NCBI GenBank assembly: GCA_001773695.1
Contig: MEXN01000003.1
Coordinates: forward strand, 25,547-89,546
Source of the DNA: Candidatus Amesbacteria bacterium RIFCSPLOWO2_01_FULL_48_25
Lineage (GTDB): Bacteria > Patescibacteriota > Microgenomatia > CAZETR01 > Amesbacteraceae
Length of the DNA: 64,000 bases
Direction of reading: 5' to 3'
Part shown: positions 1 to 64,000 of the stretch, piece by piece
Layout of the letters: the number at the start of each line of letters is the position of its first letter
Position numbering within the stretch: position 1 is the stretch's first letter
Made by a program: the position numbers and the translations under genes
The notes under the pieces: model-generated
What the model was told of the DNA's origin: nothing
The model's database searches: none
What the model saw: only the letters and a program-made list of their open reading frames with translations

Positions 1-1477
1 TGAGGTATTTTTTACCGGTTGGCAGATTTGCCACCGTGTCTGCCATCTCGCGGTCTACAACAAATTTGATCTTGTCTAAGCCATTTATCCAATACCAATT
101 GGCATGAAAATCCCATGAAGCATGGGCTTGAAAATCGGCCGGGTCCCACGGCCAATAGAAGGCCACGAATTCATGCGGCTCACCATAGCGCTTTGTAAAA
201 ATAATTTGATCATAATCTAGATAATGATTCTTGACATAATTGACGGCTGCTTTGTAACCAAATTGCCAGCTTTGGGAATAATTGACCGGATATTTCATGA
301 GGTAATTTTCCAAATACAAATCGAGGGAAATAAAAAAGGAAATTAGGATTGCAAAAATATAAATTTTGCGGAAACGTGTTTTCAGTCGGCGCCATGACCA
401 CCATACTCCCCAAGCTGATATGAGAACCAACGGGGGAATCATTAAGTTGGACCGAATAACAGCAAACTCGTCCCGAGTAATGGCCGCAGGGAATGGAGCC
501 AGAAACAGCCAAGCCAGTAAAAGTTTGTCCGAGGGAGATGATGATTTTAATTTAAACAAAATTAGGGTTAAACCGAGATAAAAGAACACAGCTTCCGGCC
601 AGAGGAGAACGCCAAACCCCGGCAGACTGTACTGAAATTGCGTGCCACCGGAGAGAGCTAAGAATTGGGGAGAGAAATATCCCAGGAAATGGGAAGCGAA
701 TTGACTGGCTAAATAAGCCGGTCGGTTGTAAATCAGCCGGGGAAATGGAGCCGGGAGAGAAGAGGCGACTCGGGACTGCTCAATCCCGGAAATGACTCCA
801 GGGTCTAAAATCCCCACCCAATTGCCGCGAGCCAGGGATGTGGGAGAAAGAAGAATCAATTCAGAAAGACCAAGAACAGCCAGTATAAAAAATATGTGCC
901 GACGGAAATATACCAAGAGAAAGATAGCAAATAAGGGAATTAAGATACGCGCGTTGTGGTATGAGAATAAACTGAGACCTAGAAACAGAAATGATAGACG
1001 AAAACTAGATCGAAGATAAAGAGCTAAAAAAATACTCATTAAAAATAGGGCCCAGTTGGATTGGAATACGGCGCGGGAAGGAAACAATGCCCAGGGCGTA
1101 ATGGCGAAGAGGAGGGAAGCTAATAATGCAAGTTTGAAGTTTTTGCGCCAGTAATAAGCGGCGGCAAAAATTGGGATAACGCCAACCGTGCCTATCAAAG
1201 CATGAGGAAATCGTGCGGTAAAATCGGTGGGGCCGAATAAAAACACGAAAGGAACAGTAAAGTAGAGATTTATCGGGGCCGGATAGTCACCATAGGCTCG
1301 AAATGAAACTAGCGGAAGAACTTGACCCCACTGGTCCCTGCCGGTTCGTAATAAAGAATAGGCGTTGTAGGCATGGCTCACCTCATCCCAATTGAGACTG
1401 GGTGGAAATTTGTCCAGATAAACCACCCGGAGAAAAATGGCCAATATTAAAATCAGGAAGAGATAAGTTTTTTGCAT
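1..1477 (-). CDS. GT-C membrane glycosyltransferase, ArnT/PMT (GT39-like) family A. Partial: the C-terminus runs off the window start.
   Basis: Not in the ORF track because there is no stop inside the window. I translated the minus strand by hand from the ATG at 1477: MQKTYLFLILILAIFLRVVYLDKFPPSLNWDEVSHAYNAYSLLRTGRDQWGQ...FSYHNARILIPLF...KRYGEPHEFVAFYWPWDP. It stays open to position 1. The NWDE..YNAYSLL.TGRD..G and SYH.ARI motifs match the paralogs at 3021..4613 and 6063..7592. Confidence 0.7.
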   Translation of the reverse strand, partial: MQKTYLFLILILAIFLRVVYLDKFPPSLNWDEVSHAYNAYSLLRTGRDQWGQVLPLVSFRAYGDYPAPINLYFTVPFVFLFGPTDFTARFPHALIGTVGVIPIFAAAYYWRKNFKLALLASLLFAITPWALFPSRAVFQSNWALFLMSIFLALYLRSSFRLSFLFLGLSLFSYHNARILIPLFAIFLLVYFRRHIFFILAVLGLSELILLSPTSLARGNWVGILDPGVISGIEQSRVASSLPAPFPRLIYNRPAYLASQFASHFLGYFSPQFLALSGGTQFQYSLPGFGVLLWPEAVFFYLGLTLILFKLKSSSPSDKLLLAWLFLAPFPAAITRDEFAVIRSNLMIPPLVLISAWGVWWSWRRLKTRFRKIYIFAILISFFISLDLYLENYLMKYPVNYSQSWQFGYKAAVNYVKNHYLDYDQIIFTKRYGEPHEFVAFYWPWDPADFQAHASWDFHANWYWINGLDKIKFVVDREMADTVANLPTGKKYL

Positions 1478-3024
1478 ACTATTCCCAACAGGGCTGTCGC
1501 GCTAATAAGGTTACCCAAAATGCGGGGAAGGGTGTCTTTAAACTGCAGGTTGACCAAATGATCACCCTTGGGAATACGGGCGGTAACTAACCCTAGGTTC
1601 CCACTGGGAAACACAGGAATTTCCCGACCGTCGATTATTGCGGTCCAATTGGGAAAATAAACGACCGGAAAGGATATTTTGGCGTACTCCGGCTCAACTA
1701 AAATCTTATAAACCCCAGTATCCAACAATTTTGAATAACCATTGCCAATGCGAATGGTGGGAGTTGCGGGAGCAAATTTGGTTGGCAGACTGGGGGCAGA
1801 TTGGGGCCAAAAGTCTGGAAGCGCAGATGACCTCTGTTCGTCCCAGAGTGGGCCACTAAATTGTTCTTTGTCGGTAATGCTTCTCCAGATATCCGGGCGG
1901 AAAAAGGAAAAGTTGATTAAAATAACTAAGGAAACCAAGGCGATTGAGGCAATTTTGGAATAATTTTTGGGAATTAAATTTACGATGGCTCCTGAAGACA
2001 GCGATAAAAATAGAGAGGAAATGGATAAGAAGCGCCAGGGAAACTGGATAAATTTCATGGGCTGGAGATAATTCCATATTGGAGAAGACTTACCGTGGGT
2101 TAGAAAGAGGGCGAGCACGCCAAGAGCGAAAAACAAAAGAAAGTTAGTAGAAGCTTCTTTAAATTTTCTAGTGACTATGATACCGATAATAATTAGTGGT
2201 ACTATCCAATGCAGGTGACCGGCAGAAACGCTTAAGAATTTTTGGGCCCACAGAGAAGCGCCATAGCCCCAAAACCGAGAAACGAACAGCTCGCGCAGGG
2301 TAGTGAAATGGATACGATAGTTGTAATAATCTTGAGTTGTATTGGCCAGAGTAATCAGTCGGCTTTCAAAAATAACTGGCAGAAGATAGAAAGCGGACAA
2401 CAAGAGACTAAAAAGCCCGGCTGGTATAAACTTGAGGTCGCGGCTTTTATAAAGCCAGAACGCGGCCAAAAACGGCAGAAACATAAAAACCGAAAGGTTG
2501 TGAGTCAATATGAGTGCGGCTAGAGATAGAGAAAATAACAAGTACTTTTTTCGATCAACTAATAGCAGAACGATGGGAAAGAGAACAAAAGAAAGAGCTT
2601 CCGGAAGAGCACCACGAACCCAAACATCGACTGAGCGATAAGGGGCGTAAATATAAAATATGGCCGATATTATGCCCCCGAAACTACCCCAATAAGTTCT
2701 TGCGAATATAAACATGGTAAATGCGGAAAGAACGAGGGATAAAATGAAGAGTAGCTTTACCGTATCAATAATCTGAAAACCAAGGGAATGGATAATTTCG
2801 CCTATCCAGTAAGGGAGCTGGCCATAATAATTGAAAACCGGTTCACCATAACCCAAACCCGCGTCAGGAGCCCAGCGGCAGGGAAAAGTTTTGGCCCGAA
2901 TGCATTTGTCAAACTCATATTGGCGAAATACATGGAAATCGTGCATGGTGTAAATTCCGGGCCGAAGCATAAGAGAAAATGAGGGGAAAGATAGTAGAAG
3001 TAACAAGAGTAGGGTTTTCCTCAT
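1453..3024 (-). CDS. Polytopic membrane protein of the MHD...GYG(Y/E)P family (putative GT-C-type transferase; possibly PF10131/YfhO-like)
   Basis: 523 aa with many TM helices. N-terminal motif MHDFHVFRQYEFDKC...PCRWAPDAGLGYGEPVFNYYGQLPY is shared with the paralog at 26111..27778. The 4-nt ATGA start overlaps the stop of the upstream gene. Confidence 0.55.
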   Translation of the reverse strand: MRKTLLLLLLLSFPSFSLMLRPGIYTMHDFHVFRQYEFDKCIRAKTFPCRWAPDAGLGYGEPVFNYYGQLPYWIGEIIHSLGFQIIDTVKLLFILSLVLSAFTMFIFARTYWGSFGGIISAIFYIYAPYRSVDVWVRGALPEALSFVLFPIVLLLVDRKKYLLFSLSLAALILTHNLSVFMFLPFLAAFWLYKSRDLKFIPAGLFSLLLSAFYLLPVIFESRLITLANTTQDYYNYRIHFTTLRELFVSRFWGYGASLWAQKFLSVSAGHLHWIVPLIIIGIIVTRKFKEASTNFLLFFALGVLALFLTHGKSSPIWNYLQPMKFIQFPWRFLSISSLFLSLSSGAIVNLIPKNYSKIASIALVSLVILINFSFFRPDIWRSITDKEQFSGPLWDEQRSSALPDFWPQSAPSLPTKFAPATPTIRIGNGYSKLLDTGVYKILVEPEYAKISFPVVYFPNWTAIIDGREIPVFPSGNLGLVTARIPKGDHLVNLQFKDTLPRILGNLISATALLGIVCKKLISS

Positions 3025-4613
3025 GGCGTTTTTTCGGCGATTTTTATAGCCGGTGTTCCGTTGGGGTAGTCCACATGGAAGTATTCGGGGTAATTTTCTG
3101 GAAACTGAGAAGGGGGGCCGATAAATAAAGTAGGGCGAGTAACAGGCTCAGAAAACTTGAGGTCTCCAAATCTAAATTTGCCTAAATAGTAGCCGTCCAA
3201 TTGATCTAGAAAGCGAAGTCCTTTGGCTTCAAAATCCAACCAGGCCGTTGACTCCTTTTGATACTCCTTTGGCGGATAGGCTGAATAAAAAGCGAGAAAA
3301 ATGTGCGACTCGGAGAAAATGCGGCTGACTCTAACGTCTGTAAATCTGTCGGAAATAGGTAAGCCTCGGGAAATGGCTTGGCGCCAACCGTATGACATGG
3401 CTGGTCCGTTAACCGAGGGGGCCAAGTAAATATAACGAAAGCCAAAATATGCTAAAGATACTAAATAAGCACCTGCGATAAAAAAAATGATTTTTTTGCG
3501 AGACCATATTTGCACAAATCCAATGGCTGCAGCCAAGACAAAAAACGGGGTCATGATGGCGGCGCGATTGGCGGCAAAGCCGGAGCTCTTGGATAGGGCT
3601 GCCGGAACGGGGGCTAGACCCAATAAAAGAATTAACAATAGCTGTGACCGAGTGGGCCGGCGGATAAATTGGGTCAGGAATACCCCCAACAACGGCAACT
3701 CGATTAGATAAAGGAGCCCGAGGCCCGGAAGCATGCCGTAAGTAGCCTCGGCTGGACCGGTAGCAAAAAGCGACGAAGGAGAAAAGTAAACCAAGTAGTT
3801 GTGAACGAACTGGGATAGGACGTTGGTCGCTTTGTTGGAAAATGTGCGGGCGACAAAATCCGGAAGCCCAAGGTTTCTGGCCACGAAACGATCCGTGGCC
3901 ACACTATGCCAGTTGTCCGTAGGACTTAGAATACTTACGTCCGCTACCCGCGGACCGAAAAAAGACCACAGGCCCGGGATAAATAACAGAAGCAGGATGG
4001 GGAAAGACTTGTGAGCCGTCAGGCGGACGGGTTTGTACCACCAGAGAAGGGCCAATATAACCGGGGTGAGTATTCGAGCGGAATGGTAGGAATAGAAGGA
4101 TAGTGCGAAGTACAAAGTACTAAGGGCTAAGCGCTGGGACAGAAAGAGATAAATGGCCAGGGGAATAAAAAGGGTGGCCAAATTAGCTTCAAAGGCGCCA
4201 CGGGAGAGCTGGATGTGCCATGGCGAAATCGCAAGGATAAACGAAGCCAGTAGAGGGAATAGCTCTCCCCTCATGAATTTTCGAGCCAGCAAATATATTG
4301 CTGCTATAGCCAAAGATCCAAATATTGCGTTGGGGAGGCGGGTGGCAAATTCGGTTAGGCCGAAGATTTTGACCGTGGGCACGGCCAAATAGGCATAGAG
4401 GGGTAACTTATAGTCACCAAAGGAACGCAAGTTGATAAAAAATAGTTCGTACCAAGGCTGGCCCCATTCGTCCCGGCCGGTAAGAAGTAATGAATAAGCA
4501 TTGTAGCCAAACGCGGCCTCATCCGGGGTAAACCCAGCGGGATAGTTGGATAAGCCAAAGACACGTATAAGTAATCCCAAAACGCAGATACACACCAACA
4601 CTACTTTTCTCAC
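3021..4613 (-). CDS. GT-C membrane glycosyltransferase, ArnT/PMT-like family A
   Basis: 530 aa. N-terminal TM helix then TPDEAAFGYNAYSLLLTGRDEWGQPW (the DE loop motif of ArnT/PMT_2 enzymes), FYSYHSARI, and many TM helices. Confidence 0.75.
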   Translation of the reverse strand: MRKVVLVCICVLGLLIRVFGLSNYPAGFTPDEAAFGYNAYSLLLTGRDEWGQPWYELFFINLRSFGDYKLPLYAYLAVPTVKIFGLTEFATRLPNAIFGSLAIAAIYLLARKFMRGELFPLLASFILAISPWHIQLSRGAFEANLATLFIPLAIYLFLSQRLALSTLYFALSFYSYHSARILTPVILALLWWYKPVRLTAHKSFPILLLLFIPGLWSFFGPRVADVSILSPTDNWHSVATDRFVARNLGLPDFVARTFSNKATNVLSQFVHNYLVYFSPSSLFATGPAEATYGMLPGLGLLYLIELPLLGVFLTQFIRRPTRSQLLLILLLGLAPVPAALSKSSGFAANRAAIMTPFFVLAAAIGFVQIWSRKKIIFFIAGAYLVSLAYFGFRYIYLAPSVNGPAMSYGWRQAISRGLPISDRFTDVRVSRIFSESHIFLAFYSAYPPKEYQKESTAWLDFEAKGLRFLDQLDGYYLGKFRFGDLKFSEPVTRPTLFIGPPSQFPENYPEYFHVDYPNGTPAIKIAEKTP

Positions 4614-4641
4614 GATTCAATTATAATGATATTTACCTGGA

Positions 4642-6078
4642 ATGGCCAAGTTTTTAAAATATATAGTTTGGGGAGGGGTACTAGTCAGGATCGGTTTATC
4701 TCTCTTGGTTCCGTTAGACGTGTCTGTACTCCAGGCTAAACTATTTTATCCCGACCCAAATGACCCATTTGTGGTGAGCCGGGTGTTGGTGAGAGGATGG
4801 GGAAAAATAACGGGGACAGGAACATATCAGACGGCTGGAATGGGTTTAATTATATTTTTGACATTGGTTTACTTAGTTTATAAGTCGATAAGTCACAAAA
4901 TCCCAGAGTCCCCCACTTGGTTGGTGGTGTTGGCTGCCATCTTTAATCCCTGGTTAAATTATTTGGCAGTTTTCCACTGGCAAGAAAGTTTGAGCTTGAT
5001 TTTTGCACTAATGTTTTGGCTGGACAAGGATAATTTTCGGCGGATGGCGTGGGTAATACTTCTGAGTCTGTCCTCTGCCAGTGGATTTGTTTTAGGGTTG
5101 GGTGTTTTGTTACTTTGGATACTTAGACAGCCAAAAATATTAAATCTGGTTCCGGTCCTTATTGTCCTTCTCTGGTTTGGGAGCAGATGGGATTTATTGG
5201 GGCCTTATTTTGAATCCAGCCCGATAAAAGAGCTGACACCGAAATACTTGGGAGGGCAGGTTGACGAGATTCAGAAAAATATATTTTTGGGATCGCAAAA
5301 AAAAATTATATATCCGGCAATTATAAGAAAGATCGTTTTTAATAAAGTAGTTTTGGGTGTTGATAAACTTCTGGGTAACGCTATAGGAGTCGTGGACTTT
5401 ACCCAATGGACGGCACCAGTGTCTGCCATGTCTGTTACCCGATTGTCCGGATTGCCCCCAAAGGGAATATTTACCCAAATGTATTATTGGGAATTGCCGA
5501 TATTAATTTACGGCGCTTGGTCGGCATGGAAAGAGAAGGAGCGGAAAATGTGGTGGGTTGTCTTTTTGGCCATAATACCTGCTTTATTTTGGGAAAAAAG
5601 GTGGTTCTACTTATCCGCATATGGTCTGATCCCTATTTTTGTGTGGTTGACAATGCGAGCAGTAACCCGAATGCCCTGGAAGGTAATATTCGTGGTTGGC
5701 GGGTTATATTGTGTGAGCGGGTTTTATTTTTGGAAACAGTTTTATTTCAACCCGGTTTCATATAGATCCAGTGATGTTTATTTGTATAAACAAATCAACC
5801 TGTGGGTCAGGAAAAATCAAGATAGATATCAAAAAATTATGATTACTAATATGTTTGGGCCGGCGGATTTTATGAACTTGTTTTACGGGGGAATCGACAA
5901 AACCAAAATGGCGTATGGAGAATTTGACCTACGAAAAAATGAGCCCGTTTCCGGTATGGTATATATCGGACTGCCGGGACAGTTTAAACCCGAACATTCA
6001 AACAGAGATATCGAAGTTATTAATTCCGAAGATGAACTTGTTTACAGATACGGGAAAGGATTATGGGTACTAAAGTAA
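4642..6078 (+). CDS. Polytopic membrane protein, function unknown (GT-C-like context)
   Basis: 478 aa, hydrophobic throughout with a soluble C-terminal segment. One of the few plus-strand genes. Its end overlaps the start of 6063..7592 by 16 nt. Confidence 0.45.
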   Translation: MAKFLKYIVWGGVLVRIGLSLLVPLDVSVLQAKLFYPDPNDPFVVSRVLVRGWGKITGTGTYQTAGMGLIIFLTLVYLVYKSISHKIPESPTWLVVLAAIFNPWLNYLAVFHWQESLSLIFALMFWLDKDNFRRMAWVILLSLSSASGFVLGLGVLLLWILRQPKILNLVPVLIVLLWFGSRWDLLGPYFESSPIKELTPKYLGGQVDEIQKNIFLGSQKKIIYPAIIRKIVFNKVVLGVDKLLGNAIGVVDFTQWTAPVSAMSVTRLSGLPPKGIFTQMYYWELPILIYGAWSAWKEKERKMWWVVFLAIIPALFWEKRWFYLSAYGLIPIFVWLTMRAVTRMPWKVIFVVGGLYCVSGFYFWKQFYFNPVSYRSSDVYLYKQINLWVRKNQDRYQKIMITNMFGPADFMNLFYGGIDKTKMAYGEFDLRKNEPVSGMVYIGLPGQFKPEHSNRDIEVINSEDELVYRYGKGLWVLK

Positions 6079-7592
6079 AATATTTAATTTGGATTTTGCC
6101 GGTAATACTAGCTGTGTTTGCCAGGTTTAGTTTTGCAGCTTTTTCACCGCCGTCTGTTAATTGGGACGAAGCGGCTTTTGGATACAACGCGTATAGCCTA
6201 CTTCTGACCGGAAAAGATGAGTATGGTTATAAATTGCCTCTGGCCTTTAGATCATTTGACGAATATAAACCGCCTCTATATGTTTACCTTTCGGTGCCGT
6301 TTATAAAGTTTATGGGGCTAAATGACATAAGTGTCCGGATGGTTTCTAGGGTGAGCGGGATCTTTGGTGTTATATTGATTATGGTCGTCGCTACACTGAT
6401 AACTCGAAACTGGATGGTCGGGCTCATTGGGGGTTTTCTAGCAGCGGTTGAGCCGTGGGTTCTTATGTTTTCCCGGATGGGGGTCGAGGCGACCTTGTCC
6501 TTGACGTTATTTTTGATTTGTCTGGCTTGGTTAATAAAAGCGGAAAAACAAAGTAGGTATTATTACTGGGCATTAGTTACGGCTGGAATAAATACTCTGG
6601 CGTACCACTCGGCTAAGGTGTATTTCGGCATAATCGCGGTCTACGTTCTGACTAGAGTCGGGCGGGATACTAAAAAACTTATTAGAACGGGTGCGGTTAT
6701 TTTGTTGGCTGGCGGCCCTATGATTTGGGGTCTGTTTACCGGATCGACACTAGCTCGGTTTAATTACACCAGTATCTTAACTTTGGCCAAAGATCGGCCA
6801 ATGTTCGTTTTTGTAGGCGAGGTGGTGAACAGATATTTTTCGTATTTCAATCCGACAAATCTATTTGTGAGGGGGAGTAATGAAACGGGACAGAAATTAG
6901 AAGGTTTTGCACCCTACATGAAAATAGAATTTGTCTTCTGGATTGTGGGTTTATGCATCGTAATTTCTGACAAGAAGCTTTCGCTTTTAAAAAAATGGCT
7001 GCTTGTGGGAGCGATACCGGCGATGATTACCTGGAGCTGGTTTTCGCTGGTGCGGATATTGCCACTATTGGCCGCTTTTACCATAGTTATCGCCATAGGC
7101 ATGACAAAACTTCTTAAGAAACGGGTCTTGGGGGTACTCTTCGTGGGTTTTTTAGTAATCAATACGGTATGGGTGTTGTCCAGCGTGTGGTTTACCACAC
7201 CTTATTTTCAATACGGGGATTGGCAGTGGGGATTTAGAGAAGTGGTGGAAGTGATCAAGCCGATTGAAAAGGACTATGACTGGATAGTGTGGGAGTCGCC
7301 CCATGCCCAACCGCATATTTTGACACTGTTTTACTGGAACTACCCGCCTAATCAATATCACAAAGACATCGTGTCCCCCGAGTCTATACCCTCACCTAGA
7401 CTAAGTTTTGATTTTGGAAAGTTCAGATTCCGAAAAATTTATTGGCCGGAAGACAGAGGCTTGAAGAAAGTCTTATTTGTAGGCGGAGTTTATTCATTAC
7501 CGGAGTCCGACCTGGCTCGGGATCAGGTAAAGATAATTAAAGACATTATCGACCCGCAAGGGTATGTATCTTTCCGGATTGCAGGAACTTGA
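6063..7592 (+). CDS. GT-C membrane glycosyltransferase, ArnT/PMT-like family A
   Basis: 509 aa. SVNWDEAAFGYNAYSLLLTGKDEYGYKLPL, AYHSAKVYF. Paralog of 3021..4613 and 1..1477. Confidence 0.75.
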   Translation: MGTKVKYLIWILPVILAVFARFSFAAFSPPSVNWDEAAFGYNAYSLLLTGKDEYGYKLPLAFRSFDEYKPPLYVYLSVPFIKFMGLNDISVRMVSRVSGIFGVILIMVVATLITRNWMVGLIGGFLAAVEPWVLMFSRMGVEATLSLTLFLICLAWLIKAEKQSRYYYWALVTAGINTLAYHSAKVYFGIIAVYVLTRVGRDTKKLIRTGAVILLAGGPMIWGLFTGSTLARFNYTSILTLAKDRPMFVFVGEVVNRYFSYFNPTNLFVRGSNETGQKLEGFAPYMKIEFVFWIVGLCIVISDKKLSLLKKWLLVGAIPAMITWSWFSLVRILPLLAAFTIVIAIGMTKLLKKRVLGVLFVGFLVINTVWVLSSVWFTTPYFQYGDWQWGFREVVEVIKPIEKDYDWIVWESPHAQPHILTLFYWNYPPNQYHKDIVSPESIPSPRLSFDFGKFRFRKIYWPEDRGLKKVLFVGGVYSLPESDLARDQVKIIKDIIDPQGYVSFRIAGT

Positions 7593-8229
7593 GAGAAAGA
7601 AAATAAAGCACAACTAATGTACCTGGAAAAACGACTAAAAACCTGGCTGACAAAGTTTGGGACACGAGTCTTAAAAACAGATCCTGGAGGAGGACAAATT
7701 TGTTTTCCGGACGGTAAAAAAGCTGGAAGGACAAATCCCCTGTCTCCTGGATGTCTTGTGAAGCGCCGGCCTGGTACGTATCTGAATTGGAAAATCCGGC
7801 TTCAATAATGTTCGATCCAAAATTCGTCTGAGGCGCTTCGAGGCGGATAACGAATTTCTTCCCAGCTGAGTCGAGTATGGGGGGAAACTGGAACCTGATT
7901 GTCTCGCCGTCCCCGATGTTTCGACCGCTGATAGTTAGCTGGCGGAGAACTTGGTTTTGGGCGTCGGTAAGATAAAATATTAACGGGTCGGTATTGAGAA
8001 GCATTTTGTTACGTAGATAAATTACAGCCGTATTAAAGCCATTATTCACTGGAATTATGGATTGGATTACTGCGTGGGTTCGGGTGATTGGGACTAGTTT
8101 TTCGCTGACCTCTTGGGATGAGTCTGGAATCCGCTTGACGGCAAAAACTGTTAAGAAAATAAGAATAAAAATCGGAGTTATCAGATAGATTAGACCTAAC
8201 GGAAACAGGATTTTAGGATTAAGTTTCAT
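7546..8229 (-). CDS. Hypothetical protein with an N-terminal membrane anchor
   Basis: 227 aa. N-terminal TM helix (ILFPLGLIYLITPIFILIFLTVFAV) followed by a soluble domain. No recognisable catalytic motif. Confidence 0.4.
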   Translation of the reverse strand: MKLNPKILFPLGLIYLITPIFILIFLTVFAVKRIPDSSQEVSEKLVPITRTHAVIQSIIPVNNGFNTAVIYLRNKMLLNTDPLIFYLTDAQNQVLRQLTISGRNIGDGETIRFQFPPILDSAGKKFVIRLEAPQTNFGSNIIEAGFSNSDTYQAGASQDIQETGDLSFQLFYRPENKFVLLQDLFLRLVSQTLSARFLVVFPGTLVVLYFLSLKFLQSGKIHTLAGR

Positions 8230-9415
8230 ATGTTTCTCTGATAAAAAGTAGGCCGAAAGCTACAAGAGTTGAACGGATAATCGACGCTAACAAGGTGAAG
8301 TCCGGAGGGGGGGTAACGAGGGCTACCAACGGGGGAATTGTCCCCAGATGGGGGTTGAGCGCGGAAAAAAGACCGATAGCTACAAATTGATCTTTTAAAA
8401 GAAGATTTAATCCCAAAGCTGAAAGGAAAATAAATAAGACGGGAGTCAAAAATTGACGGGATCGGGAAACGAAAAGTGTAAAAAAGGGTAGCAACCAAAC
8501 CAGCCATTGAATATGGAATTGAGACAGAAGAATGATTAAAAGCGTCACGGCAGTAAATGACGGCAAGAGAAAGCGTTGTTCTGGCTTTTTGGCAAAATTG
8601 GCAATTATTAGCACATACGCGACAACGAAGAAAATCACCCTTTGATCCGAGACGGCGAATCCGGAGGCAAACAATCGCTGGCCCAGGGAAGATTGGAAGA
8701 CAGAGGCGCGAAAATCAACTGATCCCAAAAACGGTAACATGGGAATGAACATGGTTGCTAACCCGACCGTAAGTGTAATTAAACGCCGTTTCCAGTCGGA
8801 ATTTGAAAACACTACGATAGGTAGCAATAGTATCGGATAGGTCTTGAGGGCTGCCCCCAGCCCTAGGAATATGGCCGACTGGATGTATTGTTTTTTGGAA
8901 GCCAAATTTAGAGCGACGATAGTGGTTAGAGCCGGTAAAATATCAAATTGGCCAATGGCATAAACCCAGTAAAGAACTAGCGGGTTAAAAAGCCACAGCC
9001 ATTTTATTTTTGATTTTTCATCTTCGGAGCGGCCAAAGTTAATGAGAATTTTAACTAAGTAAATTTCGGCAATAAAGTAGGGAATTTTTAAGACTAATAG
9101 ATTTAGAAAGATATTGGGATGGAAAAGGGCCCGGCTGCCCCAATCTGCCAGCCAATTGGTCAAATCCGGTCCGGCAATCACTGATGCAACTTTGTGCCAC
9201 GAACCTAAAAGGAAATAGATAAGAGGAGGATAATTGAAAGTGTCGGTGTAGGGTAGGTGGGGTTTGTTTTGAGATATATAGGAATAAATATTAAAAACAC
9301 CCTGGGAGAGGAAACTGGCTTGGTAATATTGGGTTTTGATGTCTGGATGATATAAAAACGCGGCAAAAAATACGCGCAGCAGCACGGCTAAAAAAATTAA
9401 TTTACTTAACTTCAC
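8219..9415 (-). CDS. Polytopic membrane protein, HPDI family (putative GT-C-type transferase)
   Basis: 398 aa. Starts MKLSKLIFLAVLLRVFFAAFLYHPDIKTQ with a GTG start. Paralog of 16987..18129, sharing HPDI and IGQFDI motifs. More than 10 TM helices. Confidence 0.5.
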   Translation of the reverse strand: MKLSKLIFLAVLLRVFFAAFLYHPDIKTQYYQASFLSQGVFNIYSYISQNKPHLPYTDTFNYPPLIYFLLGSWHKVASVIAGPDLTNWLADWGSRALFHPNIFLNLLVLKIPYFIAEIYLVKILINFGRSEDEKSKIKWLWLFNPLVLYWVYAIGQFDILPALTTIVALNLASKKQYIQSAIFLGLGAALKTYPILLLPIVVFSNSDWKRRLITLTVGLATMFIPMLPFLGSVDFRASVFQSSLGQRLFASGFAVSDQRVIFFVVAYVLIIANFAKKPEQRFLLPSFTAVTLLIILLSQFHIQWLVWLLPFFTLFVSRSRQFLTPVLFIFLSALGLNLLLKDQFVAIGLFSALNPHLGTIPPLVALVTPPPDFTLLASIIRSTLVAFGLLFIRETYET

Positions 9416-10662
9416 GACTTTTCTGATTTCAAATAATAAGTCAGGACAATTATGCTACACGTTGTGATTATGGTTGCCATAAGCTGGATGGTGTTCCAAA
9501 AAGAAAGCCAGTTAACTAATACGGGGATGCGGGGAAACCACCACTCGTGGTAAAGATTGGCCAGGTGGGCTAGTGAAAGTACAATAAAAATCGGCCATAA
9601 CCTGGGACGAAAGGCAGCAGCAAGGGCCAAGAAAGGGAGGGCTGGGGCTAAATAGCGTTCGTGCATCTTAGTGAGAAGGAGAAACGAAAGGATGGGCATC
9701 AGTGATGTCGCGAGAAAGAGATTTGAGAAAGAGATTTGAGAAAGGGTAAGTCTGATTAATACAAGAGAGGCGAATGTTCCAAAAAGAAAGAGGCCCAGTT
9801 GTCCGGCTGTGACTGACCCAATGACGGGAATGGTATCCGGAATCTTTTGCAAATGAGTCGTCCAGATCCAGGGATTAAAAGCGTGGTCGGTAACCCAATT
9901 GGACCCGGAGCCGGTTTGTAATCTGTCGACATAGATTTGGATCGGCCAAAGAAGAGAGATCGATGGGGCGAATGGTAAATACACCAAATAAACAACGGAA
10001 AACTGAAGGGTTATGCCGATGATCGTTTTCGGTAAACCGAAACGACGCCAAGAAAGAATTGCGAATATGGGAGCAAAAATAATAGATGATTGCTTGAAGA
10101 GTAATGCCGCCGTAAAAGCCAGGTTGGTGGCAAAGAAATGTTTTCTATGGGTGGACCAAAGGGCCAGGAGAAAGAAAAAAATAGGCAAGGACTCGATCTG
10201 GCCCCAAATGCTACTGAGGTACCAGACGGCCGGGTTAAAAATATAGGCCATGGTTGCAATAAAAGAGCGAGAAAACCGAAATATCAAAAAGCCGATGCCG
10301 ATGTCTGCGACAATACTGGTAATTTTGGTAAATGCCGGTAAAACGTCTTGGTCTTCCAGCGCCCAAATCAGACCGGAGGGAAAAACGGGCAGTGTACGGT
10401 TGATAAACGTGGCAGCTGAATACAACAGCCGATATAACCCCACCGAGGTAGTGAAGGAATACAGGGCCAGGGGGGGGTAAGTGGGTTGCATGACCCCGGG
10501 GTATTCATGATAGTAAGCGTTGTGAAACCCGGATCGCAGGATACCGTTTCCCCAAGCGACGTGGTTATTTAAATCGCCACTGTAAATAGTTACGCTAAGC
10601 GCTAGCCTGAGCACTACTCCTAAGACCAAAATTGCTATCAGTCTTTTAATTGGCCTGGTCAT
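9412..10662 (-). CDS. Polytopic membrane protein (putative GT-C-type transferase)
   Basis: Start trimmed to MTRPIKRLIAILVLG at 10662, which gives an ATGA overlap with the stop of 10659..12251. About 416 aa with many TM helices. Contains a C8 tract and a 13-nt direct repeat. Confidence 0.5.
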   Translation of the reverse strand: MTRPIKRLIAILVLGVVLRLALSVTIYSGDLNNHVAWGNGILRSGFHNAYYHEYPGVMQPTYPPLALYSFTTSVGLYRLLYSAATFINRTLPVFPSGLIWALEDQDVLPAFTKITSIVADIGIGFLIFRFSRSFIATMAYIFNPAVWYLSSIWGQIESLPIFFFLLALWSTHRKHFFATNLAFTAALLFKQSSIIFAPIFAILSWRRFGLPKTIIGITLQFSVVYLVYLPFAPSISLLWPIQIYVDRLQTGSGSNWVTDHAFNPWIWTTHLQKIPDTIPVIGSVTAGQLGLFLFGTFASLVLIRLTLSQISFSNLFLATSLMPILSFLLLTKMHERYLAPALPFLALAAAFRPRLWPIFIVLSLAHLANLYHEWWFPRIPVLVNWLSFWNTIQLMATIITTCSIIVLTYYLKSEKS

Positions 10663-12251
10663 GGGCGGGAAGTGACCAGGTAAAACAGGGGGCGATTGTA
10701 TGGATCGGTGGCGGTGCCCAGAACCTGGATATTCCCAGGGGGGCTGATGCGCCAGTCCCAATCGCCGCCCACGTCATCGCGCTGGCTTAACAAATAAAGA
10801 TTGTTGGGCTGAAGATTTAGTCCATGATTAAAGGTGCCGAAATAATATTTGTCGGTGAGATTAAATCCATCATAGCCGGGGACGATATCTTTTTGTAATT
10901 GATCGATGGTGAATTGGTTGTGGAAGTCGGCGGGTGAATATTTAGTGTAAAAAAGAAAGCGGATTAGAGACGGTTCGTAAGTATTATTTATAAAAACTTT
11001 TTGATAACTTGGAGCTAGTTGGGATAATGAGGTCATAGCCGTTTTAAAACCAACATGCCACCAGCGGGAATAGACTTTGGGATAATGAACTAAATAAAAA
11101 TGGGCAAACCAGAGAAAGTTAATAGTAAACAGTAATAGGAGGGCAAGATTTATGAATTTTGATTTAAGATTTATGATTTGAAAAATTCCAGCGCCGATAG
11201 CTACGGAGATAGGAGCAATCATTAGGAATAGGCGTGTGGCGTGGAAAGCGCCATCGACGGTCAATGCTGCCGGGATAGGAGCAAAAACTAGCCAGATTAA
11301 CCAAACCCAAATTTTTTTCCTGGCCAAATAATAGAGACCCAAGACAAGAAATGGAGCGGTAACTGGAAGGAGTTGGCCCATAACTTGAATGCTATGACGA
11401 CCTACGGGATCTCCTCTGACAAAAAGAAAATCGGAGGAGAATGAGCGGAGATAGTTGTAAGTGAAAAGATGTGTCCAACTTTCGATTTTGTTATGAAATA
11501 ATCTTTCTCCAATCACGTCTGGGGAATCTTTTCTTAAGGTGAGAATCTTATCTACGACTTCGTTACTTTTAAAGATACTGAGAAGACCAAAGCGGTTTTG
11601 GGCTCTGCCTGAAACCAGTGAAAGGCCGAGGGGAATGAGCAGGGCGAAAAATACGGCCGTTTGGACCAAGAATGGCTTGCGCCGGCTGAGTAAGAACAAT
11701 GAAGCTAGCCACAAAGGCACGAAGACTATGGCGGTACTGTAAGAGTACATGGCCAGGGTAAAGGGTAAAGCGGAAAGGGTGAGTCTTTTTTTGAGAAAGA
11801 GGAGAGTGCCTAGCATTATTAAATCCAGCATAATGACGACTTCAAAAGCAGCCCGGGAATAATAGAGGTGCCAGGGTAAGAGTGAAAGAGCGAGGGCACT
11901 TGTGATCGAGAGTAGTTTATTTCGTGTTGTCTGATGAACAAGTAAAAATAAGATGATCGGAGCAATTGAACCGAATATTATTTCGGGGAGGCGGATTCCT
12001 AGTTCCGTCAGGCCAAAAACCGCTATTGTGGGAACGGTGGCGTACATCAGAAGCGGGGTGCGCCACTCCGACAGCGAGTGGATATAGGTTGGTAGAGGCT
12101 GGTTATATAGGTCGCGGCCGGTTTTGAGCAAAGAATAGGCTTGATAACCGGCGTCTATTTCGTCGCCAAAGAGCTCCGGGGGGGAAGTGGTGACAAAACC
12201 CAAGCGAACGACCGTGGAGAGAATCAGGATAAAGCTTAAAATCAAGCCCAT
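10659..12251 (-). CDS. GT-C membrane glycosyltransferase, ArnT/PMT-like family A
   Basis: 530 aa. PPELFGDEIDAGYQAYSLLKTGRDLYNQPLP, YSYSTAIVF. Paralog of 3021..4613. Confidence 0.75.
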   Translation of the reverse strand: MGLILSFILILSTVVRLGFVTTSPPELFGDEIDAGYQAYSLLKTGRDLYNQPLPTYIHSLSEWRTPLLMYATVPTIAVFGLTELGIRLPEIIFGSIAPIILFLLVHQTTRNKLLSITSALALSLLPWHLYYSRAAFEVVIMLDLIMLGTLLFLKKRLTLSALPFTLAMYSYSTAIVFVPLWLASLFLLSRRKPFLVQTAVFFALLIPLGLSLVSGRAQNRFGLLSIFKSNEVVDKILTLRKDSPDVIGERLFHNKIESWTHLFTYNYLRSFSSDFLFVRGDPVGRHSIQVMGQLLPVTAPFLVLGLYYLARKKIWVWLIWLVFAPIPAALTVDGAFHATRLFLMIAPISVAIGAGIFQIINLKSKFINLALLLLFTINFLWFAHFYLVHYPKVYSRWWHVGFKTAMTSLSQLAPSYQKVFINNTYEPSLIRFLFYTKYSPADFHNQFTIDQLQKDIVPGYDGFNLTDKYYFGTFNHGLNLQPNNLYLLSQRDDVGGDWDWRISPPGNIQVLGTATDPYNRPLFYLVTSRP

Positions 12252-12271
12252 TCTGATATATTATACCTACA

Positions 12272-13144
12272 ATGCTGTCGGTAATCATCCTATCGTACAA
12301 CACAAAAGAACTAACCCTGGGATGCCTGGAGCACGTATTTGAATCAAAAAATGTTGATTTGGAAGTAATTGTTGTCGACAACGCGTCTACGGATGGGTCG
12401 GTGGAAGCCATTGAGAAAAAGTATGAAGATATTAAGATATTAAGAAATGAGAAAAATAACGGGTTTGCGGCGGGTAATAATCAGGCAATAAAAGTTGCGC
12501 GAGGAGATAAATTTTTACTTTTGAACAGCGATTGTTTCGTGAAATCGGATACGTTAGCTATGATTTATAATTTAAATTTAGATGTTGTGGGATGCAAATT
12601 ACTCAATAAAGACGGGTCTGTGCAACCGTCGTGGGGGTTTTACCCTACATTGCGGCGAGTTACTCAATTGATGCTATTTGTCGATAATTTTCCCGTAATT
12701 CGGAAATTTATCGATTCGATTCATGTGCGTGACGTGTCGAGATATGAAAGGGGGCAGGAAGTGGATTGGGTAACCGGGGCGTTTGTGATGCTTAAACGCG
12801 AGGTTTTTGAGAAAGTAGGGGGAATTGATGAGAAATATTTTATGTATGGGGAAGAGATGGAGTGGATGTATCGGATCAAAAAAGCCGGTTTCAAGGTGTG
12901 GTACTCCCCTATTGCATCGGCTACGCATTTACTGGGAGCTAGTTCGAAAAACCGTGCCCCAGCCGTAATCGGGGAAATGAAAGGCTGGGTTTATTGGTTT
13001 GCCAAACATAATCCTGTTTGGCAACAGAAAATACTAGCATGGATTATTTTGGGGGGGTGTCTTTTGAGAGTTATCTTGAAACCAGGTTTGTCTAAGTATT
13101 ACTACCAAGCAATTTTTGAAATTTTTGGCCGGTCCAGGAGATAA
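12272..13144 (+). CDS. Family 2 glycosyltransferase (WbbL-like, likely rhamnosyltransferase)
   Basis: 290 aa. LSVIILSYNTKELT...EVIVVDNASTDGS...GFAAGNNQAI...LLLNSDCFV, i.e. GT2 with DxD motif. Paralogous to 13092..13865 and 19884..20789. Confidence 0.75.
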   Translation: MLSVIILSYNTKELTLGCLEHVFESKNVDLEVIVVDNASTDGSVEAIEKKYEDIKILRNEKNNGFAAGNNQAIKVARGDKFLLLNSDCFVKSDTLAMIYNLNLDVVGCKLLNKDGSVQPSWGFYPTLRRVTQLMLFVDNFPVIRKFIDSIHVRDVSRYERGQEVDWVTGAFVMLKREVFEKVGGIDEKYFMYGEEMEWMYRIKKAGFKVWYSPIASATHLLGASSKNRAPAVIGEMKGWVYWFAKHNPVWQQKILAWIILGGCLLRVILKPGLSKYYYQAIFEIFGRSRR

Positions 13145-13865
13145 ACCACATCAAGTAATGTTTTATGGGACCGCTGTACCAAAGAGAAGATTGCCATAAA
13201 TATCCGCGCCAGTCTCCAGCTTCCGGATTTTTTTTGGCGGACTGACCGTGTTCATGAACAACAATAGTTTCGGAATTATAATAAACTTTTAATCCAGAGT
13301 TCCGAATACGACGACAGTAATCCATATCTTCGTAATACATAAAAACTTTTTCAGTAAATAGACCGACTTTGTCGAAAGTTGAACGGGGAAAAAACATGCA
13401 AGCCCCGGAAATAGCATCTACTTGGCTAACAACATCGAGACTGTATTTAGGAATATTTTTAAATATTGATGGCTCTTTAAATATCGAGCCCTGGGCAGTG
13501 CCGTCGGGATCGGTAAACTTGGGGCCCATGATACCCATGTCAGGATGGGACTTAGCAAAAGCAATGGCTTTGATAAAGAAGTCTTTTGGGAGCTGGGTGT
13601 CGGGATTGAGAAGTAAAATATAATCCCCTGTGGCAATTTTCAAGCCTTGATTGACGGCTTTTGGAAAACCGAGATTTAATGAATTTTTAATAGTCGTCAA
13701 ATCCGCATAATTTTTTAATATTTTTAATGATTTGTCGGATGAGGCGTTATCGACGATTATTACTTCCAAGCTGGAATATTTAGTGGCGAAGACCGAATTC
13801 AGACACCGCTTCAGAGACTCGGCTACATTCCAGTTGACGATGATAACGCTAATGGGTGGTTGCAT
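13092..13865 (-). CDS. Family 2 glycosyltransferase (WbbL-like)
   Basis: 257 aa. ISVIIVNWNVAESL...EVIIVDNASSDKS...GFPKAVNQGL...LLLNPDTQL...YYEDMDYCRRI. Confidence 0.75.
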   Translation of the reverse strand: MQPPISVIIVNWNVAESLKRCLNSVFATKYSSLEVIIVDNASSDKSLKILKNYADLTTIKNSLNLGFPKAVNQGLKIATGDYILLLNPDTQLPKDFFIKAIAFAKSHPDMGIMGPKFTDPDGTAQGSIFKEPSIFKNIPKYSLDVVSQVDAISGACMFFPRSTFDKVGLFTEKVFMYYEDMDYCRRIRNSGLKVYYNSETIVVHEHGQSAKKNPEAGDWRGYLWQSSLWYSGPIKHYLMWFISWTGQKFQKLLGSNT

Positions 13866-14607
13866 GACGAGAGGCTATAATTAGGGCCCGGTAATAGGGA
13901 GGAAAATTGAATAGGCTAAAAAAATTAGTGAGTGGGGCTAATAAAATATAAGCTGTGGTAAGAAACGAGAACTTGCTGAAGCCGAAAAACAGCAGACAAA
14001 CCCATAATATAACGTTGGTATTTCCTTGGGATGAAGTTTCCCATCCAGCGGCTGATATTTGGCTATCAACAATTGAGGATTGCGGCAAGGTGTAAAGTTG
14101 GTGTTCATGAAGATACGGGAAATCATGACCATAATTTGCTTTGTAATAACTGGCCAGTATGCTATCTGCTGATGCAGCCATGCGGCCACTGGGGAAAGTC
14201 AGATAGAGACGTGCTTTGGTTACCCGTAATAGTTCGGACATGAAGTGGCTACGATGTTGGGCAGGGATGTGCTCGAGTGTATCTACGCAGATACAAACGT
14301 CAAAAGAGCGATCGGGGAGAGGGAGGGTATATCCCCGATAGGGCACCATGCGCATCCGATTGCCCTGACTTCTAACCCCAAAGTCGACGTCGGCCCCGGT
14401 AAAGTTTTTGTACTTGGGGCTTAGATAGGGAAGGATTCCAAATTCACCGCAGCCAACTTCCAAAATTTCGGCAGAAGGGGGAAGCCTAGATTGGATGTCT
14501 CTGACTATTGGCAAGTAGCGCAAAGCGATAGTAATATCCCAATTGGGATAATTTTTTTGGACCCTACCAACTAACAAATTCTTGATCTGCTTAAGAAAGC
14601 TTGGCAT
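13849..14607 (-). CDS. Class I SAM-dependent methyltransferase with a C-terminal TM segment
   Basis: 252 aa. Motif I ILEVGCGEFGILPYL and ICVDTLEHIP, plus a C-terminal hydrophobic helix. Confidence 0.6.
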   Translation of the reverse strand: MPSFLKQIKNLLVGRVQKNYPNWDITIALRYLPIVRDIQSRLPPSAEILEVGCGEFGILPYLSPKYKNFTGADVDFGVRSQGNRMRMVPYRGYTLPLPDRSFDVCICVDTLEHIPAQHRSHFMSELLRVTKARLYLTFPSGRMAASADSILASYYKANYGHDFPYLHEHQLYTLPQSSIVDSQISAAGWETSSQGNTNVILWVCLLFFGFSKFSFLTTAYILLAPLTNFFSLFNFPPYYRALIIASRHATTH

Positions 14608-15460
14608 AAATCTCGGGGTCGGTGAGTATGTAACGGGAGGCTATTGTTCGACGAAACGCGAGAACATGGGGTAAATGGACTATGGCTAAAAGAGTGGGGA
14701 TAATGAATCCCGGATGATGAAAGATCCTAGATGCTAGACTGTAGATGTGTGAAAACAAATATTTTGAGTCTAGGTTTTTCCAATGGACCAACAAGTAGTT
14801 TCTGTCTTTAATGTAGCGAAGGTAGCTGTGGTTAAGAGAAGAGTTGAAGGCGGATTCTGGGGACTGGTGGATGATTTTGATATCTTTATCACCGATGATC
14901 TCGTATCCAGATTTGAGAGCCCGTAGACCCAAGTCGAGATCTTCAAAATATCCTGGGGTAAAAATCGGGTCAAATCCGCCTAATTTCTGCCAAATTGATT
15001 TTTTGAAGGCACAAGCACCACCGGATGCCCAAAGCGAGGGGTGGGTGTGAGTGTTCCCAGATCCAAGTCCGTATTGGATAATACCCTCTTCGATCCGACC
15101 GGTAGCCCAAAAGCTATGACCGTCATTAAAAGTCACTGCAAACAATTTAGGGCGGGAGAAATATTTTTGGACCTTGGAGATGAGTTTTGGGTCAGGCTGG
15201 ACGTCCTGATTGAGGAGAAGAATATAATCGCTCTTTGCCGCAGCCACTCCGTCGTTGACAGCTATCGGGAAACGGGTGTTTTGGACGTGATTAACAACCC
15301 GAACGTCTGGATAGTTGTCCGACAAGAATGCAAGAGTGCCGTCTGGCGAAACGTCGTTGACAATAATAATTTCGTCGGCTCCCAATTTGGTAACAGTGGG
15401 TAGATTGGCTTTTAGGAAATCAAGACCCCGGTAGGCCGGAATGACGACTGAGATTGTCAT
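14591..15460 (-). CDS. Family 2 glycosyltransferase
   Basis: Start trimmed to MTISVVIPAYRGLDF at 15460. EIIIVNDVSPDG...LLLNQDV...YFEDLDLGLR are GT2 motifs. Confidence 0.7.
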   Translation of the reverse strand: MTISVVIPAYRGLDFLKANLPTVTKLGADEIIIVNDVSPDGTLAFLSDNYPDVRVVNHVQNTRFPIAVNDGVAAAKSDYILLLNQDVQPDPKLISKVQKYFSRPKLFAVTFNDGHSFWATGRIEEGIIQYGLGSGNTHTHPSLWASGGACAFKKSIWQKLGGFDPIFTPGYFEDLDLGLRALKSGYEIIGDKDIKIIHQSPESAFNSSLNHSYLRYIKDRNYLLVHWKNLDSKYLFSHIYSLASRIFHHPGFIIPTLLAIVHLPHVLAFRRTIASRYILTDPEIYAKLS

Positions 15461-15470
15461 GGCATCTATT

Positions 15471-17027
15471 TTACTCTGACGTCCGACGGGTACGATTTTG
15501 GACGGTAATTTCACCGAATTGTTTTTGGTGATTAAAGCTGGAGTAATATTTTTCTTCGTCTAAGATTTTATCGGTCAAGTCTTGAGGAAGGCCTTGAGAG
15601 GGTTCTATAATAACAAATACAGAGTGGATATCTTGAGGTGGACGGGAAAGATTGTTGCCCTGAAGGCCGATTTGATTGCGGCCGTGCCAAAACGGGAAAT
15701 AACCGTATTTATCTTTGGCATACCAGTTAAATAAATAGGACCAGGTGGTATTGATATACAGCGGAGCGGTAATGGAGTTGAAAGTGAACGGCTTACCTTG
15801 GGCCTCGGAATACATGTAATCTATGGCGTCCAGTTCATGGCGTAAGGTCATGGTTTTTTGGATGGCAAATTCGGTTTCTCCTTTAGAGTTGTTACGGCTT
15901 ATGTATGCCAGATTAGAGAAAACAATGGGGATTAAAAAAAATGAAACTAATGGCGGGAACTTTGAAAAAAACTGCGAGAAAAAATAAACAAAAAATAATA
16001 TTACCGCTAATCCTAAACCAGCGTGGATGTAGGGAGTGCCGATACCACCTAAAACCAGAGGTGGGGCAAAAGACACAAGACTTACTGAGAAAAGCCACCA
16101 CCAGTCCGGCTTTCTGCCGAAAATCCCAAACCCCAAGTAACAGATCACAAAAAATATGATGGCCAGAGAGGGGTGGGTGGGGGTGATATTTAGACTAACG
16201 AGGCGTTTAAATTGATGGATTGATGTATTGAGAATAGTTGTAGGGCTGACCTGGAGACGGGAGTAGGTGGAACGGTTTAATAAGCCGGCCGGGCCGGAGC
16301 GACTGGGGAAGCCGAATTTTATTTCTGAGAGCCACATGGTGGAAGTGGTTAGGAGAAAGACACCAATAAAAACTGCGACTTGCCTGAGTGAAGGGCGGAC
16401 TTTGGAAATGAGAAATGAAAAAACGATGACTGCCAGATGATAAATAAAAATAAAATTTGCCTGGAAGCTTAAGCCCAGAGCCAGGCCAGTTAAAAAGGAC
16501 CCAGGTTTTTTCTGGTTTCTCCACAGCCATAAGCCAAAATAAATGAGAGGGACAAAGATAGTCGCCAGGGTGGTATTGGCTAAATATATGGAATACTGGG
16601 TTTGTTCGTAGGAGACGGCGATTAAAAGCGAGGTAATACCTGCCCAAAAACGGTTTTTTAACAGTTGTAAGGCGATAAAATAAGCCAAGAAGATCCCCAC
16701 AGAATTTACGGCTGATAACCAGATGGCTGCAATAGTCGGACTGCCATGGCCCAAAAAATATCCCGGGGCAAGAACGTAGTAGTATAAAACTCCATGGAAA
16801 AAGTCGCGGGTGGATGTGGGCGGACCTTGAATTTTTAAGTCTCCCCGCAGAAGTTCATTATTTATGGTGAATGCGTCACGGGCCTGATCATAACTGAACA
16901 TAAGCTGGCCTGAGGGGAGGTATTGAATGCGCAGCCAAAACCCGAAAATGAAAATAATACAAATTGGCCAGTGGGAAAACAGACGTTTAAGCACTTTTGA
17001 TAACGACAGCGAGGCTGGTTCCCGCAA
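15471..17027 (-). CDS. GT-C membrane glycosyltransferase, ArnT-like family B
   Basis: 518 aa. N-terminal TM helix then YDQARDAFTINNELL, GVLYYYVLAPGYFL. Paralog of 30748..32202, 32204..33670 and 33660..35108. Confidence 0.55.
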   Translation of the reverse strand: MREPASLSLSKVLKRLFSHWPICIIFIFGFWLRIQYLPSGQLMFSYDQARDAFTINNELLRGDLKIQGPPTSTRDFFHGVLYYYVLAPGYFLGHGSPTIAAIWLSAVNSVGIFLAYFIALQLLKNRFWAGITSLLIAVSYEQTQYSIYLANTTLATIFVPLIYFGLWLWRNQKKPGSFLTGLALGLSFQANFIFIYHLAVIVFSFLISKVRPSLRQVAVFIGVFLLTTSTMWLSEIKFGFPSRSGPAGLLNRSTYSRLQVSPTTILNTSIHQFKRLVSLNITPTHPSLAIIFFVICYLGFGIFGRKPDWWWLFSVSLVSFAPPLVLGGIGTPYIHAGLGLAVILFFVYFFSQFFSKFPPLVSFFLIPIVFSNLAYISRNNSKGETEFAIQKTMTLRHELDAIDYMYSEAQGKPFTFNSITAPLYINTTWSYLFNWYAKDKYGYFPFWHGRNQIGLQGNNLSRPPQDIHSVFVIIEPSQGLPQDLTDKILDEEKYYSSFNHQKQFGEITVQNRTRRTSE

Positions 17028-18129
17028 AAACGGCTCTAATTAAGGAGACATTTTGGTCCGAAAGAATACCAGCAAGGGAATAATCCAGCCCGAATAAACC
17101 AAAGTTGAGAGAGGATTCAAACGATAAGATAATCAGCATATAGCTTCCTAACAGCGCCAGGATAGGCAAGCGAGCTTTGGGTTTATGGACAAAGGCCAAT
17201 ATCAAAAAAGGGGAAGCCCAGGTAAACCACTGGGGATGAAAGTGAGTCAGAGAATAAAAGGCTAATAAAACCGCCAGCTGCCAACCCCAGGTAGTTTGTG
17301 ATTTAGGGGAAAAATAATGCCACCAAAATAGGGCGATAACTGCCACGAAAAACAGCGGCAAGTATTGTGATCCGGAGACCATAATTTTGGCGTAGACTGT
17401 TTTATCTGTTTGGTTTGCCAATAGGGCGTATTGGCGAAAAGCCTGGGAGGGGAGATAGGGCAAGATAAGTAGAATGTAGGTCAATAGGCCAGTAGTAATA
17501 TTTTTAAATTTGGAACCTGGGAGGAAGGGGAGGAAAAGGAGGGGGAAGGGCTTGAAACCAGCTGCCAAACCAACAAAGGCGGGGGCGAGTCTGGGATAAG
17601 CTAAAGCCAGGAGCAAAAATAAGGCGATAAATATGTCGAACTGACCGATCATGTAGGCTGAATATAAAGTAACAGGATTAAATATCCAAAGAAGAGAGCC
17701 TAAGAACTGGTGTTTAGAGTCCAATATCTTTCGCAAAACTAAAAGACCAAGAAAGTCTGCTACAAGATAGGGAAATTTGAGGAGAAAAGTTAGGAAGCCG
17801 AATCCAGCTAGTCCCTCTGCTTGGCCCATATCCAAGATGAGAAGGTTGAAAAGTTTTTGGGGGTAAAGGGGATAAAGAAACAAATTAAATACAGCGTGGG
17901 TAAGGTACGCCAGGGGCGGGTAGATAAACAGCCCGTCGTGATACAGGACTACTAGGGGATGGGTCCGTGGCAGACGACCAAGATGGTCGTAAAACCCCAA
18001 AAACTCCCTTTTTTGGGCAATGAGATACGCTGCAAGGTTGTGACCACGAATGTCAGGATGAACTGTGAAAATCATAAGAACTAATCTGAGTACAAGTCCA
18101 AGAATTAGAAATGGGGTTAATTTTTTCAT
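16987..18129 (-). CDS. Polytopic membrane protein, HPDI family (paralog of 8219..9415)
   Basis: 380 aa. MKKLTPFLILGLVLRLVLMIFTVHPDIRGH, MIGQFDIFIALFLLLALAY. ATGA overlap with the upstream GT4 gene. Confidence 0.5.
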   Translation of the reverse strand: MKKLTPFLILGLVLRLVLMIFTVHPDIRGHNLAAYLIAQKREFLGFYDHLGRLPRTHPLVVLYHDGLFIYPPLAYLTHAVFNLFLYPLYPQKLFNLLILDMGQAEGLAGFGFLTFLLKFPYLVADFLGLLVLRKILDSKHQFLGSLLWIFNPVTLYSAYMIGQFDIFIALFLLLALAYPRLAPAFVGLAAGFKPFPLLFLPFLPGSKFKNITTGLLTYILLILPYLPSQAFRQYALLANQTDKTVYAKIMVSGSQYLPLFFVAVIALFWWHYFSPKSQTTWGWQLAVLLAFYSLTHFHPQWFTWASPFLILAFVHKPKARLPILALLGSYMLIILSFESSLNFGLFGLDYSLAGILSDQNVSLIRAVFAGTSLAVVIKSA

Positions 18130-19157
18130 ATGAATTTGGCGAACTTTTGGTTGAATTGGGAGATGTCAAATATTTTACTCCTGACAATGGCGGCTTGAGA
18201 AAGGCGATTTGCCAGATCTGAATCTGATATCAGCCTGACAGTGAAACTTTGCAATTCGGCCAGATTGTCCCACAAAAATCCGCTATGACCGGGTTCAACT
18301 ATTTCTTTATGACCGCCCAAATTGGTGATAACCGGGACGGCTCCAGCTGCCATGGCCTCGACTACGGTAATGCCGAAGTGTTCGGTTTTTAGAGCAGGAG
18401 TCGATCCTGTGGGTGTAAATCCGCTAGCTGACCAGAAAATTTTCGCCCGAGAACAAAGATCCCTTATAGTTTTAAAGTCTGGGTCAAGAACAAACTCGAT
18501 GGGCAGTCCCCGAGCTTGATCCTTTAGATTTGATATTGTTGAGACCGTGGTGCCGACACTCGTACCGCCTGCTAAAATTAATTTCCAACCCGGAATTTTG
18601 GAATGGAGGCGATAAAAAGTGTCTATTAGTACCGAATGATTTTTGAGCTGGGTGAGGTGAGAAAAACGGCCGATGTAAATAATCAGGTTTTGTTTTTTGG
18701 CGGTTTTGAAAAGCGAAGTGTCTATTGGAGGATAAATTACCTGACAGGAGACGCCAAATTCATGGTCGACGGTCTCTTTGGTCAGCTGGGAATTGGCGAC
18801 AAATTTATAGAGGCGCGATTTGATCAAATTGGGAAGTGATTTGCCGCCGATGCCGGCAAGGGGGAATTGAAAGTGAACGATGGTTATTTTGGCCAGAGAT
18901 GTAGGTAAGCTGCCATCAGAAACCCAGAAGAGTAGGGAATAGGGAATAGTGCTTAGGGGATAGTTGGAACGAGACATAAATTTGGCTGCAGAGACATCGA
19001 TGCCGAAACGGTCCTTTATGGAAGCGGAAATATCTTTTGGCCAAAGGATATCTACTTGCCAGCTCTGGTCTAAAAGAAGTTTGACAAAAGCGGCGGTGTA
19101 GCGCTCCCCTCCCCCGAGTGAATCCCAATATGGGTTATGAATGCCAGCTCTTTTCAT
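18126..19157 (-). CDS. GT4 (group 1) glycosyltransferase
   Basis: Start trimmed to MKRAGIHNPYWDSLGGGERYTAAF at 19157. The GGGE motif is typical of a GT4 N-terminus, and a C-terminal E...E region is present. The ORF-track N-terminal extension is rejected. Confidence 0.65.
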   Translation of the reverse strand: MKRAGIHNPYWDSLGGGERYTAAFVKLLLDQSWQVDILWPKDISASIKDRFGIDVSAAKFMSRSNYPLSTIPYSLLFWVSDGSLPTSLAKITIVHFQFPLAGIGGKSLPNLIKSRLYKFVANSQLTKETVDHEFGVSCQVIYPPIDTSLFKTAKKQNLIIYIGRFSHLTQLKNHSVLIDTFYRLHSKIPGWKLILAGGTSVGTTVSTISNLKDQARGLPIEFVLDPDFKTIRDLCSRAKIFWSASGFTPTGSTPALKTEHFGITVVEAMAAGAVPVITNLGGHKEIVEPGHSGFLWDNLAELQSFTVRLISDSDLANRLSQAAIVRSKIFDISQFNQKFAKFI

Positions 19158-19884
19158 TCTGTAGCTCCCACAGCCTGGCATAAATAATAAACATGTTAAA
19201 CACTTGAAATAAACCATCAATAATGCCTTCGGGCCCGTCTTTCCACGCAGATAGCTTGATAAAGCGTAAATAAAATTCACTAACCATAACACGTAAAAAC
19301 CGCCACCAGACAACGGGTGGATGATTGACTTCTAATCGTAATTTAGCTTCGTAGTCGGTAAATTTTAAGGTCTTAACCAACATCGAGGATAGACCGCGGT
19401 GAGAGTGGTGAATGAGTTCATGGTTCATTGTTGATAGCTCCCCGGAATACTCCGGTTGCTCATGAAGTTCGCCCACATATTTTTTCAATAAAGATTTGTG
19501 AAATAAACGGATCACTTTATCGTTCCCCCAACCGCCATATTTCATTTCTTTTCCTAAAAATATATTTCGCCGGGGAATTTGATATACGCCTGGCTTCTTA
19601 ACAGATTTGATTTCGAGGCGAAGCTGGGGAGAAACCCGCTCATCGGCATCAACGTATAAAATCCAATCGCCATTGGCTGCTTTGAAACCGGTATTTCGAA
19701 ACTGAGAATAATCTTCTCCTGTTGACTTGATATTTATGGCGCCAAATGACCTGACAATATCATTAGTTTTATCGGTATTACCCGTGTCGACAACAATAAT
19801 TTCATCGGCTAAGTCTTTGACTGACACTAAACAGTCCCCAATCATCTTTTCTTCGTTTTTGGTAATGATAATTACCGAGAGCAT
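19135..19884 (-). CDS. Family 2 glycosyltransferase
   Basis: 249 aa. LSVIIITKNEEKMIGDCL...IIVVDTGNTDKT...ILYVDADERV. Paralog of 20786..21682. Confidence 0.7.
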   Translation of the reverse strand: MLSVIIITKNEEKMIGDCLVSVKDLADEIIVVDTGNTDKTNDIVRSFGAINIKSTGEDYSQFRNTGFKAANGDWILYVDADERVSPQLRLEIKSVKKPGVYQIPRRNIFLGKEMKYGGWGNDKVIRLFHKSLLKKYVGELHEQPEYSGELSTMNHELIHHSHRGLSSMLVKTLKFTDYEAKLRLEVNHPPVVWWRFLRVMVSEFYLRFIKLSAWKDGPEGIIDGLFQVFNMFIIYARLWELQNEKSWHS

Positions 19885-20789
19885 TATTTATACGAACCTG
19901 GGCCAAAATTCATTAAATAAAAATCAAGGACACCGCGGCGCTGCCAGGGGCGGCCAGTAAATAACAGTTTAAGCGATTCCTTGATAAGGGCAATTTTGGT
20001 TCGCAGAGGCGCCCAGCGTAGGCCAAATAATAATCGATTTCTAGAAATGTAGTAGTCCTGCAAGGTGGAGCCGATACCTGCTGCTTGGGCATTGGCATGC
20101 CAGGCTACACTATCTGGAACATAAATAATTTTAAACCCGGCTTTTCTGGCTCGTTGGCATAAATCGTTTTCCTCGTAATACAGGTAATATTGAGGGTTAA
20201 TTAGACCGACTTTAGTTAAAACTCCCTGTCTCAAAAAAATCGATGCGCCGGTGGCAAAATCGACCACTAAATCTGAATTGTATTGGCCAATATCCACCTC
20301 ATCTACGCCGCGATGGGACGTAATGAGATTTGCCCAATCTATAAGTCCTCCGGCTGACCAAATGACTTTACCCAACTCGTCTTTGGTATAACGATCCGAG
20401 TGGAATTCATAACCCGGGGAGAAATATATTTTGGGAGTGAATATTCCGGCCTGGGGATGCCTGTCTGCGGCTTTCAAAAACACGACGAGACTGCTTGGCT
20501 GTAATTGAATGTCCGGATTGACGATCCAGATGAAGTCTGACTCATGATCAAGAGCATGTTTGATTCCGACGTTATTTCCGGCTGCGTACCCAAGGTTTGA
20601 ACCACTTTCTATCAAGGTGAATCTGGGATATTTCTTTTTAACGAATGCCGCAGAACCATCAGATGAGTCGTTGTCGACCACTACAACCTCTACCTGAGCT
20701 GAATCACTATCAAGTTTTTTGATTGAATCTAAACAACTCGAAATATATTTCTTTGAATTCCAAGACAAGACAACGATGGAGATCTTCAT
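19884..20789 (-). CDS. Family 2 glycosyltransferase (WbbL-like, likely rhamnosyltransferase)
   Basis: 301 aa. KISIVVLSWNSKKY...VVVDNDSSDGS...GYAAGNNVGI...YYEENDLCQRA. Confidence 0.75.
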   Translation of the reverse strand: MKISIVVLSWNSKKYISSCLDSIKKLDSDSAQVEVVVVDNDSSDGSAAFVKKKYPRFTLIESGSNLGYAAGNNVGIKHALDHESDFIWIVNPDIQLQPSSLVVFLKAADRHPQAGIFTPKIYFSPGYEFHSDRYTKDELGKVIWSAGGLIDWANLITSHRGVDEVDIGQYNSDLVVDFATGASIFLRQGVLTKVGLINPQYYLYYEENDLCQRARKAGFKIIYVPDSVAWHANAQAAGIGSTLQDYYISRNRLLFGLRWAPLRTKIALIKESLKLLFTGRPWQRRGVLDFYLMNFGPGSYK

Positions 20790-21682
20790 GACAACTTGCG
20801 CAACAACTTGAGGAACGGTTTAACCAGGATGTTGGCTTGATCGATTTTGGCTTGATAACTCCACCATTTCCATTCTGAAGACTTTTTCCCAATTTGATTT
20901 TCCAGCTGAGCTGGTGTAATTTCTTGGGAAACAAATTTGCTTTGTTGCCATAACTTTAAATATAAAACTAGTTCCGAGAACGCCTGGAGAGACGAAAGGG
21001 CAAGGCCATGAAGGCCTTGGGTATAACCCTGCCGAGAAAAGTACTGAGTAATAAATTCAGCGAAAGGTTTGTCGATAATATCTATCCAGTTGAAGTTATA
21101 ACCTCGGGACTGAACTAGGTCCAATTGGTGGTCGGTATATCGATTGAGGCGATCAACGTATTGAAATATGGTGTCGTAATGATGATGAATAATGGCATGC
21201 TCCTCGTCGGCCAAAAAATCGTGACCGATACCTCTGGTGTAGGGGATACTGTGGATAGTAGGATCCCAGGTCATGCTACCTTTTTTGAATAACCGGTAGA
21301 CGTAATCTGGCCACCAGTGGTTACTCTTGATCCACTTGCCAAAAATTGTGTTTTGCCTGGGGAAACGATAGTAGTCGGCCGAGGCATTTTTTATTGTTTC
21401 TTTGATGATTTTCGCCAAGGGCTGGGTAATTTCCTCATCTGCGTCCAAAAGTAAGATCCAGTCGCCACGGGCCTTGGAAATAGAAAAGTTGCGAACCGGT
21501 TCGACAATACCGGTGTTTTTATGGCCATAGATTTTGGCTCCAAGTTTTTTTGCTATTTCTGCCGTTTTGTCTGTACTTTCGGTATCGACAACGACTATTT
21601 CGTCAGCGATAGTTTTAGCCGAAGATATAGCCCGGGCAATATTTTTCTCCTCATTCCAAGCGGTAATGACTACCGAGAGCAT
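20786..21682 (-). CDS. Family 2 glycosyltransferase
   Basis: Start trimmed to MLSVVITAWNEEKNIARAI at 21682. IVVVDTESTDKT...LLLDADEEIT. ATGA overlap at 20786-20789. Confidence 0.7.
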   Translation of the reverse strand: MLSVVITAWNEEKNIARAISSAKTIADEIVVVDTESTDKTAEIAKKLGAKIYGHKNTGIVEPVRNFSISKARGDWILLLDADEEITQPLAKIIKETIKNASADYYRFPRQNTIFGKWIKSNHWWPDYVYRLFKKGSMTWDPTIHSIPYTRGIGHDFLADEEHAIIHHHYDTIFQYVDRLNRYTDHQLDLVQSRGYNFNWIDIIDKPFAEFITQYFSRQGYTQGLHGLALSSLQAFSELVLYLKLWQQSKFVSQEITPAQLENQIGKKSSEWKWWSYQAKIDQANILVKPFLKLLRKLS

Positions 21683-21701
21683 GGTGATATCATTATAGCT
21701 G

Positions 21702-23129
21702 ATGCCACCCAAGAAAGTTCTCATCGTATTTCTGACGGCTGCTTTTCTGTTTACATTCAAACTTTTACAGGTTCCGCCGGGAATGGAAACGGATGAGGGG
21801 GTAATTGCCCATAACGCGGCCTTAATTTCTAAGACCGGGCGAGATCAGAATGGCAGGTTTATGCCGGCATTTATTTTATCCAGCGACAAGATGGACTGGA
21901 AGCAGCCAGTTTCGATATATCTGACCGCAATTTATTTCAAAATTTTCGGAATGTCTCTGTGGGTATTTAAGCTGGTGAACGTATCCGTGGCTTTGGTCAG
22001 CTTGTGTCTGATGTGGGTTTTACTAAGAACGTTACTTGGAGATAGGGAGGCGGTTTGGGGAACAATTATTTTGATGACGACTCCGATGGTCGTGATTTCC
22101 ACCCGAATTGGAACCGAAGCTATCAGCCCGCTTTTGTTTGCAACGGCTTGGCTATTAACAATTGCTTTATACAGAAAAAATGGACGACTAATAAACCTGG
22201 TACTATCTGCATTAACTTTGGGGGTAGGATTTTACAGTTATAAGGGAATGAGGTTGGTGATTCCACCGTGGACTTTAATGACCATTGGATACATCTATCA
22301 CAAATCGGCTCGTGATTGGAGTAAGTTTTTCCGAAGTGTGGGAGTATTTACAATCATGTTATTTCCCTTTTTCGCCATTACTCCGTTTCTGGAATTTAAA
22401 TACCCGGGAGCAGTGTTTGAAAGGGCCACATTGGCTCTGGAGTCTTACAGGCACTATGCTTATTACTGGCTATCAAATTTGGACTTGGGATTTTTGTTTT
22501 TGCAAGGAGACGTGGGAAGGATATTCTCCGTGGAATTGTTTGGGTCATTTCTTCTGGGAGCATTACCTTTCTTTCTGGTAGGAATCAAAAAGGCTGTCGA
22601 TAGGATGTCGTTTTTTACATACGTCCTTGGCAGTTATCTATTGACGCCGGTTCTTTTTGGAATGGCCGGGTCGATGGGATATGGACATAGATTGGTAGCG
22701 ATCATTCCCGCATTTGTTATAATCGCCACGCTGGGAATTAGAGAGATGAGATGGAGGTGGAGAGCTCTATTTGGGTTATTTTTTGCCATTAACTTCTTTA
22801 ACTTTTTTAGTTATTACTTTTTCAAATACCCACAGCTTCATGAGACTAGAACTGCGTTCTCGAACAATCTGGACCGGGCTTACTATCGCCTTGCAACCCT
22901 ATCTAAAAAGGAACAGCTGGTGCCTTACGTTCAAGAGAATGTGCACGAGCAACATGGTGAGGGAAATCTATTTTTTGAGGCGGCATATTTTGATAGGCCG
23001 TTGACTTTATGGAAACAAGGTTCAAAACTACCGCCCAATAGTTTGCTGTTGACGAATATGGAATTGGTTGATGGTTTGGAAAAATTCAATATTGATGCCG
23101 CGCCTTTGTTTATCCAGAAGTCTCGCTAA
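21702..23129 (+). CDS. GT-C membrane glycosyltransferase, ArnT/PMT-like family A
   Basis: 475 aa. PPGMETDEGVIAHNAALISKTGRDQNGRFMP, YSYKGMRLV. Many TM helices. Confidence 0.7.
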   Translation: MPPKKVLIVFLTAAFLFTFKLLQVPPGMETDEGVIAHNAALISKTGRDQNGRFMPAFILSSDKMDWKQPVSIYLTAIYFKIFGMSLWVFKLVNVSVALVSLCLMWVLLRTLLGDREAVWGTIILMTTPMVVISTRIGTEAISPLLFATAWLLTIALYRKNGRLINLVLSALTLGVGFYSYKGMRLVIPPWTLMTIGYIYHKSARDWSKFFRSVGVFTIMLFPFFAITPFLEFKYPGAVFERATLALESYRHYAYYWLSNLDLGFLFLQGDVGRIFSVELFGSFLLGALPFFLVGIKKAVDRMSFFTYVLGSYLLTPVLFGMAGSMGYGHRLVAIIPAFVIIATLGIREMRWRWRALFGLFFAINFFNFFSYYFFKYPQLHETRTAFSNNLDRAYYRLATLSKKEQLVPYVQENVHEQHGEGNLFFEAAYFDRPLTLWKQGSKLPPNSLLLTNMELVDGLEKFNIDAAPLFIQKSR

Positions 23130-24715
23130 TTGACCGAGTAGATGACCACTTCCGAGTTGGAAAATATCTTATTTGCAGGAAAACCTGAGGTGGGAATTTG
23201 CTGATTTAATAAATAAATATACTTAATTTGATTTTGTGTCAAAAACTGGACTGAAGGCCGGTTAAAGAAAGACAGCTCCCGTAAACGACGGTCCTGCCAA
23301 GGATAGTTGGTGATATTTAGATTCACTTCGTCGCTTAGGTATGTAGGCTGGCCAGAAATAGCGGAGACATAGGCTGTGGATTCATAGAGATAAAGCGGAC
23401 GGGGAGGGGAGGCGTAAGGATCGGAAGAACCAGGATAAGTTAAAACTACACCGGATGGCAATTTTTTCAAATAATTTAGAGCTTGTAATTCACCGGGTGA
23501 TATTTTGGCTGGAGGACGAGAGGGTAGATACACCTTGGTCAAGGTGTCCCAGGTGGTGAGGAGAGTTCCTGCAATTACAAATACACAAATCCCAAATCTC
23601 AAATAATTATTTAATTTCTTAATTTTCAATACTTCAGAAAGGGCGAGTCCTGCGAGGATGGAGGAGAAAAATAGGGAGTAGTAAAAAAACTGGATAGTGT
23701 TCCAGGCGGTACCGGTTTGCAAAAAAAACATGGGAATAATTCCACCGGCAATAATTATCGCCGCATAAAAGGAGTCCAGCCAAGTAATTTCACGAACATT
23801 CTTTACCCATTTAAAAATCAGGATTTCTTTGAATAATCGGGAGCCCATATTGCCCACCCAAAAAACGGCAAAGGCAAATAAATATGCAAGTAAAGACTTA
23901 AATGAAAGCGTTTTTTGACTGTAAGTAGTTAGGGCGGAAAATAAGCGTGGCCAATTTAACCGGTCCGGAGCAAATAACGTCTGAAGAAACCAACCAGGGT
24001 TCCAAACCAGTAGTTTGGAGTTGTTGGTTAATAGTTGATAGTTACTTGGAAGATATATTAATAAGCCTATTATCAAGGTGAGAAATATTTTTTTATTTTT
24101 TATCCCGGCGGCGATAAGGCCAAAGAAGGCTAACAATCCGGCGTAGATTTTGACTTGGGGGAGCAGGGCTACGACTAAGGCTGCCAATATATACCGCTCT
24201 TTTTTAAGTAATAGTAATAATAATAGTAATAGGACTAGCGAGAGGGCAAAAGGGGGGTTGATGAGCGTGGAAATGGCTTGTTGGGACCAGAATGTGGATT
24301 CGCCTTTGCCCAATACCCACCCCAGACTGCCACCGAAATAAACAAAAAAAATAACCCATAAGTTTTTGGTTAATTTGTAAGTTAACCAACCGATTAAAAA
24401 GGCCAGAACTGGGGGAATTATTTGAAAATAGAGATTGATAACTGAGATTCGCGTTAAAAAGTGAATTACGGCTAGTAAAATATCAAAACCTAGATGATAG
24501 TTTTTGATCTGAGCTCCTGCGAATATGGGCATCTCGAAGCTGCCCCGGGAGAGACTATTGATGAGGGCGACGTGCCAGATGCCGTCGTGGCCGTTGGGTC
24601 CCCAAAAGCCCATGCCAAAGTCATAAATTAAGCCGCTTTTGATCATGGTTGCTGACCAAATGATCGTGCCCGCGGCTATTAACAACCAGTGGTTATGTTT
24701 TTTTAACCAAGACAT
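23126..24715 (-). CDS. Polytopic membrane protein with C-terminal soluble domain (putative GT-C-type transferase/polymerase)
   Basis: 529 aa with more than 10 TM helices, including an L-rich LVLLLLLLLLKK stretch. Confidence 0.4.
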   Translation of the reverse strand: MSWLKKHNHWLLIAAGTIIWSATMIKSGLIYDFGMGFWGPNGHDGIWHVALINSLSRGSFEMPIFAGAQIKNYHLGFDILLAVIHFLTRISVINLYFQIIPPVLAFLIGWLTYKLTKNLWVIFFVYFGGSLGWVLGKGESTFWSQQAISTLINPPFALSLVLLLLLLLLLKKERYILAALVVALLPQVKIYAGLLAFFGLIAAGIKNKKIFLTLIIGLLIYLPSNYQLLTNNSKLLVWNPGWFLQTLFAPDRLNWPRLFSALTTYSQKTLSFKSLLAYLFAFAVFWVGNMGSRLFKEILIFKWVKNVREITWLDSFYAAIIIAGGIIPMFFLQTGTAWNTIQFFYYSLFFSSILAGLALSEVLKIKKLNNYLRFGICVFVIAGTLLTTWDTLTKVYLPSRPPAKISPGELQALNYLKKLPSGVVLTYPGSSDPYASPPRPLYLYESTAYVSAISGQPTYLSDEVNLNITNYPWQDRRLRELSFFNRPSVQFLTQNQIKYIYLLNQQIPTSGFPANKIFSNSEVVIYSVN

Positions 24716-26177
24716 TGTAGAACCGGCGAAAATCCGATACTAATTCTTTACCGGTTAATATGTAAATTGCTATAGCGAAAGTGGATACAGAAATCACAAT
24801 GTTAATAAATAGATTGCTAATAAAAATCGATACAGAAAGCATAATAACTGTAGCTACGGCTGGCTTTAGAAAACTGTCTTTGAGACTAAAGTCTACGTAC
24901 CTCTTGACAATAATAACCGGAACCACTGATGACAACGCGATGATCGCGGTAGCGTAAGCAACACCTAAATAGCCAAACTTTAGGGCTAAGGCCGGAGTCA
25001 GAAGCCAGGCGAGAGCTGTCCACATAATCATAAGGTAAGTATTTATTTTGACTTTTCCGATGGCGTTTAAAGTGTTGGTCAAGGGGGTTGAGATGGCTGC
25101 TAATGCACTATTGAAACAGTACAAAGCCAGGGGAATGAGTGCGGTTTCCCATTTTGAGTAGCGGGGAATTATCTTGACTGCCAGTGGAGCTAATGTGGCC
25201 AGTAAGGCAACTATCGGGAAGGTGATGAGAGAGATGAAAAAAAGAGTTTTTTCGATGGCCTTTTTAAGTTCTTGGGGATCGTGCTGGAGACGGGAATAAG
25301 CCGGGAAGGTGACTTTGGTGACGTTGTCCATGATAAAGCGGAGGGGTTTCTGGGACCAGGTCTGGGCCCAGCCGATTATTCCTACCCCATCTGCGCCGAT
25401 GATTTTCCATAAGAAAATATTTAAAAAGCGGTCTTTAACCACGGCCATTAAAGAATTAATCTGGTAGGGGAGTCCGAACGAAAGTAAGGTCTTTAGAGAT
25501 GTTTTGGATAGTTCTAGGCCAATTTTCCAGGGGGCCAAGTAATAAATTAGACCCGTGCCGATGATGCCGCGAAAAAGAACCGCCCAAGCGTATGAGGCGA
25601 CTCCCCTCCCCTGCCAAGCCAAAATTACGGCAATTGTATAAAACACCAATGTTTCAATAACTTCGACTGAAGCTAATATCTCAAAGCGGAGCTGGCGTTC
25701 GAGAACAACCGAGGGAATGGTTTTAAGCGAAGCCAAAAAGAAAGCTATCAGCAGACTGTAGAATAACCAGGTACCGCCGTTTGTGATTTGATAGTAGTTA
25801 AAGAGCCAGGGAGAAATAGTAATAGTGAATAGTAATAGTAATAGCACTAAAATCTGCTGAAATGTAAACGTGGTGCGTAGATCAGAAAGAGTGACTTTGT
25901 CTTTTTTTTGAATTAATGAGGCGGCTAGACCAATATCGGAGAAATACCCCAATATAGAGACTAAATCATTGACGGCTATAAATAACCCGATTTCTGGGCG
26001 GCCTAGAAATACTGAAAGTAAAAAAAAACCGCCAGTGGCAATGATTTGAAGGATAAAAGACCGGCTGATGAGGGTAACCACTCCGGTTAATGACCTAGTC
26101 TTGACCGTGGTCAAATCCACATCCCCAAGCGTAACTTCCGCATCCATGCGATCATTATACCCAAGATCAGTGTCCAA
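24693..26177 (-). CDS. Wzx-like oligosaccharide flippase (MOP superfamily, Polysacc_synt-like)
   Basis: 494 aa, about 12 TM helices. FLGRPEIGLFIAVNDLVSILGYFSDIGLAASLIQKK matches the conserved first loop of Wzx/Polysacc_synt proteins. Confidence 0.65.
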   Translation of the reverse strand: MDTDLGYNDRMDAEVTLGDVDLTTVKTRSLTGVVTLISRSFILQIIATGGFFLLSVFLGRPEIGLFIAVNDLVSILGYFSDIGLAASLIQKKDKVTLSDLRTTFTFQQILVLLLLLFTITISPWLFNYYQITNGGTWLFYSLLIAFFLASLKTIPSVVLERQLRFEILASVEVIETLVFYTIAVILAWQGRGVASYAWAVLFRGIIGTGLIYYLAPWKIGLELSKTSLKTLLSFGLPYQINSLMAVVKDRFLNIFLWKIIGADGVGIIGWAQTWSQKPLRFIMDNVTKVTFPAYSRLQHDPQELKKAIEKTLFFISLITFPIVALLATLAPLAVKIIPRYSKWETALIPLALYCFNSALAAISTPLTNTLNAIGKVKINTYLMIMWTALAWLLTPALALKFGYLGVAYATAIIALSSVVPVIIVKRYVDFSLKDSFLKPAVATVIMLSVSIFISNLFINIVISVSTFAIAIYILTGKELVSDFRRFYNVLVKKT

Positions 26178-27778
26178 GAGATGAATGATAAGGAATTTCC
26201 GAGGGTGCGGATGGGGGTGTTACCAAAAACTGCAACTAGTTCGTGGCGGCCAGGAGTTAGATCAAATTGCGGTCTACCCAAAAGAGGGTCCAGTTTATAA
26301 CTTGTGATCTCGGAGTTATCAAGATAATATTTCCAGCCGGGGAAGTAGTAGGTTTGCAGCTCGATGCTTCCCAGGGTAGCCATAGTAATTAAATATTTCT
26401 GGCGGTTAGATTTGAACAGCAGTGGGGAAAAAATGCCCTGACCGAAGGTAATATTTATCTCGCTACCGCGGGCGTCGGCGGGAGGAGCCGGAGCCCACTT
26501 GGGCAAATAGTCAAAAATCCCTGATGTAACTAATAACTGCCAGGTTTTGCCGGAAAACTTCTTGGCGTCGGTCATATCCGGGAACCACTCTCTGGGCCTG
26601 AAGTAATTTCCGTTTAATAATATTAATAACACTAATATTATGGAATGAAAAAGTTTTTTATTAATTACCATCGCTATGGCTCCGGAGAGGAAGGAGGCGG
26701 TGAAGACGGCCAGGGTAAGAAAGCGCCAGGGAAATTGGAGAAACTCGAGAGGTTTTAGGGCTAACCAGATGGGAGTAGATTTAGAATGACTCATAAATAA
26801 TGCTCCGAGAGTTATAAGAGCGAGAATTATGATTAGAGATTTACGGTTTATGAATTTTTTTGAGAAAATAAACAACAGGATCAGGATTGGAATTATCCAA
26901 TGTAAAAACCCCAGGGCGAAAGACATTGAATCATTGGGGCCAAGTTCGGACGAGCCGTAACCCCAATTGATGTTGAGAAATATTTGCCTGACGTCTAAAA
27001 AATGGGCCAGGTAGTTGAAATACCCGGAAGTGAGGGTCCAAACCGAAACAAATTTCGTTTCGAAAAGGACGGGGAGAGTGAAAAAAGCGGCTAGGCCGAG
27101 AGACCAAAGAGCAGACAAGGACAAATTTCTAATCGTTAGATATACAATTGACTTAACTGACCTAAATTTTATAAGCCAGAAAAGACACCAGAGAATAAGA
27201 ACTGGGGCGAAGATCATAAGCATGGGGTTGTGGGAAAGCATAAGAGCGGCGATGGAGAGGGAGGCGAAGGAAATCCATTTTGGTTTTTGACTGGCAATGA
27301 GTTTGTAGGTAGTCCAAAAGATAAGAGGATAAAAGGCCATGGCCCAGAATTCGTTTATGGCACCACGAACATAAAAGTCCACTGAATGATACGGGGCGTA
27401 AGTGTAAAAAACCGAAGAAATCAACCCCCCTCCCCTACCCCAAAACTCCCGACCCAATAAATACATATTCAAAGCCGTTATCCCAAATCCCAAAATGCCA
27501 ATGATTTTTACCACATCAATATATTGAAATCCCAAGGCACGAAATGGCTGGCCAATAAGATATGGCAAAGGTGGATAATAATTAAAAAGTGGGTAACCGT
27601 ACCCGTAGCCCAGATCTGAGACCCAGCGGCAAGGAATCTGCCAATCGGTAAAGCACTTGTCCAGTTGATACTGGCGCATGGATTGCAAATCATCATGCAT
27701 GGAAAAATAGCCTGGTTGAAGAAGCCAAGCAAAGGCAGGAAAAATAAGTAAAACAAGCAAAAATAAGTCTTTTTTCAT
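26111..27778 (-). CDS. Polytopic membrane protein of the MHD...GYGYP family (paralog of 1453..3024)
   Basis: 555 aa. SMHDDLQSMRQYQLDKC...PCRWVSDLGYGYGYPLFNYYPPLPY. Confidence 0.55.
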   Translation of the reverse strand: MKKDLFLLVLLIFPAFAWLLQPGYFSMHDDLQSMRQYQLDKCFTDWQIPCRWVSDLGYGYGYPLFNYYPPLPYLIGQPFRALGFQYIDVVKIIGILGFGITALNMYLLGREFWGRGGGLISSVFYTYAPYHSVDFYVRGAINEFWAMAFYPLIFWTTYKLIASQKPKWISFASLSIAALMLSHNPMLMIFAPVLILWCLFWLIKFRSVKSIVYLTIRNLSLSALWSLGLAAFFTLPVLFETKFVSVWTLTSGYFNYLAHFLDVRQIFLNINWGYGSSELGPNDSMSFALGFLHWIIPILILLFIFSKKFINRKSLIIILALITLGALFMSHSKSTPIWLALKPLEFLQFPWRFLTLAVFTASFLSGAIAMVINKKLFHSIILVLLILLNGNYFRPREWFPDMTDAKKFSGKTWQLLVTSGIFDYLPKWAPAPPADARGSEINITFGQGIFSPLLFKSNRQKYLITMATLGSIELQTYYFPGWKYYLDNSEITSYKLDPLLGRPQFDLTPGRHELVAVFGNTPIRTLGNSLSFISWTLILGIMIAWMRKLRLGMWI

Positions 27779-29277
27779 TTGGGTAACACCTGAAAAAATA
27801 GGGTGTATTCGCGGGTGCCGTCTGGTTTGACAGCTTTGGGGTAGCTAGAAAGAAGCTTTAAACCAATTTTTTCCGGGTCGTCATTATGGAAACGGGATGA
27901 GTTGACGATCAAAAACACTTGATTGTCGGCCAGGGCATTTTGGAGCTTTTCGTGAACCGAGTCTATCCATACTCCCACACCGATGACCCGGACATTGGAA
28001 ACGTTATTCAAATAAAGTTGCAAAGCATCAAATGGAGTGCCGAAAAATCCTTCTGACCCAACTAATACCGGCCCGGACTTTGCAAATTGGGCCAATTGGA
28101 AAGATATATCACGCAAACCTTGGCCGGCGGTCCATTCCTCTAAATATCCGGCCCGTTCTATACGGGGAAGGGGGGTGGACGGGGGGTTGAACAATAGCGA
28201 CCAGTCGACTACCAACGAAGGAATAATGACTAGACCGGCTGCAGCCAGGGTAAGAACGTGCTTTTGGGACTTTTGGCCAAAGTGTTCTATTGCGTGGGCA
28301 ATTAGAATCACGGCAAAAGGGACTGTAAACAATAAATATCTGGCGGTGAAGGCTTTGGCCAGGGATGATTGGACGAATATGGGAACGAGAAACCATAAGG
28401 CTAAGATGAGCCTCTGGCGAAGATGAGAGCGATGGACTTCAAAAGTGCCCCATATAGCAAACAGCAGGCCAATGGGAGTAGCTAAATAGAAATAAAAATT
28501 TAGAGAGTCCTTGAGATGGGGAATTAAGGGATCTAAAGGATGGCGGATAACTTCAAGCACCGGATAAACGTAATCGGCATTTCTGATCGCAATCATGTGG
28601 AACTGGGGACCGAGGCGGAGAATGTTGTACATCCCGATAGCTATCACACAAGCCACAAGCCACAAGCCACAAGCCACAATGAAATTTCTGCGAGTGAGGG
28701 GTTTAATTAAAAGAAAAACCGAAGGAGATAGGAGAAATACGAATACTGCCGGGGATTTGGTCAGCCAAGCAAAACCTAATGAGAAACCGGCGAGCATGGC
28801 CAAATCTAACCGCAGATGGATGAAAGACAGGGCCAGGAGGTTGAAAGTCCAAACATAAAACATGACCAAAAGGCTATCTGCTAAAGCCATACGGCCGAAA
28901 AAGACTGAGTAGGGCAAAACGGAGTAAATTGCGCCTGCTAGTACGGATAAACGTTTGTTTTTGAATAAAATATACGCTGTGAATGCGACACCCATGATTG
29001 TCGCTAAATCGGCAAGGGCTGAAAGAGTTCTACCGGCAAGTAAAGGATCGGAGATGATTTTGAAAAAGGGAATGGTCAACCACATGAAGAACGGTTGTTT
29101 ACCGTCGGACAAGGGCAGGAAACGAAGCGTCGCCTCGGCCCGCATGACCTGGGACCAGCGCACATAAATTGCTTCGTCGGCGAAAATTGGAAGCGAATTT
29201 AGATTTGTAAAACGAAGTAGAATACCGAAAAATAGAATTACAGCGCCAGTTAAAACTATTTTTTTCCAAGAGGTCAT
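27775..29277 (-). CDS. GT-C membrane glycosyltransferase, ArnT/PMT-like
   Basis: 500 aa. NSLPIFADEAIYVRWSQVM is the ArnT-type DE motif. Contains the 7-nt tandem repeat that encodes LWLVACGLWLVAC. Confidence 0.7.
   Translation of the reverse strand: MTSWKKIVLTGAVILFFGILLRFTNLNSLPIFADEAIYVRWSQVMRAEATLRFLPLSDGKQPFFMWLTIPFFKIISDPLLAGRTLSALADLATIMGVAFTAYILFKNKRLSVLAGAIYSVLPYSVFFGRMALADSLLVMFYVWTFNLLALSFIHLRLDLAMLAGFSLGFAWLTKSPAVFVFLLSPSVFLLIKPLTRRNFIVACGLWLVACVIAIGMYNILRLGPQFHMIAIRNADYVYPVLEVIRHPLDPLIPHLKDSLNFYFYLATPIGLLFAIWGTFEVHRSHLRQRLILALWFLVPIFVQSSLAKAFTARYLLFTVPFAVILIAHAIEHFGQKSQKHVLTLAAAGLVIIPSLVVDWSLLFNPPSTPLPRIERAGYLEEWTAGQGLRDISFQLAQFAKSGPVLVGSEGFFGTPFDALQLYLNNVSNVRVIGVGVWIDSVHEKLQNALADNQVFLIVNSSRFHNDDPEKIGLKLLSSYPKAVKPDGTREYTLFFQVLPK
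28648..28675. repeat. Heptanucleotide tandem repeat (acaagcc) x4 perfect plus partial flanks, inside CDS 27775..29277
   Basis: Read directly: cacaagccacaagccacaagccacaagccacaatg. The unit length is not a multiple of 3. Confidence 0.9.
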
Positions 29278-30021
29278 CTATGCAAGTATAACTGGTCGAG
29301 AATGGATCTGGCGAATGCGCCACAAGTCGCGAAGCATGTTGACTACCCCTTCCCAAAATCTAACATGGCTGCCGGGGGAATCAGACCAATCAACTGGAAT
29401 TTCTTTTATGGTTAGCCTCGCCTTTTCGGCTAAATATAATATCTCAGCGTCGAACATGAAGCGGTCGATTTTGGCAAGATTGAATAACTGCCTGGCAATT
29501 GATCCTTTGTAAGCTTTGAAACCGCATTGAGTGTCTTTAAATTTTCGCAATCCGACTAGCATAAATTTGACTTGGTCAAAGACATACGATGCAAGTAATC
29601 TGTAGATTGGAGGGCTTTTCTTTACTTTGGTTCTGTCTTGGCCACGAGACCCGATAACAATATCTGCTGTTTTTAATATGTGCAAAATATGGGGGATTTC
29701 TTCTAGGGGAGTAGAAAGATCTGCGTCCATAAAGAGGACGACGGAACCTCGCGATGCGTGTACTCCTGTTCTAATTGCGTAACCCTTGCCCCGATTGGGA
29801 TGATATGAAACTAACTTTGCTCGCGGTTCTTTGGCAATGGCACGGGATACCGTTTGAGCAGTGTTATCAGTGCTGCCATCGTCCACTATGATCAGTTCAT
29901 AGTTCGGATAATGGGTATCGAGATATTTTAAAACGGGTTTCAGATGTGGTCCCAAGCGATATTGTTCGTTATAAGCGGGGATGATGACTGACAAATGGGG
30001 TTTAATTTTATTTATACGCAT
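29278..30021 (-). CDS. GT2 polyprenol-phosphate sugar synthase (DPM1/GtrB/ArnC-like)
   Basis: 247 aa. LSVIIPAYNEQYRL...ELIIVDDGSTDNT...VLFMDADLSTP...IGSRG. Tandem paralog of 30008..30751. Confidence 0.75.
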   Translation of the reverse strand: MRINKIKPHLSVIIPAYNEQYRLGPHLKPVLKYLDTHYPNYELIIVDDGSTDNTAQTVSRAIAKEPRAKLVSYHPNRGKGYAIRTGVHASRGSVVLFMDADLSTPLEEIPHILHILKTADIVIGSRGQDRTKVKKSPPIYRLLASYVFDQVKFMLVGLRKFKDTQCGFKAYKGSIARQLFNLAKIDRFMFDAEILYLAEKARLTIKEIPVDWSDSPGSHVRFWEGVVNMLRDLWRIRQIHSRPVILA

Positions 30022-30751
30022 GGGTGAGGGAGCGGTAGCGAACCGTAAGAAGGCCGGTCAAGCCGGCTATGGCGTCTTTGATAAAACTGACACGGCGACT
30101 TTCCTGATGTCGCCAAGAAACTCGAACTTCGGAAATTTTGAACCCGAGTTTACGGCCCAAATATAAAAGTTCCACGTCGAAGCCAGGATTGACGGCTGGG
30201 CCAGAAACTACTTTGGGTGGATGAACCTGATTCATGATGGTAAATATTTTTTGGGCAGCATTGCGGTTGAAAGCTTTGAAACCGCACTGAGAGTCTTTGA
30301 CCGGAAGTCGAAGAATAAGGTTGCGAAGGATTATATTTCCGAAAGCCAGGATTTTTCTAAACAGGGGAGCGTTGGGACGACCAGATCTGGAACCAATAAC
30401 AATATCTGATCCGCTTTCTAGAAGAGGCAAGAATTTATCAAATTCGGATATGGGGGTGGCTTGGTCCATGTCCGTAAACAAAATTAATTCTCCTTTGGCT
30501 GCAAGTGCTCCGGAAATAATCCCAGCGGCTTTGCCCATGTGGGGATTATTTATGACTCGGGAATGTGGATGAGATTTGGCGAATTGGTTCAACTGGGCTA
30601 ATGTGGTGTCGGTCGAACCATCATTGACCAGAATTAACTCCCAAGTAAATTTCTGGTGTTTGAGATAATCTGCTACTAATTCCAGTGACCCACGATGTAA
30701 ATTGTCTTCTTCGTTATAAGCTGAGACTATGACAGATAAGTATGGAGTCAC
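30008..30751 (-). CDS. GT2 polyprenol-phosphate sugar synthase (DPM1/GtrB/ArnC-like)
   Basis: 247 aa. LSVIVSAYNEEDNL...ELILVNDGSTDTT...ILFTDMDQATP...IGSRS. GTG start with a GTGA overlap. Confidence 0.75.
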   Translation of the reverse strand: MTPYLSVIVSAYNEEDNLHRGSLELVADYLKHQKFTWELILVNDGSTDTTLAQLNQFAKSHPHSRVINNPHMGKAAGIISGALAAKGELILFTDMDQATPISEFDKFLPLLESGSDIVIGSRSGRPNAPLFRKILAFGNIILRNLILRLPVKDSQCGFKAFNRNAAQKIFTIMNQVHPPKVVSGPAVNPGFDVELLYLGRKLGFKISEVRVSWRHQESRRVSFIKDAIAGLTGLLTVRYRSLTHAYK

Positions 30752-32202
30752 TTTGTAAATCCAAACATGGGGTCAGTAAGATTAGAATCAGCTCCGGAAC
30801 AGCTTTCGACTATTGATTGCGGAGTGTAGCGGGAGTATTCAGGCCAAATCAACCCCAGGGCACCAAATGTCCGATCCAGTCGGCCTACGAGGGAATGGGG
30901 AAAAACGATGGTATATACGGGGGCCAGGCTGGAGGGTGGAGCTAGTTTTTGGCCGGCTAGCCAAAAAAGATAACGGTAGCCAAGATCGTTTCCAGGAGTG
31001 ACGATGTACGAAACAGCCACGCACGGAAAATTGCGGGCTATGGCATCGTTGCGAATGGCCTGGACAATAGTCTGGCGATAAACATAGCCGCTGCGATTGA
31101 CGGGGGATGAGATGAGGCGGTATATATTGTGAATCACAAATATGGCGATAATTGCCCAAGCAATTTTGTGGTTTAGACGAGCGAGGGAGAGGGCAGCAAT
31201 AGCAATCCAGACAATATTCAGCCCGTTGAGATAGTACTCTGAAAGGTTAATTGGGTGAAGTACAAAAAAAACAAACGTTAATCCTAGCCATCCTGAAATA
31301 AAAAATAGCAAGCGGGGAGTGAAAAACCTGCGGGAAAAGTGGATTACAAAACCCAGAAGTAAGATTGTTGGTAGTAAGTGAATGGAAACTCCGCCTGGTT
31401 TGTCCCAAAAAATATTATTGGCGTTTCTGGCGGAGTATAGCCAAACTTGGGCAATTTTCTGGGTATACGACCTGGTTACTTGAGCGCGCGAAGAAAATGA
31501 ATTTATAAATGATCTAACCTGGACAAAGTTGTGGCGGGTTTCAAACACAAAAAGCGGCAGGGAGAGAGTGATAAAAACCAGGATCGGCAAAAGAAAGTCG
31601 CTTGTCGTGAATTTACTTCGTTGTTTCCACCAGATTATAAAAACCAATGGAAAAAGCAGGCCCAGGGCTAGATGAATATTCCAGACAAGTCCCCCGAGGG
31701 TAGCCAGTATTAATAAGGAAGACTTACGTCCCCGCCATAAGCCATGGGCGGCATAGAGAAACCAAACGGTCCATAAAAAAACCGGGGCAGTGGGAACAAT
31801 TTCCCGTTCGGTTTGGCTGATATTAAAAGACGTGGCGTATATTAAAAGTCCTATTATCGAGACCCGATATCCCCATAATTTATTAAAGACCCAGGTTACG
31901 CTGAATAAAGCAGCGATGCTTATAATTAAAGAAAAACCCATTACTCCCGCTGGATCCATCCGGGAGGCGAGATAAAACGGGATGAGGGAGTAATAAAAAT
32001 AGGGGCCGATGAAAATGCCGGGGGAGGAAGTGAGTTGACCAATTAGACGGGGGTGGCCGTCTATTAACATGTCTTTGACAATCCATGAGGACAGATCGGT
32101 GTCGTGGTTGTACTGGAATCGCTCAAGCGGCTGGTAAAGGCGCATGAAAAGACCAAGGGTGATAATTGTTGAAAGCAAAATTAACCTAATTGACTTAAAC
32201 AT
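30748..32202 (-). CDS. GT-C membrane glycosyltransferase, ArnT-like family B
   Basis: Start trimmed to MFKSIRLILLSTIITLGLFMRLY at 32202. NHDTDLSSWIVKDM, GPYFYYSLIPFYL. Paralog of 32204..33670. Confidence 0.55.
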   Translation of the reverse strand: MFKSIRLILLSTIITLGLFMRLYQPLERFQYNHDTDLSSWIVKDMLIDGHPRLIGQLTSSPGIFIGPYFYYSLIPFYLASRMDPAGVMGFSLIISIAALFSVTWVFNKLWGYRVSIIGLLIYATSFNISQTEREIVPTAPVFLWTVWFLYAAHGLWRGRKSSLLILATLGGLVWNIHLALGLLFPLVFIIWWKQRSKFTTSDFLLPILVFITLSLPLFVFETRHNFVQVRSFINSFSSRAQVTRSYTQKIAQVWLYSARNANNIFWDKPGGVSIHLLPTILLLGFVIHFSRRFFTPRLLFFISGWLGLTFVFFVLHPINLSEYYLNGLNIVWIAIAALSLARLNHKIAWAIIAIFVIHNIYRLISSPVNRSGYVYRQTIVQAIRNDAIARNFPCVAVSYIVTPGNDLGYRYLFWLAGQKLAPPSSLAPVYTIVFPHSLVGRLDRTFGALGLIWPEYSRYTPQSIVESCSGADSNLTDPMFGFTK

Positions 32203-32203
32203 G

Positions 32204-33670
32204 TTAATTGAATTTGTGCCTGTAGCGGCGTTGAACAGTGAGCGGCCCAAACGATTTGGTAGTTTCCAGAGAGCTGTAATAAGTCTGACGAATTAGCCAA
32301 TTATTGAGAAGTGTGGGGTGCTCCCAATCCGGTTCCTGGATAGTGTACAGCCGGGTTTGCAAGGGGGTTGATGGCTGGTATCCGTACTTGGTCGAACCTA
32401 GCCACAGAAAAAGATAGTCGTAAGCCAGGGGAATAATTGGGGGAACGTAAACATCGGTATTAAACGCCTGGCCAGCTGCATCCACGTATACCCAATCTAT
32501 GGCAAGGAGCTGGGGAGTGAGTGAGATATATCCGGGGAGAGCCTGGGTATAGAAGAGGTAGTTGTTTTTCAAGTTTTGAAAAAGGAAAAGGGAAACTAAG
32601 AATATGACGACCAACCGACTTTTGGGAAAATGATAGAAAGCGTATGTCCAGATTGAGGCAATCAAAAGTATGAAAACGGGGTACACGCCGGTAAAATAAT
32701 AATCCCAAACATAGCCCTTGTTACCATGATAAAAGAGTAGAATGACCACGGGAGTCAACCACCAAATAAAGGTTGAGACAATTGGTTTGGAAGATATGTG
32801 ATGACGAACTAATAAAAACAAGGCGAGGGATAAAACGACGAATAACAGCATGGCCCAAGGTAAGGTGAAAAGTTTGGAAGTAAAAAATTGATAATATAGG
32901 GCCAGTCTGGTGGTAAAGAAATCAGTGACAGCGGGTTGAAAACTGCGATCCCCTATTAAAAACTTCATAAAAGAGTTTAATAGTATGTTTTGATGCCGGA
33001 AGTTAAATAAGATCTGGGGGACAAGCGTGGATACAAAAGGCAATGATGAGAAGATAAAATTGTTACGATTTAGGATTAATGATTTACGGTTTAGGAAGAG
33101 AATAATAAGAGTCGAGGGAATAAAAAAAATGGCAGAGGCGGCTTCTAGCTGTAAAGTGAGACCGATACCCAAACCCAAGAAAAGCCAGTATCTTTTGCGA
33201 GGGGAAGAGGAAATTATTTTCAGAATACTCCAGAAAGTAATCAAGGCAAAAAGAGGAAGCGGAGTAGGATTAGACAGCCAACGGTGGTAACGGATTAGCT
33301 CTGATGAAAAAGACACTATGGCCGCTGCTAGAAGGCCGGTAGGTTGAGAAAAAAACTCACTGCCAATACGATAAAGGAGATAAATTGCCAGCACGTTGAG
33401 CCCGGCCAAAAAAACGCTTGGAAAAGCAGGATTGCCTTGACCCAGAAGATATGCCGGAGTGATGAGATAGTAATAAAAAGGTCCCAAAAATATACCCTCG
33501 ATTCCAGTGGTCGGTCCAACCAAAAATAACTTTTGTTTATGAATGAGATCCCAAACGACTTTGGCGTCCCGTCCTTGGTCGTACCAAAAGCCCAAAAAAT
33601 CCTGGGTGCGGTAGACCCTAAGGAAAAAAGCTGATACCAAAATCGAAACGAGAATTATTTTATGTTTCAT
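32204..33670 (-). CDS. GT-C membrane glycosyltransferase, ArnT-like family B
   Basis: 488 aa. FWYDQGRDAKVVWDLI, LGPFYYYLITPAYLL. Confidence 0.55.
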   Translation of the reverse strand: MKHKIILVSILVSAFFLRVYRTQDFLGFWYDQGRDAKVVWDLIHKQKLFLVGPTTGIEGIFLGPFYYYLITPAYLLGQGNPAFPSVFLAGLNVLAIYLLYRIGSEFFSQPTGLLAAAIVSFSSELIRYHRWLSNPTPLPLFALITFWSILKIISSSPRKRYWLFLGLGIGLTLQLEAASAIFFIPSTLIILFLNRKSLILNRNNFIFSSLPFVSTLVPQILFNFRHQNILLNSFMKFLIGDRSFQPAVTDFFTTRLALYYQFFTSKLFTLPWAMLLFVVLSLALFLLVRHHISSKPIVSTFIWWLTPVVILLFYHGNKGYVWDYYFTGVYPVFILLIASIWTYAFYHFPKSRLVVIFLVSLFLFQNLKNNYLFYTQALPGYISLTPQLLAIDWVYVDAAGQAFNTDVYVPPIIPLAYDYLFLWLGSTKYGYQPSTPLQTRLYTIQEPDWEHPTLLNNWLIRQTYYSSLETTKSFGPLTVQRRYRHKFN

Positions 33671-35108
33671 TTTTTCCGGAAGGGTTGGGTACTAGTCGAT
33701 AAAGCTTTACTCCCCAGGGAAAATCCCAAACTCCATCTATTTTGGCCCAACCGAAGGAAGCGATTTCCCAAAGGGAGTTACCGATGGGCTGGCAATCTGG
33801 AATTTCACAGATGACAAATAACTGACCAGTTATTTTCTGATGGATAGTAAAGTACGGAGCTTCGTTTAACTGGAGAAAATAACGGTAAGCGGCATCGTAA
33901 TTGGTTTTGGCAAGAAGCGCCAGATTAAAGGGCTGGTCTGCTGATTCAGATTTAATAAATTCGGCGATCTGGCGGGTATGGGCCAGCTGGTTATTGGGAG
34001 GATAGCGAAAAGAATTACTTTGCAAATTAATAAAAATTAGGGGCAAAATTAAAATAAAATTTAGCTTGAAACCTCTTAAGAAGTAGCCGACCAGGAGGAA
34101 TACGGCCGGAAAGAGAAACCCATAGTAATGATCGTAAATGTGTTGTTTATAGAGACCCAGTCCCAAAAGTCCAAAGCCTAACCAGGAGGCAATAAACCAA
34201 AAGTCCCTATTTTTGCTGCGGATTAAATAAAAGACTGTGGATAAAGCGAGAATCACTGCCGTCCACTGGCCAATCAATAAATTCTTGGCTGCCAATAGGC
34301 TAGTGACCATGTCCTGCCAAATTGGCCAGAGATTCGGGATGGCCTTGTAGGCTTTGAAATTTACGGTAGTTTGTCTGTCGGTAAAAAATGTTTTGATGGC
34401 AGCAAAGTTTTGACCATTGTGACGAAGATCGAAAAATAATAATGGAGACATAAGTAATGCCCAAATCACGAATCCCAGAATCAAATATTTTTTATTAGAT
34501 AGTTTGTTTGGACTCAAAAATAGAAATAAACATATCGATGGGGCTAGGAGCAAGCCCAAGTAATGAGAATTGAGAACGAAAGCAAAAGAAACTGCCGAAA
34601 TAAGCAGCCAGTGCCAGTAACCAAAGCGCCAAACTTTCCAAATTCCATACATGGCGGGCAGGGCGAAGAACGGCATAACGTTAGGGTTCCAAGAGGAACG
34701 GGAATAGATAATCACCGTTGGGGAAACAGCGTAAAGAGTAGCTACCGCCAGGGCAGGAAATCTGCCAAACCATTGACGACCTACCCACCAGATCAGGCCA
34801 ACTGTCATTAGTCCAATGACCGAAACGAAAATGGCTGGACCAACTGGGGACAAATTAAAAACTAAAAGAGATGGAGCAACGAGGTAATAATAGAGAGGGC
34901 CGAGATACATGTTGCCTATAGATGTACCTGGGCCGATGGCGGGGAAATGTTTAAGTGTGACCATGTCCTTCATGACGATGGCATCCCGACCTTCATCACC
35001 CAAAAAGGTCATATATTGGTCTATTTTGTAAAGGCGCATGATTGCGCCAAACAAAAGTATAAAAATGATCGCGACTCTTTCTAACTTTGTTATCGAAGTT
35101 TTTTCCAT
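33660..35108 (-). CDS. GT-C membrane glycosyltransferase, ArnT-like family B
   Basis: 482 aa. FLGDEGRDAIVMKDMV, LGPLYYYLVAPSLLV. Confidence 0.55.
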   Translation of the reverse strand: MEKTSITKLERVAIIFILLFGAIMRLYKIDQYMTFLGDEGRDAIVMKDMVTLKHFPAIGPGTSIGNMYLGPLYYYLVAPSLLVFNLSPVGPAIFVSVIGLMTVGLIWWVGRQWFGRFPALAVATLYAVSPTVIIYSRSSWNPNVMPFFALPAMYGIWKVWRFGYWHWLLISAVSFAFVLNSHYLGLLLAPSICLFLFLSPNKLSNKKYLILGFVIWALLMSPLLFFDLRHNGQNFAAIKTFFTDRQTTVNFKAYKAIPNLWPIWQDMVTSLLAAKNLLIGQWTAVILALSTVFYLIRSKNRDFWFIASWLGFGLLGLGLYKQHIYDHYYGFLFPAVFLLVGYFLRGFKLNFILILPLIFINLQSNSFRYPPNNQLAHTRQIAEFIKSESADQPFNLALLAKTNYDAAYRYFLQLNEAPYFTIHQKITGQLFVICEIPDCQPIGNSLWEIASFGWAKIDGVWDFPWGVKLYRLVPNPSGKNET

Positions 35109-35782
35109 AGCTTAATCAGGTCCACCAGACTTTTTAGAACTACTTTGAGATTGGCACCTGTTTGTTGGCCATGTTCGCGAGGATAATGGTGGACGCCTAC
35201 CTCAGCAAACTTGAATCCTAGTCTCTGAGCCTTGACCAACATTTCGATTTGAGTCACTTTTTCTTCACCCACCAGAGGTTGAATGGAATCAAAAACTTTC
35301 TTTTTGAGAAGTTTAAATCCGCATGAATAGTCTTTAACTTGCATGCCAAATAAAATTTTTGGGATTAATGCCCAACAGAAAGTGTAAATCTTGCGCATTA
35401 AAGAATCGGCTCTTTTTAGGCGGTAGCCTAAAATCAGATCTGCGAAGGATGATTTGTCGATAAATTTGGTGATTTCGGAGAAATCGAATTGTCCATCTGC
35501 ATCGGTAAATGCCACCCAGGAATATTTGGCTTGAGTGAAGCCGGTTTTAAGCGCGCCCCCGTACCCGCGGTTTGGAGAGTGGTGAATCACTCTGATGTGG
35601 GATTTTTTTTGGGCTAGCTTGTCTGCTATCTCTCCCGTTTTGTCTTTTGACCCATCGTCTACTATGATTATCTCCCAAATCCTTGCGACTTGGTTAAGAA
35701 CCGGTATAACTTTTTGTATCGTTTCTTCTAGATTGCTCTCCTCATTGTACGCCGGAAAAAAGACCGATAGTTCGTCAAGCAT
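35090..35782 (-). CDS. GT2 polyprenol-phosphate sugar synthase (DPM1/GtrB/ArnC-like)
   Basis: 230 aa. LSVFFPAYNEESNL...EIIIVDDGSKDKT...VAFTDADGQFD...LGYR. Confidence 0.75.
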   Translation of the reverse strand: MLDELSVFFPAYNEESNLEETIQKVIPVLNQVARIWEIIIVDDGSKDKTGEIADKLAQKKSHIRVIHHSPNRGYGGALKTGFTQAKYSWVAFTDADGQFDFSEITKFIDKSSFADLILGYRLKRADSLMRKIYTFCWALIPKILFGMQVKDYSCGFKLLKKKVFDSIQPLVGEEKVTQIEMLVKAQRLGFKFAEVGVHHYPREHGQQTGANLKVVLKSLVDLIKLWKKLR

Positions 35783-35815
35783 GCCTTAATCATATCAAAA
35801 TGGTAATATTTAGGG

Positions 35816-36859
35816 GTGACCAGAGTGGTTAGAGATTGCCTGATTTTGGTGGGGGTAGCGGTTGTTTCCACGGTAGTATTGTGGGTGGCAGTGGGAATGA
35901 AGACGATTTACCAGAATTTTGACGGGCCATATTACGCAGTGATCGCCAAATGCTGGTATGACAAAGAGTGTGTTGGGAAAAATTTTTCTTTCCCATTACC
36001 AGCAGAGTATTATCTGGCTCACTTCCCGCTCTACCCTGCCCTGATGGGACTATTTGGAGGAGTGGGTCTCGTGAGAGCGGCAGCATTAATAAACCTGTTG
36101 GCAACAATTGGAGCGGCTGTGGTGTTATATAAAATGGCAGGGGAGAAATTGTGGATAGCTTTGACCTGGCTGTTTTGGTGGCCGAGAATGTGGGTGGTGC
36201 GGTCTGTGGGGGGTGCGGAAACGCTACTGATACTTGGGTTGTTAGTGTCAATGTATTTTTTTATTAAGAAAAAATATGTGTGGGCTGGTGTGATTGGGGC
36301 TCTAGCTGTACTAGCTAAGCCGCCGGGAATTTTACTGTTTGGGGGATATGCGTTGTATTTTCTGGTTAAAAAGTTCGACTGGAGAGCTTGGCCACTTTTT
36401 TTAATGCCGGTAGTTCTTGGGGGCTTATTTTGGTTTTACAAAGTTCAAACCGGAGATTTCTGGGCATATTTTCATTCCGGGGACAATATTCATCTGCAAA
36501 TGCTTCCCTTTGGTGTGTTTGACAGTAATCAGCCATGGGTGGGGACGTTTTGGCTGGAGGATGTGCTGTGGGTTTATCTCATTGGTCTAATTGGAGTAAT
36601 TAGAGCGATGCGAAAAAACCCAATGTTGGGATATTTTGGAGCAGTATTTTACACGACTATTTTATTCGTGTCACACCGGGATATTGCCAGATACAGCTTG
36701 CCGCTAGTTCCGGTAGTTTTGATTGGACTATCCGAGATATTTGAACGTCGTGAGGTCAGATGGGCACTGGTACTACTGGTAATACCCATGTTTTTTTACA
36801 GCGTAAACTTTTTGCTTCATAACCAAGTGGCTATTTCCGACTGGGGACCGTTTTTGTGA
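35816..36859 (+). CDS. Polytopic membrane protein (putative GT-C-type mannosyl/glycosyltransferase)
   Basis: 347 aa, GTG start, about 10 TM helices. Plus strand, divergent from 35090..35782. Confidence 0.4.
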   Translation: MTRVVRDCLILVGVAVVSTVVLWVAVGMKTIYQNFDGPYYAVIAKCWYDKECVGKNFSFPLPAEYYLAHFPLYPALMGLFGGVGLVRAAALINLLATIGAAVVLYKMAGEKLWIALTWLFWWPRMWVVRSVGGAETLLILGLLVSMYFFIKKKYVWAGVIGALAVLAKPPGILLFGGYALYFLVKKFDWRAWPLFLMPVVLGGLFWFYKVQTGDFWAYFHSGDNIHLQMLPFGVFDSNQPWVGTFWLEDVLWVYLIGLIGVIRAMRKNPMLGYFGAVFYTTILFVSHRDIARYSLPLVPVVLIGLSEIFERREVRWALVLLVIPMFFYSVNFLLHNQVAISDWGPFL

Positions 36860-36862
36860 TAA

Positions 36863-37306
36863 TTAGGGAAGCATCAAGTCCGTGCGGGAAATTCCCACGT
36901 TGGATTCTAGGCGGTTGATAGCTTTGGCGCTTTTGATGTGGAGGCGGTCCAGAAAGTCAAAATCTTCCCTGATGACTTTTTCGATTTTGGTTAACCTTCG
37001 TTCGATTGGTTTAAGTTCTTTCTTAATAATTGCCGGAACGCTCTTACTGATTATGTTGGGCACCAATTGGTTAATGATCGCGGGGACACTCTGGTTAATG
37101 ATCGCGGGGACACTCTGGTTAATGATCGCGGGGACACTCTGGTTAATGATCGCGGGGACACTCTGGTTAATGATCGCGGGGACACTCTGGTTAATGATCG
37201 CGGGGACACTCTGGTTAATGATCGCGGGGACACGCGCGTCAACGATTGCCGTGACCTTCCTGTCAATCAGATCACCTACTTTTTGTAAATCAGAGTTAGT
37301 CAGCAT
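36863..37306 (-). CDS. Tandem-repeat protein with (S/R)VPAIINQ x8; function unknown
   Basis: 147 aa. MLTNSDLQKVGDLIDRKVTAIVDARVPAIINQ(SVPAIINQ)x6..LVPNIISKSVPAIIKKELKPIERRLTKIEK. The repeats are encoded by the 24-bp DNA tandem repeat. No signal peptide or TM helix. Confidence 0.5.
   Translation of the reverse strand: MLTNSDLQKVGDLIDRKVTAIVDARVPAIINQSVPAIINQSVPAIINQSVPAIINQSVPAIINQSVPAIINQSVPAIINQLVPNIISKSVPAIIKKELKPIERRLTKIEKVIREDFDFLDRLHIKSAKAINRLESNVGISRTDLMLP
37069..37236. repeat. 24-bp tandem repeat (ggttaatgatcgcggggacactct): six perfect copies plus one variant copy, with degenerate copies on both flanks
   Basis: Counted directly at 37069-37092, 37093-37116, 37117-37140, 37141-37164, 37165-37188 and 37189-37212. 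The copy at 37213-37236 ends in cgcg. Confidence 0.95.
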
Positions 37307-37318
37307 AGATGAATTGTA

Positions 37319-38455
37319 TCATTTGAGTGACGTCTTCCAGATAAACTTGTTGTAGATGTAGTAGTTGGCCACAAGGACGATGGCGATGGCGCCGAAATAG
37401 AAGAATTGGATAATGAGGCCGTTACCCCGAGCGAAAAATTCTCCGATGCGCAAGACGACAAACTGGATAGCCAGGGCCAGGAGTGAGGTCAGATTGAATT
37501 GGAAGAACTTGCCAATTATTTTAGCTCCCGTGACCTGATAATCCTTAAAAGTCCAGAGATTGTTGAGAGTGAAGTTACTGATGATAGCGATTTCCCCGCC
37601 AATAACTGTGGCTATGGATGGAGTCAGGATATGGGTGAAAACACTGGTAATTTCGAAAAACAGGGTTTGGAGAGTGAGTCCGGTGCCACCGACGACTGCG
37701 AACTTGAGGAAACGACGGATTTTAGGGTTGTGCCATTGAAGAAGAAAGATGACGCGAAGAGTTTCCTGCATTTCGTTTTTGATGATTTTGGACTCTCCTT
37801 CCTCGCGATTTCCGAACGCAAATGGGACTTCTTTGACCTTGGCTCCTTTTTGAACCATGTAGAAAAACAGATGAATCTTGTAAGCAAATCGCTTGGATAA
37901 AAGGGTACTAAAATCAAATTCATCCATAAACCCTTTGACCCGGGATAGTTTGAAGCCGCCAGTGACGTCATGAATATGCGGCATCATAAGAGTAATCCTG
38001 GCGACTAGATTGCCAACAACGCTTAAAAATTTTCGATCAATGCTCCAATTATTTGGTATGGAGCCTCCCGGTACATAACGAGAGGCAACTATATAGTCAT
38101 AACCGCGATCAATCTGCTCGATCAGGCGGGGAATATCAGCTGGGGGGTGTTGAAAGTCGGCGTCCATTTCCATTAACCAGTCTGCTTTGAGTTCCTCCAT
38201 GGCATACGGCATGCCCGCAGCATAAGCGGCACCTAGTCCTTCTTTTTTGGAGTTGACCAATAGATGCAGCCAGGGATATTTTTTTTGAAACTGTCTGACG
38301 ATATCTGCTGTCCCGTCCGGACTGGTATCGTCTACATAAAGAAGCTCAACCTGATGATTTTTGATGTTGGGTAAAATATCTGCCATTGCCGAAACCATAC
38401 GGGGAACACTTTCGGCTTCGTTATAAGAAGGCATGACAATAACAACTTTGACCAT
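37319..38455 (-). CDS. GT2 polyprenol-phosphate glycosyltransferase (GtrB/DPM1-like) fused to a C-terminal GtrA-like flippase domain
   Basis: Start trimmed to MVKVVIVMPSYNEAESV at 38455. LLYVDDTSPDG...MEMDADFQHPP...VASRY. The C-terminal LKFAVVGGTGLTLQTLFFEI...IWKTSLK is GtrA-like, with 4 TM helices. Confidence 0.7.
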   Translation of the reverse strand: MVKVVIVMPSYNEAESVPRMVSAMADILPNIKNHQVELLYVDDTSPDGTADIVRQFQKKYPWLHLLVNSKKEGLGAAYAAGMPYAMEELKADWLMEMDADFQHPPADIPRLIEQIDRGYDYIVASRYVPGGSIPNNWSIDRKFLSVVGNLVARITLMMPHIHDVTGGFKLSRVKGFMDEFDFSTLLSKRFAYKIHLFFYMVQKGAKVKEVPFAFGNREEGESKIIKNEMQETLRVIFLLQWHNPKIRRFLKFAVVGGTGLTLQTLFFEITSVFTHILTPSIATVIGGEIAIISNFTLNNLWTFKDYQVTGAKIIGKFFQFNLTSLLALAIQFVVLRIGEFFARGNGLIIQFFYFGAIAIVLVANYYIYNKFIWKTSLK

Positions 38456-38504
38456 AATTACATGATACAGGCTGACGGTTTGATTTGCATTAGGCTTCCG
38501 GTAA

Positions 38505-39197
38505 TTAAAGAGTGAGAAGGTCTGAGATGTTGGCTGCCTGCAACGATGGTCGAATTCCACCATCTGAAGTTTCTGGGCTGAAAATCTTGGTTCTGCCGTT
38601 GGGAACATGTATGGTATAAGATCCGAGCTTCCCCGGAATACGTAGATCAGCTTGCAAATCGTCGCCAATTATGACCCATTTCCGGGGAGGGGTTTGGGAC
38701 TGCGAAAAAAAATCCTGCCATTGCTCTGACTTAGGTCTCTCAACTCGAAAACAATGAGTATGAGCAAACTTGCCAGACAAGCCAGTTTTGTTTTTCTTGT
38801 GATTTGTCCAATTGAGTAGAGCGTGGGTAGTCATAACAGTAACGAAATGTTGATTTAATTGATCCATGACGGCGATGGCACCCGGAAACAAATTGGGAAT
38901 ATCGGTGGCGTAAATTTGATCGATTCTATCTAAAGCCGCTTCTACTTTGGAATCTGTGTCGGGAATTATCAGTGTCCTGGCAGCTATCAGTACTGCCACT
39001 TTGACGATAACCGGATTGACGTTGAACTCTTTTTTGGTTCCGCGAACGCAATCGTCAATGACTTTCCTATCCACGCCTAAGGTTTGGCTGGCCTGGGCGA
39101 TCGCTTTTGAGAATACTTTTGATGTATCAATCAGTGTTCCGTCAAAGTCGACGGCGACATGAGTATATCCCTGATCTCTTAGCTTCTCGAACAGCAT
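38505..39197 (-). CDS. HAD-superfamily hydrolase/phosphatase
   Basis: 230 aa. VAVDFDGTLID is motif I (DxDGT), and IIGDD is motif IV. Confidence 0.65.
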   Translation of the reverse strand: MLFEKLRDQGYTHVAVDFDGTLIDTSKVFSKAIAQASQTLGVDRKVIDDCVRGTKKEFNVNPVIVKVAVLIAARTLIIPDTDSKVEAALDRIDQIYATDIPNLFPGAIAVMDQLNQHFVTVMTTHALLNWTNHKKNKTGLSGKFAHTHCFRVERPKSEQWQDFFSQSQTPPRKWVIIGDDLQADLRIPGKLGSYTIHVPNGRTKIFSPETSDGGIRPSLQAANISDLLTL

Positions 39198-39234
39198 GCT
39201 TTTGGAGTATACACGATGGTAAAATTGACTGAAG

Positions 39235-39870
39235 GTGAAAATAGATATTTTGACACTGTTTCCGGAGATGTTTTCCGGGCCGTTTGACTATTCAATTCTT
39301 CGGCGAGCTCAGGACAAGCAGCTCGTGAAGATTGACATACATAATTTGCGGGATTGGGCGGCGGATAAGTATAAATCGGTCGATGATAGGCCGTACGGTG
39401 GAGGGGCGGGGATGATCCTGAAGGTGGATATTATCGACCGAGCGGTCGCAAGCCTCAAATCCCAGGCCTCAAATCCCAAAATAATATTGCTGGATGCAGG
39501 GGGAAAGAAATACACTCAGGAAAAGGCCGGAGAATTATCCCGGGGAGAACACTTAATCGTCATTTGTGGGCATTATGAGGGGGTGGACCATCGGGTACAT
39601 GAGCACGTTGCTGACGAGGTGATTTCTATAGGCGATTATGTGCTGTCCGGAGGAGAAGTCCCGGCTATGGTGATCGTGGACTCGGTAGTTAGATTATTAC
39701 CGGGAGCATTAGGGAATAAGAAATCCCTGGCCGAGGAATCACATAATAATGAGGAAATCGAATATCCTCAATATACCCGGCCGGAGGAGTATAAGGACTG
39801 GAAAGTGCCGGAAATTTTGCTGTCCGGGGATCACAAGAAAATTGAAGAGTGGAAGAAATTTAGGCAGTAA
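39235..39870 (+). CDS. trmD: tRNA (guanine37-N1)-methyltransferase TrmD
   Basis: 211 aa. MKIDILTLFPEMF...YGGGAGMILKVD...LICGHYEGVDHRV...GDYVLSGGE. This is the characteristic TrmD pattern. Confidence 0.9.
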   Translation: MKIDILTLFPEMFSGPFDYSILRRAQDKQLVKIDIHNLRDWAADKYKSVDDRPYGGGAGMILKVDIIDRAVASLKSQASNPKIILLDAGGKKYTQEKAGELSRGEHLIVICGHYEGVDHRVHEHVADEVISIGDYVLSGGEVPAMVIVDSVVRLLPGALGNKKSLAEESHNNEEIEYPQYTRPEEYKDWKVPEILLSGDHKKIEEWKKFRQ

Positions 39871-40732
39871 ATCCGTCTTTGATTAATCTGTCTTCGATAT
39901 CCTGCCAGGTACCGTAGCTCATTCCTAATTTTTCTTGTGTTCTTATTGGATTTAGCCCTCCATATTGGAGATAGCGGTTCGGATCTACGCTTGTAGTTTT
40001 AATTTGACTAGTGTCGTGACCGAGCTTTTGTAAGAAGCGGGTAATAATATTATAAGCTGTACCGGTGTTTGTGGCACTGATATGAAATATACCCGTAAGT
40101 CCTTCGTTGATTATCTTAATCAAAGACTCTGATACGTCTGGTATCAGACTTAATGATAACCATTGGTCTATAAAAAGTGGATAGAGATTCCCTACGATAT
40201 ATCTTTCGAGTGGGCCGTGTAAGTAATCGGGTTTTGGGGGAAATCTTTTTGGACCAACTGGGCTATTTATCCTGACTATCGCGTGTCTTTGGTTTTGTGG
40301 ATCCAAAAGTCTTTCAGCCAGATTTTTAGATTGACTGTAGACTAGAGTTAATCGGTCAGGATCCGGAAGAGGATGGTTTTCCGCGTATGGGCCACGGTCA
40401 TCTGCTGTTCCTGGAAAGACCATTTCGGTGGAAATTTGAATAAAGTGAGTGTGTGAGGGAAGATGTTTGAGTATATTTTCTACTCCACCTACATTTACCT
40501 TAAGGCATCTTTGGGCTTCTTCTTGGGCTTTTGAAACACTGGTATAGGCTGCAAAGTTGACAACATCTGTAAAAGTATGAGCAGCAAAATAATTTCGAAC
40601 TGAGGGTTCGCTAGCGATATCAAGCTCATTTGGAAGAGGAGCGCTAACATGGTATTTACTACCATATCTGCCTATAAAGTCAGACCCGACTAAACCTGTG
40701 GCGCCGGTGACTAGAATTTTTTCACCATTCAC
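39860..40732 (-). CDS. rmlD: dTDP-4-dehydrorhamnose reductase (RmlD-like NAD(P)-dependent reductase)
   Basis: 290 aa. KILVTGATGLVGSDF is a Rossmann motif, followed by YSQSK (YxxxK). Context with rmlA, rmlB and rmlC supports the call. Confidence 0.65.
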   Translation of the reverse strand: MNGEKILVTGATGLVGSDFIGRYGSKYHVSAPLPNELDIASEPSVRNYFAAHTFTDVVNFAAYTSVSKAQEEAQRCLKVNVGGVENILKHLPSHTHFIQISTEMVFPGTADDRGPYAENHPLPDPDRLTLVYSQSKNLAERLLDPQNQRHAIVRINSPVGPKRFPPKPDYLHGPLERYIVGNLYPLFIDQWLSLSLIPDVSESLIKIINEGLTGIFHISATNTGTAYNIITRFLQKLGHDTSQIKTTSVDPNRYLQYGGLNPIRTQEKLGMSYGTWQDIEDRLIKDGFTA

Positions 40733-41279
40733 TTTTAGGCTGCCAGATATCTGTTAAGAGAGTTTGCGTGGAAATCTTAAAGTTATCTGAAGTGTCTGGG
40801 GAGCTGAGAAGATTTATTATAATCGAATTTTCTTCCAGGGCTTTCCAGCCCTTGAGGACAACAGGAGGGATTTTTATAAACAACGGGTTTTTACTGCTAG
40901 CGATAAATTGATTAACATGGCCGAAGGACCGGCTTTCTTTTCTCAAATCTATGAGGACTATTTGCATTTTGCCAGCCAGACAAACGAATTGGCTGAAAGT
41001 CTTTTCGTGCCAATGCCAACCTTTTGTGATGTCTTTATCTGTGAGGTTGTAGTAGATGTGCTCTGGCTTAAGTATGTTTTTGTCTTCCCATTTCAAGCTC
41101 CAAATTTCTGTTAGGTCCCCTCTCCCATCCGCAAGAGTTTTTAGTTTTTTTACATAGACACCTTGAATGGTGGGGTCTGACCAAACGGATTGGATCTGAA
41201 GTCGGATATCTTTGAATTTTTCGGGGTCAAAACTAGTAGTTTTTCCCATAGATTTTTTCATAAGCTTTGCGATATTCAC
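40722..41279 (-). CDS. rmlC: dTDP-4-dehydrorhamnose 3,5-epimerase (RmlC, cupin). The start is uncertain and may be at 41261 or 41249.
   Basis: About 175-185 aa. DGRGDLTEIW...KGWHWHEKTFSQFVCLAGKMQIVLIDLRKESRSFG is cupin-fold RmlC-like. It lies between rmlB and rmlD. Confidence 0.6.
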   Translation of the reverse strand: MNIAKLMKKSMGKTTSFDPEKFKDIRLQIQSVWSDPTIQGVYVKKLKTLADGRGDLTEIWSLKWEDKNILKPEHIYYNLTDKDITKGWHWHEKTFSQFVCLAGKMQIVLIDLRKESRSFGHVNQFIASSKNPLFIKIPPVVLKGWKALEENSIIINLLSSPDTSDNFKISTQTLLTDIWQPKSEW

Positions 41280-42249
41280 CGGATTTTATCTTCTTCCACC
41301 ACCGAGTATTTTTCATATACCACTCGACGGTGAGGCGGATCGACTGGTCTAGGGAATATTTGGGCTTCCAGCCTAACTTACCTATTTTAGTCCAGTCCAC
41401 GGCGTATTTACGATCGTGGCCGGGGCGATCTGTGACAAATTCCATCCAATCCCCAGGTATATCCATAACTTTGATAATTTTACTCAGGAGTTGAATATTG
41501 TTGATTTCCCGGTGATCAGAGCCGATCAAATACCTCTCGCCCGGTTTACCTTTTTTCAGGATAACGTCGATGGCCCGGCAATGATCGATCACATAAATCC
41601 AATCCCGAATGTTTTTGCCGGTGCCATATACGGGAACTTTTTTGCCCTCGAGAATGTTGGTGATGGCCAAGGGGACAAACTTCTCCGGATATTGGTATGG
41701 ACCGATATTGTTGGTGCAGTTAGATATCGTGGCCGGCAAGTGATGAGTGTGAAGATAGGCCATAATAAACATTTCGGCAGAGGCTTTGGAAGCGGCGTAT
41801 TCATTACTGGGGTTAAGTAAAGTCTCGGCCGTAAATTTGTGCTTGTCATTAATGGCCAAGTCCCCAAAAACTTCGTCTGTCGATATTTGGTGAAATCGCT
41901 TAACTTGGTACTTAAGACAGGCTTCGAGGAGGTTGCGGGTACCAATGATGTTGCTGTTTATAAATTCGTTAGGCTCGTATAAGGAGCGGTCGACGTGAGT
42001 CTGGGCGGCAAAATTGACAACCACATCTACCCCTTGCTTGAATATCGGTTCAATCTCATCATAGCGGCTGATGTCTGAGTGATAAAATTTGTATTTGGGG
42101 CTTTTCTCAATATCGCGGAGATTATCGAGGTTGCCGCTGTACTTGAGGGCGTCTAAATTGATGACTATGTCTTTGGGGTAATTATCCAGCCAATAGTGAA
42201 CAATGTTGCTGCCGATAAAGCCCGCGCCGCCGGTAATTAAGACTTTCAT
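41233..42249 (-). CDS. rmlB: dTDP-glucose 4,6-dehydratase (RmlB)
   Basis: 338 aa. MKVLITGGAGFIGSN...VINLDALKYSGNLDNL...ISTDEVFG...YAASKA...DHREINN...RPGHDRKYA. Confidence 0.85.
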   Translation of the reverse strand: MKVLITGGAGFIGSNIVHYWLDNYPKDIVINLDALKYSGNLDNLRDIEKSPKYKFYHSDISRYDEIEPIFKQGVDVVVNFAAQTHVDRSLYEPNEFINSNIIGTRNLLEACLKYQVKRFHQISTDEVFGDLAINDKHKFTAETLLNPSNEYAASKASAEMFIMAYLHTHHLPATISNCTNNIGPYQYPEKFVPLAITNILEGKKVPVYGTGKNIRDWIYVIDHCRAIDVILKKGKPGERYLIGSDHREINNIQLLSKIIKVMDIPGDWMEFVTDRPGHDRKYAVDWTKIGKLGWKPKYSLDQSIRLTVEWYMKNTRWWKKIKSGEYRKAYEKIYGKNY

Positions 42250-42977
42250 ACTTTGAGGCCTTTTTCTTTAGCCCAATATACATTGGCCGCCAGAAGACTG
42301 TCAAAAGTGCCAACATCATGCCAATAGCCCTTGAGCTCCTCCCACTTCATACTGCCGTCCCGAATGTAATAATTTTGAACATCGGTGATTTCTAGTTGTC
42401 CCCTTTTGGAGAGTTTAAGTTTGCGGGCCACGCTAAAACAGCGATGATCAAAAAGATAAAGTCCGACCGATGCGTATTGAGAGGGAGGGTGGACAGGTTT
42501 TTCGACAATGCCAACAAGTTTTTTAGGGTGGTTTTTATCGAATACCGGAACGCCGAAACGCTCGGGATCGGGGACTTTTTTGAGAAACATCACTGAACCT
42601 GTGGTAAATGAGGTTACAGACTTGGAAATATCGGCATCAGTAACATTGTCTCCCAGAATAAAGGTTATGGGTTTACCCTCGGCGAAATCTTCGGCGACCT
42701 TGAGGCCGTCTGCTAGGCCCCCGGTCGGATTATCTTGATACCCATACTCGAGATGATTAAGACCTAATTCCTTGCCATTTTTCAAAATGCTTATGAACTG
42801 TCCCGAATGGGGGCCGCTGACGACGATCATCGCCTCTCTTATCCCGGCCCTGACCAGCGTCCGGATGGGGTAATAGATCATGGGCTCGTCGTAGATGGGA
42901 AGGAGGTGTTTATTGGTAGCGTATGTGAGAGGATAAAGCCGGGTGCCCAGCCCACCAGCGAGAATTACTCCTTTCAT
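42246..42977 (-). CDS. rmlA: Glucose-1-phosphate thymidylyltransferase (RmlA, short form)
   Basis: 243 aa. MKGVILAGGLGTRLYPLTYATNKHLLPIYDEPMIYYPIRTLVRAGIREAMIV. ATGA overlaps at both ends. Confidence 0.8.
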   Translation of the reverse strand: MKGVILAGGLGTRLYPLTYATNKHLLPIYDEPMIYYPIRTLVRAGIREAMIVVSGPHSGQFISILKNGKELGLNHLEYGYQDNPTGGLADGLKVAEDFAEGKPITFILGDNVTDADISKSVTSFTTGSVMFLKKVPDPERFGVPVFDKNHPKKLVGIVEKPVHPPSQYASVGLYLFDHRCFSVARKLKLSKRGQLEITDVQNYYIRDGSMKWEELKGYWHDVGTFDSLLAANVYWAKEKGLKV

Positions 42978-43546
42978 GATGAGGTGGATTGTAGCATAAA
43001 CCTGGCCTTTTTTTGATAGGTGGAGCCGGAGCGGGAGAGAAAGCTTTCGTAGAGAGTAATGTGGTCTACGGTAAATTTTGGGAGTGGGGAAAATTCGTAA
43101 TCGTCGATTTGACCTAGGTACCGTTTGGTGAGAGCGGGGTCTTGGCGGCGAAGTTTGCCAATTGTAATGTGAGGCAAAAACCGTATAGGTTGAGGAAATT
43201 TGATTTTAGATAGAGATAGTGATAGCGATTTTTGAAAATCTAACAACTCTGGTGAGGAAGCCGCTAGATATATTAGCGATGGTTCATGCCGCTGATATAA
43301 AGTTTCTAAAAAATGAGGAGTTAAGGTCAAAGGCGGATAGGATGAGACCACTCTATTGAGAGTTTTTTCGACCAGGGGAATATCTTTTTCTTCTACCCGA
43401 CCGAGAAAATTTAGTGTTAGGTGCATTTTTTGAGGTTTCTCCCAGTCCACTGGTAAGTTTAATCTGGAAAGACTTGTTTGAAGAACAACAACATTTTCAA
43501 GTGTGGTTTCAGGCAGGTCGAGGGCAATAAAAAGTCGGTGTTTCAA
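42974..43546 (-). CDS. thpR: RNA 2',3'-cyclic phosphodiesterase (ThpR/LigT, 2H phosphoesterase)
   Basis: 190 aa. Two H-x-T/S-x motifs: HLTLNFLG and HITIG. Starts RLFIALDLPE. Confidence 0.7.
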   Translation of the reverse strand: MKHRLFIALDLPETTLENVVVLQTSLSRLNLPVDWEKPQKMHLTLNFLGRVEEKDIPLVEKTLNRVVSSYPPLTLTPHFLETLYQRHEPSLIYLAASSPELLDFQKSLSLSLSKIKFPQPIRFLPHITIGKLRRQDPALTKRYLGQIDDYEFSPLPKFTVDHITLYESFLSRSGSTYQKKARFMLQSTSS

Positions 43547-43821
43547 GTCCTAAGAAGAAGTGAGCCAAAGAGTAACACGGCAAATAAAGCGACCAGGACA
43601 TATTCGAAAATAATCTTGAAATGTAGATCCCGATGCTGGTGGTGATGTACGACTCCCCAAACTACGTACGCCACTGCCATACTGAGTAATATGGTAAATT
43701 GCATGGCGTGGTCGTAATTGAACCAAAACAAACCCCACAACCCCACCAGCTGCAAGCTTAAAAGGGTAAAGTAGTGGAGCGGGTGGCGGGATAAATCTTT
43801 CTCAAAAAGAATTTGGGTCAT
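43543..43821 (-). CDS. Small membrane protein, hypothetical
   Basis: 92 aa, 3 predicted TM helices, HHHQH cluster. Confidence 0.35.
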   Translation of the reverse strand: MTQILFEKDLSRHPLHYFTLLSLQLVGLWGLFWFNYDHAMQFTILLSMAVAYVVWGVVHHHQHRDLHFKIIFEYVLVALFAVLLFGSLLLRT

Positions 43822-43832
43822 AATTTTTTATT

Positions 43833-44720
43833 TTACAGGATCTGACCCTGTAACACAGTAAATGCAGCGACTAAGAGAACAGAAATAAAGATGAGATGAG
43901 CGGGGCTACGGCTAGTCCAGCGAATTATCTGTCCTCGTCGAACTAAAACCACATCCACCAACAAAACCGTTGCGATAACGGCAAGTAAGGAAAGAGAGAT
44001 GGCCCGAGTGATATCAAACGGGTTGGCCACGGGTGTAGCCGAAAAGATCGATTGGGGAGGGACCTGGACTTGCATGACGGCTACGGCCGGGGCTGAGGCT
44101 GCTGGCTCTTCCTGCGCCTGGACGGTAAACGAGGCCTGGCGGCTTACGGCCGGGACCGCGGATAAGCGGGTGCCTAATAACTGGACTACCAAAGTTGTAT
44201 CACGACCACTAAGCTGGCCATCTACTACGGCGACACCAATATCTTGATATTTAGAGCTTAAGAGATTTTCCCGATGGGTGGGAGAGTCCACCCAGGCTTG
44301 GACTATTGAGCCGGGGTTTGAAAAATCCCGGGCCAAGTTTTCCCCAGCGTAGCGATAGGAGTAGCCAACTTCGGTAAAAAAGTACCAGGGAAGCGTGCCT
44401 ATAGGCGAGACGTGGGCCCAGTAGTCGCGGGCAAACATGTCTGCGGCTTTGAGAACGGCGGCCTGGGTAAGCTCGCTATCCAACTTGAGGGCGGGTAGAC
44501 CTTGGGACTCGCGATTGACATTTGTGAGGCGAACAATTTCAGCGGGCGGAATTTGCGAGGCATACCCTAAAATTGCGGGGTAAGACGAAGATACATAATT
44601 GATGGCAATTTGGACTAGAGTAAAGAAGCCTATGATAAGGCCGAAGGAACTGGGATGGAGGAGTTTGGCGCGTTGATTGTTGGACTCGTGCGGCAGGAAC
44701 AAGTGTCTAAACCAGGACAT
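43833..44720 (-). CDS. CAP/SCP (PR-1-like, YkwD-type) domain protein with N- and C-terminal membrane segments
   Basis: Start trimmed to MSWFRHLF at 44720. YWAHVSPIG...GENLARDFSNPGSIVQAWVDSPTHRENLLSSKYQDIGVAVV is a CAP-domain signature. Then an A/V/Q-rich linker and a C-terminal hydrophobic segment followed by RRGQ. Confidence 0.6.
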   Translation of the reverse strand: MSWFRHLFLPHESNNQRAKLLHPSSFGLIIGFFTLVQIAINYVSSSYPAILGYASQIPPAEIVRLTNVNRESQGLPALKLDSELTQAAVLKAADMFARDYWAHVSPIGTLPWYFFTEVGYSYRYAGENLARDFSNPGSIVQAWVDSPTHRENLLSSKYQDIGVAVVDGQLSGRDTTLVVQLLGTRLSAVPAVSRQASFTVQAQEEPAASAPAVAVMQVQVPPQSIFSATPVANPFDITRAISLSLLAVIATVLLVDVVLVRRGQIIRWTSRSPAHLIFISVLLVAAFTVLQGQIL

Positions 44721-44739
44721 TGACCCTATTATGAAGAAT

Positions 44740-45303
44740 TTAGAACGGCTTGGCAACAATGACGAGTCGGAGAGAGTCGAGAAAACCGGTGCAGGTAAAA
44801 ATGGTGAGCCGGGTATCTTGAGTCGCCTGGATAATGTCGATTTGACTGGGTTTGACAATAGATATGTCTGTAATTGAGAAAACCTCGGAGTGCCCATCTG
44901 CATAAATAATGGTTACCAATTGTCCCTCTTTCGCATCTTGGAGATTTTTAAAAATATTTGGCCAGTTGTGTCCATATATGACTGAGTTTCCCTGCTGGCC
45001 CGGAAGAACCGAGGTCGTCAAATATGAGACACCTTTAGATGTATAATCCCAGCGATTATTACGAATTTTGGCCGGATAAATGGGTAGAGTGAGGTTTAGT
45101 TCGTGGATGATAAAGGTTTGAGGGGAGGAAGCAGGAGCGCTGGTCCAAACTTCTCCCGGGGCGGCTGAAGCTGTGATGGGAGCATATCGCTGCCAAAGCA
45201 AAAAACCTGCCCAGGTAAAGCAGGTTAGGGATATCAAAAGTAATATCCAGAAGAAAACGTTACGCACTTTGTTTTGGGCGACGAAAGAGCATTGCCAAGA
45301 CAC
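44740..45303 (-). CDS. Sortase (transpeptidase), possibly class E-like
   Basis: 187 aa. N-terminal TM anchor; catalytic His in NSVIYGHNWPNIF; TLxTC motif RLTIFTCTG; C-terminal R. Confidence 0.7.
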   Translation of the reverse strand: MSWQCSFVAQNKVRNVFFWILLLISLTCFTWAGFLLWQRYAPITASAAPGEVWTSAPASSPQTFIIHELNLTLPIYPAKIRNNRWDYTSKGVSYLTTSVLPGQQGNSVIYGHNWPNIFKNLQDAKEGQLVTIIYADGHSEVFSITDISIVKPSQIDIIQATQDTRLTIFTCTGFLDSLRLVIVAKPF

Positions 45304-46114
45304 CCGCGGATAAGCCTAGCAAAATCAGGGTTAGAAGAGGGGCAAGGCTTCCGGTTGAGGCCAGTCCCAAGACTTGACCCCCAGTGGCCTGGCTTGGAGT
45401 AGCCCAGTCCCCGGGCATACAATTATTTACAGCGCGGAGGGCAAAGTAATAAGATTGGCTTGGATCCAGAGAGCCGATGGTGTAAGTGGTGACATTCCCC
45501 GTATTGGAAACGCCATAAATATAGTCGTCGGTCTTTAATCCGTATCCGATGGTGTAGTGGGACGCATTGGGGACGGTAGACCAAGAAAGAGTGGCGGTTG
45601 AACCGGAACGATTGACTGAAACCGAGGCCGGAGTGCCTGGTTTGGCCGAGTCACAAACAGGGGCTGGTCCGGCCTGGGCTTGGGAAAATCCGCTTTCCCC
45701 TCCCCCGCCACAATTGAAGTTGCTGTTTTGAGCCAGATAAGAAACCGGGTCCAGTCCCCAGGCTGAGCCGTCAGGAATAACGATCCATCCCAGCTTGGTG
45801 AGCTGGTCGATTTGATCTTGGGATAGACTGTCTTGCTTCCACCAGTTGGTTTGGATACCGGCGCCCGTGGCGGCACAAAAACATTGGACTAATTGGGAGT
45901 TGGAAACGGTGTAAACTACATCGCTGCCTACGTATTGACCCGCATCGCCCGGAATACCGTGAACTCCCGAGGAGTAGCTGACTTTGACTGAACCTGAAGG
46001 GCTTGTGCAGCTGGGGAACTGGGGAATATCGATAGCAAACACTGGCCGGCTGAAGGCGATCACCAAACCCGCTAAAACTAGGGCATGGATAATGAAACGA
46101 CCAAGATTTCTCAT
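45260..46114 (-). CDS. Secreted surface protein with FN3 domain and C-terminal LAXTG-type sorting signal (putative sortase substrate)
   Basis: 284 aa. Signal peptide. FN3-like TATLSWSTVPNASHYTIGYG...YYFALRAVNN. C-terminal GLASTG, a hydrophobic stretch LAPLLTLILLGLSAGVLAMLF, then RRPKQSA. This is a tripartite cell-wall sorting signal. Confidence 0.6.
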   Translation of the reverse strand: MRNLGRFIIHALVLAGLVIAFSRPVFAIDIPQFPSCTSPSGSVKVSYSSGVHGIPGDAGQYVGSDVVYTVSNSQLVQCFCAATGAGIQTNWWKQDSLSQDQIDQLTKLGWIVIPDGSAWGLDPVSYLAQNSNFNCGGGGESGFSQAQAGPAPVCDSAKPGTPASVSVNRSGSTATLSWSTVPNASHYTIGYGLKTDDYIYGVSNTGNVTTYTIGSLDPSQSYYFALRAVNNCMPGDWATPSQATGGQVLGLASTGSLAPLLTLILLGLSAGVLAMLFRRPKQSA

Positions 46115-46131
46115 CTTATGATGAGCAGGAG

Positions 46132-47364
46132 TTAGTGGAGTATACTCTTCTTAAGCTGCAAAAGCAAGTATTTGAGTCTAAAGAGTATTCCTTCGTGGAC
46201 TTTTTTTACTATAATACGGTGTATTTGGTTTTCCGAGTAGTTGTGGTATTCAGTTGAGTAGTAGCCTGGCGCGGATATTAGGAGGGGATTGTTCTCTTCT
46301 AGATAGGCCAGCTGGAATCTGCCTTGAGAGTCTGTCTGAACGGTGCGAACAGTTGAGAATATTTGGGCTTTAGCCACCGGCTCGTCTAGAGCGTTGACAA
46401 TAATCCCGGAGATGGTTTTGGGAATGTAGTAGGAAGTCAACATACCTACAGCAGACCTGGATTTACCACTAGTGCTCCACAACTGGGTTGAACCACCAAC
46501 GCTGGTCCAATAATTGACGCCGATGACTGATTTTGTCAGACTAAGCCCTCTCAGAGCCGAATCCAGCCAGCCGGACTGCTGGATTTCGGTCATATTCCCA
46601 TGTAAGTCTTTGATGGGTACCCCAAATTCCCCTAAAATAATTTGGGCGCCTGTTTTGGAAGATAAGTCAGAAAGATCGTTAACTAGTTTTTGGGGAGAGG
46701 AAACGTAGTGGTCAACGGCGATAATCCCCCCCAGTCCGGCTGATGTGGACGAATCCATAATGAGCTTGGCTACGTCTAGGTTGTGAGAGTTGAGCACCAA
46801 AACTTGTTTGTTGATTTTAGTAAATGCGGTAGAGGCTTTTGAATATTGCTGGAGAAGAAAGCCTCTGTAACCAGATACATCTCCGGTGTGCCTGGGGTCG
46901 CCAATTCCGCCGTTCTCACACTCCGGACAGGGAGAGAAAACATCCCCGTCGGCAAACATTTTTGGATGGCTGGTTATAAATTTTTCCGTTTGAATTAATA
47001 GGTCTTCTCTGGATATGGAGGGATAGTTGAACCAACGTTCCCAGCCGGACCAATTGCCACGAAACCATACCCCGAGGTTGTATTTGCGAGCGGTGGATAC
47101 CCAGCGGGATAGGAAAGGGTAAAATTCTTCGTCATAAGGGGTGGCAATGGCCACGTAGGTGGCGCCGGTAGCGGCAATGTTTTTGATTTGCTGGTCTATG
47201 ACTGCATCGAATTTGTTATCGTTTAACTTCTCCCGGGCTAGATCACGAGAATACTTCATGGTATCCACCGATTGAATTTGCCAAAGAGTGGTCCGGGGAG
47301 CGGCATGTATTGTCTGGACAGAGATGGCTAACGCTAACGGCAGTAGAAATATTGCGGCCATCAT
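46132..47364 (-). CDS. Secreted glycoside-hydrolase-like protein (TIM-barrel-like, GEFG motif) with a C-terminal carboxypeptidase-regulatory-like beta-sandwich
   Basis: 410 aa. Signal peptide. ILGEFGVP and PECENGG are possible catalytic motifs. The C-terminal GIIVNALDEPVAKAQIFS...TDSQGRFQL is CarboxypepD_reg-like. Family assignment is uncertain. Confidence 0.4.
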   Translation of the reverse strand: MMAAIFLLPLALAISVQTIHAAPRTTLWQIQSVDTMKYSRDLAREKLNDNKFDAVIDQQIKNIAATGATYVAIATPYDEEFYPFLSRWVSTARKYNLGVWFRGNWSGWERWFNYPSISREDLLIQTEKFITSHPKMFADGDVFSPCPECENGGIGDPRHTGDVSGYRGFLLQQYSKASTAFTKINKQVLVLNSHNLDVAKLIMDSSTSAGLGGIIAVDHYVSSPQKLVNDLSDLSSKTGAQIILGEFGVPIKDLHGNMTEIQQSGWLDSALRGLSLTKSVIGVNYWTSVGGSTQLWSTSGKSRSAVGMLTSYYIPKTISGIIVNALDEPVAKAQIFSTVRTVQTDSQGRFQLAYLEENNPLLISAPGYYSTEYHNYSENQIHRIIVKKVHEGILFRLKYLLLQLKKSILH

Positions 47365-48947
47365 TTTTGATTTTTAAATACGGGTTGGTATTGGAGCTGG
47401 GAGAGATAATCGGATCTTATTTCGTAGACGTCGGCGAAGGGTAAATGGAATAATAGGTCATAGCTGGAAAAACCCTGGGTGCGACTGACGAACTTCCAAG
47501 TAAGATCATTGTCATCGTAGGTGCGCATAATAATCCACCTGGCCCACCGTTCCGGGGCAGTTGTCGCCGCTTCCCAATATGCCCCGGTGCCTTCATGGAT
47601 AAACCGTTTCATGGGTAGGCCCGATGAGAAGATAATGGCGTCGTGCGAGGCTGCCGAAATGAGGATAAATCCGGGCTGGTTTTTGGCATATGTATTTAAA
47701 AACCCGGCTACCTCAGAAACGTTTTTTTGGCTGGCGCCCACCCGGGCATCGTCTATGGTCACTGCGTCCTGGTTGGCCATGGCAAAGAACAGGACGAAGG
47801 CGGTCAGGCCCACGACGGTCCAGCGAAGGTGTCCGGCCTTGTGGACTAAAAAGCCCAAGAAGATAGCGATGGAGGGCATAAGCATGACTCCGTAGCGGAC
47901 ATTAAACCAGGTGTTTCCAGACAAACCTTGGACAAAAAGAACCGAAAAGCCTAAATATAGTGCCAGTATATTAAAGGCCAATGGGGCCAGGAGGGTGAGG
48001 CTGGCAAGCTTGGTGGATAAAGATAGTGCTTTATCCTTAAGTAAAATTATTGCCCCTATTAGACCAAGGATGGCAGGGAGAGTATAAGAGTTGTACATTA
48101 GGGCATAGAAATAGATTTTGGTCGATAGGCCTAGGTTACCTTTGGTAGCTAAAACGCCGGCAGCAGATAATTGAGCTTGTTGAGCGCGAGCGGAAAAGGG
48201 GCCGAAAGCAAAATACAAAGCATCTTTGAAAATCAATTGATTCCATAAAAACCAAAGAGCAATCCCCAATCCCCCCAGAGTGCAAAATATAATGGTCATG
48301 CCTTCGGCGGTAGAGTAATTTTTCTTTTTCCAAGTGTGGAGAGCGACGAGAATTGTCGAGAACAAAAGCAAGAACCAGCCGTCGTAGCGGATAAGAGTGG
48401 ACAACATAATCCAGAAGGCGGACTGAATGAGCTCCAAGAGGTTATCCGTCTGGTGCCAAACCAGAAGCTTGTAACAGCCGGCGGTCATGGTGGCTAAAAG
48501 CATCAGTTCGGTCATGGCCGTGGATTGAAGATATAAAACATTTAAGTTAACGGCAAAAACAGCGACTCCCACCAAGCGACCAAGCGAGCCGACTTTTAAT
48601 CTTTCTAGAAACTTGTAAATCAAAATGCCGGTGGCCACAAAGGCGGCCATAGACTGAATGGCCCCGGAGAGGCCCGAGTGCCACATGAAGTCGTTGCCTA
48701 TCGTGGGAATCATGAGGGCGTGGGTCAGAGGCAGCCAGACGGAACCGAGCTGAGCTAATCCCGGCTTGAGCCCTTCCACCACGCGCCGACCAATATCTAG
48801 GTGCGACCTAGCGTCGTTATAGGCGAGTCCCAGGCCGTTTTGGAGAAACCGCAAATAATAGACTACCGATAAAACTACTAAACTTGTAAAAATCAGCCTG
48901 AGGAAAAGACGGGAAGAGTTAGTGACGTTCATAAGCTGTGTGTCCAA
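47361..48947 (-). CDS. Polytopic membrane protein with C-terminal soluble domain (putative GT-C-type transferase)
   Basis: 528 aa. YNDARSHLDIGRRV...VWLPLTHAL, about 12 TM helices, then a ~130-aa soluble tail. Confidence 0.45.
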   Translation of the reverse strand: MDTQLMNVTNSSRLFLRLIFTSLVVLSVVYYLRFLQNGLGLAYNDARSHLDIGRRVVEGLKPGLAQLGSVWLPLTHALMIPTIGNDFMWHSGLSGAIQSMAAFVATGILIYKFLERLKVGSLGRLVGVAVFAVNLNVLYLQSTAMTELMLLATMTAGCYKLLVWHQTDNLLELIQSAFWIMLSTLIRYDGWFLLLFSTILVALHTWKKKNYSTAEGMTIIFCTLGGLGIALWFLWNQLIFKDALYFAFGPFSARAQQAQLSAAGVLATKGNLGLSTKIYFYALMYNSYTLPAILGLIGAIILLKDKALSLSTKLASLTLLAPLAFNILALYLGFSVLFVQGLSGNTWFNVRYGVMLMPSIAIFLGFLVHKAGHLRWTVVGLTAFVLFFAMANQDAVTIDDARVGASQKNVSEVAGFLNTYAKNQPGFILISAASHDAIIFSSGLPMKRFIHEGTGAYWEAATTAPERWARWIIMRTYDDNDLTWKFVSRTQGFSSYDLLFHLPFADVYEIRSDYLSQLQYQPVFKNQK

Positions 48948-50442
48948 CTAAAAGACCCAGACCGCTGATAACGATTGGGAACAAAATCAGATGATAGTAT
49001 TGCCAGCTATTGAAGTATTTAGAACCAAAAGCCTTAAAGGCGAATGATTTGAGACGACCGGCTGATAAATGATCAAAATTTCTGCCAACGGTATATTTTT
49101 GTTGCATGCCGGAAATTTTCTCCAAGGCTAAAATTTCTACTTGCGGGGGATTGGCACTGGAAGTGAGGGCACCTGCTAAGTTGACGGCAACGGAATAGAC
49201 AAACAAGGCAAAGAAGAGGGCTGAAACCAATGGTTTGGGGCGGGATTTGGAAAGACCCACCCCAATAAAAATGGCTGATAGAGCATATGAAGGGATTAGG
49301 TAGCGGGACCCGAAACCCCACCCCCCCCACGGGTCTCCCCATAAAGAATATAGAACCAGATTTATGCCCAAAACACTTATAAGTAAAGGTAATAATGGGT
49401 GGTGAGAGCGAAAGAGATAAGAAGCGCCAAAGATTGCTAGGATTACGATAGGGGCGAAATATATAATCCCACGATCCGGACTAATAAAGTGGATGTAAAG
49501 TCCATTTAGTAGATTACGAGATTTAAAAAAGTTGACAGCAGATTTTTTTTGAATTTCCGGACGGACAAATCTCTCTAAGTCCTGCTGTGTATTTTGGGCG
49601 GCTTGGGGCACGCCCGGACGACCTTGAGCATCGATAGCTCTGACACCGGAGATGGTACCGGCGAGTTGAAAGGGGTTGCCATATGATTTGAGGTTAAAAT
49701 AACCGAGCAGTACTAAAGGAGGAACTACGGCCAGCACTGATAATAGTTTAATTGGACTTTTTTTGACATTGAATGTTTTAACCAAGGCGAAAAGTGCGAT
49801 AGGGACAAACATAACTAAGTTGGGATAGTCAACCGTGAAGGAAAAGGCCATGAAAAACCACACCAATGCCAGTCTTTTAAAATTGGGGGGTTGGGTCAAA
49901 AGATAAATACTAGTCAGAATAAGAAGAGTAGACGCGTGGTGTTGGTAGAGACTGACAGAGTAGGCAAAGGCAGGAGTAGCAAATAGAAATGTCAGTCCGG
50001 CTAGGCTGCCTGTGAAGAGTGAAGCGCCAAGTTTGCGGGAGATGACCCCAACGAGCAAGAAGTTGAGAAACGCAAACAAGGAAACGGTGGCATAGGATAA
50101 CAAGGGGCCGGAACCAATTAGTTTTCCTAACAAGTATCCCGGAGCGATCAGAAACGATAGCCCTGGTGCAAACAGAGAAACGTATTTGCCGTCTTTGTAA
50201 CCTAAGTCGGGAACGGCAAATCTGGCCAGAGGAATTGAATAGTGAAAGGAGCCATCTTCGATCAGGGAAAAGGTGACAGAGAATCGCCCTCTTTCAACAG
50301 ACAACTCGAATGGCCCACCTTCCGACCAACGAGGCGTGTTGAGTTCGCTGGCCGTGGGGTTACCCAAAAGCCCTCTGACTGAGCCGGCCAAAACTATGAC
50401 GGCAATAATAGAAACTGTGATAGTTAGAAATTTACCTTTCAT
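48919..50442 (-). CDS. Polytopic membrane protein (putative GT-C-type transferase)
   Basis: Start trimmed to MKGKFLTITVSIIAVIVLAGS at 50442, giving an ATGA overlap with the GT4 stop. The ORF-track N-terminal extension is rejected. Contains a G8 tract encoding WGGW. Confidence 0.45.
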   Translation of the reverse strand: MKGKFLTITVSIIAVIVLAGSVRGLLGNPTASELNTPRWSEGGPFELSVERGRFSVTFSLIEDGSFHYSIPLARFAVPDLGYKDGKYVSLFAPGLSFLIAPGYLLGKLIGSGPLLSYATVSLFAFLNFLLVGVISRKLGASLFTGSLAGLTFLFATPAFAYSVSLYQHHASTLLILTSIYLLTQPPNFKRLALVWFFMAFSFTVDYPNLVMFVPIALFALVKTFNVKKSPIKLLSVLAVVPPLVLLGYFNLKSYGNPFQLAGTISGVRAIDAQGRPGVPQAAQNTQQDLERFVRPEIQKKSAVNFFKSRNLLNGLYIHFISPDRGIIYFAPIVILAIFGASYLFRSHHPLLPLLISVLGINLVLYSLWGDPWGGWGFGSRYLIPSYALSAIFIGVGLSKSRPKPLVSALFFALFVYSVAVNLAGALTSSANPPQVEILALEKISGMQQKYTVGRNFDHLSAGRLKSFAFKAFGSKYFNSWQYYHLILFPIVISGLGLLVGHTAYERH

Positions 50443-51608
50443 GAGCCGAGGGCTGTTGTATACATTTTTTCTACCTGGAGGGAGATGTTTTGCCAAGAAT
50501 GGCCTCGGGTAAAATCTGTATTGCGCTTGCGCATTGCCAATATCTGCCTGGCATGAGAGGAATCGAGAATGTACTTGACAGCATCGGCCACTGATACCTC
50601 GTCGTATTCGGGGACACAAAAGCCATTTATCTTGTCTTTTATCAACTCTTCCAAGGCAGTGCCTCGGGATACGATACAAACACAGCCCTGACTCATCGAT
50701 TCGTGAATGACGTTACAATAACTTTCCCAAAGAGCCATGTGGACATTGACTACAGAATGTCTAAGCCAATAGTATTTATTTACACCAGAAATGACTCCTA
50801 AGAAATGCACCCGATCGAATAGGCCAAGTTGGGATATTAAGAGATCTAGAGACTTTTTATATTCGGGGTCGGTTACAGGGCCGATGATTACAAATTGGAT
50901 GTCTTGAGGTAAGTGTTTTAGCGCTTTAATGCCGGTGGCTTGATTTTTGATAGGGTGGATGCGACCGATCTGGATAAGATACCGGCCTAGTTTTCGGACT
51001 TGGTCTGTGGTTACTTGATTGGCTAGTTTTTCGATTTGGGTATAGACCTCTCTCTCCAAGCCGTTGTGAATAATGTGGATAATGTCTGGTCGCATCCCGT
51101 GTTTGATGCTTTCGACTGCCTCCCAATCCGAGACGGAACGCAGCCCGTCTACTGCCGCATTAATAAGATGCACTCCTAAAATTTCTTGATAGGTTTTTTT
51201 GATGAAACGAGAAAGGGGTGAAAAAGTTCTCCACTCGGGAGTGAAACCGCCGTGAGGGGTAAGGAAAACTTTGGGAGAACTCATTCCAAGAGTACGACGG
51301 ATGAGGACTATTATTAGGAGCCATGAGTGGGGAAAGATATTAAAATTGTGAAGTGCAATGGCAGGAGTATGTGCCCAGTCTATGCGGGGAACAAAGCCGT
51401 ACCAACGCCAAGGATAACGATGGATATTCATGCCGTCGAGATGATCGATTACAGGAAGGGAGTTTTTGGCCTCTGGCATGTCAGTCGAGGTGTGGATTGT
51501 GACATCCCAGCCGTGGGAAACCATGTGCTTATAGACGTTTCTGACATTGATTTCTATTCCTGCTGCCAGGGGATAAAAGTACTTGACGATGACATCTATT
51601 TTTTTCAT
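50439..51608 (-). CDS. GT4 (group 1) glycosyltransferase
   Basis: Start trimmed to MKKIDVIVKYFYPLAAGIEIN at 51608, with an ATGA overlap. The C-terminal ...ESYCNVIHESMSQGCVCIV...ELI is a GT4 E(x7)E-type region. Confidence 0.7.
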   Translation of the reverse strand: MKKIDVIVKYFYPLAAGIEINVRNVYKHMVSHGWDVTIHTSTDMPEAKNSLPVIDHLDGMNIHRYPWRWYGFVPRIDWAHTPAIALHNFNIFPHSWLLIIVLIRRTLGMSSPKVFLTPHGGFTPEWRTFSPLSRFIKKTYQEILGVHLINAAVDGLRSVSDWEAVESIKHGMRPDIIHIIHNGLEREVYTQIEKLANQVTTDQVRKLGRYLIQIGRIHPIKNQATGIKALKHLPQDIQFVIIGPVTDPEYKKSLDLLISQLGLFDRVHFLGVISGVNKYYWLRHSVVNVHMALWESYCNVIHESMSQGCVCIVSRGTALEELIKDKINGFCVPEYDEVSVADAVKYILDSSHARQILAMRKRNTDFTRGHSWQNISLQVEKMYTTALGS

Positions 51609-52276
51609 TTGATTGCGACCAGGGTAACTATACATGGGTATCTGACATCTGTAATCTCCAGATCCGCGATATTTACGTCTTGTTGGGACATGCCTACCCA
51701 AAAGTACTGGCCGGCTAGGACGTTGCCGTAAGTTTTTATATCTATGTTTTTTGACCTGAAATACTTTCCGAATATGTATTTGACAGAATAAGGAGTGAAA
51801 CGCCAATAGACTTTTTCTTTTAAGATCGGTCCCAGACAGGATGAGGTAAAAAGCAAGACTCCTCCCGGCTTGAGGATGCGATGGCATTCACATGCGGCCG
51901 CCTGGACATCGTCAATTAGACCCAAGACGTGAGTCAGAATAAGGCAATCGTAAGTATTGGATTTTACGGTAGTTAAATGCTTGAGGTCGCCATGAATAGT
52001 GGCGAGTTTATTTTTTGGATTGATGTCTAGCACGTCACTTTTAGTAACTTTTAAGCCAAATTTGATAGTATAAAATGAATCAGTGACTTCAAGGCATCTG
52101 CCAGTTATAAGTTTTTTATTAGCTGTGAGAAATTTTTCGATCCAATACCTATCTATTGGGTTTCCCCGATCGAAGCCAAATTTGTGGCTTAACGGCTTGG
52201 CGCTTGGCCTGGCTAACCAATATAGTCCGGCTGGGCGGAAAAGACGCATGATAAGAGCACGAATTTTTGAAATCAT
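51605..52276 (-). CDS. Class I SAM-dependent methyltransferase
   Basis: 223 aa. CLEVTDSFY...VLDINP...YDCLILTHVLGLIDD...LKPGGVLLF. Confidence 0.55.
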   Translation of the reverse strand: MISKIRALIMRLFRPAGLYWLARPSAKPLSHKFGFDRGNPIDRYWIEKFLTANKKLITGRCLEVTDSFYTIKFGLKVTKSDVLDINPKNKLATIHGDLKHLTTVKSNTYDCLILTHVLGLIDDVQAAACECHRILKPGGVLLFTSSCLGPILKEKVYWRFTPYSVKYIFGKYFRSKNIDIKTYGNVLAGQYFWVGMSQQDVNIADLEITDVRYPCIVTLVAIK

Positions 52277-53934
52277 TTTGTTAAACTCTTGGAACTAACC
52301 ACCATGTCCCAACGACTACTGACATTTGTTTGAGGGAGTAACTGCGATCTCAAAAAGGTAAATGAGACTAGCATTAAGTATAGAACGGCATAAATGGGAG
52401 ATTTAATAAATTCCCAAAATCCGGAAAAGAAATAAAGATACCACGGAGGATTGAAGTTGTTGTTCGTTATTTTTCGTCCGGAATTAAAGTAGCGCCAACT
52501 TTGTTTCCAGTGATCGGCCAGGGTTTTTGGTAAACGGTAGTAGATTCTAGTACTGGAAACAAATGTGTACTTAAAACCATGCAACTTGGCAAAAACATAA
52601 GTAAATTTGTCCTCCCCCCCCGAGTTGGGAAAATGAATGGCTTTGGCCAGACGCCGTGATAGGGCCCTAACTGGGCCGTGGCAAGACAGCGCGTTGTCAC
52701 CACCATTGAATGACTCGAAAACCCGGTTTTTTCCAGCCATGCCAACACTTAGAGTTTTCTCTAGCCAATTGGTGGGGGGAAGATGACGAATCGGGCAGGA
52801 AACCAGATCGGCTGATTCATTTACGAAGGGACGGGTAATTTGGGAAAGAAAGAAGGGATCGAAAACTCTGATATCGGCGTCCATTAATAGTGTCACATCG
52901 GAATCGGATCGAGAAAGCAAAACATTGTTGGCGTGGGTCCGACCGTGGCGCTTTTGGGAAGAGATTAAGTCTATCCGAGGATCAGAAAATCCGCGAACTA
53001 TTTTGTCCGTGTCGTCCGTGCTACCATCCGAATAGACTAGAATTTTTTGTAATTTGTAATGGGGGGAAGGGAAATGATTGAGTAAGTCATCGAGAAATTT
53101 AGCAATGTTTTGGGATTCGTTGTGAGCCGGAACTGTGACGGTTACTGATAGTTGTTTAACTGGAGAAGAATGATAAAAAGATTCCAATTTGGGGATATTT
53201 GATAAATTGCCTTTGAATATTGCTTTGACCTGTGAGGTATATTGGGATATCGAATTGATTTTCTGTGAATGATTTAAAGAGACGACCAATTTTTTAGGAT
53301 TTAGAAGTTGAACAAATTTGGGATCAACTGAAAATTTGAATATATAAGGAAAATCTTCCCAGTAATAAACATTTGTAAATGTTTGGGCGCATAAGTCGCG
53401 GACGATCACATGATCTACGTGATTACCCACTGCCATTGGGCAAAAAATCAAAGAACTAGGAGCGTTAATAATATTTAATAGCCTTTTTCTTACTTGAATT
53501 AGAGTCTCCAAATCTTTTTCGGAAACTTGTCCACGAGAAATATGCCATCTATAAGTTGGGTAGATTTTTTCACGCCACAGAGCATCGGTGAATCCCAAAT
53601 TAACTACTTTGACATGCGGGAAGAAGGAAAAGGCCCGTTTGTCTTCTTGTATGCGGACTTTTTGCAGCACGATTGGATCTTTAAAACCACTCTGGCGAAG
53701 GAATGCGAGTTGAGATAACGATTGAGGCCCGGCGTGTGTTTTAGTGAAGATGTTTATGACAGTTACCGGAACTTTATCAGAGAGATATGAGATTAGTCCC
53801 CCGGCTGAAAATAATGCATCGTCGAGATGGGGGGAAATAAAATAGACAGGAGTGTTGTTTTTGATGATATTTTTGATTGTCTTGGTCATACTGGACTGAG
53901 AGAAATTCCCTTCTTTAGCAAGTTGGTGTACCAA
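52273..53934 (-). CDS. Bifunctional fusion: N-terminal PIG-L/LmbE-family de-N-acetylase plus C-terminal family 2 glycosyltransferase
   Basis: 553 aa. The N-terminal VYFISPHLDDALFSAGGLISYL...MAVGNHVDHVIV is a PIG-L signature. The C-terminal VTVTVPAHNESQNI...ILVYSDGSTDDT...LLMDADIRV is GT2. Contains a G8 tract encoding SGGE. Confidence 0.65.
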   Translation of the reverse strand: MVHQLAKEGNFSQSSMTKTIKNIIKNNTPVYFISPHLDDALFSAGGLISYLSDKVPVTVINIFTKTHAGPQSLSQLAFLRQSGFKDPIVLQKVRIQEDKRAFSFFPHVKVVNLGFTDALWREKIYPTYRWHISRGQVSEKDLETLIQVRKRLLNIINAPSSLIFCPMAVGNHVDHVIVRDLCAQTFTNVYYWEDFPYIFKFSVDPKFVQLLNPKKLVVSLNHSQKINSISQYTSQVKAIFKGNLSNIPKLESFYHSSPVKQLSVTVTVPAHNESQNIAKFLDDLLNHFPSPHYKLQKILVYSDGSTDDTDKIVRGFSDPRIDLISSQKRHGRTHANNVLLSRSDSDVTLLMDADIRVFDPFFLSQITRPFVNESADLVSCPIRHLPPTNWLEKTLSVGMAGKNRVFESFNGGDNALSCHGPVRALSRRLAKAIHFPNSGGEDKFTYVFAKLHGFKYTFVSSTRIYYRLPKTLADHWKQSWRYFNSGRKITNNNFNPPWYLYFFSGFWEFIKSPIYAVLYLMLVSFTFLRSQLLPQTNVSSRWDMVVSSKSLTK

Positions 53935-54875
53935 ATGACGTTTTCGCGGGGAGCGTTCCAGGTGAGGTTGTGAATCTCACAGTTGATCATGAGACTACTG
54001 ACCCTCTTGGTGTAATTGGGGTCTTTTTTAGATTTGGCTGAAATACGAGAAAAAAGTCTGTTTCTCAGACCGTGGCTGATACCCATAGTAGAAATAGAGG
54101 TGACAGTTTCAAACTCCGGATACGTATAAGAGACTTGTTCCACATCGAGGATATGGATCTTTTTACCGCGGAGATAGATATTTCTGAAATTCAGATCACC
54201 ATGAACAAGCGTGGATTGATAATAACCTGTGAAAGCCGAAATGTTTTTGACAAATACCCAAATACCGCGAAGAATATCCAAGAATAAATTGGGGTGCTCG
54301 AAAATTGCGGCGATGGTGATTAGGGGCAGTATGCATAAATATTCCCCGATGAGTTTATGGCGGAACTGGGATACTTCAAGTCTGGTCATGTGGCGACCCA
54401 AAAATCTTAAATAGCCAACTACTTGATTGTGTATTTGGATCTGACGACGTGAATCATGGACTTTCGCCAGTGGTTTACCCAAAATAAATTTTGTTCCTAA
54501 AATTAATTTATGTTTTTCGTGGCGGGAGAAAGCCACGTTAGGTATGGAAAGTGCTTTGTACTTTGGTGGGAGAATATGGGCGACCCGGTCGTGGACATTG
54601 TTTAAGATTTGGATTGAGGTAAGCTGATGAAGCAGGTCATAATAATGGATGTCTTTTCTCTTGCCAGTCCAAATCTTCATAACAACCCGCAACCCTAACG
54701 GGTCTTGATATAGGCCCACTTTGAATGGAAAATGTTTTTCCGGTTGCAAATCACGAATTAACTTGAAGCGATCAATATGTTGGGGCATCTGCCTGGGAAC
54801 GTCCCGAAACCTTTTTTCGAATAGGCTGTTGTATAAATAACTAAAAATGATATTGACAAGCTTACTGATATTCAT
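53886..54875 (-). CDS. Protein-kinase-like fold phosphotransferase (APH/ChoK/Kdo-kinase-like)
   Basis: 329 aa. Catalytic-loop-like LVHGDLNFRNIYL (HGDxxxxN), then IHILDVEQVSY, which is DxE/DFG-like. Confidence 0.5.
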   Translation of the reverse strand: MNISKLVNIIFSYLYNSLFEKRFRDVPRQMPQHIDRFKLIRDLQPEKHFPFKVGLYQDPLGLRVVMKIWTGKRKDIHYYDLLHQLTSIQILNNVHDRVAHILPPKYKALSIPNVAFSRHEKHKLILGTKFILGKPLAKVHDSRRQIQIHNQVVGYLRFLGRHMTRLEVSQFRHKLIGEYLCILPLITIAAIFEHPNLFLDILRGIWVFVKNISAFTGYYQSTLVHGDLNFRNIYLRGKKIHILDVEQVSYTYPEFETVTSISTMGISHGLRNRLFSRISAKSKKDPNYTKRVSSLMINCEIHNLTWNAPRENVIWYTNLLKKGISLSPV

Positions 54876-57800
54876 ATGCTGGTTGATGGCTTAGGGGAAC
54901 ATCAATTTCGGGAACTAGGAGAAGTTTGACTGCCTCTAAAAAAGACCGTGATTGTGATTCCCAGGAGAATTGGCGAGACCAGGCTTGAGAATTTTTGGAA
55001 AAATATTTGAGGATCGAGGGGCGGTGAATCAGGGATTTAATCGTATTTGCCAAGGTATATGGATCAAGGGGGGGAACCAGGATACCGGTTTGGTTGTGGC
55101 GAACCGAATCGCGAAGACCAATTACATCCGAGGCGATGGCGGGAGTGCCACAAGCGTTGGCTTCGATGACGGTAATCCCCCACCCTTCGAACGAACTGGG
55201 CTGAAGCATGGCCCAAGATTGGGACAACAACTGGACTTTTTCTTTCTCCGTCACCCGGCCGAGAAAATAAACATTATTACTTAAGTTTAAATCTTCGGCG
55301 AGGTGCCGCAATTCTTTTATCCCCTCACCGACTCCGGCAATGTTCAGCCGGGCTTTGGGATGATCACGAACCACTTGAGAGAAAGCCCGAATAGCCACGT
55401 CTATATTTTTGTACGGGCGGATCCGGCCCACATAAACAAACGATGGATTTTTTGTTTTTGGCGCTTTGCGGATGTACTCCCTAAGAGTAATCCCGGGATT
55501 AACTATGGTGATATCTTCCGGACGGCTTAAACCGATGCGGACGATGTCGTTTTTGGAGGATTCGGAGACAGTAATAATCTTTTGGTTATGGTAGACAAGG
55601 GGCATGAGACGGGATTCCAAAGCCATGGCAAACTGAGCCACGGGAAAGGGCAGACGGCCCTGGAAAATTATTTTATCCTGATGGATGTGATGGATGAGGA
55701 GAATTTTGGGAATACGGGCGAATAGTGGAGTAAAAAATGGGATACCGTTTTCAGAGTCGATAACAATGTCAAATCGGTTCCGAAGACGCAACAAATAATA
55801 TATTACAGCCCAGAAATAGACTGTGTAAAAACCGCCATGGCGAATGATTTTCACTCCGTCGATTGTTTCCTTGCGGGGACAATTGCCGTCATTGCCGCAA
55901 AAAATGGTGACCGTATGGCCCTGGGCAGCCCAACGCTTGCCAAGCTCGTGAATATAGACCTCGGCGCCGCCGGCCCATTTATGGCGGATGTCCCGCCAGT
56001 TGAAAATTAGAATCCGGAGAGAATCCGATTTGGATGGGGAAAGTTCGCGAGGAAAAAAGCGGATCAATAAATCCCATAGATCCCTGATGTTGTTGGTCAC
56101 CGACCAGGAAAACTGGTAATAGAAATGGAGCATGAGAAAACTGCCCAGGTAAACTAAACTTAAAACCAGCATGACAGTGACTAAATCCGCAAGACTTGAA
56201 TGGAAAAAGTAGACTAAAACCGGTTGGAGGGAAGCTAAAATGAAGCCTAAAATGGGAAAGACATATTGGCGACGGGCTTGGTGATAATTGACGATACTAC
56301 CAGACAGGGTGAAGTTGACCATGGCCAGGCAGTACCAGGTTAACAAGGGGATGACGGAAATGATCTTCGGGCCGAAAAGAAGAGGAGCGAAAATTGACCC
56401 CAATGGCCCCAAAGCGACAAAGCCCATGATACTGGTAACGCTATTGCCCAGCAACAGGCGGTAAAACAGCGGCTTGGGATTGGCACCTTCCCCCTCGGCC
56501 CGACTGACTACGGGGATGATGAATGGATCAAATAAAGAGCCTAGAAAATAAACAATTTTACCGGCTAACGATATCAGAACATATTGACCGGCGATAGCGG
56601 GAGGTAAATAGATTTTGGCTAAGATTACGTCCAAACTCAAAAACGCCAGAGATGAAAGCTTGATAAGAATCGAGGTGCTAAAAAACCGAAAGGGGAAATG
56701 GGGTGCTGATTGCAGGGTCTTTGTGGCAACTATTTGGGGTTTGATAGCTCTGACTGCCAACCAACAGACTGCGAGAGCGGCGACTAATGAGAGAGGGTGA
56801 GAAGCGTATATATATTGGGGCCAACCCAAGCGGACAAAAAAGACGGCGAAAGCAAACTTGGATACAGATTCGACAGTGACCATAGCAGCAAGTACCGCAA
56901 ACCGGTGATGGCCAGCTAGGAATCCCCGATTCGTGGCCACTAAGGCAGTCGCTAACCATAACGGGGTGATAAGGAAAAACGGAGTCGTATTGCCGTTTGC
57001 TTGGAAAACCCGGGACATCCACGGAATGACCGCGATCCAGACGGCTGTCACTCCTAGCGAAATATACAAAACCCGACTTTTGATAAAGTTCCAAAAGTGG
57101 TTTACATAACGGTTCTTTTGACCCAAAAGAAATGCTACCCGGTGCGAGAGAGTTTTGGAGAGAGCGGTGGTAGGGATTTGCACCAAATAGGCAATACTAC
57201 CCATTAGGCCCACCAGACTGAATTCTTCTATGGAAATGGCCCGACCCAAATATATGTTGTAGAGAAAATTGAAAAAATTGCTGAGCATGGTAGAGGCTAC
57301 CAGAAGCGTGCCTCCCTTAAGTAAGGGTTGGGGTAGAACTCCCAGCCGTCCAAATTGATGAGAAACAAAGTTCCTCAGGCTTGAGAGCCAGGACTGACGG
57401 GCTTCTTTGGAAACTTCGAACAAATGGAGACCGTGGTGGGTTTTTTCCCAGTAATAGGGACGGAATACCAACTGCCAGAATGCCTTGAAAGCTGCTAGGC
57501 TTATAAACAGCCAGTAGAGGGGGACGGCAAATACGTATTTGACCAATTCCCACCGGCCGCGTTTGGCACAGCCAATCATGTAGTAATAGAGGTAGAGAAA
57601 ATTGCCGAAAATAGCGGAGAAGGCAGCCAGATAAAAGATGGCGGCGGGATAGAGGGACTCGATAGTGGGTCCGACATATTTATAAAGAGCAAAATAAGAA
57701 ATTGTCGCCAGCCACAAGAAGGGGTTAATAAGCATAAATGCGATCCGGCCGCCGACGATAAGCTGAAAAATTAGAGCGTGCCAACCGTGGGACTTTAAAA

Positions 57801-59571
57801 ACCTTAAGGGATGGCGATTATGAACAAAAAAGGTTTGCAGGTAGCCCTTGATCCAGCGGGAGCGCTGACGTAACCAGTTACCAAGATCGCTGTTGGCTTC
57901 CTCCAGAGTTGTGGAGTCAATAATGGCGGTGGTGTAGCCTTCTTTAAACAGTCTGGCGCCCAGATCGCAGTCCTCAGTAACATTGAAGGCGTCCCAGCCG
58001 TGGAGACTTTTTAAAATGGTGGTTCGGAAATGATTTGAAGTCCCGCCTAATGGAATAGTGGTCCCCAGTGACTGAAGGCCGGGGAGGACAACGTCGAACC
58101 AGAGGGAATACTCGGTAGTGAATAATCGGGTCAAAAGGTTGTGGTGGGGATTGTAGTAATTGAGTTTGGCTTGGAGGCACGCGGTTTGGGGAGGGACGCG
58201 GTGAGTAAAAGTGAAATACGCCTTTTTGAGTTGGTCCGGCTCGGGACGGTCCTCCGCATCATAGATGACGATGTATTCTCCTGTGGCCCGGGATAGGCCA
58301 TAATTGCAGGCTTTGGGTTTGGTCTTGGGATTCGAATGAGGGACAACGACGACGTGGAAGTAGTCCGGGAGAGCCAAGTTTTTAGCTGCTTCCCGCGTTT
58401 GGTGATCGTCTTCTTCCAGAAGCAGAAGAACTTCCAGTTTATCTTTGGGCCAGTCCAGCTGAGAAATGTTTTCTACAAACTGAGGCAGGACCCGGGCCTC
58501 GTGATAGAGGGGGCAAAGAATCGTGTAAACAGGGAGTTTATCAGTTGCCCAGTTTTGCAGTTGAGCCACTGAAATGGAGATTTCAGGGGGTGACTTGAGA
58601 CTTCTGTAAATTAAAATGAAGTTGAAAACAACGTCGGCAAAATAAATGGCTGAGAGCAGGCCAACAAGAGTGATGGCTGTAGACTGCGGCCAGAGGAGAA
58701 AGCTGACGGACATTAGAGCGAGAGCGCCCAGAAGAGCTAGTTTTTGAAGTCGATGTAGGGTCACTATGGCGGAGTAGTGATGCGGCAGGGTGGAGTGAGT
58801 AACATAGCCGCGACGACGGTAGATCATACCGGCTCCGGCCATTGAACTGTTTGAGGCTGGTGGCAGGGAATAGATTTTTCCGGGCGAAAATCGCAATCTT
58901 ATGGCGGTGGTACTAATTTCTCTGGCGGCTTGAAAAAATTCTGACCGGGCTTGAGATGATCCGGACTCCCTGGGTGTAAAGGTGATGGGAACGACCCCTA
59001 TTGAGTAACCCAATTCACGGGCTGTATGCAGAAGCGGCATGTCTATCGCCCATGCTCTGACGTCACTTTCGGATAGATGGACGGCAACTTCCCGCCGGAA
59101 AAGTTTTAACCCCGATTGGACATCGCAGTTCAGCCCCAGAAGTAGTCGGCCAAAGATAAAGGTGTTTAGGTGGGAACCAATTTTACGTAACAGTGAGGAA
59201 TGGGACTTGGTCCGGTTGGCGACCACGACACCATGGACGGCAAGCTGGGGATACATCTGAGGGATGGCTTCAGGAGGATATTCCAAGTCCCCGTCAATCA
59301 TGGCCATAAAAGGAGCGGAACTTGCACGAATGCCTTCGATAATGGAAAAGGCCTTCCCACGCATCCCTCTTTTCACAACCAATCTTATGGGGTACTTTTG
59401 GGAAAGTCGGGTGATAAGTTCGCGGGTGTCATCTGTAGAGTGGTCGTCGACAAAAATTATTGAGTATGGAATCTTGGCTTTTTGCAGGCTGGAATTTATG
59501 CGGCGGGTAAGTTCAACTAGACTGGCCTCTTCGTTATAGACGGGGACGATGATATCTAATCTTCTGGACAT
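54862..59571 (-). CDS. Giant multidomain glycosyltransferase (1569 aa): GT2 (DPM1-like), TM helices, processive GT2 (QxxRW), TM bundle with MOP/Wzx-like domain, then GT4
   Basis: A single uninterrupted ORF. Residues 1-230 are DPM1-like (IIVPVYNEEASL..IIFVDDHSTDDT..AMIDGDLEYPP). About 340-620 is synthase-like GT2 (YDAEDRPEPDQL...TEDCDLGARL...QRSRWIKGYLQ). The central region has more than 15 TM helices and includes GRAISIEEFSLVGLMGSIAYL, which is a Wzx-like loop. The C-terminal ~400 aa is GT4 (ILIFNWRDIRHKWAGGAEVYIHEL...QPSSFEGWGITVIEANACGTPAIASD). Confidence 0.75.
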   Translation of the reverse strand: MSRRLDIIVPVYNEEASLVELTRRINSSLQKAKIPYSIIFVDDHSTDDTRELITRLSQKYPIRLVVKRGMRGKAFSIIEGIRASSAPFMAMIDGDLEYPPEAIPQMYPQLAVHGVVVANRTKSHSSLLRKIGSHLNTFIFGRLLLGLNCDVQSGLKLFRREVAVHLSESDVRAWAIDMPLLHTARELGYSIGVVPITFTPRESGSSQARSEFFQAAREISTTAIRLRFSPGKIYSLPPASNSSMAGAGMIYRRRGYVTHSTLPHHYSAIVTLHRLQKLALLGALALMSVSFLLWPQSTAITLVGLLSAIYFADVVFNFILIYRSLKSPPEISISVAQLQNWATDKLPVYTILCPLYHEARVLPQFVENISQLDWPKDKLEVLLLLEEDDHQTREAAKNLALPDYFHVVVVPHSNPKTKPKACNYGLSRATGEYIVIYDAEDRPEPDQLKKAYFTFTHRVPPQTACLQAKLNYYNPHHNLLTRLFTTEYSLWFDVVLPGLQSLGTTIPLGGTSNHFRTTILKSLHGWDAFNVTEDCDLGARLFKEGYTTAIIDSTTLEEANSDLGNWLRQRSRWIKGYLQTFFVHNRHPLRFLKSHGWHALIFQLIVGGRIAFMLINPFLWLATISYFALYKYVGPTIESLYPAAIFYLAAFSAIFGNFLYLYYYMIGCAKRGRWELVKYVFAVPLYWLFISLAAFKAFWQLVFRPYYWEKTHHGLHLFEVSKEARQSWLSSLRNFVSHQFGRLGVLPQPLLKGGTLLVASTMLSNFFNFLYNIYLGRAISIEEFSLVGLMGSIAYLVQIPTTALSKTLSHRVAFLLGQKNRYVNHFWNFIKSRVLYISLGVTAVWIAVIPWMSRVFQANGNTTPFFLITPLWLATALVATNRGFLAGHHRFAVLAAMVTVESVSKFAFAVFFVRLGWPQYIYASHPLSLVAALAVCWLAVRAIKPQIVATKTLQSAPHFPFRFFSTSILIKLSSLAFLSLDVILAKIYLPPAIAGQYVLISLAGKIVYFLGSLFDPFIIPVVSRAEGEGANPKPLFYRLLLGNSVTSIMGFVALGPLGSIFAPLLFGPKIISVIPLLTWYCLAMVNFTLSGSIVNYHQARRQYVFPILGFILASLQPVLVYFFHSSLADLVTVMLVLSLVYLGSFLMLHFYYQFSWSVTNNIRDLWDLLIRFFPRELSPSKSDSLRILIFNWRDIRHKWAGGAEVYIHELGKRWAAQGHTVTIFCGNDGNCPRKETIDGVKIIRHGGFYTVYFWAVIYYLLRLRNRFDIVIDSENGIPFFTPLFARIPKILLIHHIHQDKIIFQGRLPFPVAQFAMALESRLMPLVYHNQKIITVSESSKNDIVRIGLSRPEDITIVNPGITLREYIRKAPKTKNPSFVYVGRIRPYKNIDVAIRAFSQVVRDHPKARLNIAGVGEGIKELRHLAEDLNLSNNVYFLGRVTEKEKVQLLSQSWAMLQPSSFEGWGITVIEANACGTPAIASDVIGLRDSVRHNQTGILVPPLDPYTLANTIKSLIHRPSILKYFSKNSQAWSRQFSWESQSRSFLEAVKLLLVPEIDVPLSHQPAYEYQ

Positions 59572-59687
59572 AACTGCGATAAAAATACCCGCGACTCGAC
59601 GGTCGGGGTTTTTCTCTCTGTCGGACTTCGTCCGATGTTTGACGCTTCAGCTCTCGATCTAATGATCGGGGCACTACGCGTCGTGAT

Positions 59688-59711
59688 CAAAAAAACGCCC
59701 CCGGATGGGCA
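59688..59711 (-). terminator. Possible weak rho-independent terminator downstream of 59747..60511
   Basis: The minus strand reads GCCCAUCCGGGGGC followed by GUUUUUUU. This is a short GC stem plus a U-run. It is weak. Confidence 0.2.
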
Positions 59712-59746
59712 TAGTGGGAGATTATACTATAGTACCTAAAACTTTG

Positions 59747-60511
59747 CTATGGGATATGGGAAGGATGGGAGAAAAGCACTAAAGATAGGCCTAAACCCAC
59801 AAGTCCGATAGATATTAAAATTGCGGCGAGCCAGTTGTGGCTGGATGTAGAGGTGGATAAAATTTCTGGAGTAGGATCAGTTTTCACAAGCAATGTTGGC
59901 TCGGCTTCACGGAAGGTGGCTAGGACCTTTTCTTCTGGACCAACTGATATCGACAGTGTGGGAATGATTGTAAATTTAGGTAATGGAGTAGGAGTGGGAG
60001 TAGGTTTGGGAGTGGAGGTGGGTGGCTTGGGGGTTGAGGTGGGCGCTGGGGCGGAAGTTGGGGGAATAGAAGTGGGGGTGGGAGAGGGACCCGTAACAGT
60101 AATGGGCAACGAAGATGATGTCTGCGCAAAGCTGTCTCCACTTGCGGTATAACGGCCGAGTTTGAAAAAGTAACTACCTGGAGGTTTTTGCGGGTCAAAC
60201 TTGAATTTTAATTTGCCACTATAGCTTCCTTCTTCTATTTTAAAATATTGGGTTTTGTCGTCTGACGTGGAAATCCACTGCCCTGCATTATTTAGTGAGA
60301 AGCCTGAATAGGTATGACTGGATTCGGGATAAAAAAAGACACCCCGCAAGTAAGAGATGCCGCAAGATGTACAATCTAACGTGGCATCGGCTTCAAATTC
60401 CTGGTCAACATTGATAGATGGAGGAAGATTGTTAAGGGTAAGAGCGATCTCTGCTGAGATAGTGGTGGGGGTGAGGAGAAAAAGGAGAAAGGCAATCCCC
60501 CACCGGGTCAT
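59747..60511 (-). CDS. Secreted/surface protein with Pro/Thr-rich linker and C-terminal TM anchor
   Basis: 254 aa. Signal peptide, a ~130-aa globular region, a PT-rich linker (PSPTPTSIPPTSAPAPTSTPKPPTSTPKPTPTPTP), then the C-terminal TM helix WLAAILISIGLVGLGLSLVLF. Confidence 0.45.
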   Translation of the reverse strand: MTRWGIAFLLFLLTPTTISAEIALTLNNLPPSINVDQEFEADATLDCTSCGISYLRGVFFYPESSHTYSGFSLNNAGQWISTSDDKTQYFKIEEGSYSGKLKFKFDPQKPPGSYFFKLGRYTASGDSFAQTSSSLPITVTGPSPTPTSIPPTSAPAPTSTPKPPTSTPKPTPTPTPLPKFTIIPTLSISVGPEEKVLATFREAEPTLLVKTDPTPEILSTSTSSHNWLAAILISIGLVGLGLSLVLFSHPSHIP

Positions 60512-60527
60512 GAAAAAAACTATATCA

Positions 60528-61607
60528 CTATTGGACGTGTAGGTATAAAGTCTTTAGGCCGGAGCCGTGGTCTATGTACTTGATTTTCAGCTCGGAGGCG
60601 CCGCATTTGCCGGTATATGAGTAGAGAATGCCGTCTGCCGGGGCCCGGATAACTGCGTCGGAACTGACCATGTCAATACCGGTGTGAATACCGCCACTAT
60701 ATATGTATCTATAAGAATAGGGGGTTTTGCCGTAGCGCTGGGTGATTTCGATCGACCCATTTAGCGGCCAGTTCCAGTTACCCGAGCCGATTTTTAAGCC
60801 CCATTTGTCGGTTATGGGTTTTAGATAGGTCTCGGCGTTGACCCAAGTATCATTTACCCGGACCTCGAAATGCAAGTGGGTGCCGGTGGAGCAACTGGGA
60901 TAGCCGGAGTTGCCCATGACGGCAATGGCATCCCCGGCCTTGACCGGACCTTGCCTAGTGGCCAGAGCCAGAGCCTTTTCCAAAGCTTCTAATTCCAGGC
61001 GGGCCTGTTCCAACTGATGTTGATAAACCGCCTCGTCGTTTTTGGTCTCTTTAAGAAGATTATCCCGGTCGGTCCGAAGCGAGGCTAAAGAGGCTTTTTG
61101 AGTTTTAAGCCGCTCCCGGGAATCTTCGAGAAGCAGTTTCTGCTGGGCGTAGTTTGATTGAACTACTTGGGTATCGTGGAGAAACCGACGATTATGGGCT
61201 TGAACGGATTGTAGATACTTGAAGCGGGATAGAGTTTGGGAAAAATTGATGGTGGATAAAAATAGTTGAAAATGGTTGGCCCCACCTTGTTTGTAAGTCT
61301 GGACGATCTGGCGTTCCAAAATTACAGTTCGTTTTTGCAAGCGGTCTTCCAGAATATTTATTTTGGACCCGATCGAGTCGATTAATTCTTCACTTTGAGA
61401 GATTTTGAGCGTGGCAAGAACTATTTGGTTGTCATAATAGGCAATTTGGCCCGCTAGAGTCTTGGCCTTGGACTGAAGTTCAGTAACTTTTTTTTCCAGT
61501 TCTTCTATCTGACGCTGCTTGTCTGAGAGGGAGTCGGCCCGGGCTATAGGCAAAGTAAGCAAGGAAAACAAAAGGAGGCAAAGACAGGCAAAGACTAATT
61601 TTTTCAT
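60528..61607 (-). CDS. M23 family metallopeptidase with N-terminal coiled coil (EnvC-like). The M23 segments appear in permuted order.
   Basis: Start trimmed to MKKLVFACLCLLLFSLL at 61607, giving an ATGA overlap with the ftsX stop. Signal peptide, a ~200-aa coiled coil, then GNSGYPSCSTGTHLHFEV (the HxH motif), followed by GGIHTGIDMV (the HxxxD motif) and TLYLHVQ. This is the reverse of the usual M23 order. Confidence 0.65.
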   Translation of the reverse strand: MKKLVFACLCLLLFSLLTLPIARADSLSDKQRQIEELEKKVTELQSKAKTLAGQIAYYDNQIVLATLKISQSEELIDSIGSKINILEDRLQKRTVILERQIVQTYKQGGANHFQLFLSTINFSQTLSRFKYLQSVQAHNRRFLHDTQVVQSNYAQQKLLLEDSRERLKTQKASLASLRTDRDNLLKETKNDEAVYQHQLEQARLELEALEKALALATRQGPVKAGDAIAVMGNSGYPSCSTGTHLHFEVRVNDTWVNAETYLKPITDKWGLKIGSGNWNWPLNGSIEITQRYGKTPYSYRYIYSGGIHTGIDMVSSDAVIRAPADGILYSYTGKCGASELKIKYIDHGSGLKTLYLHVQ

Positions 61608-62482
61608 CCTTTGAGGAAACGGTAGACGGCCATGGCTCCCCCGAATCCTCCCACGAGAGTACCCAAACCCACCAACCCGCCCAAAAGACTTATCATTGAA
61701 GTTGGCGACGGAGGGAGAGTGACAATGCCTGACAAGAAACCGGCCCAAAAACCTGTGGAGTAAAGAATCACCAGGTAGGAGATGCCCCAGGCCAAAACGG
61801 CTCCCAATACCCCGTAAATTATGCCCTCGAAGATAAAGGGGGCAGAAATGTAGGCAGGAGTGGCGCCGACTAATTGGAGAAGGGAAATTTCGTCTCTTCG
61901 CCCCGAAACCTTGATCCCCACGACCAACAGGATAACGGTAAAAGTAATGAAGATATGGATGCCAACCAGGACGGCTCCGGTGGTGCGGATTGAGCTGATC
62001 CAACGGTTTAGTGTCCCGACTACGTCTTCGGCAAAACGAACGTCCTCGATACCCGGTTCTTTTTTCAAAATGTCTGCTAATTGCTTGAGGTCGCGGGGAT
62101 TTTTGGCCGAAATTTCAACCGAGGCCGGTAAAAGGTTGGCGGTGACGGCTTCTGTTAGCAGGGGATCGTTTTGGTTGAGGTCTTTGTATATTTTCAGGGC
62201 GTCTTCTTTGGAAATATAACGGACTGATTCAACTAGGCCAGTATTAGTAAGATGAGAGGTAATCAAATTGACCTGGTCGGATGACGGGGTGAGGTCTATT
62301 TGGAAAAAGCCGTTAATTTGGGGACGGGTCTCGAAGTATTTCAGGACCAGGTTGCTACCCATGGCTAAAATGACAAAAAAGCCGGCTAAAAAAAGCGACA
62401 TAGTCATGATAGAAATTGCCGATATGGCCTGGTACGGGGATCTGCGGATACGTTGCCAAGCGAGGTTTAGGTGCTTAATCAT
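61604..62482 (-). CDS. ftsX: Cell division permease FtsX
   Basis: 292 aa with 4 TM helices and a large extracytoplasmic loop after TM1. Located immediately downstream of ftsE. Confidence 0.8.
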   Translation of the reverse strand: MIKHLNLAWQRIRRSPYQAISAISIMTMSLFLAGFFVILAMGSNLVLKYFETRPQINGFFQIDLTPSSDQVNLITSHLTNTGLVESVRYISKEDALKIYKDLNQNDPLLTEAVTANLLPASVEISAKNPRDLKQLADILKKEPGIEDVRFAEDVVGTLNRWISSIRTTGAVLVGIHIFITFTVILLVVGIKVSGRRDEISLLQLVGATPAYISAPFIFEGIIYGVLGAVLAWGISYLVILYSTGFWAGFLSGIVTLPPSPTSMISLLGGLVGLGTLVGGFGGAMAVYRFLKG

Positions 62483-63152
62483 ATTTGCCCTTGGGAGAAT
62501 CTTTGGAAATTCGGCCTTCGTCTAATGAAATTACTCGCTGGGAAAAGCTATTGACGATATCAGCGTTGTGGGTGGCCATAATCACAGTGGTTTTCAACTC
62601 GGAGTGGATGTCTTTAAGAAGCTTGACGATGTTTTTTCCGGTTTTGGGATCCAGATTGCCGGTGGGCTCATCAGCCAGCAATAACCTGGGTCGACCGACG
62701 ATGGCCCGGGCCAGGGCCACGCGCTGCAACTCGCCCCCGGACAATTGGGAAGGAAACATGGAAGAACGGGGGGTGAGACCGACTAGTTCTAATGCGACTT
62801 TGGCAGCTGATCTGATCTTGGCTGGGGGAATACCCCGAACTTCCAAGGGCAGAGAGACATTTTCCCAGACGTTTCTATCTGACAATAGCTTGAAATCCTG
62901 GAAGACTACGCCAATTGTGCGGCGAAGCGAGGGTAATTTGGATCCTGGGAGCTTGGAGACTTCCTGGTTGTCCACCTGGATCGTGCCGGAATCTGGCTTG
63001 AGATCACGGTAAATGAGACGCAGAAGGGTTGTCTTTCCGGATCCGGACGGGCCGGTGAGAAAGACGAACTCACCTGTCGGAATTTCTAAAGTGAGATCTT
63101 GCAAGGCGAGAATACTCCCAAATTTTTTAGTCAGATTCTTGGCAGTGACCAT
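62475..63152 (-). CDS. ftsE: Cell division ATP-binding protein FtsE
   Basis: 225 aa. Walker A GPSGSGKTT, ABC signature LSGGELQRVALARA, Walker B LLLADEPTGNLD. Confidence 0.9.
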   Translation of the reverse strand: MVTAKNLTKKFGSILALQDLTLEIPTGEFVFLTGPSGSGKTTLLRLIYRDLKPDSGTIQVDNQEVSKLPGSKLPSLRRTIGVVFQDFKLLSDRNVWENVSLPLEVRGIPPAKIRSAAKVALELVGLTPRSSMFPSQLSGGELQRVALARAIVGRPRLLLADEPTGNLDPKTGKNIVKLLKDIHSELKTTVIMATHNADIVNSFSQRVISLDEGRISKDSPKGKYD

Positions 63153-63178
63153 CCTTACTTAGTTTACTAGTTTAACAG

Positions 63179-63619
63179 TTATTCAAGAATTTTGAGGCGG
63201 CCGACGTCCATGAGCCAGCCGACGCGTTGAGCCCGGATAGTTTCGCCCCAAACCTGGACCTTTTTACCCAAGTATTGCTCTAAATCAACGATTGACGAGA
63301 TGAGGTAAACGGTTTGGGAGGGGCCGCCGTCGCGAGTGAGGTGGTGGGTACCTTCCCCGTTTGATCCCCCGGTCTCTAGGGTACCGGTAGCAGTATCACG
63401 AAAAGTTTGAGTGTCGGTGGAACCTATTTCTGTGGCTGATTTGACCATGGCGGGAGTGGCAGAGGAAGAGTTTGTTTTACCATTTTGAGGAGCCTGAGTT
63501 AATAAAAATCCGACAACTGCGCCAGAAATGATCAAAACCGCGGCTCCTATAATTAGAAGCGCCTTGGGGGGGAGGTTGGACTTGGAAGATAAATCGTGGA
63601 GCAATTCACCCTCTGGCAT
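63179..63619 (-). CDS. Hypothetical membrane-anchored protein
   Basis: 146 aa. N-terminal TM helix (LLIIGAAVLIISGAVVGFLL), a T/S-rich linker and a small C-terminal domain. Confidence 0.35.
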   Translation of the reverse strand: MPEGELLHDLSSKSNLPPKALLIIGAAVLIISGAVVGFLLTQAPQNGKTNSSSATPAMVKSATEIGSTDTQTFRDTATGTLETGGSNGEGTHHLTRDGGPSQTVYLISSIVDLEQYLGKKVQVWGETIRAQRVGWLMDVGRLKILE

Positions 63620-63642
63620 GAGGCTAGTATATCACAGACAAA

Positions 63643-64000
63643 TTATCCCAACTGTCTGAGTTGGGCGTCTATGAACATGTCCAGATCACCATCTAAGACG
63701 GCTTCGGCCTGGGAGGTTTCCACACCGGTGCGCAGATCTTTAACGAGTTTGTAGGGGTGAAGAACGTAAGACCGGATTTGATTGCCCCAACTGGCTGCCT
63801 TGTATTCTCCTTTGAGCTGTTTTTGAGTTTCGTCTCGCTGTTGTTGTTGTCTGTCCCACAACTTGGCTTTTAAGAGAGATAGGGCGATTTTGCGATTTTG
63901 TTCTTGGAAACGCTGGGTTTGACAGGCGACTGAGATGCCGGTCGGTTTGTGGGTCAGGCGGACAGCGGTGCTAACTTTGTTGACGTTTTGACCACCATGA
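63643..64000 (-). CDS. prfB: Peptide chain release factor 2 (RF2). C-terminal part only; the N-terminus lies beyond the window end.
   Basis: Hand translation of 64000 down to 63862 gives [47 protein letters not shown] (the GGQ motif). The ORF-track tail [44 protein letters not shown] is RF2-type (IRSYV...KDLRTGVET). Confidence 0.85.

What the first reader, a model, noticed from the sequence alone, without database searches (positions are those of the whole stretch)
43833..46114. Sortase with a neighbouring LAXTG-type substrate (FN3 protein) and a CAP-domain surface protein
Gene 44740..45303 has the sortase catalytic His (VIYGHN) and TLxTC Cys motif (LTIFTCTG). The immediately upstream FN3-domain protein ends with GLASTG, a hydrophobic helix and RRPKQSA. 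That is a textbook tripartite sorting signal whose pentapeptide matches the LAXTG preference of class E sortases rather than LPXTG. This implies covalent anchoring of proteins to a peptidoglycan cross-bridge, which is a Gram-positive trait. It lies right next to the glycosylation cluster and a secreted hydrolase-like protein (46132..47364).
Basis: partly seen in the sequence, partly recalled or inferred. Interest (0 to 1): 0.55.

Follow-up and report, generated by a model that had tools for sequence, protein, structure and literature searches.

The report
Microgenomates sortase with dedicated LAxTG substrate

Summary
The sortase gene (44740-45267, minus strand) has the His/Cys/Arg catalytic triad. 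The gene just upstream (45260-46114) ends in LASTG, a hydrophobic helix and RRPKQSA. The two genes overlap by 8 nt.

In all 77 related genome loci where the upstream DNA is present, an LAxTG protein sits directly upstream of the sortase on the same strand (median gap 8 nt). L, A, T and G are invariant or nearly so (72-73 of 73). Three unrelated protein families carry the motif next to this sortase type, so the motif follows the enzyme.

The class E assignment fails. The class E model scores 24 bits against a cut-off of 160, lower than classes D, F, C and GN. There is no class E loop insertion. The nearest labelled relatives are classes A, C, D and F. This is an unclassified clade of Microgenomates sortases.

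The FN3 domain is an insertion found mainly in Amesbacteria-like genomes. The conserved cargo is a 110-residue, four-cysteine domain with no Pfam, NCBIfam or solved-structure relative.

The CAP gene is not part of the system (adjacent in 1 of 80 loci). The conserved module is: membrane protein, GH5-like protein, substrate, sortase.

No biochemistry exists; the cell-wall acceptor is inferred.

The parts
47361..48932 (-). Module gene 1: a 523-aa polytopic membrane protein of unknown family with a C-terminal extracytoplasmic region.
   Evidence: A homologue lies colinear upstream in 46 of the 58 loci that have at least 4.5 kb of upstream DNA. Conservation is extreme: 65% mean column identity. No Pfam, NCBIfam or PDB hit was found. 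hhalign against the window's PMT_2 paralogues is not significant.
46132..47361 (-). Module gene 2: a 409-aa secreted protein with a signal peptide, a GH5-like region and a C-terminal CarboxypepD_reg-type beta-sandwich.
   Evidence: A homologue is found in 53 of 80 loci. It carries invariant C-x-E-C-E-N-G and L-G-E-F-G motifs. Pfam CarboxypepD_reg gives E = 4e-7. UniRef names it 'Glycoside hydrolase family 5 domain-containing protein'. There is no PDB sequence relative for the N-terminal region.
45260..46114 (-). Substrate gene (284 aa): signal peptide, cysteine-rich N-domain, FN3 and an LASTG sorting signal.
   Evidence: It is 100% identical to a hypothetical protein of Candidatus Amesbacteria.
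46034..46114 (-). Sec signal peptide (residues 1-27), with predicted cleavage after VFA.
   Evidence: Hydrophobic N-terminal helix, residues 2-21 in the model. The cleavage site is read from the sequence, not computed.
45710..46033 (-). Conserved cargo domain (residues 28-135): alpha/beta, four invariant Cys, many invariant aromatic and polar residues.
45386..45664 (-). FN3 domain (about residues 151-243), a lineage-specific insertion flanked by a Cys pair (PVC ... NNC).
   Evidence: Pfam fn3 matches residues 162-243. The model's beta strands have pLDDT above 90. The domain is absent from most orthologues.
45350..45364 (-). Sorting pentapeptide LASTG (residues 251-255), with the predicted scissile bond between Thr254 and Gly255.
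   Evidence: Across 73 loci: L in 72, A in 73, T in 73, G in 73, followed by N or D in 65. The segment is disordered in the model, with pLDDT below 50 at residues 243-254.
45284..45349 (-). Hydrophobic membrane-retention helix of the sorting signal (residues 256-277).
   Evidence: (helix 257-276).
45263..45283 (-). Positively charged cytoplasmic tail, RRPKQSA.
   Evidence: Orthologues have a mean of 3 Lys/Arg in their last 10 residues.
45260..45267 (-). 8-nt overlap (GTGCGTAA) between the substrate stop codon and the sortase GTG start; it suggests translational coupling.
   Evidence: Sequence read; gene calls. The median substrate-to-sortase gap in 75 loci is 8 nt.
44740..45267 (-). Sortase (175 aa): an N-terminal membrane anchor followed by an extracytoplasmic catalytic domain. 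Unclassified clade.
   Evidence: Pfam Sortase 74.1 bits. It is below the cut-off for every NCBIfam class. Family alignment; PDB profile ranking.
45190..45258 (-). Sortase N-terminal transmembrane anchor (about residues 4-26).
   Evidence: Hydropathy analysis; the segment is conserved and hydrophobic in the alignment.
44968..44970 (-). Catalytic His100 codon (YGHNW).
   Evidence: Invariant in 24 of 24 homologues; aligned to the catalytic His of solved sortases.
44791..44793 (-). Catalytic Cys159 codon (TxxTC motif: LTIFTC).
   Evidence: Invariant; aligned to the catalytic Cys of solved sortases.
44767..44769 (-). Catalytic Arg167 codon (FLDSLR).
   Evidence: Invariant; aligned to the Arg of class A and C sortases.
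43833..44720 (-). Neighbouring CAP/SCP (YkwD-like) membrane protein of 295 aa. It is not part of the conserved sortase module.
   Evidence: Pfam CAP 62.8 bits; NCBIfam YkwD 107 bits, below its cut-off. It has one N-terminal and two C-terminal TM helices and no sorting motif. It lies within 10 kb in 10 of 80 loci and is adjacent in 1 of 80.
43543..43821 (-). 92-aa small membrane protein that travels with the CAP gene.
   Evidence: It co-occurs with CAP in 7 loci, next to CAP on the same strand in each.

Best explanation
This is a dedicated sortase-substrate pair from a Microgenomates (CPR) bacterium.

**Proposed mechanism**
1. The 284-aa protein is exported by Sec.
2. It is held in the membrane by its C-terminal helix and RRPK tail.
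3. The membrane-anchored sortase, co-translated from the overlapping downstream gene, cleaves it between Thr254 and Gly255 of LASTG using Cys159, His100 and Arg167.
4. The resulting thioester is resolved by an amine of the cell-wall precursor. The conserved cysteine-rich N-domain ends up covalently displayed on the peptidoglycan. In Amesbacteria an FN3 domain acts as a spacer between the N-domain and the wall.

**Classification.** The enzyme belongs to an unclassified sortase clade that is widespread in Microgenomates. Its preference for Ala at P3 arose separately from that of actinobacterial class E.

**Genomic setting.** The pair forms the 3' end of a conserved four-gene envelope module: unknown polytopic membrane protein, GH5-like secreted protein, substrate, sortase.

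**Shown:** domain identities, the catalytic residues, conservation of the signal, and the synteny.

**Inferred:** cleavage at T|G, peptidoglycan as the acceptor, and any glycan-binding or adhesive role of the cargo domain.
For: **Enzyme**
- The sortase domain and an invariant H/C/R triad are present.
- It has an N-terminal anchor.

**Pairing with the substrate**
- In 75 of 80 species-representative loci, a homologue of the N-domain protein lies immediately upstream on the same strand, with a median gap of 8 nt.
- Three of the remaining loci are cut at the contig edge.
- The other two (L027, L053) carry an unrelated protein that still ends in LASTG or LAGTG plus a TM helix and basic tail.
- A third unrelated LAATG protein lies downstream of the sortase in L066.

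**Signal conservation**
- Among 73 loci, L is present in 72 and A, T and G in all 73, while the flanking linker and TM sequence vary.
- The same holds in more than 100 database homologues.
- The background frequency of LA.TG in the tails of other ORFs is about 1 in 2756.

**Other**
- The motif segment is disordered and followed by a confident TM helix in the model.
- The module membrane protein-GH-substrate-sortase is colinear in 46 of 58 testable loci.
- The sortase family is reported as near ubiquitous in Microgenomates (PMC6744442).
- An rmlABCD operon and many glycosyltransferases flank the locus, which fits a cell-envelope locus.
Against: - There is no biochemical or proteomic evidence of any kind.
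- The sortase falls below the cut-off of every curated class model, so its specificity is inferred only from neighbours.
- No NCBIfam model, and therefore no cell-wall-anchor model, hits the tail at E <= 0.01.
- The acceptor nucleophile is unknown, and no peptidoglycan-synthesis genes were identified among the window ORFs examined.
- The number of LAxTG proteins per genome could not be counted. "Dedicated" rests on about 1.2 Mb of flanking DNA containing only one additional candidate.
- The cargo domain's function is unknown, with no structural or sequence relatives.
Confidence: 0.7

Rival explanations
1. One reading: the enzyme is a class E sortase of the actinobacterial housekeeping type, which explains the LAxTG motif.
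For: The substrate motif is LAxTG, as in class E (PMC5148588). An invariant Tyr (Y82, in KGVSYL) lies in the beta3/beta4 region, one residue before the site aligned to SaSrtA A104. That site is analogous to the class E Tyr.
Against: - The class E model scores 24.1 bits against a cut-off of 160, the lowest of seven sortase models.
- The class E structure 5UTT scores 23 bits, against 43-51 bits for class A, C and D structures.
- There is no beta6/beta7 insertion.
- The residue at the A104-equivalent position is an invariant Leu, not Tyr.
- The nearest labelled plasmid sortases are class D and F.
- The host is a Microgenomates bacterium, not an actinobacterium.
Confidence: 0.04
2. The sortase is a pilus-type polymerase. 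It links copies of the adjacent protein head-to-tail into a covalent fibre instead of, or before, wall anchoring.
For: Class C pilus sortases are among the best PDB matches, at 47-51 bits. A sortase next to its own substrate is typical of pilus loci. CPR cells bear filaments.
Against: - The class C model scores 38.8 bits against a cut-off of 160.
- No DP(F/W/Y) lid motif is present before the catalytic domain (sequence).
- The substrate family has no invariant Lys that could act as the pilin nucleophile.
- There is one substrate gene, not a set of two or three pilins, and no second sortase in the 64-kb window.
- The cargo domain shows no significant match to any solved structure, pilin folds included.
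Confidence: 0.08
3. The sortase cleaves the LAxTG signal but transfers the protein to a non-peptidoglycan acceptor, such as a glycan or glycolipid made by the neighbouring genes, or to water so that the protein is released.
For: The pair is embedded in a conserved module with a GH5-like protein and an unknown, highly conserved membrane protein, beside rml and glycosyltransferase genes. The structure of the CPR envelope is unresolved (PMC5220378).
Against: No sortase is known to use such acceptors (established knowledge of the family). Nothing in the sequence distinguishes this reading from wall anchoring.
Confidence: 0.13
4. The C-terminal segment is only a membrane anchor, and its proximity to the sortase is coincidental.
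For: The tail on its own would function as a stop-transfer anchor.
Against: Strict conservation of L-A-x-T-G while the helix sequence drifts. Adjacency in 77 of 77 testable loci. The same motif on unrelated proteins next to the same sortase type.
Confidence: 0.03

Closest known systems
Class E sortases and their LAxTG substrates (S. coelicolor SrtE1/SrtE2 with chaplins; A. oris SrtA)
   Same: Same pentapeptide, with Ala at P3. Same overall logic: a membrane-anchored Cys transpeptidase acting on a tripartite C-terminal signal.
   Different: - It is not a sequence member of class E: 24 bits against a cut-off of 160.
- It lacks the class E beta6/beta7 insertion.
- It has Leu at the A104-equivalent site.
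- Its lineage is different (Microgenomates).
- It appears to serve one adjacent substrate rather than many housekeeping substrates.
Dedicated sortase-substrate operons, e.g. S. aureus SrtB-IsdC (NPQTN), B. anthracis class D SrtC-BasH/BasI, and the proteobacterial class GN sortase with its single neighbouring target
   Same: One sortase is encoded next to the one protein, or very few proteins, that it processes, with a non-canonical motif specific to that pair.
   Different: The motif is different (LAxTG). The enzyme reaches none of those class models: D 44, GN 41.5 and C 38.8 bits, all far below their cut-offs. The cargo domain is uncharacterised.
CPR sortase protein family fam000526 of Meheust et al. 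2019 (PMC6744442)
   Same: Probably the same enzyme family. It is reported as near ubiquitous in Microgenomates and enriched in CPR.
   Different: That work reports presence and absence only. In the searchable library I found no description of the LAxTG signal, the adjacent conserved substrate or the four-gene module.

Membership tests
Sortase superfamily (Pfam PF04203 / MEROPS C60) | The sortase domain HMM scores above the gathering threshold. | tested here: met
   74.1 bits against a cut-off of 26.6. TIGR01076 sortase_fam scores 40.2 against 39.35.
Sortase superfamily (Pfam PF04203 / MEROPS C60) | Catalytic His, Cys (TLxTC) and Arg are present. | tested here: met
   H100, C159 and R167 are invariant in 24 homologues and aligned to the catalytic residues of solved sortases.
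Sortase superfamily (Pfam PF04203 / MEROPS C60) | A substrate with a tripartite C-terminal sorting signal: motif, hydrophobic helix, basic tail. | tested here: met
   LASTG plus a 22-residue helix plus RRPKQSA; conserved in 73 of 75 locus orthologues.
Sortase superfamily (Pfam PF04203 / MEROPS C60) | Cleavage after Thr and transpeptidation to a cell-wall amine. | not testable with these tools
   This needs enzyme assays or muropeptide mass spectrometry.
Class E sortase | The class-specific HMM (NCBIfam NF033747) scores above its cut-off. | tested here: not met
   24.1 bits against a cut-off of 160, the lowest of all the sortase models that hit. The class E structure 5UTT scores only 23 bits with the family profile.
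Class E sortase | LAxTG sorting signals. | tested here: met
Class E sortase | A conserved Tyr in the beta3/beta4 loop at the site analogous to SaSrtA A104 (PMC5148588). | tested here: inconclusive
   The aligned position is an invariant Leu (L83). An invariant Tyr (Y82) lies one residue earlier.
Class E sortase | An insertion of about 21 residues in the beta6/beta7 loop relative to class A (PMC5148588). | tested here: not met
   The loop is 2 residues shorter than in S. aureus SrtA in the pairwise alignment.
Class C (pilus-specific) sortase | The class HMM scores above its cut-off; an N-terminal lid with a DP(F/W/Y) motif; a pilin substrate with a conserved Lys nucleophile. | tested here: not met
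   38.8 bits against a cut-off of 160. There is no DP[FWY] between the anchor and the catalytic domain. There is no invariant Lys in the substrate alignment.
Class D / F / GN sortases | The class HMM scores above its cut-off. | tested here: not met
   D scores 44 against 165, SrtD 42.9 against 140, GN 41.5 against 158, F 40.7 against 166. These are nevertheless the nearest labelled relatives.
Fibronectin type III domain | The Pfam fn3 HMM scores above its cut-off, and the fold is a beta-sandwich. | tested here: met
   30.8 bits against a cut-off of 25, residues 162-243. The model shows strands with pLDDT above 90.
CAP/SCP (YkwD-like) domain (neighbouring gene) | The Pfam CAP HMM scores above its cut-off. 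| tested here: met
   62.8 bits against a cut-off of 21.1. NCBIfam YkwD scores 107 against 171, so this is not the spore YkwD subfamily.

The most novel reading that the evidence does not exclude
The sortase pair may be the tail end of a Microgenomates-wide four-gene envelope module: an extremely conserved unknown membrane protein, a GH5-like enzyme, a wall-anchored domain and a sortase. In this reading the anchored 110-residue, four-cysteine, aromatic-rich domain is a new fold that binds or organises a cell-surface glycan, or a host-cell surface. The sortase clade would have evolved LAxTG specificity independently of class E, using different active-site determinants.
Probability: 0.35. Interest if true: 0.65.

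Novelty: new variant of a known kind. Interest (0 to 1): 0.5.

Why it matters
CPR/Patescibacteria make up a large share of bacterial diversity. Their envelopes and surface proteins are almost uncharacterised; the literature says so explicitly (PMC5220378).

This locus offers a concrete, testable handle. It has one enzyme, one strictly conserved recognition motif, and one conserved cargo domain that is probably the covalently wall-linked surface protein of Microgenomates.

It also gives a second, independent natural example of a sortase lineage that prefers Ala at P3. That is useful for understanding and engineering sortase specificity.

The cargo domain and the two upstream module proteins lack any characterised relative, so they are good targets for structural and functional work.

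Tried and rejected
- **Rfam scan of the whole window:** no RNA families.
- **Promoter and terminator scan of 42.9-51 kb:** counts are at chance level. The best promoter-like site lies just upstream of the CAP gene but is not significant.
- **Upstream membrane protein as a GT-C/PMT-type glycosyltransferase:** phmmer against the window's paralogues found nothing. hhalign against three PMT_2 paralogues gave a probability of 0.3%. Pfam, NCBIfam and PDB gave nothing. Its family remains unknown.
- **GH-like protein against PDB by sequence or profile:** only the C-terminal beta-sandwich matched. "GH5-like" rests on a UniRef name and on the conserved GEFG and ECENG motifs.
- **Apparent substrate-sortase fusion ORFs (L006, P0316) as Rosetta-stone evidence:** rejected. 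The L006 junction lies on an A10 homopolymer, so it is probably an assembly frameshift.
- **Link to the newly described CPR Pam pili (bioRxiv 10.64898/2026.03.03.709456):** considered because that system includes an FnIII protein with a C-terminal helix. The paper mentions sortase only as background. I could not compare the cargo domain with the Pam proteins directly, and it matches no solved structure. No link is supported.
- **Genome-wide count of LAxTG proteins:** not possible with only the window and 20-kb loci.
Full report
**Source and gene models**

Database proteins 99-100% identical to the genes in question are named Candidatus Amesbacteria (Microgenomates, CPR/Patescibacteria) and come from Rifle groundwater metagenomes. 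All relevant genes are on the minus strand and tightly packed:

| Gene | Window coordinates | Size |
|---|---|---|
| Polytopic membrane protein | 47361-48932 | 523 aa |
| Secreted GH5-like protein | 46132-47361 | 409 aa |
| FN3 protein (substrate) | 45260-46114 | 284 aa |
| Sortase | 44740-45267 | 175 aa |
| CAP-domain protein | 43833-44720 | 295 aa |
| Small membrane protein | 43543-43821 | 92 aa |

These are followed by LigT and rmlABCD. Independent gene calls agree with these starts. The substrate stop and the sortase GTG start overlap by 8 nt (GTGCGTAA, 45260-45267).

**Checking the observation**

The sortase domain is unambiguous: Pfam scores 74.1 bits. In an alignment of 24 homologues, His100 (YGHNW), Cys159 (TLYTCTGFLD) and Arg167 are invariant. 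They align with the catalytic residues of solved class A and class C sortases. An N-terminal hydrophobic segment anchors the enzyme in the membrane.

The upstream protein has the following parts:
- a signal peptide;
- a confidently modelled N-domain (residues 28-135, pLDDT about 95);
- a short glycine-rich linker;
- an FN3 domain (Pfam 30.8 bits);
- a disordered segment containing LASTG (residues 251-255);
- a transmembrane helix (257-276);
- the tail RRPKQSA.

It is the only such tail in the 64-kb window. The window holds one copy each of the sortase and of the N-domain.

**Is the motif meaningful?**

About 120 database homologues of the substrate nearly all end in ...GQVLG-LA[S/T/A/N]TG-[N/D], a helix and a basic tail. 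Rarer variants are FAxTG and FAPTG.

A scan of one genome per GTDB species returned 184 relatives of the sortase, and the best 80 loci were fetched. These loci gave the following results:
- In 75 of 80, a homologue of the N-domain protein lies directly upstream of the sortase on the same strand. The median gap is 8 nt, and the sortase begins no more than 60 nt past the substrate stop (or overlaps it) in 69 of 75.
- Three of the remaining loci begin within a few hundred bases of the sortase, so the upstream gene cannot be seen.
- The other two (L027, L053) carry a different, unrelated secreted protein in the same position. It still ends in LASTG or LAGTG plus a helix and basic tail.
- L066 has a further unrelated LAATG protein just downstream of the sortase.

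Across the 73 orthologues with intact tails, L is present in 72 and A, T and G in all 73. The next residue is N or D in 65 of 73. The helix sequence is free to vary.

In 2756 other ORFs from these loci, LA.TG occurs in the last 50 residues only 4 times, and 3 of those are the substrates just mentioned. So the motif tracks the sortase clade across three unrelated cargo families. That is the strongest computational evidence available that it is the recognition site.

**Sortase class**

1. NCBIfam class models. None reaches its cut-off of 140-166 bits:

| Model | Bits |
|---|---|
| Class D | 44.0 |
| SrtD | 42.9 |
| GN | 41.5 |
| Class F | 40.7 |
| Class C | 38.8 |
| Class E | 24.1 |

2. A profile of the family searched against all PDB chains. 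Class A (2KW8, 51 bits), class C (5K9A, 2XWG, 24RR; 47-51 bits) and class D (4D70, 43 bits) rank first. The class E enzyme A. oris SrtA (5UTT; class confirmed in PMC11131087) scores 23 bits.
3. The class E hallmark of a 21-residue beta6/beta7 insertion (PMC5148588) is absent. The loop is 2 residues shorter than in S. aureus SrtA.
4. The proposed class E specificity determinant is a Tyr at the site analogous to SaSrtA A104. Here that site is an invariant Leu, with an invariant Tyr one position earlier (KGVSYL). This test is inconclusive because the loop alignment may shift by one residue.
5. The nearest sortases with curated class names among 72,556 plasmids are class D and F, at 25-36% identity.

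The enzyme is therefore a sortase, but an unclassified one. Its LAxTG preference is best read as independent of class E.

A pilus-polymerase (class C-like) role is unlikely. There is no lid motif, no invariant Lys in the substrate, and no set of multiple pilin genes.

**What is anchored**

In the GTDB-representative loci most orthologues are 175-225 aa. They consist of a signal peptide, the N-domain, a Gly/Ser-rich linker and the signal. Only a few, mainly Amesbacteria-like, carry the FN3 insertion, which is bracketed by a Cys pair. The conserved cargo is therefore the N-domain.

The N-domain has these properties:
- It has four invariant cysteines, plus invariant His, Asp, Gln, Asn, Tyr and several Trp residues.
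- Modelled alone, it gives pLDDT 92.4 and pTM 0.85, as a beta-sheet with two short helices.
- Pfam and NCBIfam have no model for it.
- An exhaustive HMMER search of 1.84 billion representative proteins finds only 339 clusters.
- Those clusters are mostly 180-220 aa proteins with the same signal. A few have two or three tandem copies. One of these ends in an LPRTG signal instead, again suggesting that the motif follows the resident sortase rather than the domain.

The richness in invariant aromatic and polar residues is compatible with glycan binding, but that is inference only.

**Genomic context**

Homologues of the 523-aa membrane protein and of the GH5-like protein lie colinear upstream of the substrate and sortase in 46 of the 58 loci with enough upstream DNA.

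- The membrane protein is remarkably conserved: 65% mean column identity, against 41% for the sortase and 39% for the substrate. It matches no known family.
- The GH-like protein has invariant ECENG and LGEFG motifs and a C-terminal CarboxypepD_reg-type domain. UniRef labels it a GH5 domain protein.
- The CAP gene and its 92-aa partner form a separate unit. They occur within 10 kb of the sortase in 10 of 80 loci and are adjacent only in another Amesbacteria genome. The CAP protein has its own membrane helices at both ends and no sorting motif.

The surrounding 64 kb is dominated by glycosyltransferases, PMT_2-type membrane proteins, a polysaccharide flippase-type protein and the dTDP-rhamnose genes.

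**Mechanism and rivals**

The best-supported account is canonical sortase chemistry applied to a dedicated neighbour: Sec export, retention by the helix and basic tail, cleavage at LAST|G by Cys159, and transfer to a wall-precursor amine. This would display the N-domain on the wall.

The steps from cleavage onward are inferred from the family's established mechanism. They are not shown here.

The alternatives cannot be excluded computationally, but they have less or no support:
- a non-peptidoglycan acceptor or release of the protein;
- pilus polymerisation;
- a passive membrane anchor.

**Prior knowledge**

Sortases are known to be near ubiquitous in Microgenomates (PMC6744442) and have been noted in individual genomes (PMC7143001). 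The gene is annotated "sortase" in GenBank, while the substrate is annotated "hypothetical" or "FN3 domain-containing".

Full-text searches combined sortase with CPR, Patescibacteria and Microgenomates, and LAXTG with Patescibacteria. They found no description of the LAxTG signal, the conserved substrate or the module. The library does not cover subscription journals, so prior description cannot be ruled out.

**Verdict**

It is wrong on class E and on the CAP protein, and the FN3 domain is incidental.
- This is a new variant of a known kind of system.
- It is of moderate interest, mainly as an entry point into the biology of the CPR cell surface.

Noticed in passing
window 47361-48932 (-): This 523-aa polytopic membrane protein matches no Pfam, NCBIfam or PDB family. 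Yet it is far more conserved across Microgenomates (65% mean column identity, more than 100 invariant columns) than the sortase or its substrate. It looks like an important uncharacterised envelope protein.
   Followed up: partly
window 46132-47361 (-): A secreted protein with invariant C-x-E-C-E-N-G and L-G-E-F-G motifs and a C-terminal CarboxypepD_reg-like domain. UniRef calls it a GH5 domain protein, but no solved structure matches its N-terminal region by sequence.
   Followed up: partly
window 39860-42977 (-): A complete dTDP-L-rhamnose operon (rmlA, B, C, D by Pfam domains) lies directly downstream of the sortase/CAP/LigT genes. This suggests a rhamnose-containing wall polysaccharide.
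   Followed up: no
window 54862-59571 (-): A single 1569-aa ORF fuses two GT2 domains, a Polysacc_synt (flippase-like) membrane region and a GT4/GT1 domain. This is an unusually large multi-enzyme glycosylation protein.
   Followed up: no
window 1-64000: GC skew is persistently positive (0.05-0.23 in every 2-kb bin), and 47 of the 55 long ORFs are on the minus strand. GC content rises to 0.52 over 44-46 kb, against about 0.44 nearby. A published Microgenomates genome reports a similar strand disparity (PMC7143001).
   Followed up: no
window 3021-4613, 6063-7592, 10659-12251 and other ~500-aa ORFs: At least three PMT_2-type (GT-C) membrane glycosyltransferase paralogues are present, together with many further unassigned polytopic proteins of about 500 aa.
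   Followed up: partly
L006 9329-10570; protein P0316: Substrate and sortase appear fused into one ORF in two records. The L006 junction sits on an A10 homopolymer, so it is probably an assembly frameshift. Even so, a fusion would be topologically consistent.
   Followed up: partly
loci L004, L006, L009-L014 and many others: Many species-representative MAG records that carry this Microgenomates-type module are titled 'uncultured Gammaproteobacteria bacterium' (TPA assemblies). Others are labelled Sulfotelmatobacter or Weeksellaceae. These look like taxonomic mislabels or mis-binned contigs.
   Followed up: no
proteins P0241, P0242, P0365: The cargo N-domain also occurs as two or three tandem copies in longer proteins. 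One of them (P0241, 640 aa) ends in a classical LPRTG signal rather than LAxTG.
   Followed up: partly
substrate homologues, C-terminal linker: Many homologues, and the unrelated L066 LAATG protein, carry a half-repeat 'GQVLGAST(G)' just before the 'GQVLGLAxTG' signal. This suggests a duplicated or extended recognition cassette.
   Followed up: no

Follow-up and report, generated by a model that had tools for sequence, protein, structure and literature searches.

An Amesbacteria member of the Candidate Phyla Radiation (CPR), a tiny, uncultured organism, encodes on the 64-kb stretch of DNA analysed here (the window) a membrane protein that is a genuine, conserved multi-enzyme of the Microgenomates (Patescibacteria). 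Four intact modules follow one another in this protein, namely GT2-A, a GT2-B synthase unit (two transmembrane (TM) helices, the catalytic domain, two further TM helices and interface helices), a 12-TM MOP flippase and GT4, and all catalytic signatures are conserved. The best explanation, to which we assign a probability of about one half, is that a single cell-surface glycan pathway has its cytoplasmic-face steps and its membrane steps combined in one polypeptide, a function that we infer.

The fusion gene and its conservation

The preliminary description had reported one unbroken 1569-aa open reading frame with four modules at 54862-59571. These coordinates proved exact; the strand, which it left unstated, is the minus strand. 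The gene (54862..59571) starts with an ATG at 59571, comprises 1569 codons and ends with a stop at 54862-54864. No internal stop is present, whereas stops abound in the plus-strand frame over this interval. It is effectively impossible that an ORF of this length arises by chance at 45-49% GC. The gene is the first of an operon and its product is identical to NCBI protein A2634_05175 from Candidatus Amesbacteria RIFCSPHIGHO2_01_FULL_48_32; the same protein occurs on 12 contigs.

A fusion of this size could stem from a chimeric assembly, from a frameshift or stop that went unnoticed and ought to divide the ORF, or from a decaying pseudogene, and split or frameshifted versions are indeed occasionally seen in other assemblies (L025, L034 and L029, the latter with a frameshift inside the MOP module). 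Against this stand full-length homologues in more than 110 clusters from independent assemblies, drawn from four sources (NCBI, JGI, ENA and Logan) and spread across the Microgenomates, with lengths of 1510-1600 aa, 48-70% identity and 98-100% query coverage. In 120 homologues, 282 positions are at least 95% conserved, every catalytic motif among them, and both modules that were modelled reached pLDDT values above 91. Because the fusion is conserved across these independent assemblies, the concern about a chimera or frameshift can be dismissed and an artefact is effectively refuted. The architecture had also been called highly unusual. This is correct insofar as no report of it was found in the literature searched; it is, on the other hand, common in Microgenomates and forms one extreme of a series that also includes split and partial fusions.

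Properties of the four modules

Pfam matches were obtained for all four modules, with that of Polysacc_synt to the MOP module below cutoff. GT2-A (residues 1-235, 58867..59571) is a DPMS/ArnC/GtrB-like GT-A domain that has no TM helices of its own and matches Glycos_transf_2 (PF00535) over residues 7-163 (E 8e-37). Its solved relatives are polyprenyl-phosphate glycosyltransferases only: DPMS from Pyrococcus (PfDPMS, 5mlz; E 1.9e-19, residues 2-217), ArnC (E 1.3e-15) and GtrB (E 4e-10). The DAD motif of DPMS aligns with D93-G-D95, and D43, D47, D93, D150 and Q152 are conserved in at least 95% of the 120 homologues. The earlier assignment as a DPM1/GtrB-like enzyme making a polyprenol-P-sugar holds, and GT2-A is presumed to be a polyprenyl-phosphate sugar synthase. 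It is followed, ahead of the first TM helix, by a conserved cytoplasmic peptide (residues 236-273, 58753..58866) with the consensus SMxGAG...THxTLPHxxSA, in which G248, T258, H259, L262, S267 and A268 reach at least 95% conservation in the same set. The peptide is kept even in homologues devoid of GT2-A; a sub-clade of proteins of about 1330 aa has no GT2-A.

GT2-B (residues 274-714, 57430..58752) has Pfam and NCBIfam matches to PgaC/IcaA and CelA, the Pfam matches covering residues 349-629 (Glyco_tranf_2_3, E 1e-28; Glyco_trans_2_3, E 6e-25). TM1 (274-293) and TM2 (295-326) precede the GT-A catalytic domain, after which come an amphipathic interface helix with QRSRW (563-584), TM3 (597-628), TM4 (643-670), a hydrophobic interface or re-entrant helix (674-703) and the motif P705-x-x-W-E-K-T-x-H-G714. 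The DxD-type metal/nucleotide motif D438-A-E-D441 (58249..58260) is invariant in the 120 homologues and in a cross-phylum set; T532-E-D534 (57970..57978), which we take from established knowledge of BcsA-type synthases to provide the catalytic base, and Q569-R-S-R-W573 (57853..57867) are likewise invariant. The AF2 model (pLDDT 91.4) has BcsA (9b8v, 4.8e-15), hyaluronan synthase (HAS; 8smn and 7sp7), PcManGT and chitin synthases as top Foldseek matches, and BcsA, hyaluronan and chitin synthases align with the 483-residue module over roughly 450-560 columns. The claim of a synthase-type GT2 with QxxRW and TM helices of its own was thereby borne out.

With the processive GT2 synthases (BcsA, PgaC/IcaA, hyaluronan synthase, chitin synthase, NodC), GT2-B shares the D, DxD, TED and QxxRW signatures and a GT-A domain placed between TM helices and accompanied by amphipathic interface helices; BcsA and HAS are its best PDB fold matches, covering nearly the whole module. 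It differs from them in having only four TM helices plus the re-entrant or interface helix, in the absence of PilZ, MshEN or BcsB from the CPR proteins, in its fusion to a DPMS-like GT2 on the N-terminal and to MOP and GT4 on the C-terminal side, and in a near-constant GT-C partner that is foreign to known synthase systems. BcsA and HAS build their channel from more TM helices; with only four, GT2-B may be unable to form one by itself. GT2-B is a member of a cross-phylum family: relatives outside the CPR share 46-54% identity over about 450 aa, and a set of 82 sequences (34 non-CPR) has 105 near-invariant positions, some of them in TM helices and in the C-terminal motif. Non-CPR relatives carry MshEN c-di-GMP modules like the c-di-GMP/MshEN-gated NfrB, and some have a BcsB-like partner. 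In Firmicutes, they adjoin a BcsB-like subunit and a GtrB-like GT2 fused to a GtrA domain, which represents the same logic of donor synthase plus flippase as GT2-A/MOP.

A variable cytoplasmic linker (residues 715-747, 57331..57429), which is the least conserved part of the protein (26% gaps in 120 homologues; pLDDT 34-65), leads to the MOP (PST/Wzx-like) module (residues 748-1165, 56077..57330) with 12 TM helices in two 6-TM lobes. Structure prediction (pLDDT >91) yields a complete MOP fold for this membrane block, with TM-scores of 0.72/0.76 against WzxE, in agreement with the flippase domain proposed before; the Polysacc_synt match (residues 750-1000, E 8e-5) scores 22.6 bits against a cutoff of 28.2. 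Both motifs quoted in the preliminary description were located: residues 569-576 read QRSRWIKG, and residues 776-796, which take in the PST-type loop G776-RAISIEEF after the first helix of the MOP module, read GRAISIEEFSLVGLMGSIAYL. Helix and charge analysis gave a positive-inside pattern that fits an N-in/C-in MOP. In five MOP-less homologues (L022, L023, L026, L027, L030), GT4 directly follows GT2-B, which places both MOP termini on the glycosyltransferase side. The predicted topology thus puts the GT2-A, GT2-B and GT4 domains all in the cytoplasm. The fused MOP shares with Wzx/PST flippases (WzxE, MurJ, GacK) the 12-TM two-lobe fold, the PST-type loop, the N-in/C-in topology and a location in a glycan operon. 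It differs from them in being embedded in a glycosyltransferase polypeptide, in its sub-threshold Pfam score and in that neither an initiating phosphoglycosyltransferase nor a recognisable Wzy lies nearby. The suggested resemblance to the stand-alone flippase at 24693..26177 was not confirmed: BLAST gave no match between the two, the hhalign probability was 0.9%, and only the superfamily fold is in common.

GT4 (residues 1166-1569, 54865..56076) is a retaining glycosyltransferase of the GT-B fold and is complete, as had been claimed, with Glyco_transf_4 (PF13439, E 2e-17) and Glycos_transf_1 (PF00534, E 2e-42) covering residues 1201-1530. It also matches GT4 enzymes in the PDB; its NCBIfam matches (MshA, EpsE, Agl16, BshA) are every one below cutoff. 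G1201-G1202, R1383, K1388, E1462 and E1470 are conserved in the 120 homologues.

Operon, GT-C partners and variant architectures

The fusion gene is separated from the gene upstream of it by 175 nt, in which a hairpin and T-run resembling a terminator follow that upstream gene (59695..59712, minus strand; a consensus match only); this suggests that the fusion gene opens a new transcription unit. All genes that follow are on the minus strand as well. The gene for a kinase-like protein of the APH/RIO clan (329 aa, 53886..54875; RIO1 match faint) shares 14 nt with the end of the fusion gene, stop codon included. By jackhmmer it is tied to a Pfam-APH gene of locus L001, and relatives were found directly 3' of the fusion gene in six loci (L006, L008, L012, L014, L016, L025). 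Further conserved components are a PIG-L-type de-N-acetylase fused to a GT2 domain (52273..53934), the deacetylase of homologous operons being of the Polysacc_deac_1 or PIG-L type, a SAM methyltransferase (51605..52276) and a stand-alone GT4 (50439..51887).

Two polytopic membrane proteins, X and Y, complete the set. Y (47361..48947) is a divergent GT-C glycosyltransferase (PMT_2/ArnT-like) with a conserved N-terminal YxDAxSH motif; half of the 22 family members matched PMT_2 (best E 4.6e-8) and three matched PMT. X (48919..50679; about 11 TM helices) has no Pfam match and is a CPR-specific distant paralogue of Y (hhalign probability 97%, E 1e-10, 304 columns), so it is presumed to be a GT-C glycosyltransferase too. 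Across all phyla, GT2-B has no partner more constant than Y. A divergent GT-C enzyme adjoins GT2-B in 56 of 60 loci: X or Y in 33 of 36 from the CPR (X itself in 27) and Y in 23 of 24 from elsewhere; in four Chloroflexi loci (L055-L058) Y is fused to GT2-B. The window also holds three small GT2-A-like paralogues, each adjoining GT-C genes. Among the ORFs scanned in the window, none encodes an initiating phosphoglycosyltransferase (Bac_transf or Glycos_transf_4), which fits monophosphate-linked chemistry, and no recognisable Wzy is found nearby.

The variable linker is also a natural split site. In L006, [GT2-A+GT2-B] and [MOP+GT4] are separate genes about 20 nt apart, and similar splits occur in L041, L047 and L048. 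Among the 150 top-ranking representatives of the MOP subfamily are 77 MOP proteins alone, 32 MOP+GT4, 12 MOP+GT2, 11 GT2-B+MOP+GT4 and 9 full fusions. The most frequent fusion partner of the MOP is thus GT4 and not GT2-A, and the flipped substrate may be the GT4 product. Two fusions (L036, L040) retain the C-terminal MOP lobe only; in both cases the next gene downstream encodes a complete MOP of this subfamily as a separate protein, indicating that MOP function is needed and can act in trans. MOP and GT2-A do not strictly co-vary: three loci have MOP without GT2-A (L007, L008, L017), four have GT2-A without MOP (L022, L023, L026, L027) and L030 is also MOP-less. As Rosetta-stone evidence, these split, MOP-less and half-MOP variants show that the modules serve one pathway and can be separated.

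Proposed pathway and alternatives

We propose that GT2-B would act as an inverting, processive synthase of the BcsA/PgaC/HAS type and form a backbone polymer at the membrane. GT2-A would place a sugar onto polyprenyl phosphate, while GT4, possibly also a maker of lipid-linked sugars, would build or prime a further membrane-bound sugar unit, probably together with the deacetylase, methyltransferase, kinase-like protein and extra GT2/GT4 enzymes of the operon. The MOP domain would flip one or more lipid-linked sugars to the outer leaflet. With these as donors, X and Y may add branches to the polymer outside the cell, extend it or anchor it. Like GtrB/GtrA/GtrX, GacI/GacK/GacL and CsbB/GtcA/YfhO, the operon has all three parts of a decoration system (GT2-A, MOP, X/Y), and in the case of GacI/GacK/GacL, it has been proposed that the Wzx-family member supplies the GT-C enzyme with a polyprenyl-monophosphate sugar by flipping it (bioRxiv 10.1101/180810). 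Unlike in those systems, donor synthase and flippase share one polypeptide with a synthase-type GT2 and a GT4, and the acceptor polymer would come from this polypeptide too. The three-component logic would thus have been grafted onto a synthase, with the c-di-GMP (MshEN) gate of free-living relatives lost and all parts welded into one chain.

Alternatively, the four modules could act in turn on one polyprenyl-monophosphate-linked intermediate, primed by GT2-A, elongated by GT4 and by a GT2-B that is non-processive or, as with NodC or PcManGT, a short 'ruler' enzyme, flipped by the MOP and finally polymerised or transferred en bloc by X and Y, reminiscent of haloarchaeal dolichol-phosphate N-glycan assembly or of a Wzx/Wzy pathway without the classical initiating enzyme. 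The minimal 4-TM layout of GT2-B, the 'minimal cellulose-synthase-like' mannosyltransferase PcManGT (6yv7) among its top fold matches, the flippase on the same chain, the many tailoring enzymes in the operon, the lack of a phosphoglycosyltransferase in the window ORFs scanned and a full-length, low-scoring match of GT4 to the archaeal N-glycan enzyme Agl16 all agree with such a scheme. We nevertheless consider it rather unlikely, as close non-CPR relatives of GT2-B are c-di-GMP-gated and BcsB-paired, hallmarks of processive secretion synthases, and have no MOP of this family type within 8 kb; moreover, QxxRW, TED and membrane residues are invariant across phyla, which argues that CPR GT2-B keeps the same processive chemistry.

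The MOP might instead serve as a conduit for nascent polymer that completes the 4-TM channel of GT2-B, or export the GT4 product. It directly follows the conserved PxxWEKTxHG motif of GT2-B, at the point where BcsA and HAS continue with their last TM pair. In the Pel system, PelG partners PelF, with which it has been proposed to export a GT4 product; the commonest fusion pair, MOP+GT4, and the operon deacetylase (compare PelA) are thus reminiscent of Pel (PelF GT4, PelG MOP-like, PelA deacetylase). The fusion system differs from Pel, however, in its two additional GT2 modules and GT-C partners and in the absence of PelD/PelE, and no PelF or PelG family match appeared among the Pfam or top NCBIfam results. 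As MOP-less fusions exist, Firmicutes relatives stop right after PxxWEKTxHG with no MOP, and the linker between GT2-B and MOP is variable and of low confidence, an export role of this kind appears improbable. We are still more sceptical of a glycolipid or lipoglycan anchor pathway of the PIM/LAM or GPI type, in which GT4 would add GlcNAc or Man to a membrane lipid, the deacetylase would trim it and the MOP would flip the glycolipid, with GT2-A supplying polyprenyl-P-Man for GT-C extension outside and GT2-B adding a further chain. MshA, BshA and PimB' are among the best named relatives of GT4, Dol-P-Man synthase is the best relative of GT2-A, and the PIG-L-family deacetylase next in the operon echoes the known pairs PIG-A/PIG-L, MshA/MshB and BshA/BshB; the window has at least ten PMT_2-like GT-C genes and one GT87-like gene. 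Yet the GT4 family scores are all far below cutoffs, other lineages have a CE4 deacetylase (Polysacc_deac_1), which is typical of polymer deacetylation, and nothing in the data identifies a lipid acceptor.

We favour the combination of a processive synthase with lipid-linked decoration, and an enzyme that primes, polymerises, flips and decorates a glycan in one polypeptide is plausible. If this is true, the fusion brings together two ways of assembling bacterial surface sugars that textbooks keep apart.

A conserved four-module fusion protein

The preliminary description had read the open reading frame at 54862..59571 as a single gene that joins four normally separate modules, and had raised the concern that a chimeric assembly or an overlooked frameshift might have created it. 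The frame runs through 1569 codons without internal break. It lies on the minus strand with an ATG start at 59571, and a plus-strand reading was dropped since stops occur throughout that frame. An identical protein (hypothetical protein A2634_05175, Candidatus Amesbacteria bacterium RIFCSPHIGHO2_01_FULL_48_32) is present in NCBI and turned up on 12 contigs. Assemblies from NCBI, JGI, ENA and Logan contributed over 110 further homologue clusters (1510-1600 aa, 98-100% query coverage, 48-70% identity), which stem from Gottesman-, Woese-, Roizman- and other Microgenomates. This conservation rules out chimeric assembly or a frameshift as the source, and the fusion is not an artefact. A Pfam domain scan recovered all four modules, namely GT2-A (residues 1-235), GT2-B (274-714), GT4 (1166-1569) and, through a sub-threshold Polysacc_synt match, the Wzx-like flippase module MOP (748-1165). 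The protein contains both motifs singled out in the preliminary description, QRSRWIKG (residues 569-576) and GRAISIEEFSLVGLMGSIAYL (residues 776-796). Aligning 120 homologues shows at least 95% conservation at 282 positions, among them D43, D47, D93 and D150 of GT2-A, R777 and D981 of MOP, and G1201-G1202, R1383, K1388, E1462 and E1470 of GT4. GT2-B is the most conserved module (72-82% mean column identity) and MOP the least (40-61%). The fusion is a real, conserved architecture that cuts across the textbook pathway classes, and its function is inferred.

GT2-A matches Pfam Glycos_transf_2 (PF00535, residues 7-163, E 8e-37). Its best PDB sequence match is the Pyrococcus dolichol-phosphate-mannose synthase (DPMS) 5mlz (E 1.9e-19, residues 2-217), whose DAD motif aligns with D93-G-D95, and ArnC and GtrB come next; polyprenyl-phosphate glycosyltransferases make up the top seven of its 11 PDB sequence matches. 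The nearest NCBIfam model, ArnC, stays below cutoff. With its GT-A fold, DxD motif and closest relatives, GT2-A is a predicted polyprenyl-phosphate glycosyltransferase. It carries neither a GtrA_DPMS_TM domain nor a private transmembrane (TM) helix. The nearest helices, TM1 and TM2 (274-326), are assigned to GT2-B, since they are also part of its Firmicutes relatives.

For GT2-B, Pfam reports Glyco_tranf_2_3 / Glyco_trans_2_3 at residues 349-629 (E 1e-28 / 6e-25); the nearest NCBIfam models are PgaC/IcaA and CelA, none of which reaches its cutoff. The module carries the signature motifs of processive synthases (D, DxD, (T)ED and QxxRW), and D438xED441, T532ED534 and Q569RSRW573 are invariant in the 120 homologues from Candidate Phyla Radiation bacteria (CPR, Patescibacteria) and in 82 cross-phylum sequences. 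The two membrane modules were modelled separately, each with an alignment of 66 homologues. The GT2-B model (residues 258-740, AF2 pLDDT 91.4), used as a 483-residue Foldseek query, has as its top matches BcsA (4.8e-15 over 446 columns), the hyaluronan synthases (HAS) of Xenopus and a Chlorella virus (HAS 8e-15 over 513 columns), the 'minimal' mannosyltransferase PcManGT and chitin synthases, with synthase matches spanning about 450-560 columns. The model thus predicts a whole-module synthase fold with the catalytic domain set between TM helices and accompanied by interface helices, in the order TM1 (274-293), TM2 (295-326), catalytic domain, amphipathic QRSRW helix (563-584), TM3 (597-628) and TM4 (643-670). 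HAS and BcsA form the polysaccharide channel with 6-8 TM helices of their own. GT2-B has four TM helices only and one further hydrophobic helix (674-703), which is most simply an interface or re-entrant helix because positive charge flanks it on both sides. An invariant P705-x-x-W-E-K-T-x-H-G714 follows, and then a variable linker. We considered this motif as a 'gating loop' and rejected the idea as a positional analogy only, since no BcsA/HAS sequence alignment extends to it. No PilZ, MshEN, BcsB or PgaD module or partner was found in the fusion protein or the CPR loci.

Residues 735-1165 are predicted to form an all-helical, two-lobed bundle of 12 TM helices (pLDDT 92.7, pTM 0.89), whose best PDB match in Foldseek is the lipid III flippase WzxE (9g9p, TM-score 0.72/0.76, 421 columns), followed by MurJ and then MATE transporters. 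As modelled, residues 748-1165 certainly have the MOP fold, in agreement with the earlier suggestion of a flippase-like membrane block. The Wzx/PST subtype rests on a weak Pfam match (Polysacc_synt, residues 750-1000, E 8e-5, 22.6 bits, below the cutoff of 28.2), on precomputed matches to PF01943 in about 20 and to PF13440 in two of the 120 listed homologues, and on context. In the fusion protein itself, neither PF01943 nor PF13440 was found above the curated threshold, and there was no MatE match. As to a Wzx/Wzy pathway, the scanned ORFs of the 64-kb window gave no Bac_transf, Glycos_transf_4 or Wzy-type Pfam match, and MOP has GT-C glycosyltransferases as partners where such a pathway would have an initiating phosphoglycosyltransferase and a Wzy polymerase. 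The window also encodes a stand-alone MOP flippase at 24693-26177 (Polysacc_synt_3, E 1e-45). The comparison drawn earlier between this protein and the fused module did not hold, as BLAST, HMM and hhalign searches (probability 0.9%) revealed no similarity between them.

The positions of the K/R-rich loops of MOP (818-822, 888-890, 943-960 and 1100-1103) fit a 12-TM topology whose two ends are both cytoplasmic. At five loci (L022, L023, L026, L027 and L030) MOP is absent and GT4 comes straight after GT2-B, which independently places both MOP termini on the same side as the transferase domains. Enzymes that use nucleotide sugars must be cytoplasmic, and all three catalytic domains of the fusion protein are. 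The C-terminal GT4 is complete, with Glyco_transf_4 (PF13439) at 1201-1363 (E 2e-17) and Glycos_transf_1 (PF00534) at 1370-1530 (E 2e-42). With two Rossmann-like halves (GT-B fold) and an E-x7-E motif, formed by the conserved E1462 and E1470, it is a predicted retaining GT4, and every PDB match is a GT4 enzyme.

Operon, GT-C partners and the surrounding island

The 175-nt intergenic region 5' of the fusion gene holds a terminator-like hairpin behind the upstream gene, which makes the fusion gene the first of its transcription unit. At its stop it overlaps by 14 nt with a kinase-like gene, and the order continues with a PIG-L de-N-acetylase+GT2 fusion (52273-53934), a methyltransferase, a GT4 gene and the genes for two polytopic membrane proteins, X (48919-50679) and Y (47361-48947). 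The same gene set, with a deacetylase of either CE4 or PIG-L type, recurs after homologues in Woese-, Gottesman- and other lineages. Neither the downstream 329-aa ORF nor the upstream 254-aa ORF had a match in the PDB sequence search; for the former, it is only synteny with APH-annotated genes that points to a putative kinase. The 254-aa ORF (59747-60511) has two predicted TM helices and no Pfam match, with conserved counterparts immediately before the fusion gene in L003/L007, L005, L015 and L017. Just upstream of the fusion gene lies a cell-division hydrolase module of FtsE, FtsX and an M23/PcsB-like peptidase (60528-63152), and since the same arrangement is found 5' of the L003 homologue, synteny reaches beyond the glycan operon.

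The window copies of X and Y have no Pfam match of their own. They are distant paralogues by hhalign (probability 97%), which is the sole link of X to Y. In a 22-member cross-phylum alignment of the Y family, 11 members match PMT_2 (best E 4.6e-8) and three match PMT, and a YxDAxSH motif including D45 is nearly invariant. A PDB profile search with the family returned nothing; it was the Pfam scan of individual members that revealed PMT_2. The paralogy, the PMT_2/PMT matches and the YxDAxSH motif together argue that X and Y are divergent GT-C glycosyltransferases, and Y has the characters of this class: it is polytopic, begins with a PMT_2-type module and carries an acidic motif in its first outer loop. 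Enzymes of the GT-C class act on the outer side of the membrane, with polyprenyl-phosphate-linked sugars as donors.

The window is almost entirely a glycosylation island (noted over 1453-51887) with nearly all genes on the minus strand. It holds at least ten polytopic GT-C-like genes of about 480-590 aa. PMT_2 matches occur at 3021-4613, 6063-7592, 10659-12251, 21702-23129 (plus strand), 27775-29277, 32204-33670 and 33660-35108; PTPS_related-like genes lie at 1453-3024 and 26111-27778 and a GT87-like gene at 8219-9415. The island further has some dozen GT2 genes, three GT4 genes, two methyltransferases and a GT2+GtrA_DPMS_TM fusion (37319-38668), which combines a donor synthase with a small flippase-type domain. 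Three small soluble GT2-A-like genes (29278-30021, 30008-30751 and 35090-35782; 230-247 aa, 26-30% identity to GT2-A) each directly adjoin GT-C genes and look like repeated pairs of lipid-sugar synthase and GT-C. Some 12 kb downstream from the fusion gene lies a complete dTDP-rhamnose operon (rmlD, rmlC, rmlB, rmlA; 39860-42977); in the Gottesmanbacteria homologue locus L004, dTDP-sugar genes come directly after the fusion gene. The stretch between the rml genes and Y (43833-47364) encodes three proteins (CAP domain, fn3 and CarboxypepD_reg-like) that are probably secreted or lie on the surface and are possible targets of glycosylation.

Modular variants and relatives of GT2-B in other phyla

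With the MOP module as query, an exhaustive phmmer search of 1.84 billion representatives yielded 132 proteins at E<=1e-30, and the best 150 proteins of the search were classified with module HMMs. These comprised MOP alone (77), MOP+GT4 (32), MOP with a C-terminal GT2 (12), GT2B+MOP+GT4 (11), the full four-module protein (nine) and a few other orders, so that MOP+GT4 is the commonest fusion pair among them. For a second survey, species-representative genomes were scanned with GT2-B and likewise classified. In Patescibacteria this gave the full fusion, forms without GT2-A, forms without MOP, and true splits, and MOP and GT2-A do not co-vary strictly. Split genes, with [GT2A+GT2B] beside [MOP+GT4], occur in L006 (gap about 20 nt), L041, L047 and L048. 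At two further loci, L036 (743-6513) and L040 (7170-12823), the fusion keeps the C-terminal six-helix lobe of MOP only and is directly followed by a gene for a complete stand-alone MOP belonging to the same subfamily; in addition, L040 has two extra GT2A+GT2B paralogues on the opposite strand. This series of fissions and partial fusions indicates that all modules work in a single pathway, which needs the MOP function but can also have it supplied in trans. The Patescibacteria-type fusion gene and operon were also seen in many MAGs titled 'uncultured Gammaproteobacteria', 'Bdellovibrionales' and 'Pseudomonadales' (L010, L013, L015, L018-L022, L024, L033, L035 and others), whose submitted taxon labels look wrong.

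Outside CPR, relatives with 46-54% identity to GT2-B, its N-terminal TM pair included, occur in Paenibacillus, Cohnella, Clostridium drakei, Desulforamulus, Sporolactobacillus, Nocardioides, Paraconexibacter, Solirubrobacterales and Chloroflexi. These stop right after the WEKTxHG motif and carry, in place of GT2-A, one to six N-terminal MshEN c-di-GMP-binding modules with NfrB-like matches; a 1380-aa homologue of a Chloroflexi MAG (L059, 5250-9389) has six tandem MshEN before the synthase (Pfam E 3.7e-90, 6 stretches). Over the 82 sequences, 105 GT2-B positions are near-invariant, including TM and C-terminal motif residues. Y adjoins GT2-B in 23 of 24 non-CPR loci, and X or Y is present in 33 of 36 CPR loci. 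In Ktedonobacteraceae / Chloroflexia (L055-L058; ORFs of 970-1002 aa) Y is fused to the C-terminus of GT2-B, which is a different solution to the partnership of synthase and GT-C. A BcsB-like gene is confined to five Firmicutes loci and one Chloroflexia locus; such a partner was sought among the CPR loci examined and none was found. The conservation across phyla and the MshEN/BcsB/Y context make GT2-B an orthologue-grade family of regulated exopolysaccharide synthases.

In Firmicutes, a GtrB-like GT2 fused to a GtrA domain adjoins the GT2-B gene. The operon of Clostridium drakei SL1 (L069, 3307-11695) encodes a ManC-like protein, Y, GT2-GtrA, MshEN-GT2-B and a BcsB-like protein (PF03170, E 7e-39), and the locus of Paenibacillus foliorum (L084, 2007-16542) has a GH26 beta-mannanase+CBM35 and a GH92 alpha-mannosidase at its flanks. 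From these neighbouring genes only, the Firmicutes polymer may be a mannan. The two loci, both from cultivable bacteria, apparently represent an uncharacterised exopolysaccharide system gated by MshEN (c-di-GMP). Fusions of MshEN to glycosyltransferases are on record (PMC5013675), and the sole characterised example that we found in the literature searched is E. coli NfrB, with a different domain order (PMC10118264).

A proposed pathway and its alternatives

With the identities, the topology and the co-occurrence of the modules established, we infer each enzymatic step of a pathway, the most economical account of these facts, in which GT2-B would make a backbone polymer and GT2-A a polyprenyl-phosphate sugar. 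In the CPR fusion, MOP would stand in for the GtrA domain found in Firmicutes and flip the lipid-linked sugar, which X and Y would then use outside the cell. Alternatively, MOP might flip a small lipid-built unit made by GT4 and the tailoring enzymes. There is a precedent in the GacI/GacK/GacL system, for which the proposal is that a Wzx-family protein flips a polyprenyl-monophosphate sugar and a GT-C enzyme uses it (bioRxiv 10.1101/180810).

The prominence of MOP+GT4 as a fusion pair and the loose co-variation of MOP with GT2-A are compatible with rivals to this backbone-plus-flippase scheme. All modules could form a single lipid-linked assembly line, which we consider unlikely yet a serious contender. 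That the fusion belongs to a glycolipid pathway of the PIM/GPI type appears improbable. The small number of TM helices in GT2-B leaves room for a Pel-like or hybrid polymer exporter, in which MOP would complete the channel for the four-TM synthase. A Pel-like identity was rejected, as Pfam gave no PelG match and no PelF model was among the 25 best NCBIfam matches, and we regard an exporter of this kind as improbable. A further reading, which we rate at roughly 15%, is that of a hybrid export route not recognised before. Here a channel-less 'minimal' synthase would hand its product to the covalently attached MOP, as free polymer or as a chain extended on a lipid primer from GT2-A/GT4, and a single machine would merge the 'synthase-dependent' and 'Wzx-dependent' pathways; GT2-B and Y would constitute a new cross-phylum exopolysaccharide system, c-di-GMP-gated outside CPR and possibly mannan-making, of which the CPR protein would be the fully fused, constitutive form.

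Since every module belongs to a known superfamily, the protein is of no new kind. Its novelty lies in the covalent joining of a synthase-type GT2 to a Wzx-like MOP, a DPMS-like GT2 and a GT4, an arrangement that is conserved, and in the wider, uncharacterised system of GT2-B and GT-C to which it belongs; in the literature searched we found no description of the fusion or of the MshEN-GT2 family. Teaching on bacterial surface glycans keeps three routes apart, the synthase-dependent, the Wzx/Wzy-dependent and the ABC-transporter-dependent one. In this conserved polypeptide the hallmark enzyme of the first is joined to the hallmark transporter of the second, along with a lipid-sugar synthase and a GT4. 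The protein is thus a natural 'Rosetta stone' for which activities work together, and a compact single-chain target for structural study of the coupling between synthesis and membrane translocation. A by-product that may prove as useful is an uncharacterised cross-phylum synthase family, nearly always accompanied by a GT-C enzyme; its members in Clostridium, Paenibacillus and Nocardioides, which can be cultivated, are open to genetic work. CPR/Patescibacteria have tiny genomes, yet a 64-kb island is given to glycosylation here, and the fusion gives a first handle on their almost unknown cell envelope.

What the first reader, a model, noticed from the sequence alone, without database searches (positions are those of the whole stretch)
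60528..61607. EnvC-like coiled-coil M23 peptidase downstream of ftsEX with its catalytic motifs in permuted order
The conserved ftsE-ftsX-envC arrangement is present, with ATGA coupling between ftsX and the peptidase. Canonical M23 domains have HxxxD first and HxH (STGPHLHFE) near the C-terminus. Here the STGTHLHFEV segment directly follows the coiled coil. The N-terminal-type half (GKTPYSYRYIYSGGIHTGIDMV ... GSGLKTLYLHVQ) comes last, and the ORF stops right after it. This suggests either a circular permutation of the M23 fold or a rearrangement, duplication remnant or misassembly. Both metal-ligand motifs are intact, so unlike E. coli EnvC it may be catalytically active.
Basis: seen in the sequence. 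Interest (0 to 1): 0.5.

Follow-up and report, generated by a model that had tools for sequence, protein, structure and literature searches.

The report
Circularly permuted M23 peptidase behind ftsEX
The cell-division wall-cutting enzyme encoded after ftsE-ftsX in this ultra-small (CPR, Amesbacteria-like) bacterium has its M23 catalytic domain stitched together in swapped order, a real arrangement conserved in hundreds of species that I could not find described anywhere.

Summary
The ORF at 60528-61607 (-) encodes 359 aa: a signal peptide, an EnvC/PcsB-like coiled-coil hairpin, then an M23/LytM domain in circularly permuted order. The HxH-bearing C-terminal third (aa 216-263) comes first. The HxxxD...YxH two-thirds (aa 280-359) come last, and the protein stops two residues after the third catalytic His.

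Pfam and PDB alignments show a seamless wrap-around. An artificially re-permuted sequence gives one full-length M23 hit.

All 120 closest homologues and 80/80 species-level loci share the order. At least 291 genomes carry a relative: Microgenomates lineages, WWE3 and other CPR. 68/80 loci have ftsE-ftsX directly upstream. All five catalytic or metal residues are invariant, so I predict an active, FtsEX-controlled endopeptidase rather than an EnvC-type activator.

Other CPR lineages carry the canonical order at the same locus. In one syntenic genome pair, one genome has the canonical and the other the permuted module.

No paper or curated model describing a permuted M23 was found. Verdict: new variant of a known kind, of moderate to high interest.

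The parts
62475..63152 (-). ftsE (ABC ATPase), overlaps ftsX by 8 nt
   Evidence: Pfam ABC_tran 124 bits. Conserved upstream in 68/80 related loci.
61604..62482 (-). ftsX (FtsX extracellular domain + permease domain). Its stop overlaps the peptidase start codon as ATGA.
   Evidence: Pfam FtsX_ECD 53.7 bits, FtsX 39.5 bits. Sequence.
60528..61607 (-). Whole gene for the 359-aa coiled-coil, circularly permuted M23 peptidase (stop TAG at 60528-60530)
   Evidence: Homologues of 354-382 aa with the same ends.
61536..61607 (-). Signal peptide, aa 1-24 (MKKLVFACLCLLLFSLLTLPIARA|D)
   Evidence: Read from the translation. Helix 2-17 in the model. The cleavage site is inferred from the AxA rule, not predicted with a dedicated tool.
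60963..61535 (-). Coiled-coil hairpin, aa 25-215 (helices 27-47, 51-107, tip 112-117, 119-188, 192-215). The last helix runs straight into the first strand of the catalytic domain.
   Evidence: AlphaFold full-length model. Foldseek best PDB hits are EnvC in the FtsEX complex (8tzl_E, E 1.6e-5), EnvC (6tpi_A) and RipC (8idc_E). Pfam CC_PcsB at aa 83-147, 23 bits, below the cut-off of 27.
60819..60962 (-). C-type segment of M23 placed first, aa 216-263 (GPVKAGDAIAVMGNSGYPSCSTGTHLHFEV...YL). Contains HxH (H244, H246; nt 60870-60878) and C239 (nt 60891-60893).
   Evidence: Pfam profile positions 60-95. PDB 3slu residues 297-343.
60771..60818 (-). New connection joining the old C-terminus to the old N-terminus, aa 264-279 (KPITDKWGLKIGSGNW). 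This is the only length-variable part of the domain in the family.
   Evidence: Indel-rich columns in alignment A1. Modelled with pLDDT 95-97.
60531..60770 (-). N-type segment of M23 placed last, aa 280-359 (WPLNG...HTGID...YLHVQ-stop). Contains H308 and D312 (nt 60672-60686), C335 (nt 60603-60605) and H357 (nt 60537-60539).
   Evidence: Pfam profile positions 2-52. PDB 3slu residues 230-295. 178/223 permuted relatives end exactly 2 residues after this His.

Best explanation
The gene encodes the secreted partner of the FtsEX cell-division ABC complex in a CPR bacterium of the Microgenomates (Amesbacteria-like).

It has the architecture of EnvC, PcsB and RipC: a signal peptide, a long antiparallel coiled-coil hairpin that should dock on the FtsX extracellular domains, and a C-terminal hydrolase domain. 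That domain is a naturally circularly permuted M23/LytM metallopeptidase.

Compared with the canonical-order protein at the same locus in another CPR lineage (Berkelbacteria-like; P0272, locus L083), the last ~50 residues of the domain now sit between the coiled coil and the rest of the domain. These residues are the GD-hairpin plus the HxH strand. The chain ends two residues after the third catalytic histidine.

No residues are lost at the cut. The Zn ligands (H308, D312, H246), the two water-activating His (H244, H357) and a conserved Tyr before HxxxD (Y301 and Y303 are each conserved in at least 90% of sequences; either could be the LytM Y204 equivalent) are all kept.

The protein is therefore most likely an active peptidoglycan endopeptidase. 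Its access to the wall would be gated by FtsE ATP-driven movements passed through FtsX and the coiled coil, as proposed for PcsB, CwlO and RipC. It is less likely to be an EnvC-type catalytically dead amidase activator.

Shown: the permuted order, its seamlessness, its conservation, the gene context, the intact motifs, and a confident compact model.

Inferred: retention of the M23 three-dimensional fold, Zn binding, enzymatic activity, FtsX binding, and regulation by FtsEX.
For: Permutation:
- The two Pfam pieces are complementary, and the re-permuted construct gives a single hit over profile 2-95/96 at 53.5 bits.
- The PDB 3slu alignment wraps around seamlessly.
- BLASTP against canonical P0272 is collinear through the coiled coil. 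It then skips window aa 223-271, aligns aa 272-358 to P0272 246-334, and aligns aa 240-262 separately to P0272 367-389.

Conservation:
- 120/120 homologues at 45-77% identity share the order.
- At least 291 GTDB species encode a relative of the domain. The best 80 loci all match collinearly over 138-154 of its 154 residues, and all end Y[LF]H[VI][QRK]-stop.
- 96 of 148 cluster representatives at 50% identity are permuted.

Context:
- ftsE-ftsX lies immediately upstream in 68/80 loci.
- The canonical-order protein lies in ftsE-ftsX-X synteny in L083.

Catalytic residues:
- H244, H246, H308, D312 and H357 are invariant.
- Their roles are taken from the M23 review PMC9662197.

Structure:
- The domain model has pLDDT 94.1 and pTM 0.89.
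- The full-length model's best PDB match is EnvC in the FtsEX complex.

The FtsEX-EnvC mechanism and its predicted extension to direct hydrolases are from PMC7668044.
Against: - No coordinates could be exported, so I could not run a permutation-aware superposition on a solved M23 structure.
- Activity, metal binding and FtsX binding are untested.
- 8 informative loci lack ftsEX directly upstream.
- The AlphaFold full-length model is only moderately confident in how the domain sits on the coiled coil (pTM 0.53).
Confidence: 0.8

Rival explanations
1. The protein is permuted but works like EnvC. It would be a regulator that activates a separate amidase or other hydrolase, not an enzyme that cuts peptidoglycan itself.
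For: Overall architecture and gene position equal those of EnvC, and the best structural match is EnvC in FtsEX-EnvC. LytM domains often act as activators (PMC7668044).
Against: EnvC-type activators have lost the metal ligands. Here all five catalytic residues are invariant across very divergent members, which indicates selection for catalysis. The NCBIfam EnvC model scores 25.7 bits against a cut-off of 270.
Confidence: 0.12
2. The two segments do not fold into one M23 domain within a chain. They would complement each other between chains (a domain-swapped dimer) or adopt a different fold.
For: Order-dependent structure searches give only weak or partial M23 matches. I could not inspect coordinates.
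Against: The monomer model is compact and highly confident, including the new connection (pLDDT 94; 95-97 over the connection). The wrap-around is seamless and no residue is lost, as expected if the old neighbours still pack together. The C-terminal length is almost fixed.
Confidence: 0.06
3. The order is an assembly error, a private rearrangement, or two overlapping ordinary M23 hits (a duplication remnant).
For: None beyond the unusual order itself.
Against: The same order and the same ends occur in 120/120 homologues and 80/80 species loci from many independent assemblies and sequencing projects. There is one copy of each motif, and the profile ranges are complementary. The 16-nt gap before the next gene leaves no space for a remnant.
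Confidence: 0.01

Closest known systems
EnvC (E. coli / V. cholerae murein hydrolase activator; PDB 6tpi, 8tzl)
   Same: Signal peptide, antiparallel coiled-coil hairpin, C-terminal LytM/M23 domain, and a gene next to ftsEX. It is the best structural match of the full-length model.
   Different: EnvC has the canonical domain order, a degenerate active site and a separate ~50-residue restraining-arm helix, and it acts by activating AmiA/AmiB. Here the domain is permuted, all catalytic residues are intact, and the last helix runs straight into the domain. The NCBIfam EnvC score is far below its cut-off.
PcsB (S. pneumoniae), CwlO (B. subtilis), RipC (mycobacteria): FtsEX-controlled direct hydrolases
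   Same: A coiled-coil partner of FtsX that carries an active hydrolase domain at its C-terminus. There is a weak Pfam CC_PcsB match at the hairpin tip and a RipC structural match. This is the mechanism I propose.
   Different: Their catalytic domains are CHAP or NlpC/P60 cysteine peptidases, not M23 metallopeptidases.
Canonical-order coiled-coil M23 proteins of other CPR lineages (e.g. P0202 from Berkelbacteria, P0272, Parcubacteria P0296, Falkowbacteria P0369)
   Same: They have the same length class and the same coiled coil + M23 design. P0272 sits in the same ftsE-ftsX-X synteny. They share the unusual 'PY.YRY' insert before HxxxD. They are the likely ancestral state.
   Different: Domain order is N-type then C-type: 111 of 119 homologues of P0202. 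They lack the Cys pair.
LytM / lysostaphin-type M23B catalytic domains (Pfam PF01551)
   Same: H(x)3D, HxH and the third His are present, as is the GD-hairpin. The whole-protein Pfam score is above the gathering threshold (48 against 28.7).
   Different: The linear order of the motifs is reversed, so the third His lies 111 residues after HxH instead of about 30 before it. Neither the family definition nor the 2022 review mentions any permuted form.
Circularly permuted NlpC/P60 families (LRAT-like, YaeF/poxvirus G6R)
   Same: They are a precedent for a peptidoglycan-hydrolase superfamily with natural circular permutants in which catalytic residues swap order (PMC6403190).
   Different: They have a different fold and chemistry (a Cys-His peptidase).

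Membership tests
Peptidase M23 / LytM domain (Pfam PF01551, MEROPS M23B) | Profile score above Pfam's gathering threshold | tested here: met
   48 bits against 28.7, summed over two stretches.
Peptidase M23 / LytM domain (Pfam PF01551, MEROPS M23B) | H(x)nD and HxH zinc/catalytic motifs, plus the third His (LytM H260 equivalent) | tested here: met
   H308-x3-D312, H244-x-H246 and H357 are all invariant in alignments A1 and A2. Definitions are from PMC9662197.
Peptidase M23 / LytM domain (Pfam PF01551, MEROPS M23B) | Canonical linear order: H(x)nD, then the third His, then HxH about 30 residues later | tested here: not met
   The order is HxH (244), HxxxD (308), third His (357). Only a re-permuted sequence gives one full-length profile match.
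Peptidase M23 / LytM domain (Pfam PF01551, MEROPS M23B) | M23 three-dimensional fold with all ligands around one Zn | tested here: inconclusive
   [not shown]
Peptidase M23 / LytM domain (Pfam PF01551, MEROPS M23B) | Zn-dependent endopeptidase activity on peptidoglycan cross-bridges or stem peptides | not testable with these tools
   Needs biochemistry.
EnvC (murein hydrolase activator, NCBIfam NF008644) | Equivalog model score above its cut-off | tested here: not met
   25.7 bits against 270, and only the coiled coil matches.
EnvC (murein hydrolase activator, NCBIfam NF008644) | Catalytically degenerate LytM domain that activates amidases | tested here: not met
   All catalytic residues are intact and invariant. 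Amidase activation itself is not testable here.
EnvC (murein hydrolase activator, NCBIfam NF008644) | Coiled-coil hairpin + LytM architecture, encoded with ftsEX | tested here: met
FtsEX-dependent cell-wall hydrolases (functional class: PcsB, CwlO, RipC, EnvC) | Secreted coiled-coil protein with a C-terminal hydrolase domain, genetically linked to ftsEX | tested here: met
   ATGA overlap with ftsX. Linkage in 68/80 loci. Structural matches to EnvC and RipC in their FtsEX complexes.
FtsEX-dependent cell-wall hydrolases (functional class: PcsB, CwlO, RipC, EnvC) | Physical binding to the FtsX extracellular domain and ATPase-dependent activation | not testable with these tools
   Needs pull-down or reconstitution experiments.

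The most novel reading that the evidence does not exclude
The permutation may be an adaptive re-wiring of the FtsEX-to-hydrolase coupling rather than a neutral topological curiosity.

The last coiled-coil helix is fused without a linker to the beta-hairpin that leads into the HxH strand. The chain ends two residues after the third catalytic His. The regulatory helix and both chain ends therefore sit at the active centre. FtsEX-driven motion of the helix could then directly assemble or distort the catalytic site, acting as a built-in mechanical switch that replaces a separate restraining arm.

In addition, canonical and permuted catalytic modules appear to have been exchanged, or re-invented, at orthologous ftsEX loci within CPR lineages. 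In L083 and L084 the coiled coils are 54% identical but the catalytic halves only 26-34%. This implies recurrent modular replacement or several independent permutation events.
Probability: 0.2. Interest if true: 0.8.

Novelty: new variant of a known kind. Interest (0 to 1): 0.6.

Why it matters
M23/LytM domains are among the most studied peptidoglycan hydrolases: lysostaphin, LytM, EnvC, NlpD, ShyA and the Csd proteins. The family is defined by the fixed order H(x)nD...HxH, and I found no report of a permuted form.

- **Natural experiment.** A large, conserved clade of natural circular permutants shows that the fold tolerates a new chain topology with the termini next to the active site. This is useful for engineering lysostaphin-like enzybiotics and fusions.
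- **FtsEX mechanism.** The attachment point of the FtsEX-binding coiled coil moves from the distal N-terminal strand to the catalytic core. That makes the question of how FtsEX transmits force to its hydrolase testable in a second topology.
- **Phylogenetic marker.** The trait is a clean, discrete character for Microgenomates/WWE3-type CPR lineages against the canonical Berkelbacteria/Parcubacteria-type ones.

Tried and rejected
- **Misassembly, duplication remnant, overlapping hits.** Rejected on conservation and single-copy motifs.
- **AFDB search.** Foldseek against afdb50 was not available.
- **Foldseek PDB search with the domain model.** It gave no significant hit. It is uninformative except as a sign of non-canonical topology.
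- **Model coordinates.** They are not exposed, so no CE-CP or TM-align -cp style superposition could be run and the distance between C239 and C335 could not be measured.
- **Literature.** Searches on 'circular permutation/permuted' combined with M23, LytM, lysostaphin or FtsEX, and on Microgenomates + M23, found nothing relevant. The 2022 M23 review has no occurrence of 'permut'.
- **Single or multiple origin of the permutation.**
  - A neighbour-joining tree of re-permuted domains puts most permuted sequences apart from the main canonical CPR clade, but a few canonical sequences are interspersed and there are no support values.
  - Half-by-half BLAST of the divergent 'YGHM' permuted subtype gives equal scores to permuted and canonical relatives.
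  - The question is unresolved.
- **Evolutionary intermediates (coiled coil + C-N-C or N-C-N-C).** None were found. Tandem M23 x2 proteins exist only in unrelated BlaR1-M56 or LysM architectures.
- **Cluster look-ups for taxon names of divergent members.** These returned almost no names.
- **NCBIfam.** No specific model exists.

Full report
**What is in the window**

On the minus strand, ftsE (62475-63152), ftsX (61604-62482) and a 359-codon ORF (60528-61607) follow each other with overlapping stop and start codons. The overlap is 8 nt between ftsE and ftsX, and ATGA between ftsX and the ORF. Pfam identifies ABC_tran in the first gene and FtsX_ECD + FtsX in the second.

The third product starts with a typical signal peptide (MKKLVFACLCLLLFSLLTLPIARA|D). 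Long helices follow up to residue 215, then a beta-rich domain.

- Pfam Peptidase_M23 hits the protein in two stretches (48 bits, cut-off 28.7). Residues 219-257 match the end of the profile (positions 60-95 of 96). The C-terminal part matches the beginning (positions 2-52).
- I cut the domain and re-joined it in canonical order. The same residues then gave one uninterrupted match to profile positions 2-95 (53.5 bits).
- Against the solved M23 protein NMB0315 (PDB 3slu), query 295-358 aligns to chain 230-295 and query 214-263 to chain 297-343. The C-terminus of the protein and the first residues after the coiled coil are therefore direct neighbours in a canonical M23 sequence. Nothing is missing and nothing is duplicated.
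- HLH is at aa 244-246, HTGID at aa 308-312, and the chain ends ...YLH(357)VQ-stop.
- A six-frame scan of the whole window with HMMs of the two halves finds each half once only. The next gene begins 16 nt after the stop.

**It is a conserved family, not an artefact**

- A search of 5.8 billion proteins gave 837 hits. The 120 best (45-77% identity, lengths mostly 354-382 aa) come from many independent metagenome assemblies. Those that carry a name are labelled mostly Candidatus Amesbacteria or Microgenomates.
- All 120 have HxH before HxGxD, and nearly all end in ...YLHVQ.
- A scan of one genome per GTDB species found at least 291 species encoding a relative. The best 80 all match collinearly over 138-154 of the 154 domain residues. 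Their labels are Amesbacteria, Gottesmanbacteria, Woesebacteria, Collierbacteria, Roizmanbacteria, 'Microgenomates', WWE3, and some generic or obviously placeholder names.
- In all 80 the ORF ends Y[LF]H[VI][QRK]-stop.
- In 68 of the 80, ftsE and ftsX lie directly upstream on the same strand. Four of the other twelve have too little upstream sequence to tell.
- An exhaustive HMMER search of 1.84 billion cluster representatives with the domain alone returned 148 new representatives (P0121-P0268) among its best 150. Of these, 96 are permuted and 26 canonical. A few permuted domains sit at the C-terminus of giant proteins of 1118-2174 aa.
- Of 223 permuted proteins collected, 178 end exactly two residues after the third catalytic His, and 21 end three residues after it.

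**Catalytic equipment**

The M23 review (PMC9662197) defines the family as follows. Zn is bound by the His and Asp of H(x)nD and by the second His of HxH. The first His of HxH and a further His about 30 residues upstream (LytM H260) activate water. A Tyr before H(x)nD stabilises the oxyanion.

The equivalents here are H308, D312, H246, H244 and H357, and all are invariant in both family alignments. Y301 and Y303, just before H308, are each conserved in at least 90% of sequences. Either could be the Tyr equivalent.

E. coli EnvC, in contrast, lacks the catalytic residues and works by activating amidases (PMC7668044). The NCBIfam EnvC equivalog scores 25.7 bits against a cut-off of 270, and no other NCBIfam model passes.

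**Structure**

- AlphaFold2 on the 154-residue domain with a 35-sequence family alignment gives pLDDT 94.1 and pTM 0.89. This includes the new connection between the old C- and N-termini (pLDDT 95-97). Only the Tyr-rich loop before HTGID is softer.
- Foldseek finds no significant hit at all.
- I could not obtain coordinates, so the three-dimensional equivalence of the whole domain is inferred, not shown.
- The full-length model (pLDDT 81.9) has helices 27-47, 51-107, 112-117, 119-188 and 192-215. The last helix enters the first strand (217-222) after a single residue.
- Its best PDB matches are V. cholerae EnvC inside the FtsE/FtsX/EnvC complex (E 1.6e-5), E. coli EnvC bound to FtsX, and RipC in FtsEX/RipC.

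**Relation to canonical relatives**

- The nearest canonical-order proteins found are coiled-coil M23 proteins of other CPR lineages. P0202 is annotated as Candidatus Berkelbacteria. Of 119 homologues of P0202, 111 have the canonical order. The few with a taxon label are Berkelbacteria, Parcubacteria, Falkowbacteria or 'Patescibacteria group'.
- They share the unusual 'PY.YRY' insert before HxxxD.
- P0272 (75% identical to P0202) lies in SecA-ftsE-ftsX-[coiled-coil M23]-CtpB-L9-x-LemA-M48. The canonical protein therefore occupies the same position behind ftsEX.
- BLASTP of the window protein against P0272 is collinear through the coiled coil. It then opens a 49-residue gap exactly over window aa 223-271 and continues with aa 272-358 against P0272 246-334. 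The skipped HLHFEV segment aligns separately to P0272 367-389. In plain terms, the last ~50 residues of the domain have moved to its front.

**A canonical/permuted pair at one locus**

Locus L084 has the same extended synteny as L083. Its flanking proteins are 51-77% identical to those of L083 (the poorly conserved ~500-aa protein between L9 and LemA is 39%), and its coiled coil is 54% identical. Its catalytic domain, however, is permuted (P0277, ending ...LYGHML), and the corresponding halves are only 34% and 26% identical.

So within one lineage the catalytic module differs in topology while the rest of the gene and its neighbourhood are orthologous. Three readings remain open:
- replacement by a permuted module from elsewhere;
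- a second, independent permutation;
- fast divergence after the event.

I could not decide among them. The neighbour-joining tree and the half-wise BLAST are inconclusive.

No intermediate (coiled coil + C-N-C or tandem domains) was found. Tandem M23 x2 proteins do exist in unrelated BlaR1-M56 or LysM architectures, and they match the permuted query collinearly across the C-half of copy 1 and the N-half of copy 2. This illustrates the classical duplication-and-trimming route.

**Mechanism proposed**

By analogy with FtsEX-EnvC, PcsB, CwlO and RipC, the coiled-coil hairpin binds the two FtsX extracellular domains, and ATP binding or hydrolysis by FtsE changes its conformation. Because the active site is intact, the output should be direct cleavage of peptidoglycan peptides at the division site.

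The permutation places helix 192-215 and both chain ends beside the catalytic His357/HxH region. The near-fixed two-residue tail suggests steric or functional constraint there. Whether the helix acts as a built-in restraining element is speculation.

**Novelty**

Full-text searches found no description of a permuted M23/LytM domain. The known precedent for permutation among wall hydrolases is NlpC/P60. Database names for family members are generic: 'peptidoglycan DD-metalloendopeptidase family protein', 'CwlO-like', 'septal ring factor EnvC'.

I therefore rate it a new variant of a known kind. It is real, widespread and apparently unreported, with moderate to high interest for people working on cell-wall hydrolases, FtsEX and protein topology.

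Noticed in passing
window aa C239 (nt 60891-60893) and C335 (nt 60603-60605); alignments A1 and A2: The permuted domain has exactly two cysteines, in the loop before HxH (YPSCSTG) and in the GKCG loop. They are invariant in the Microgenomates-type family (80/80 loci). Across 352 domains they co-occur: among permuted domains 174 have both, 25 neither and 24 one; among canonical domains 127 have neither. This suggests a disulfide or other paired role that accompanies the permuted clade. One canonical 652-aa protein (P0257) also has both.
   Followed up: partly
L083 (4001-5176) versus L084 (3712-4953): Two syntenic CPR loci (SecA-ftsE-ftsX-X-CtpB-L9-x-LemA-M48) carry a canonical (P0272) and a permuted (P0277) catalytic module respectively. 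They sit behind coiled coils that are 54% identical, yet the catalytic halves are only 26-34% identical. This points to module replacement or an independent permutation.
   Followed up: partly
P0141 (1256 aa), P0186 (2174 aa), P0261 (1118 aa), P0174/P0391 (894 and 2492 aa): Permuted M23 domains also occur at or near the C-terminus of giant proteins without the EnvC-like coiled coil. One carries TSP3 repeats and one an Exo_endo_phos domain. The permuted module has therefore been reused in other architectures.
   Followed up: partly
[not shown]
   Followed up: yes
window 59747-60511 (-): The gene 16 nt downstream of the peptidase encodes a 254-aa protein with a signal peptide, a Pro/Thr-rich linker and a C-terminal membrane anchor. 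It has no Pfam match and is possibly co-transcribed with ftsEX-peptidase.
   Followed up: no
window 54862-59571 (-): A 1569-aa single ORF fuses GT2, a second GT2 (Glyco_tranf_2_3), a polysaccharide-synthesis/flippase-like membrane region and a GT4/GT1 domain. This is an unusually large all-in-one glycan synthesis protein.
   Followed up: partly
window 63179-63619 (-) and 63643-63999 (-): Upstream of ftsE lie a 146-aa membrane-anchored ORF with no Pfam match and the C-terminal RF-1 domain of a peptide chain release factor. The listed ORF for the release factor starts only at 63861.
   Followed up: no
P0225 (228 aa): This canonical M23 protein has an exact internal repeat of a ~47-residue stretch spanning the end of the N-type segment and the C-type segment (TTLYAHNSKLVV...HAHFEVRINGK). 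It is either an assembly artefact or a fresh partial duplication of the kind that could seed a permutation.
   Followed up: no
loci L002, L003, L005, L008 and many others: Many MAG records titled 'uncultured Gammaproteobacteria' or 'Pseudomonadales' carry this CPR-specific gene in CPR-type ftsEX synteny. Those titles look like placeholder or wrong taxonomic labels.
   Followed up: no
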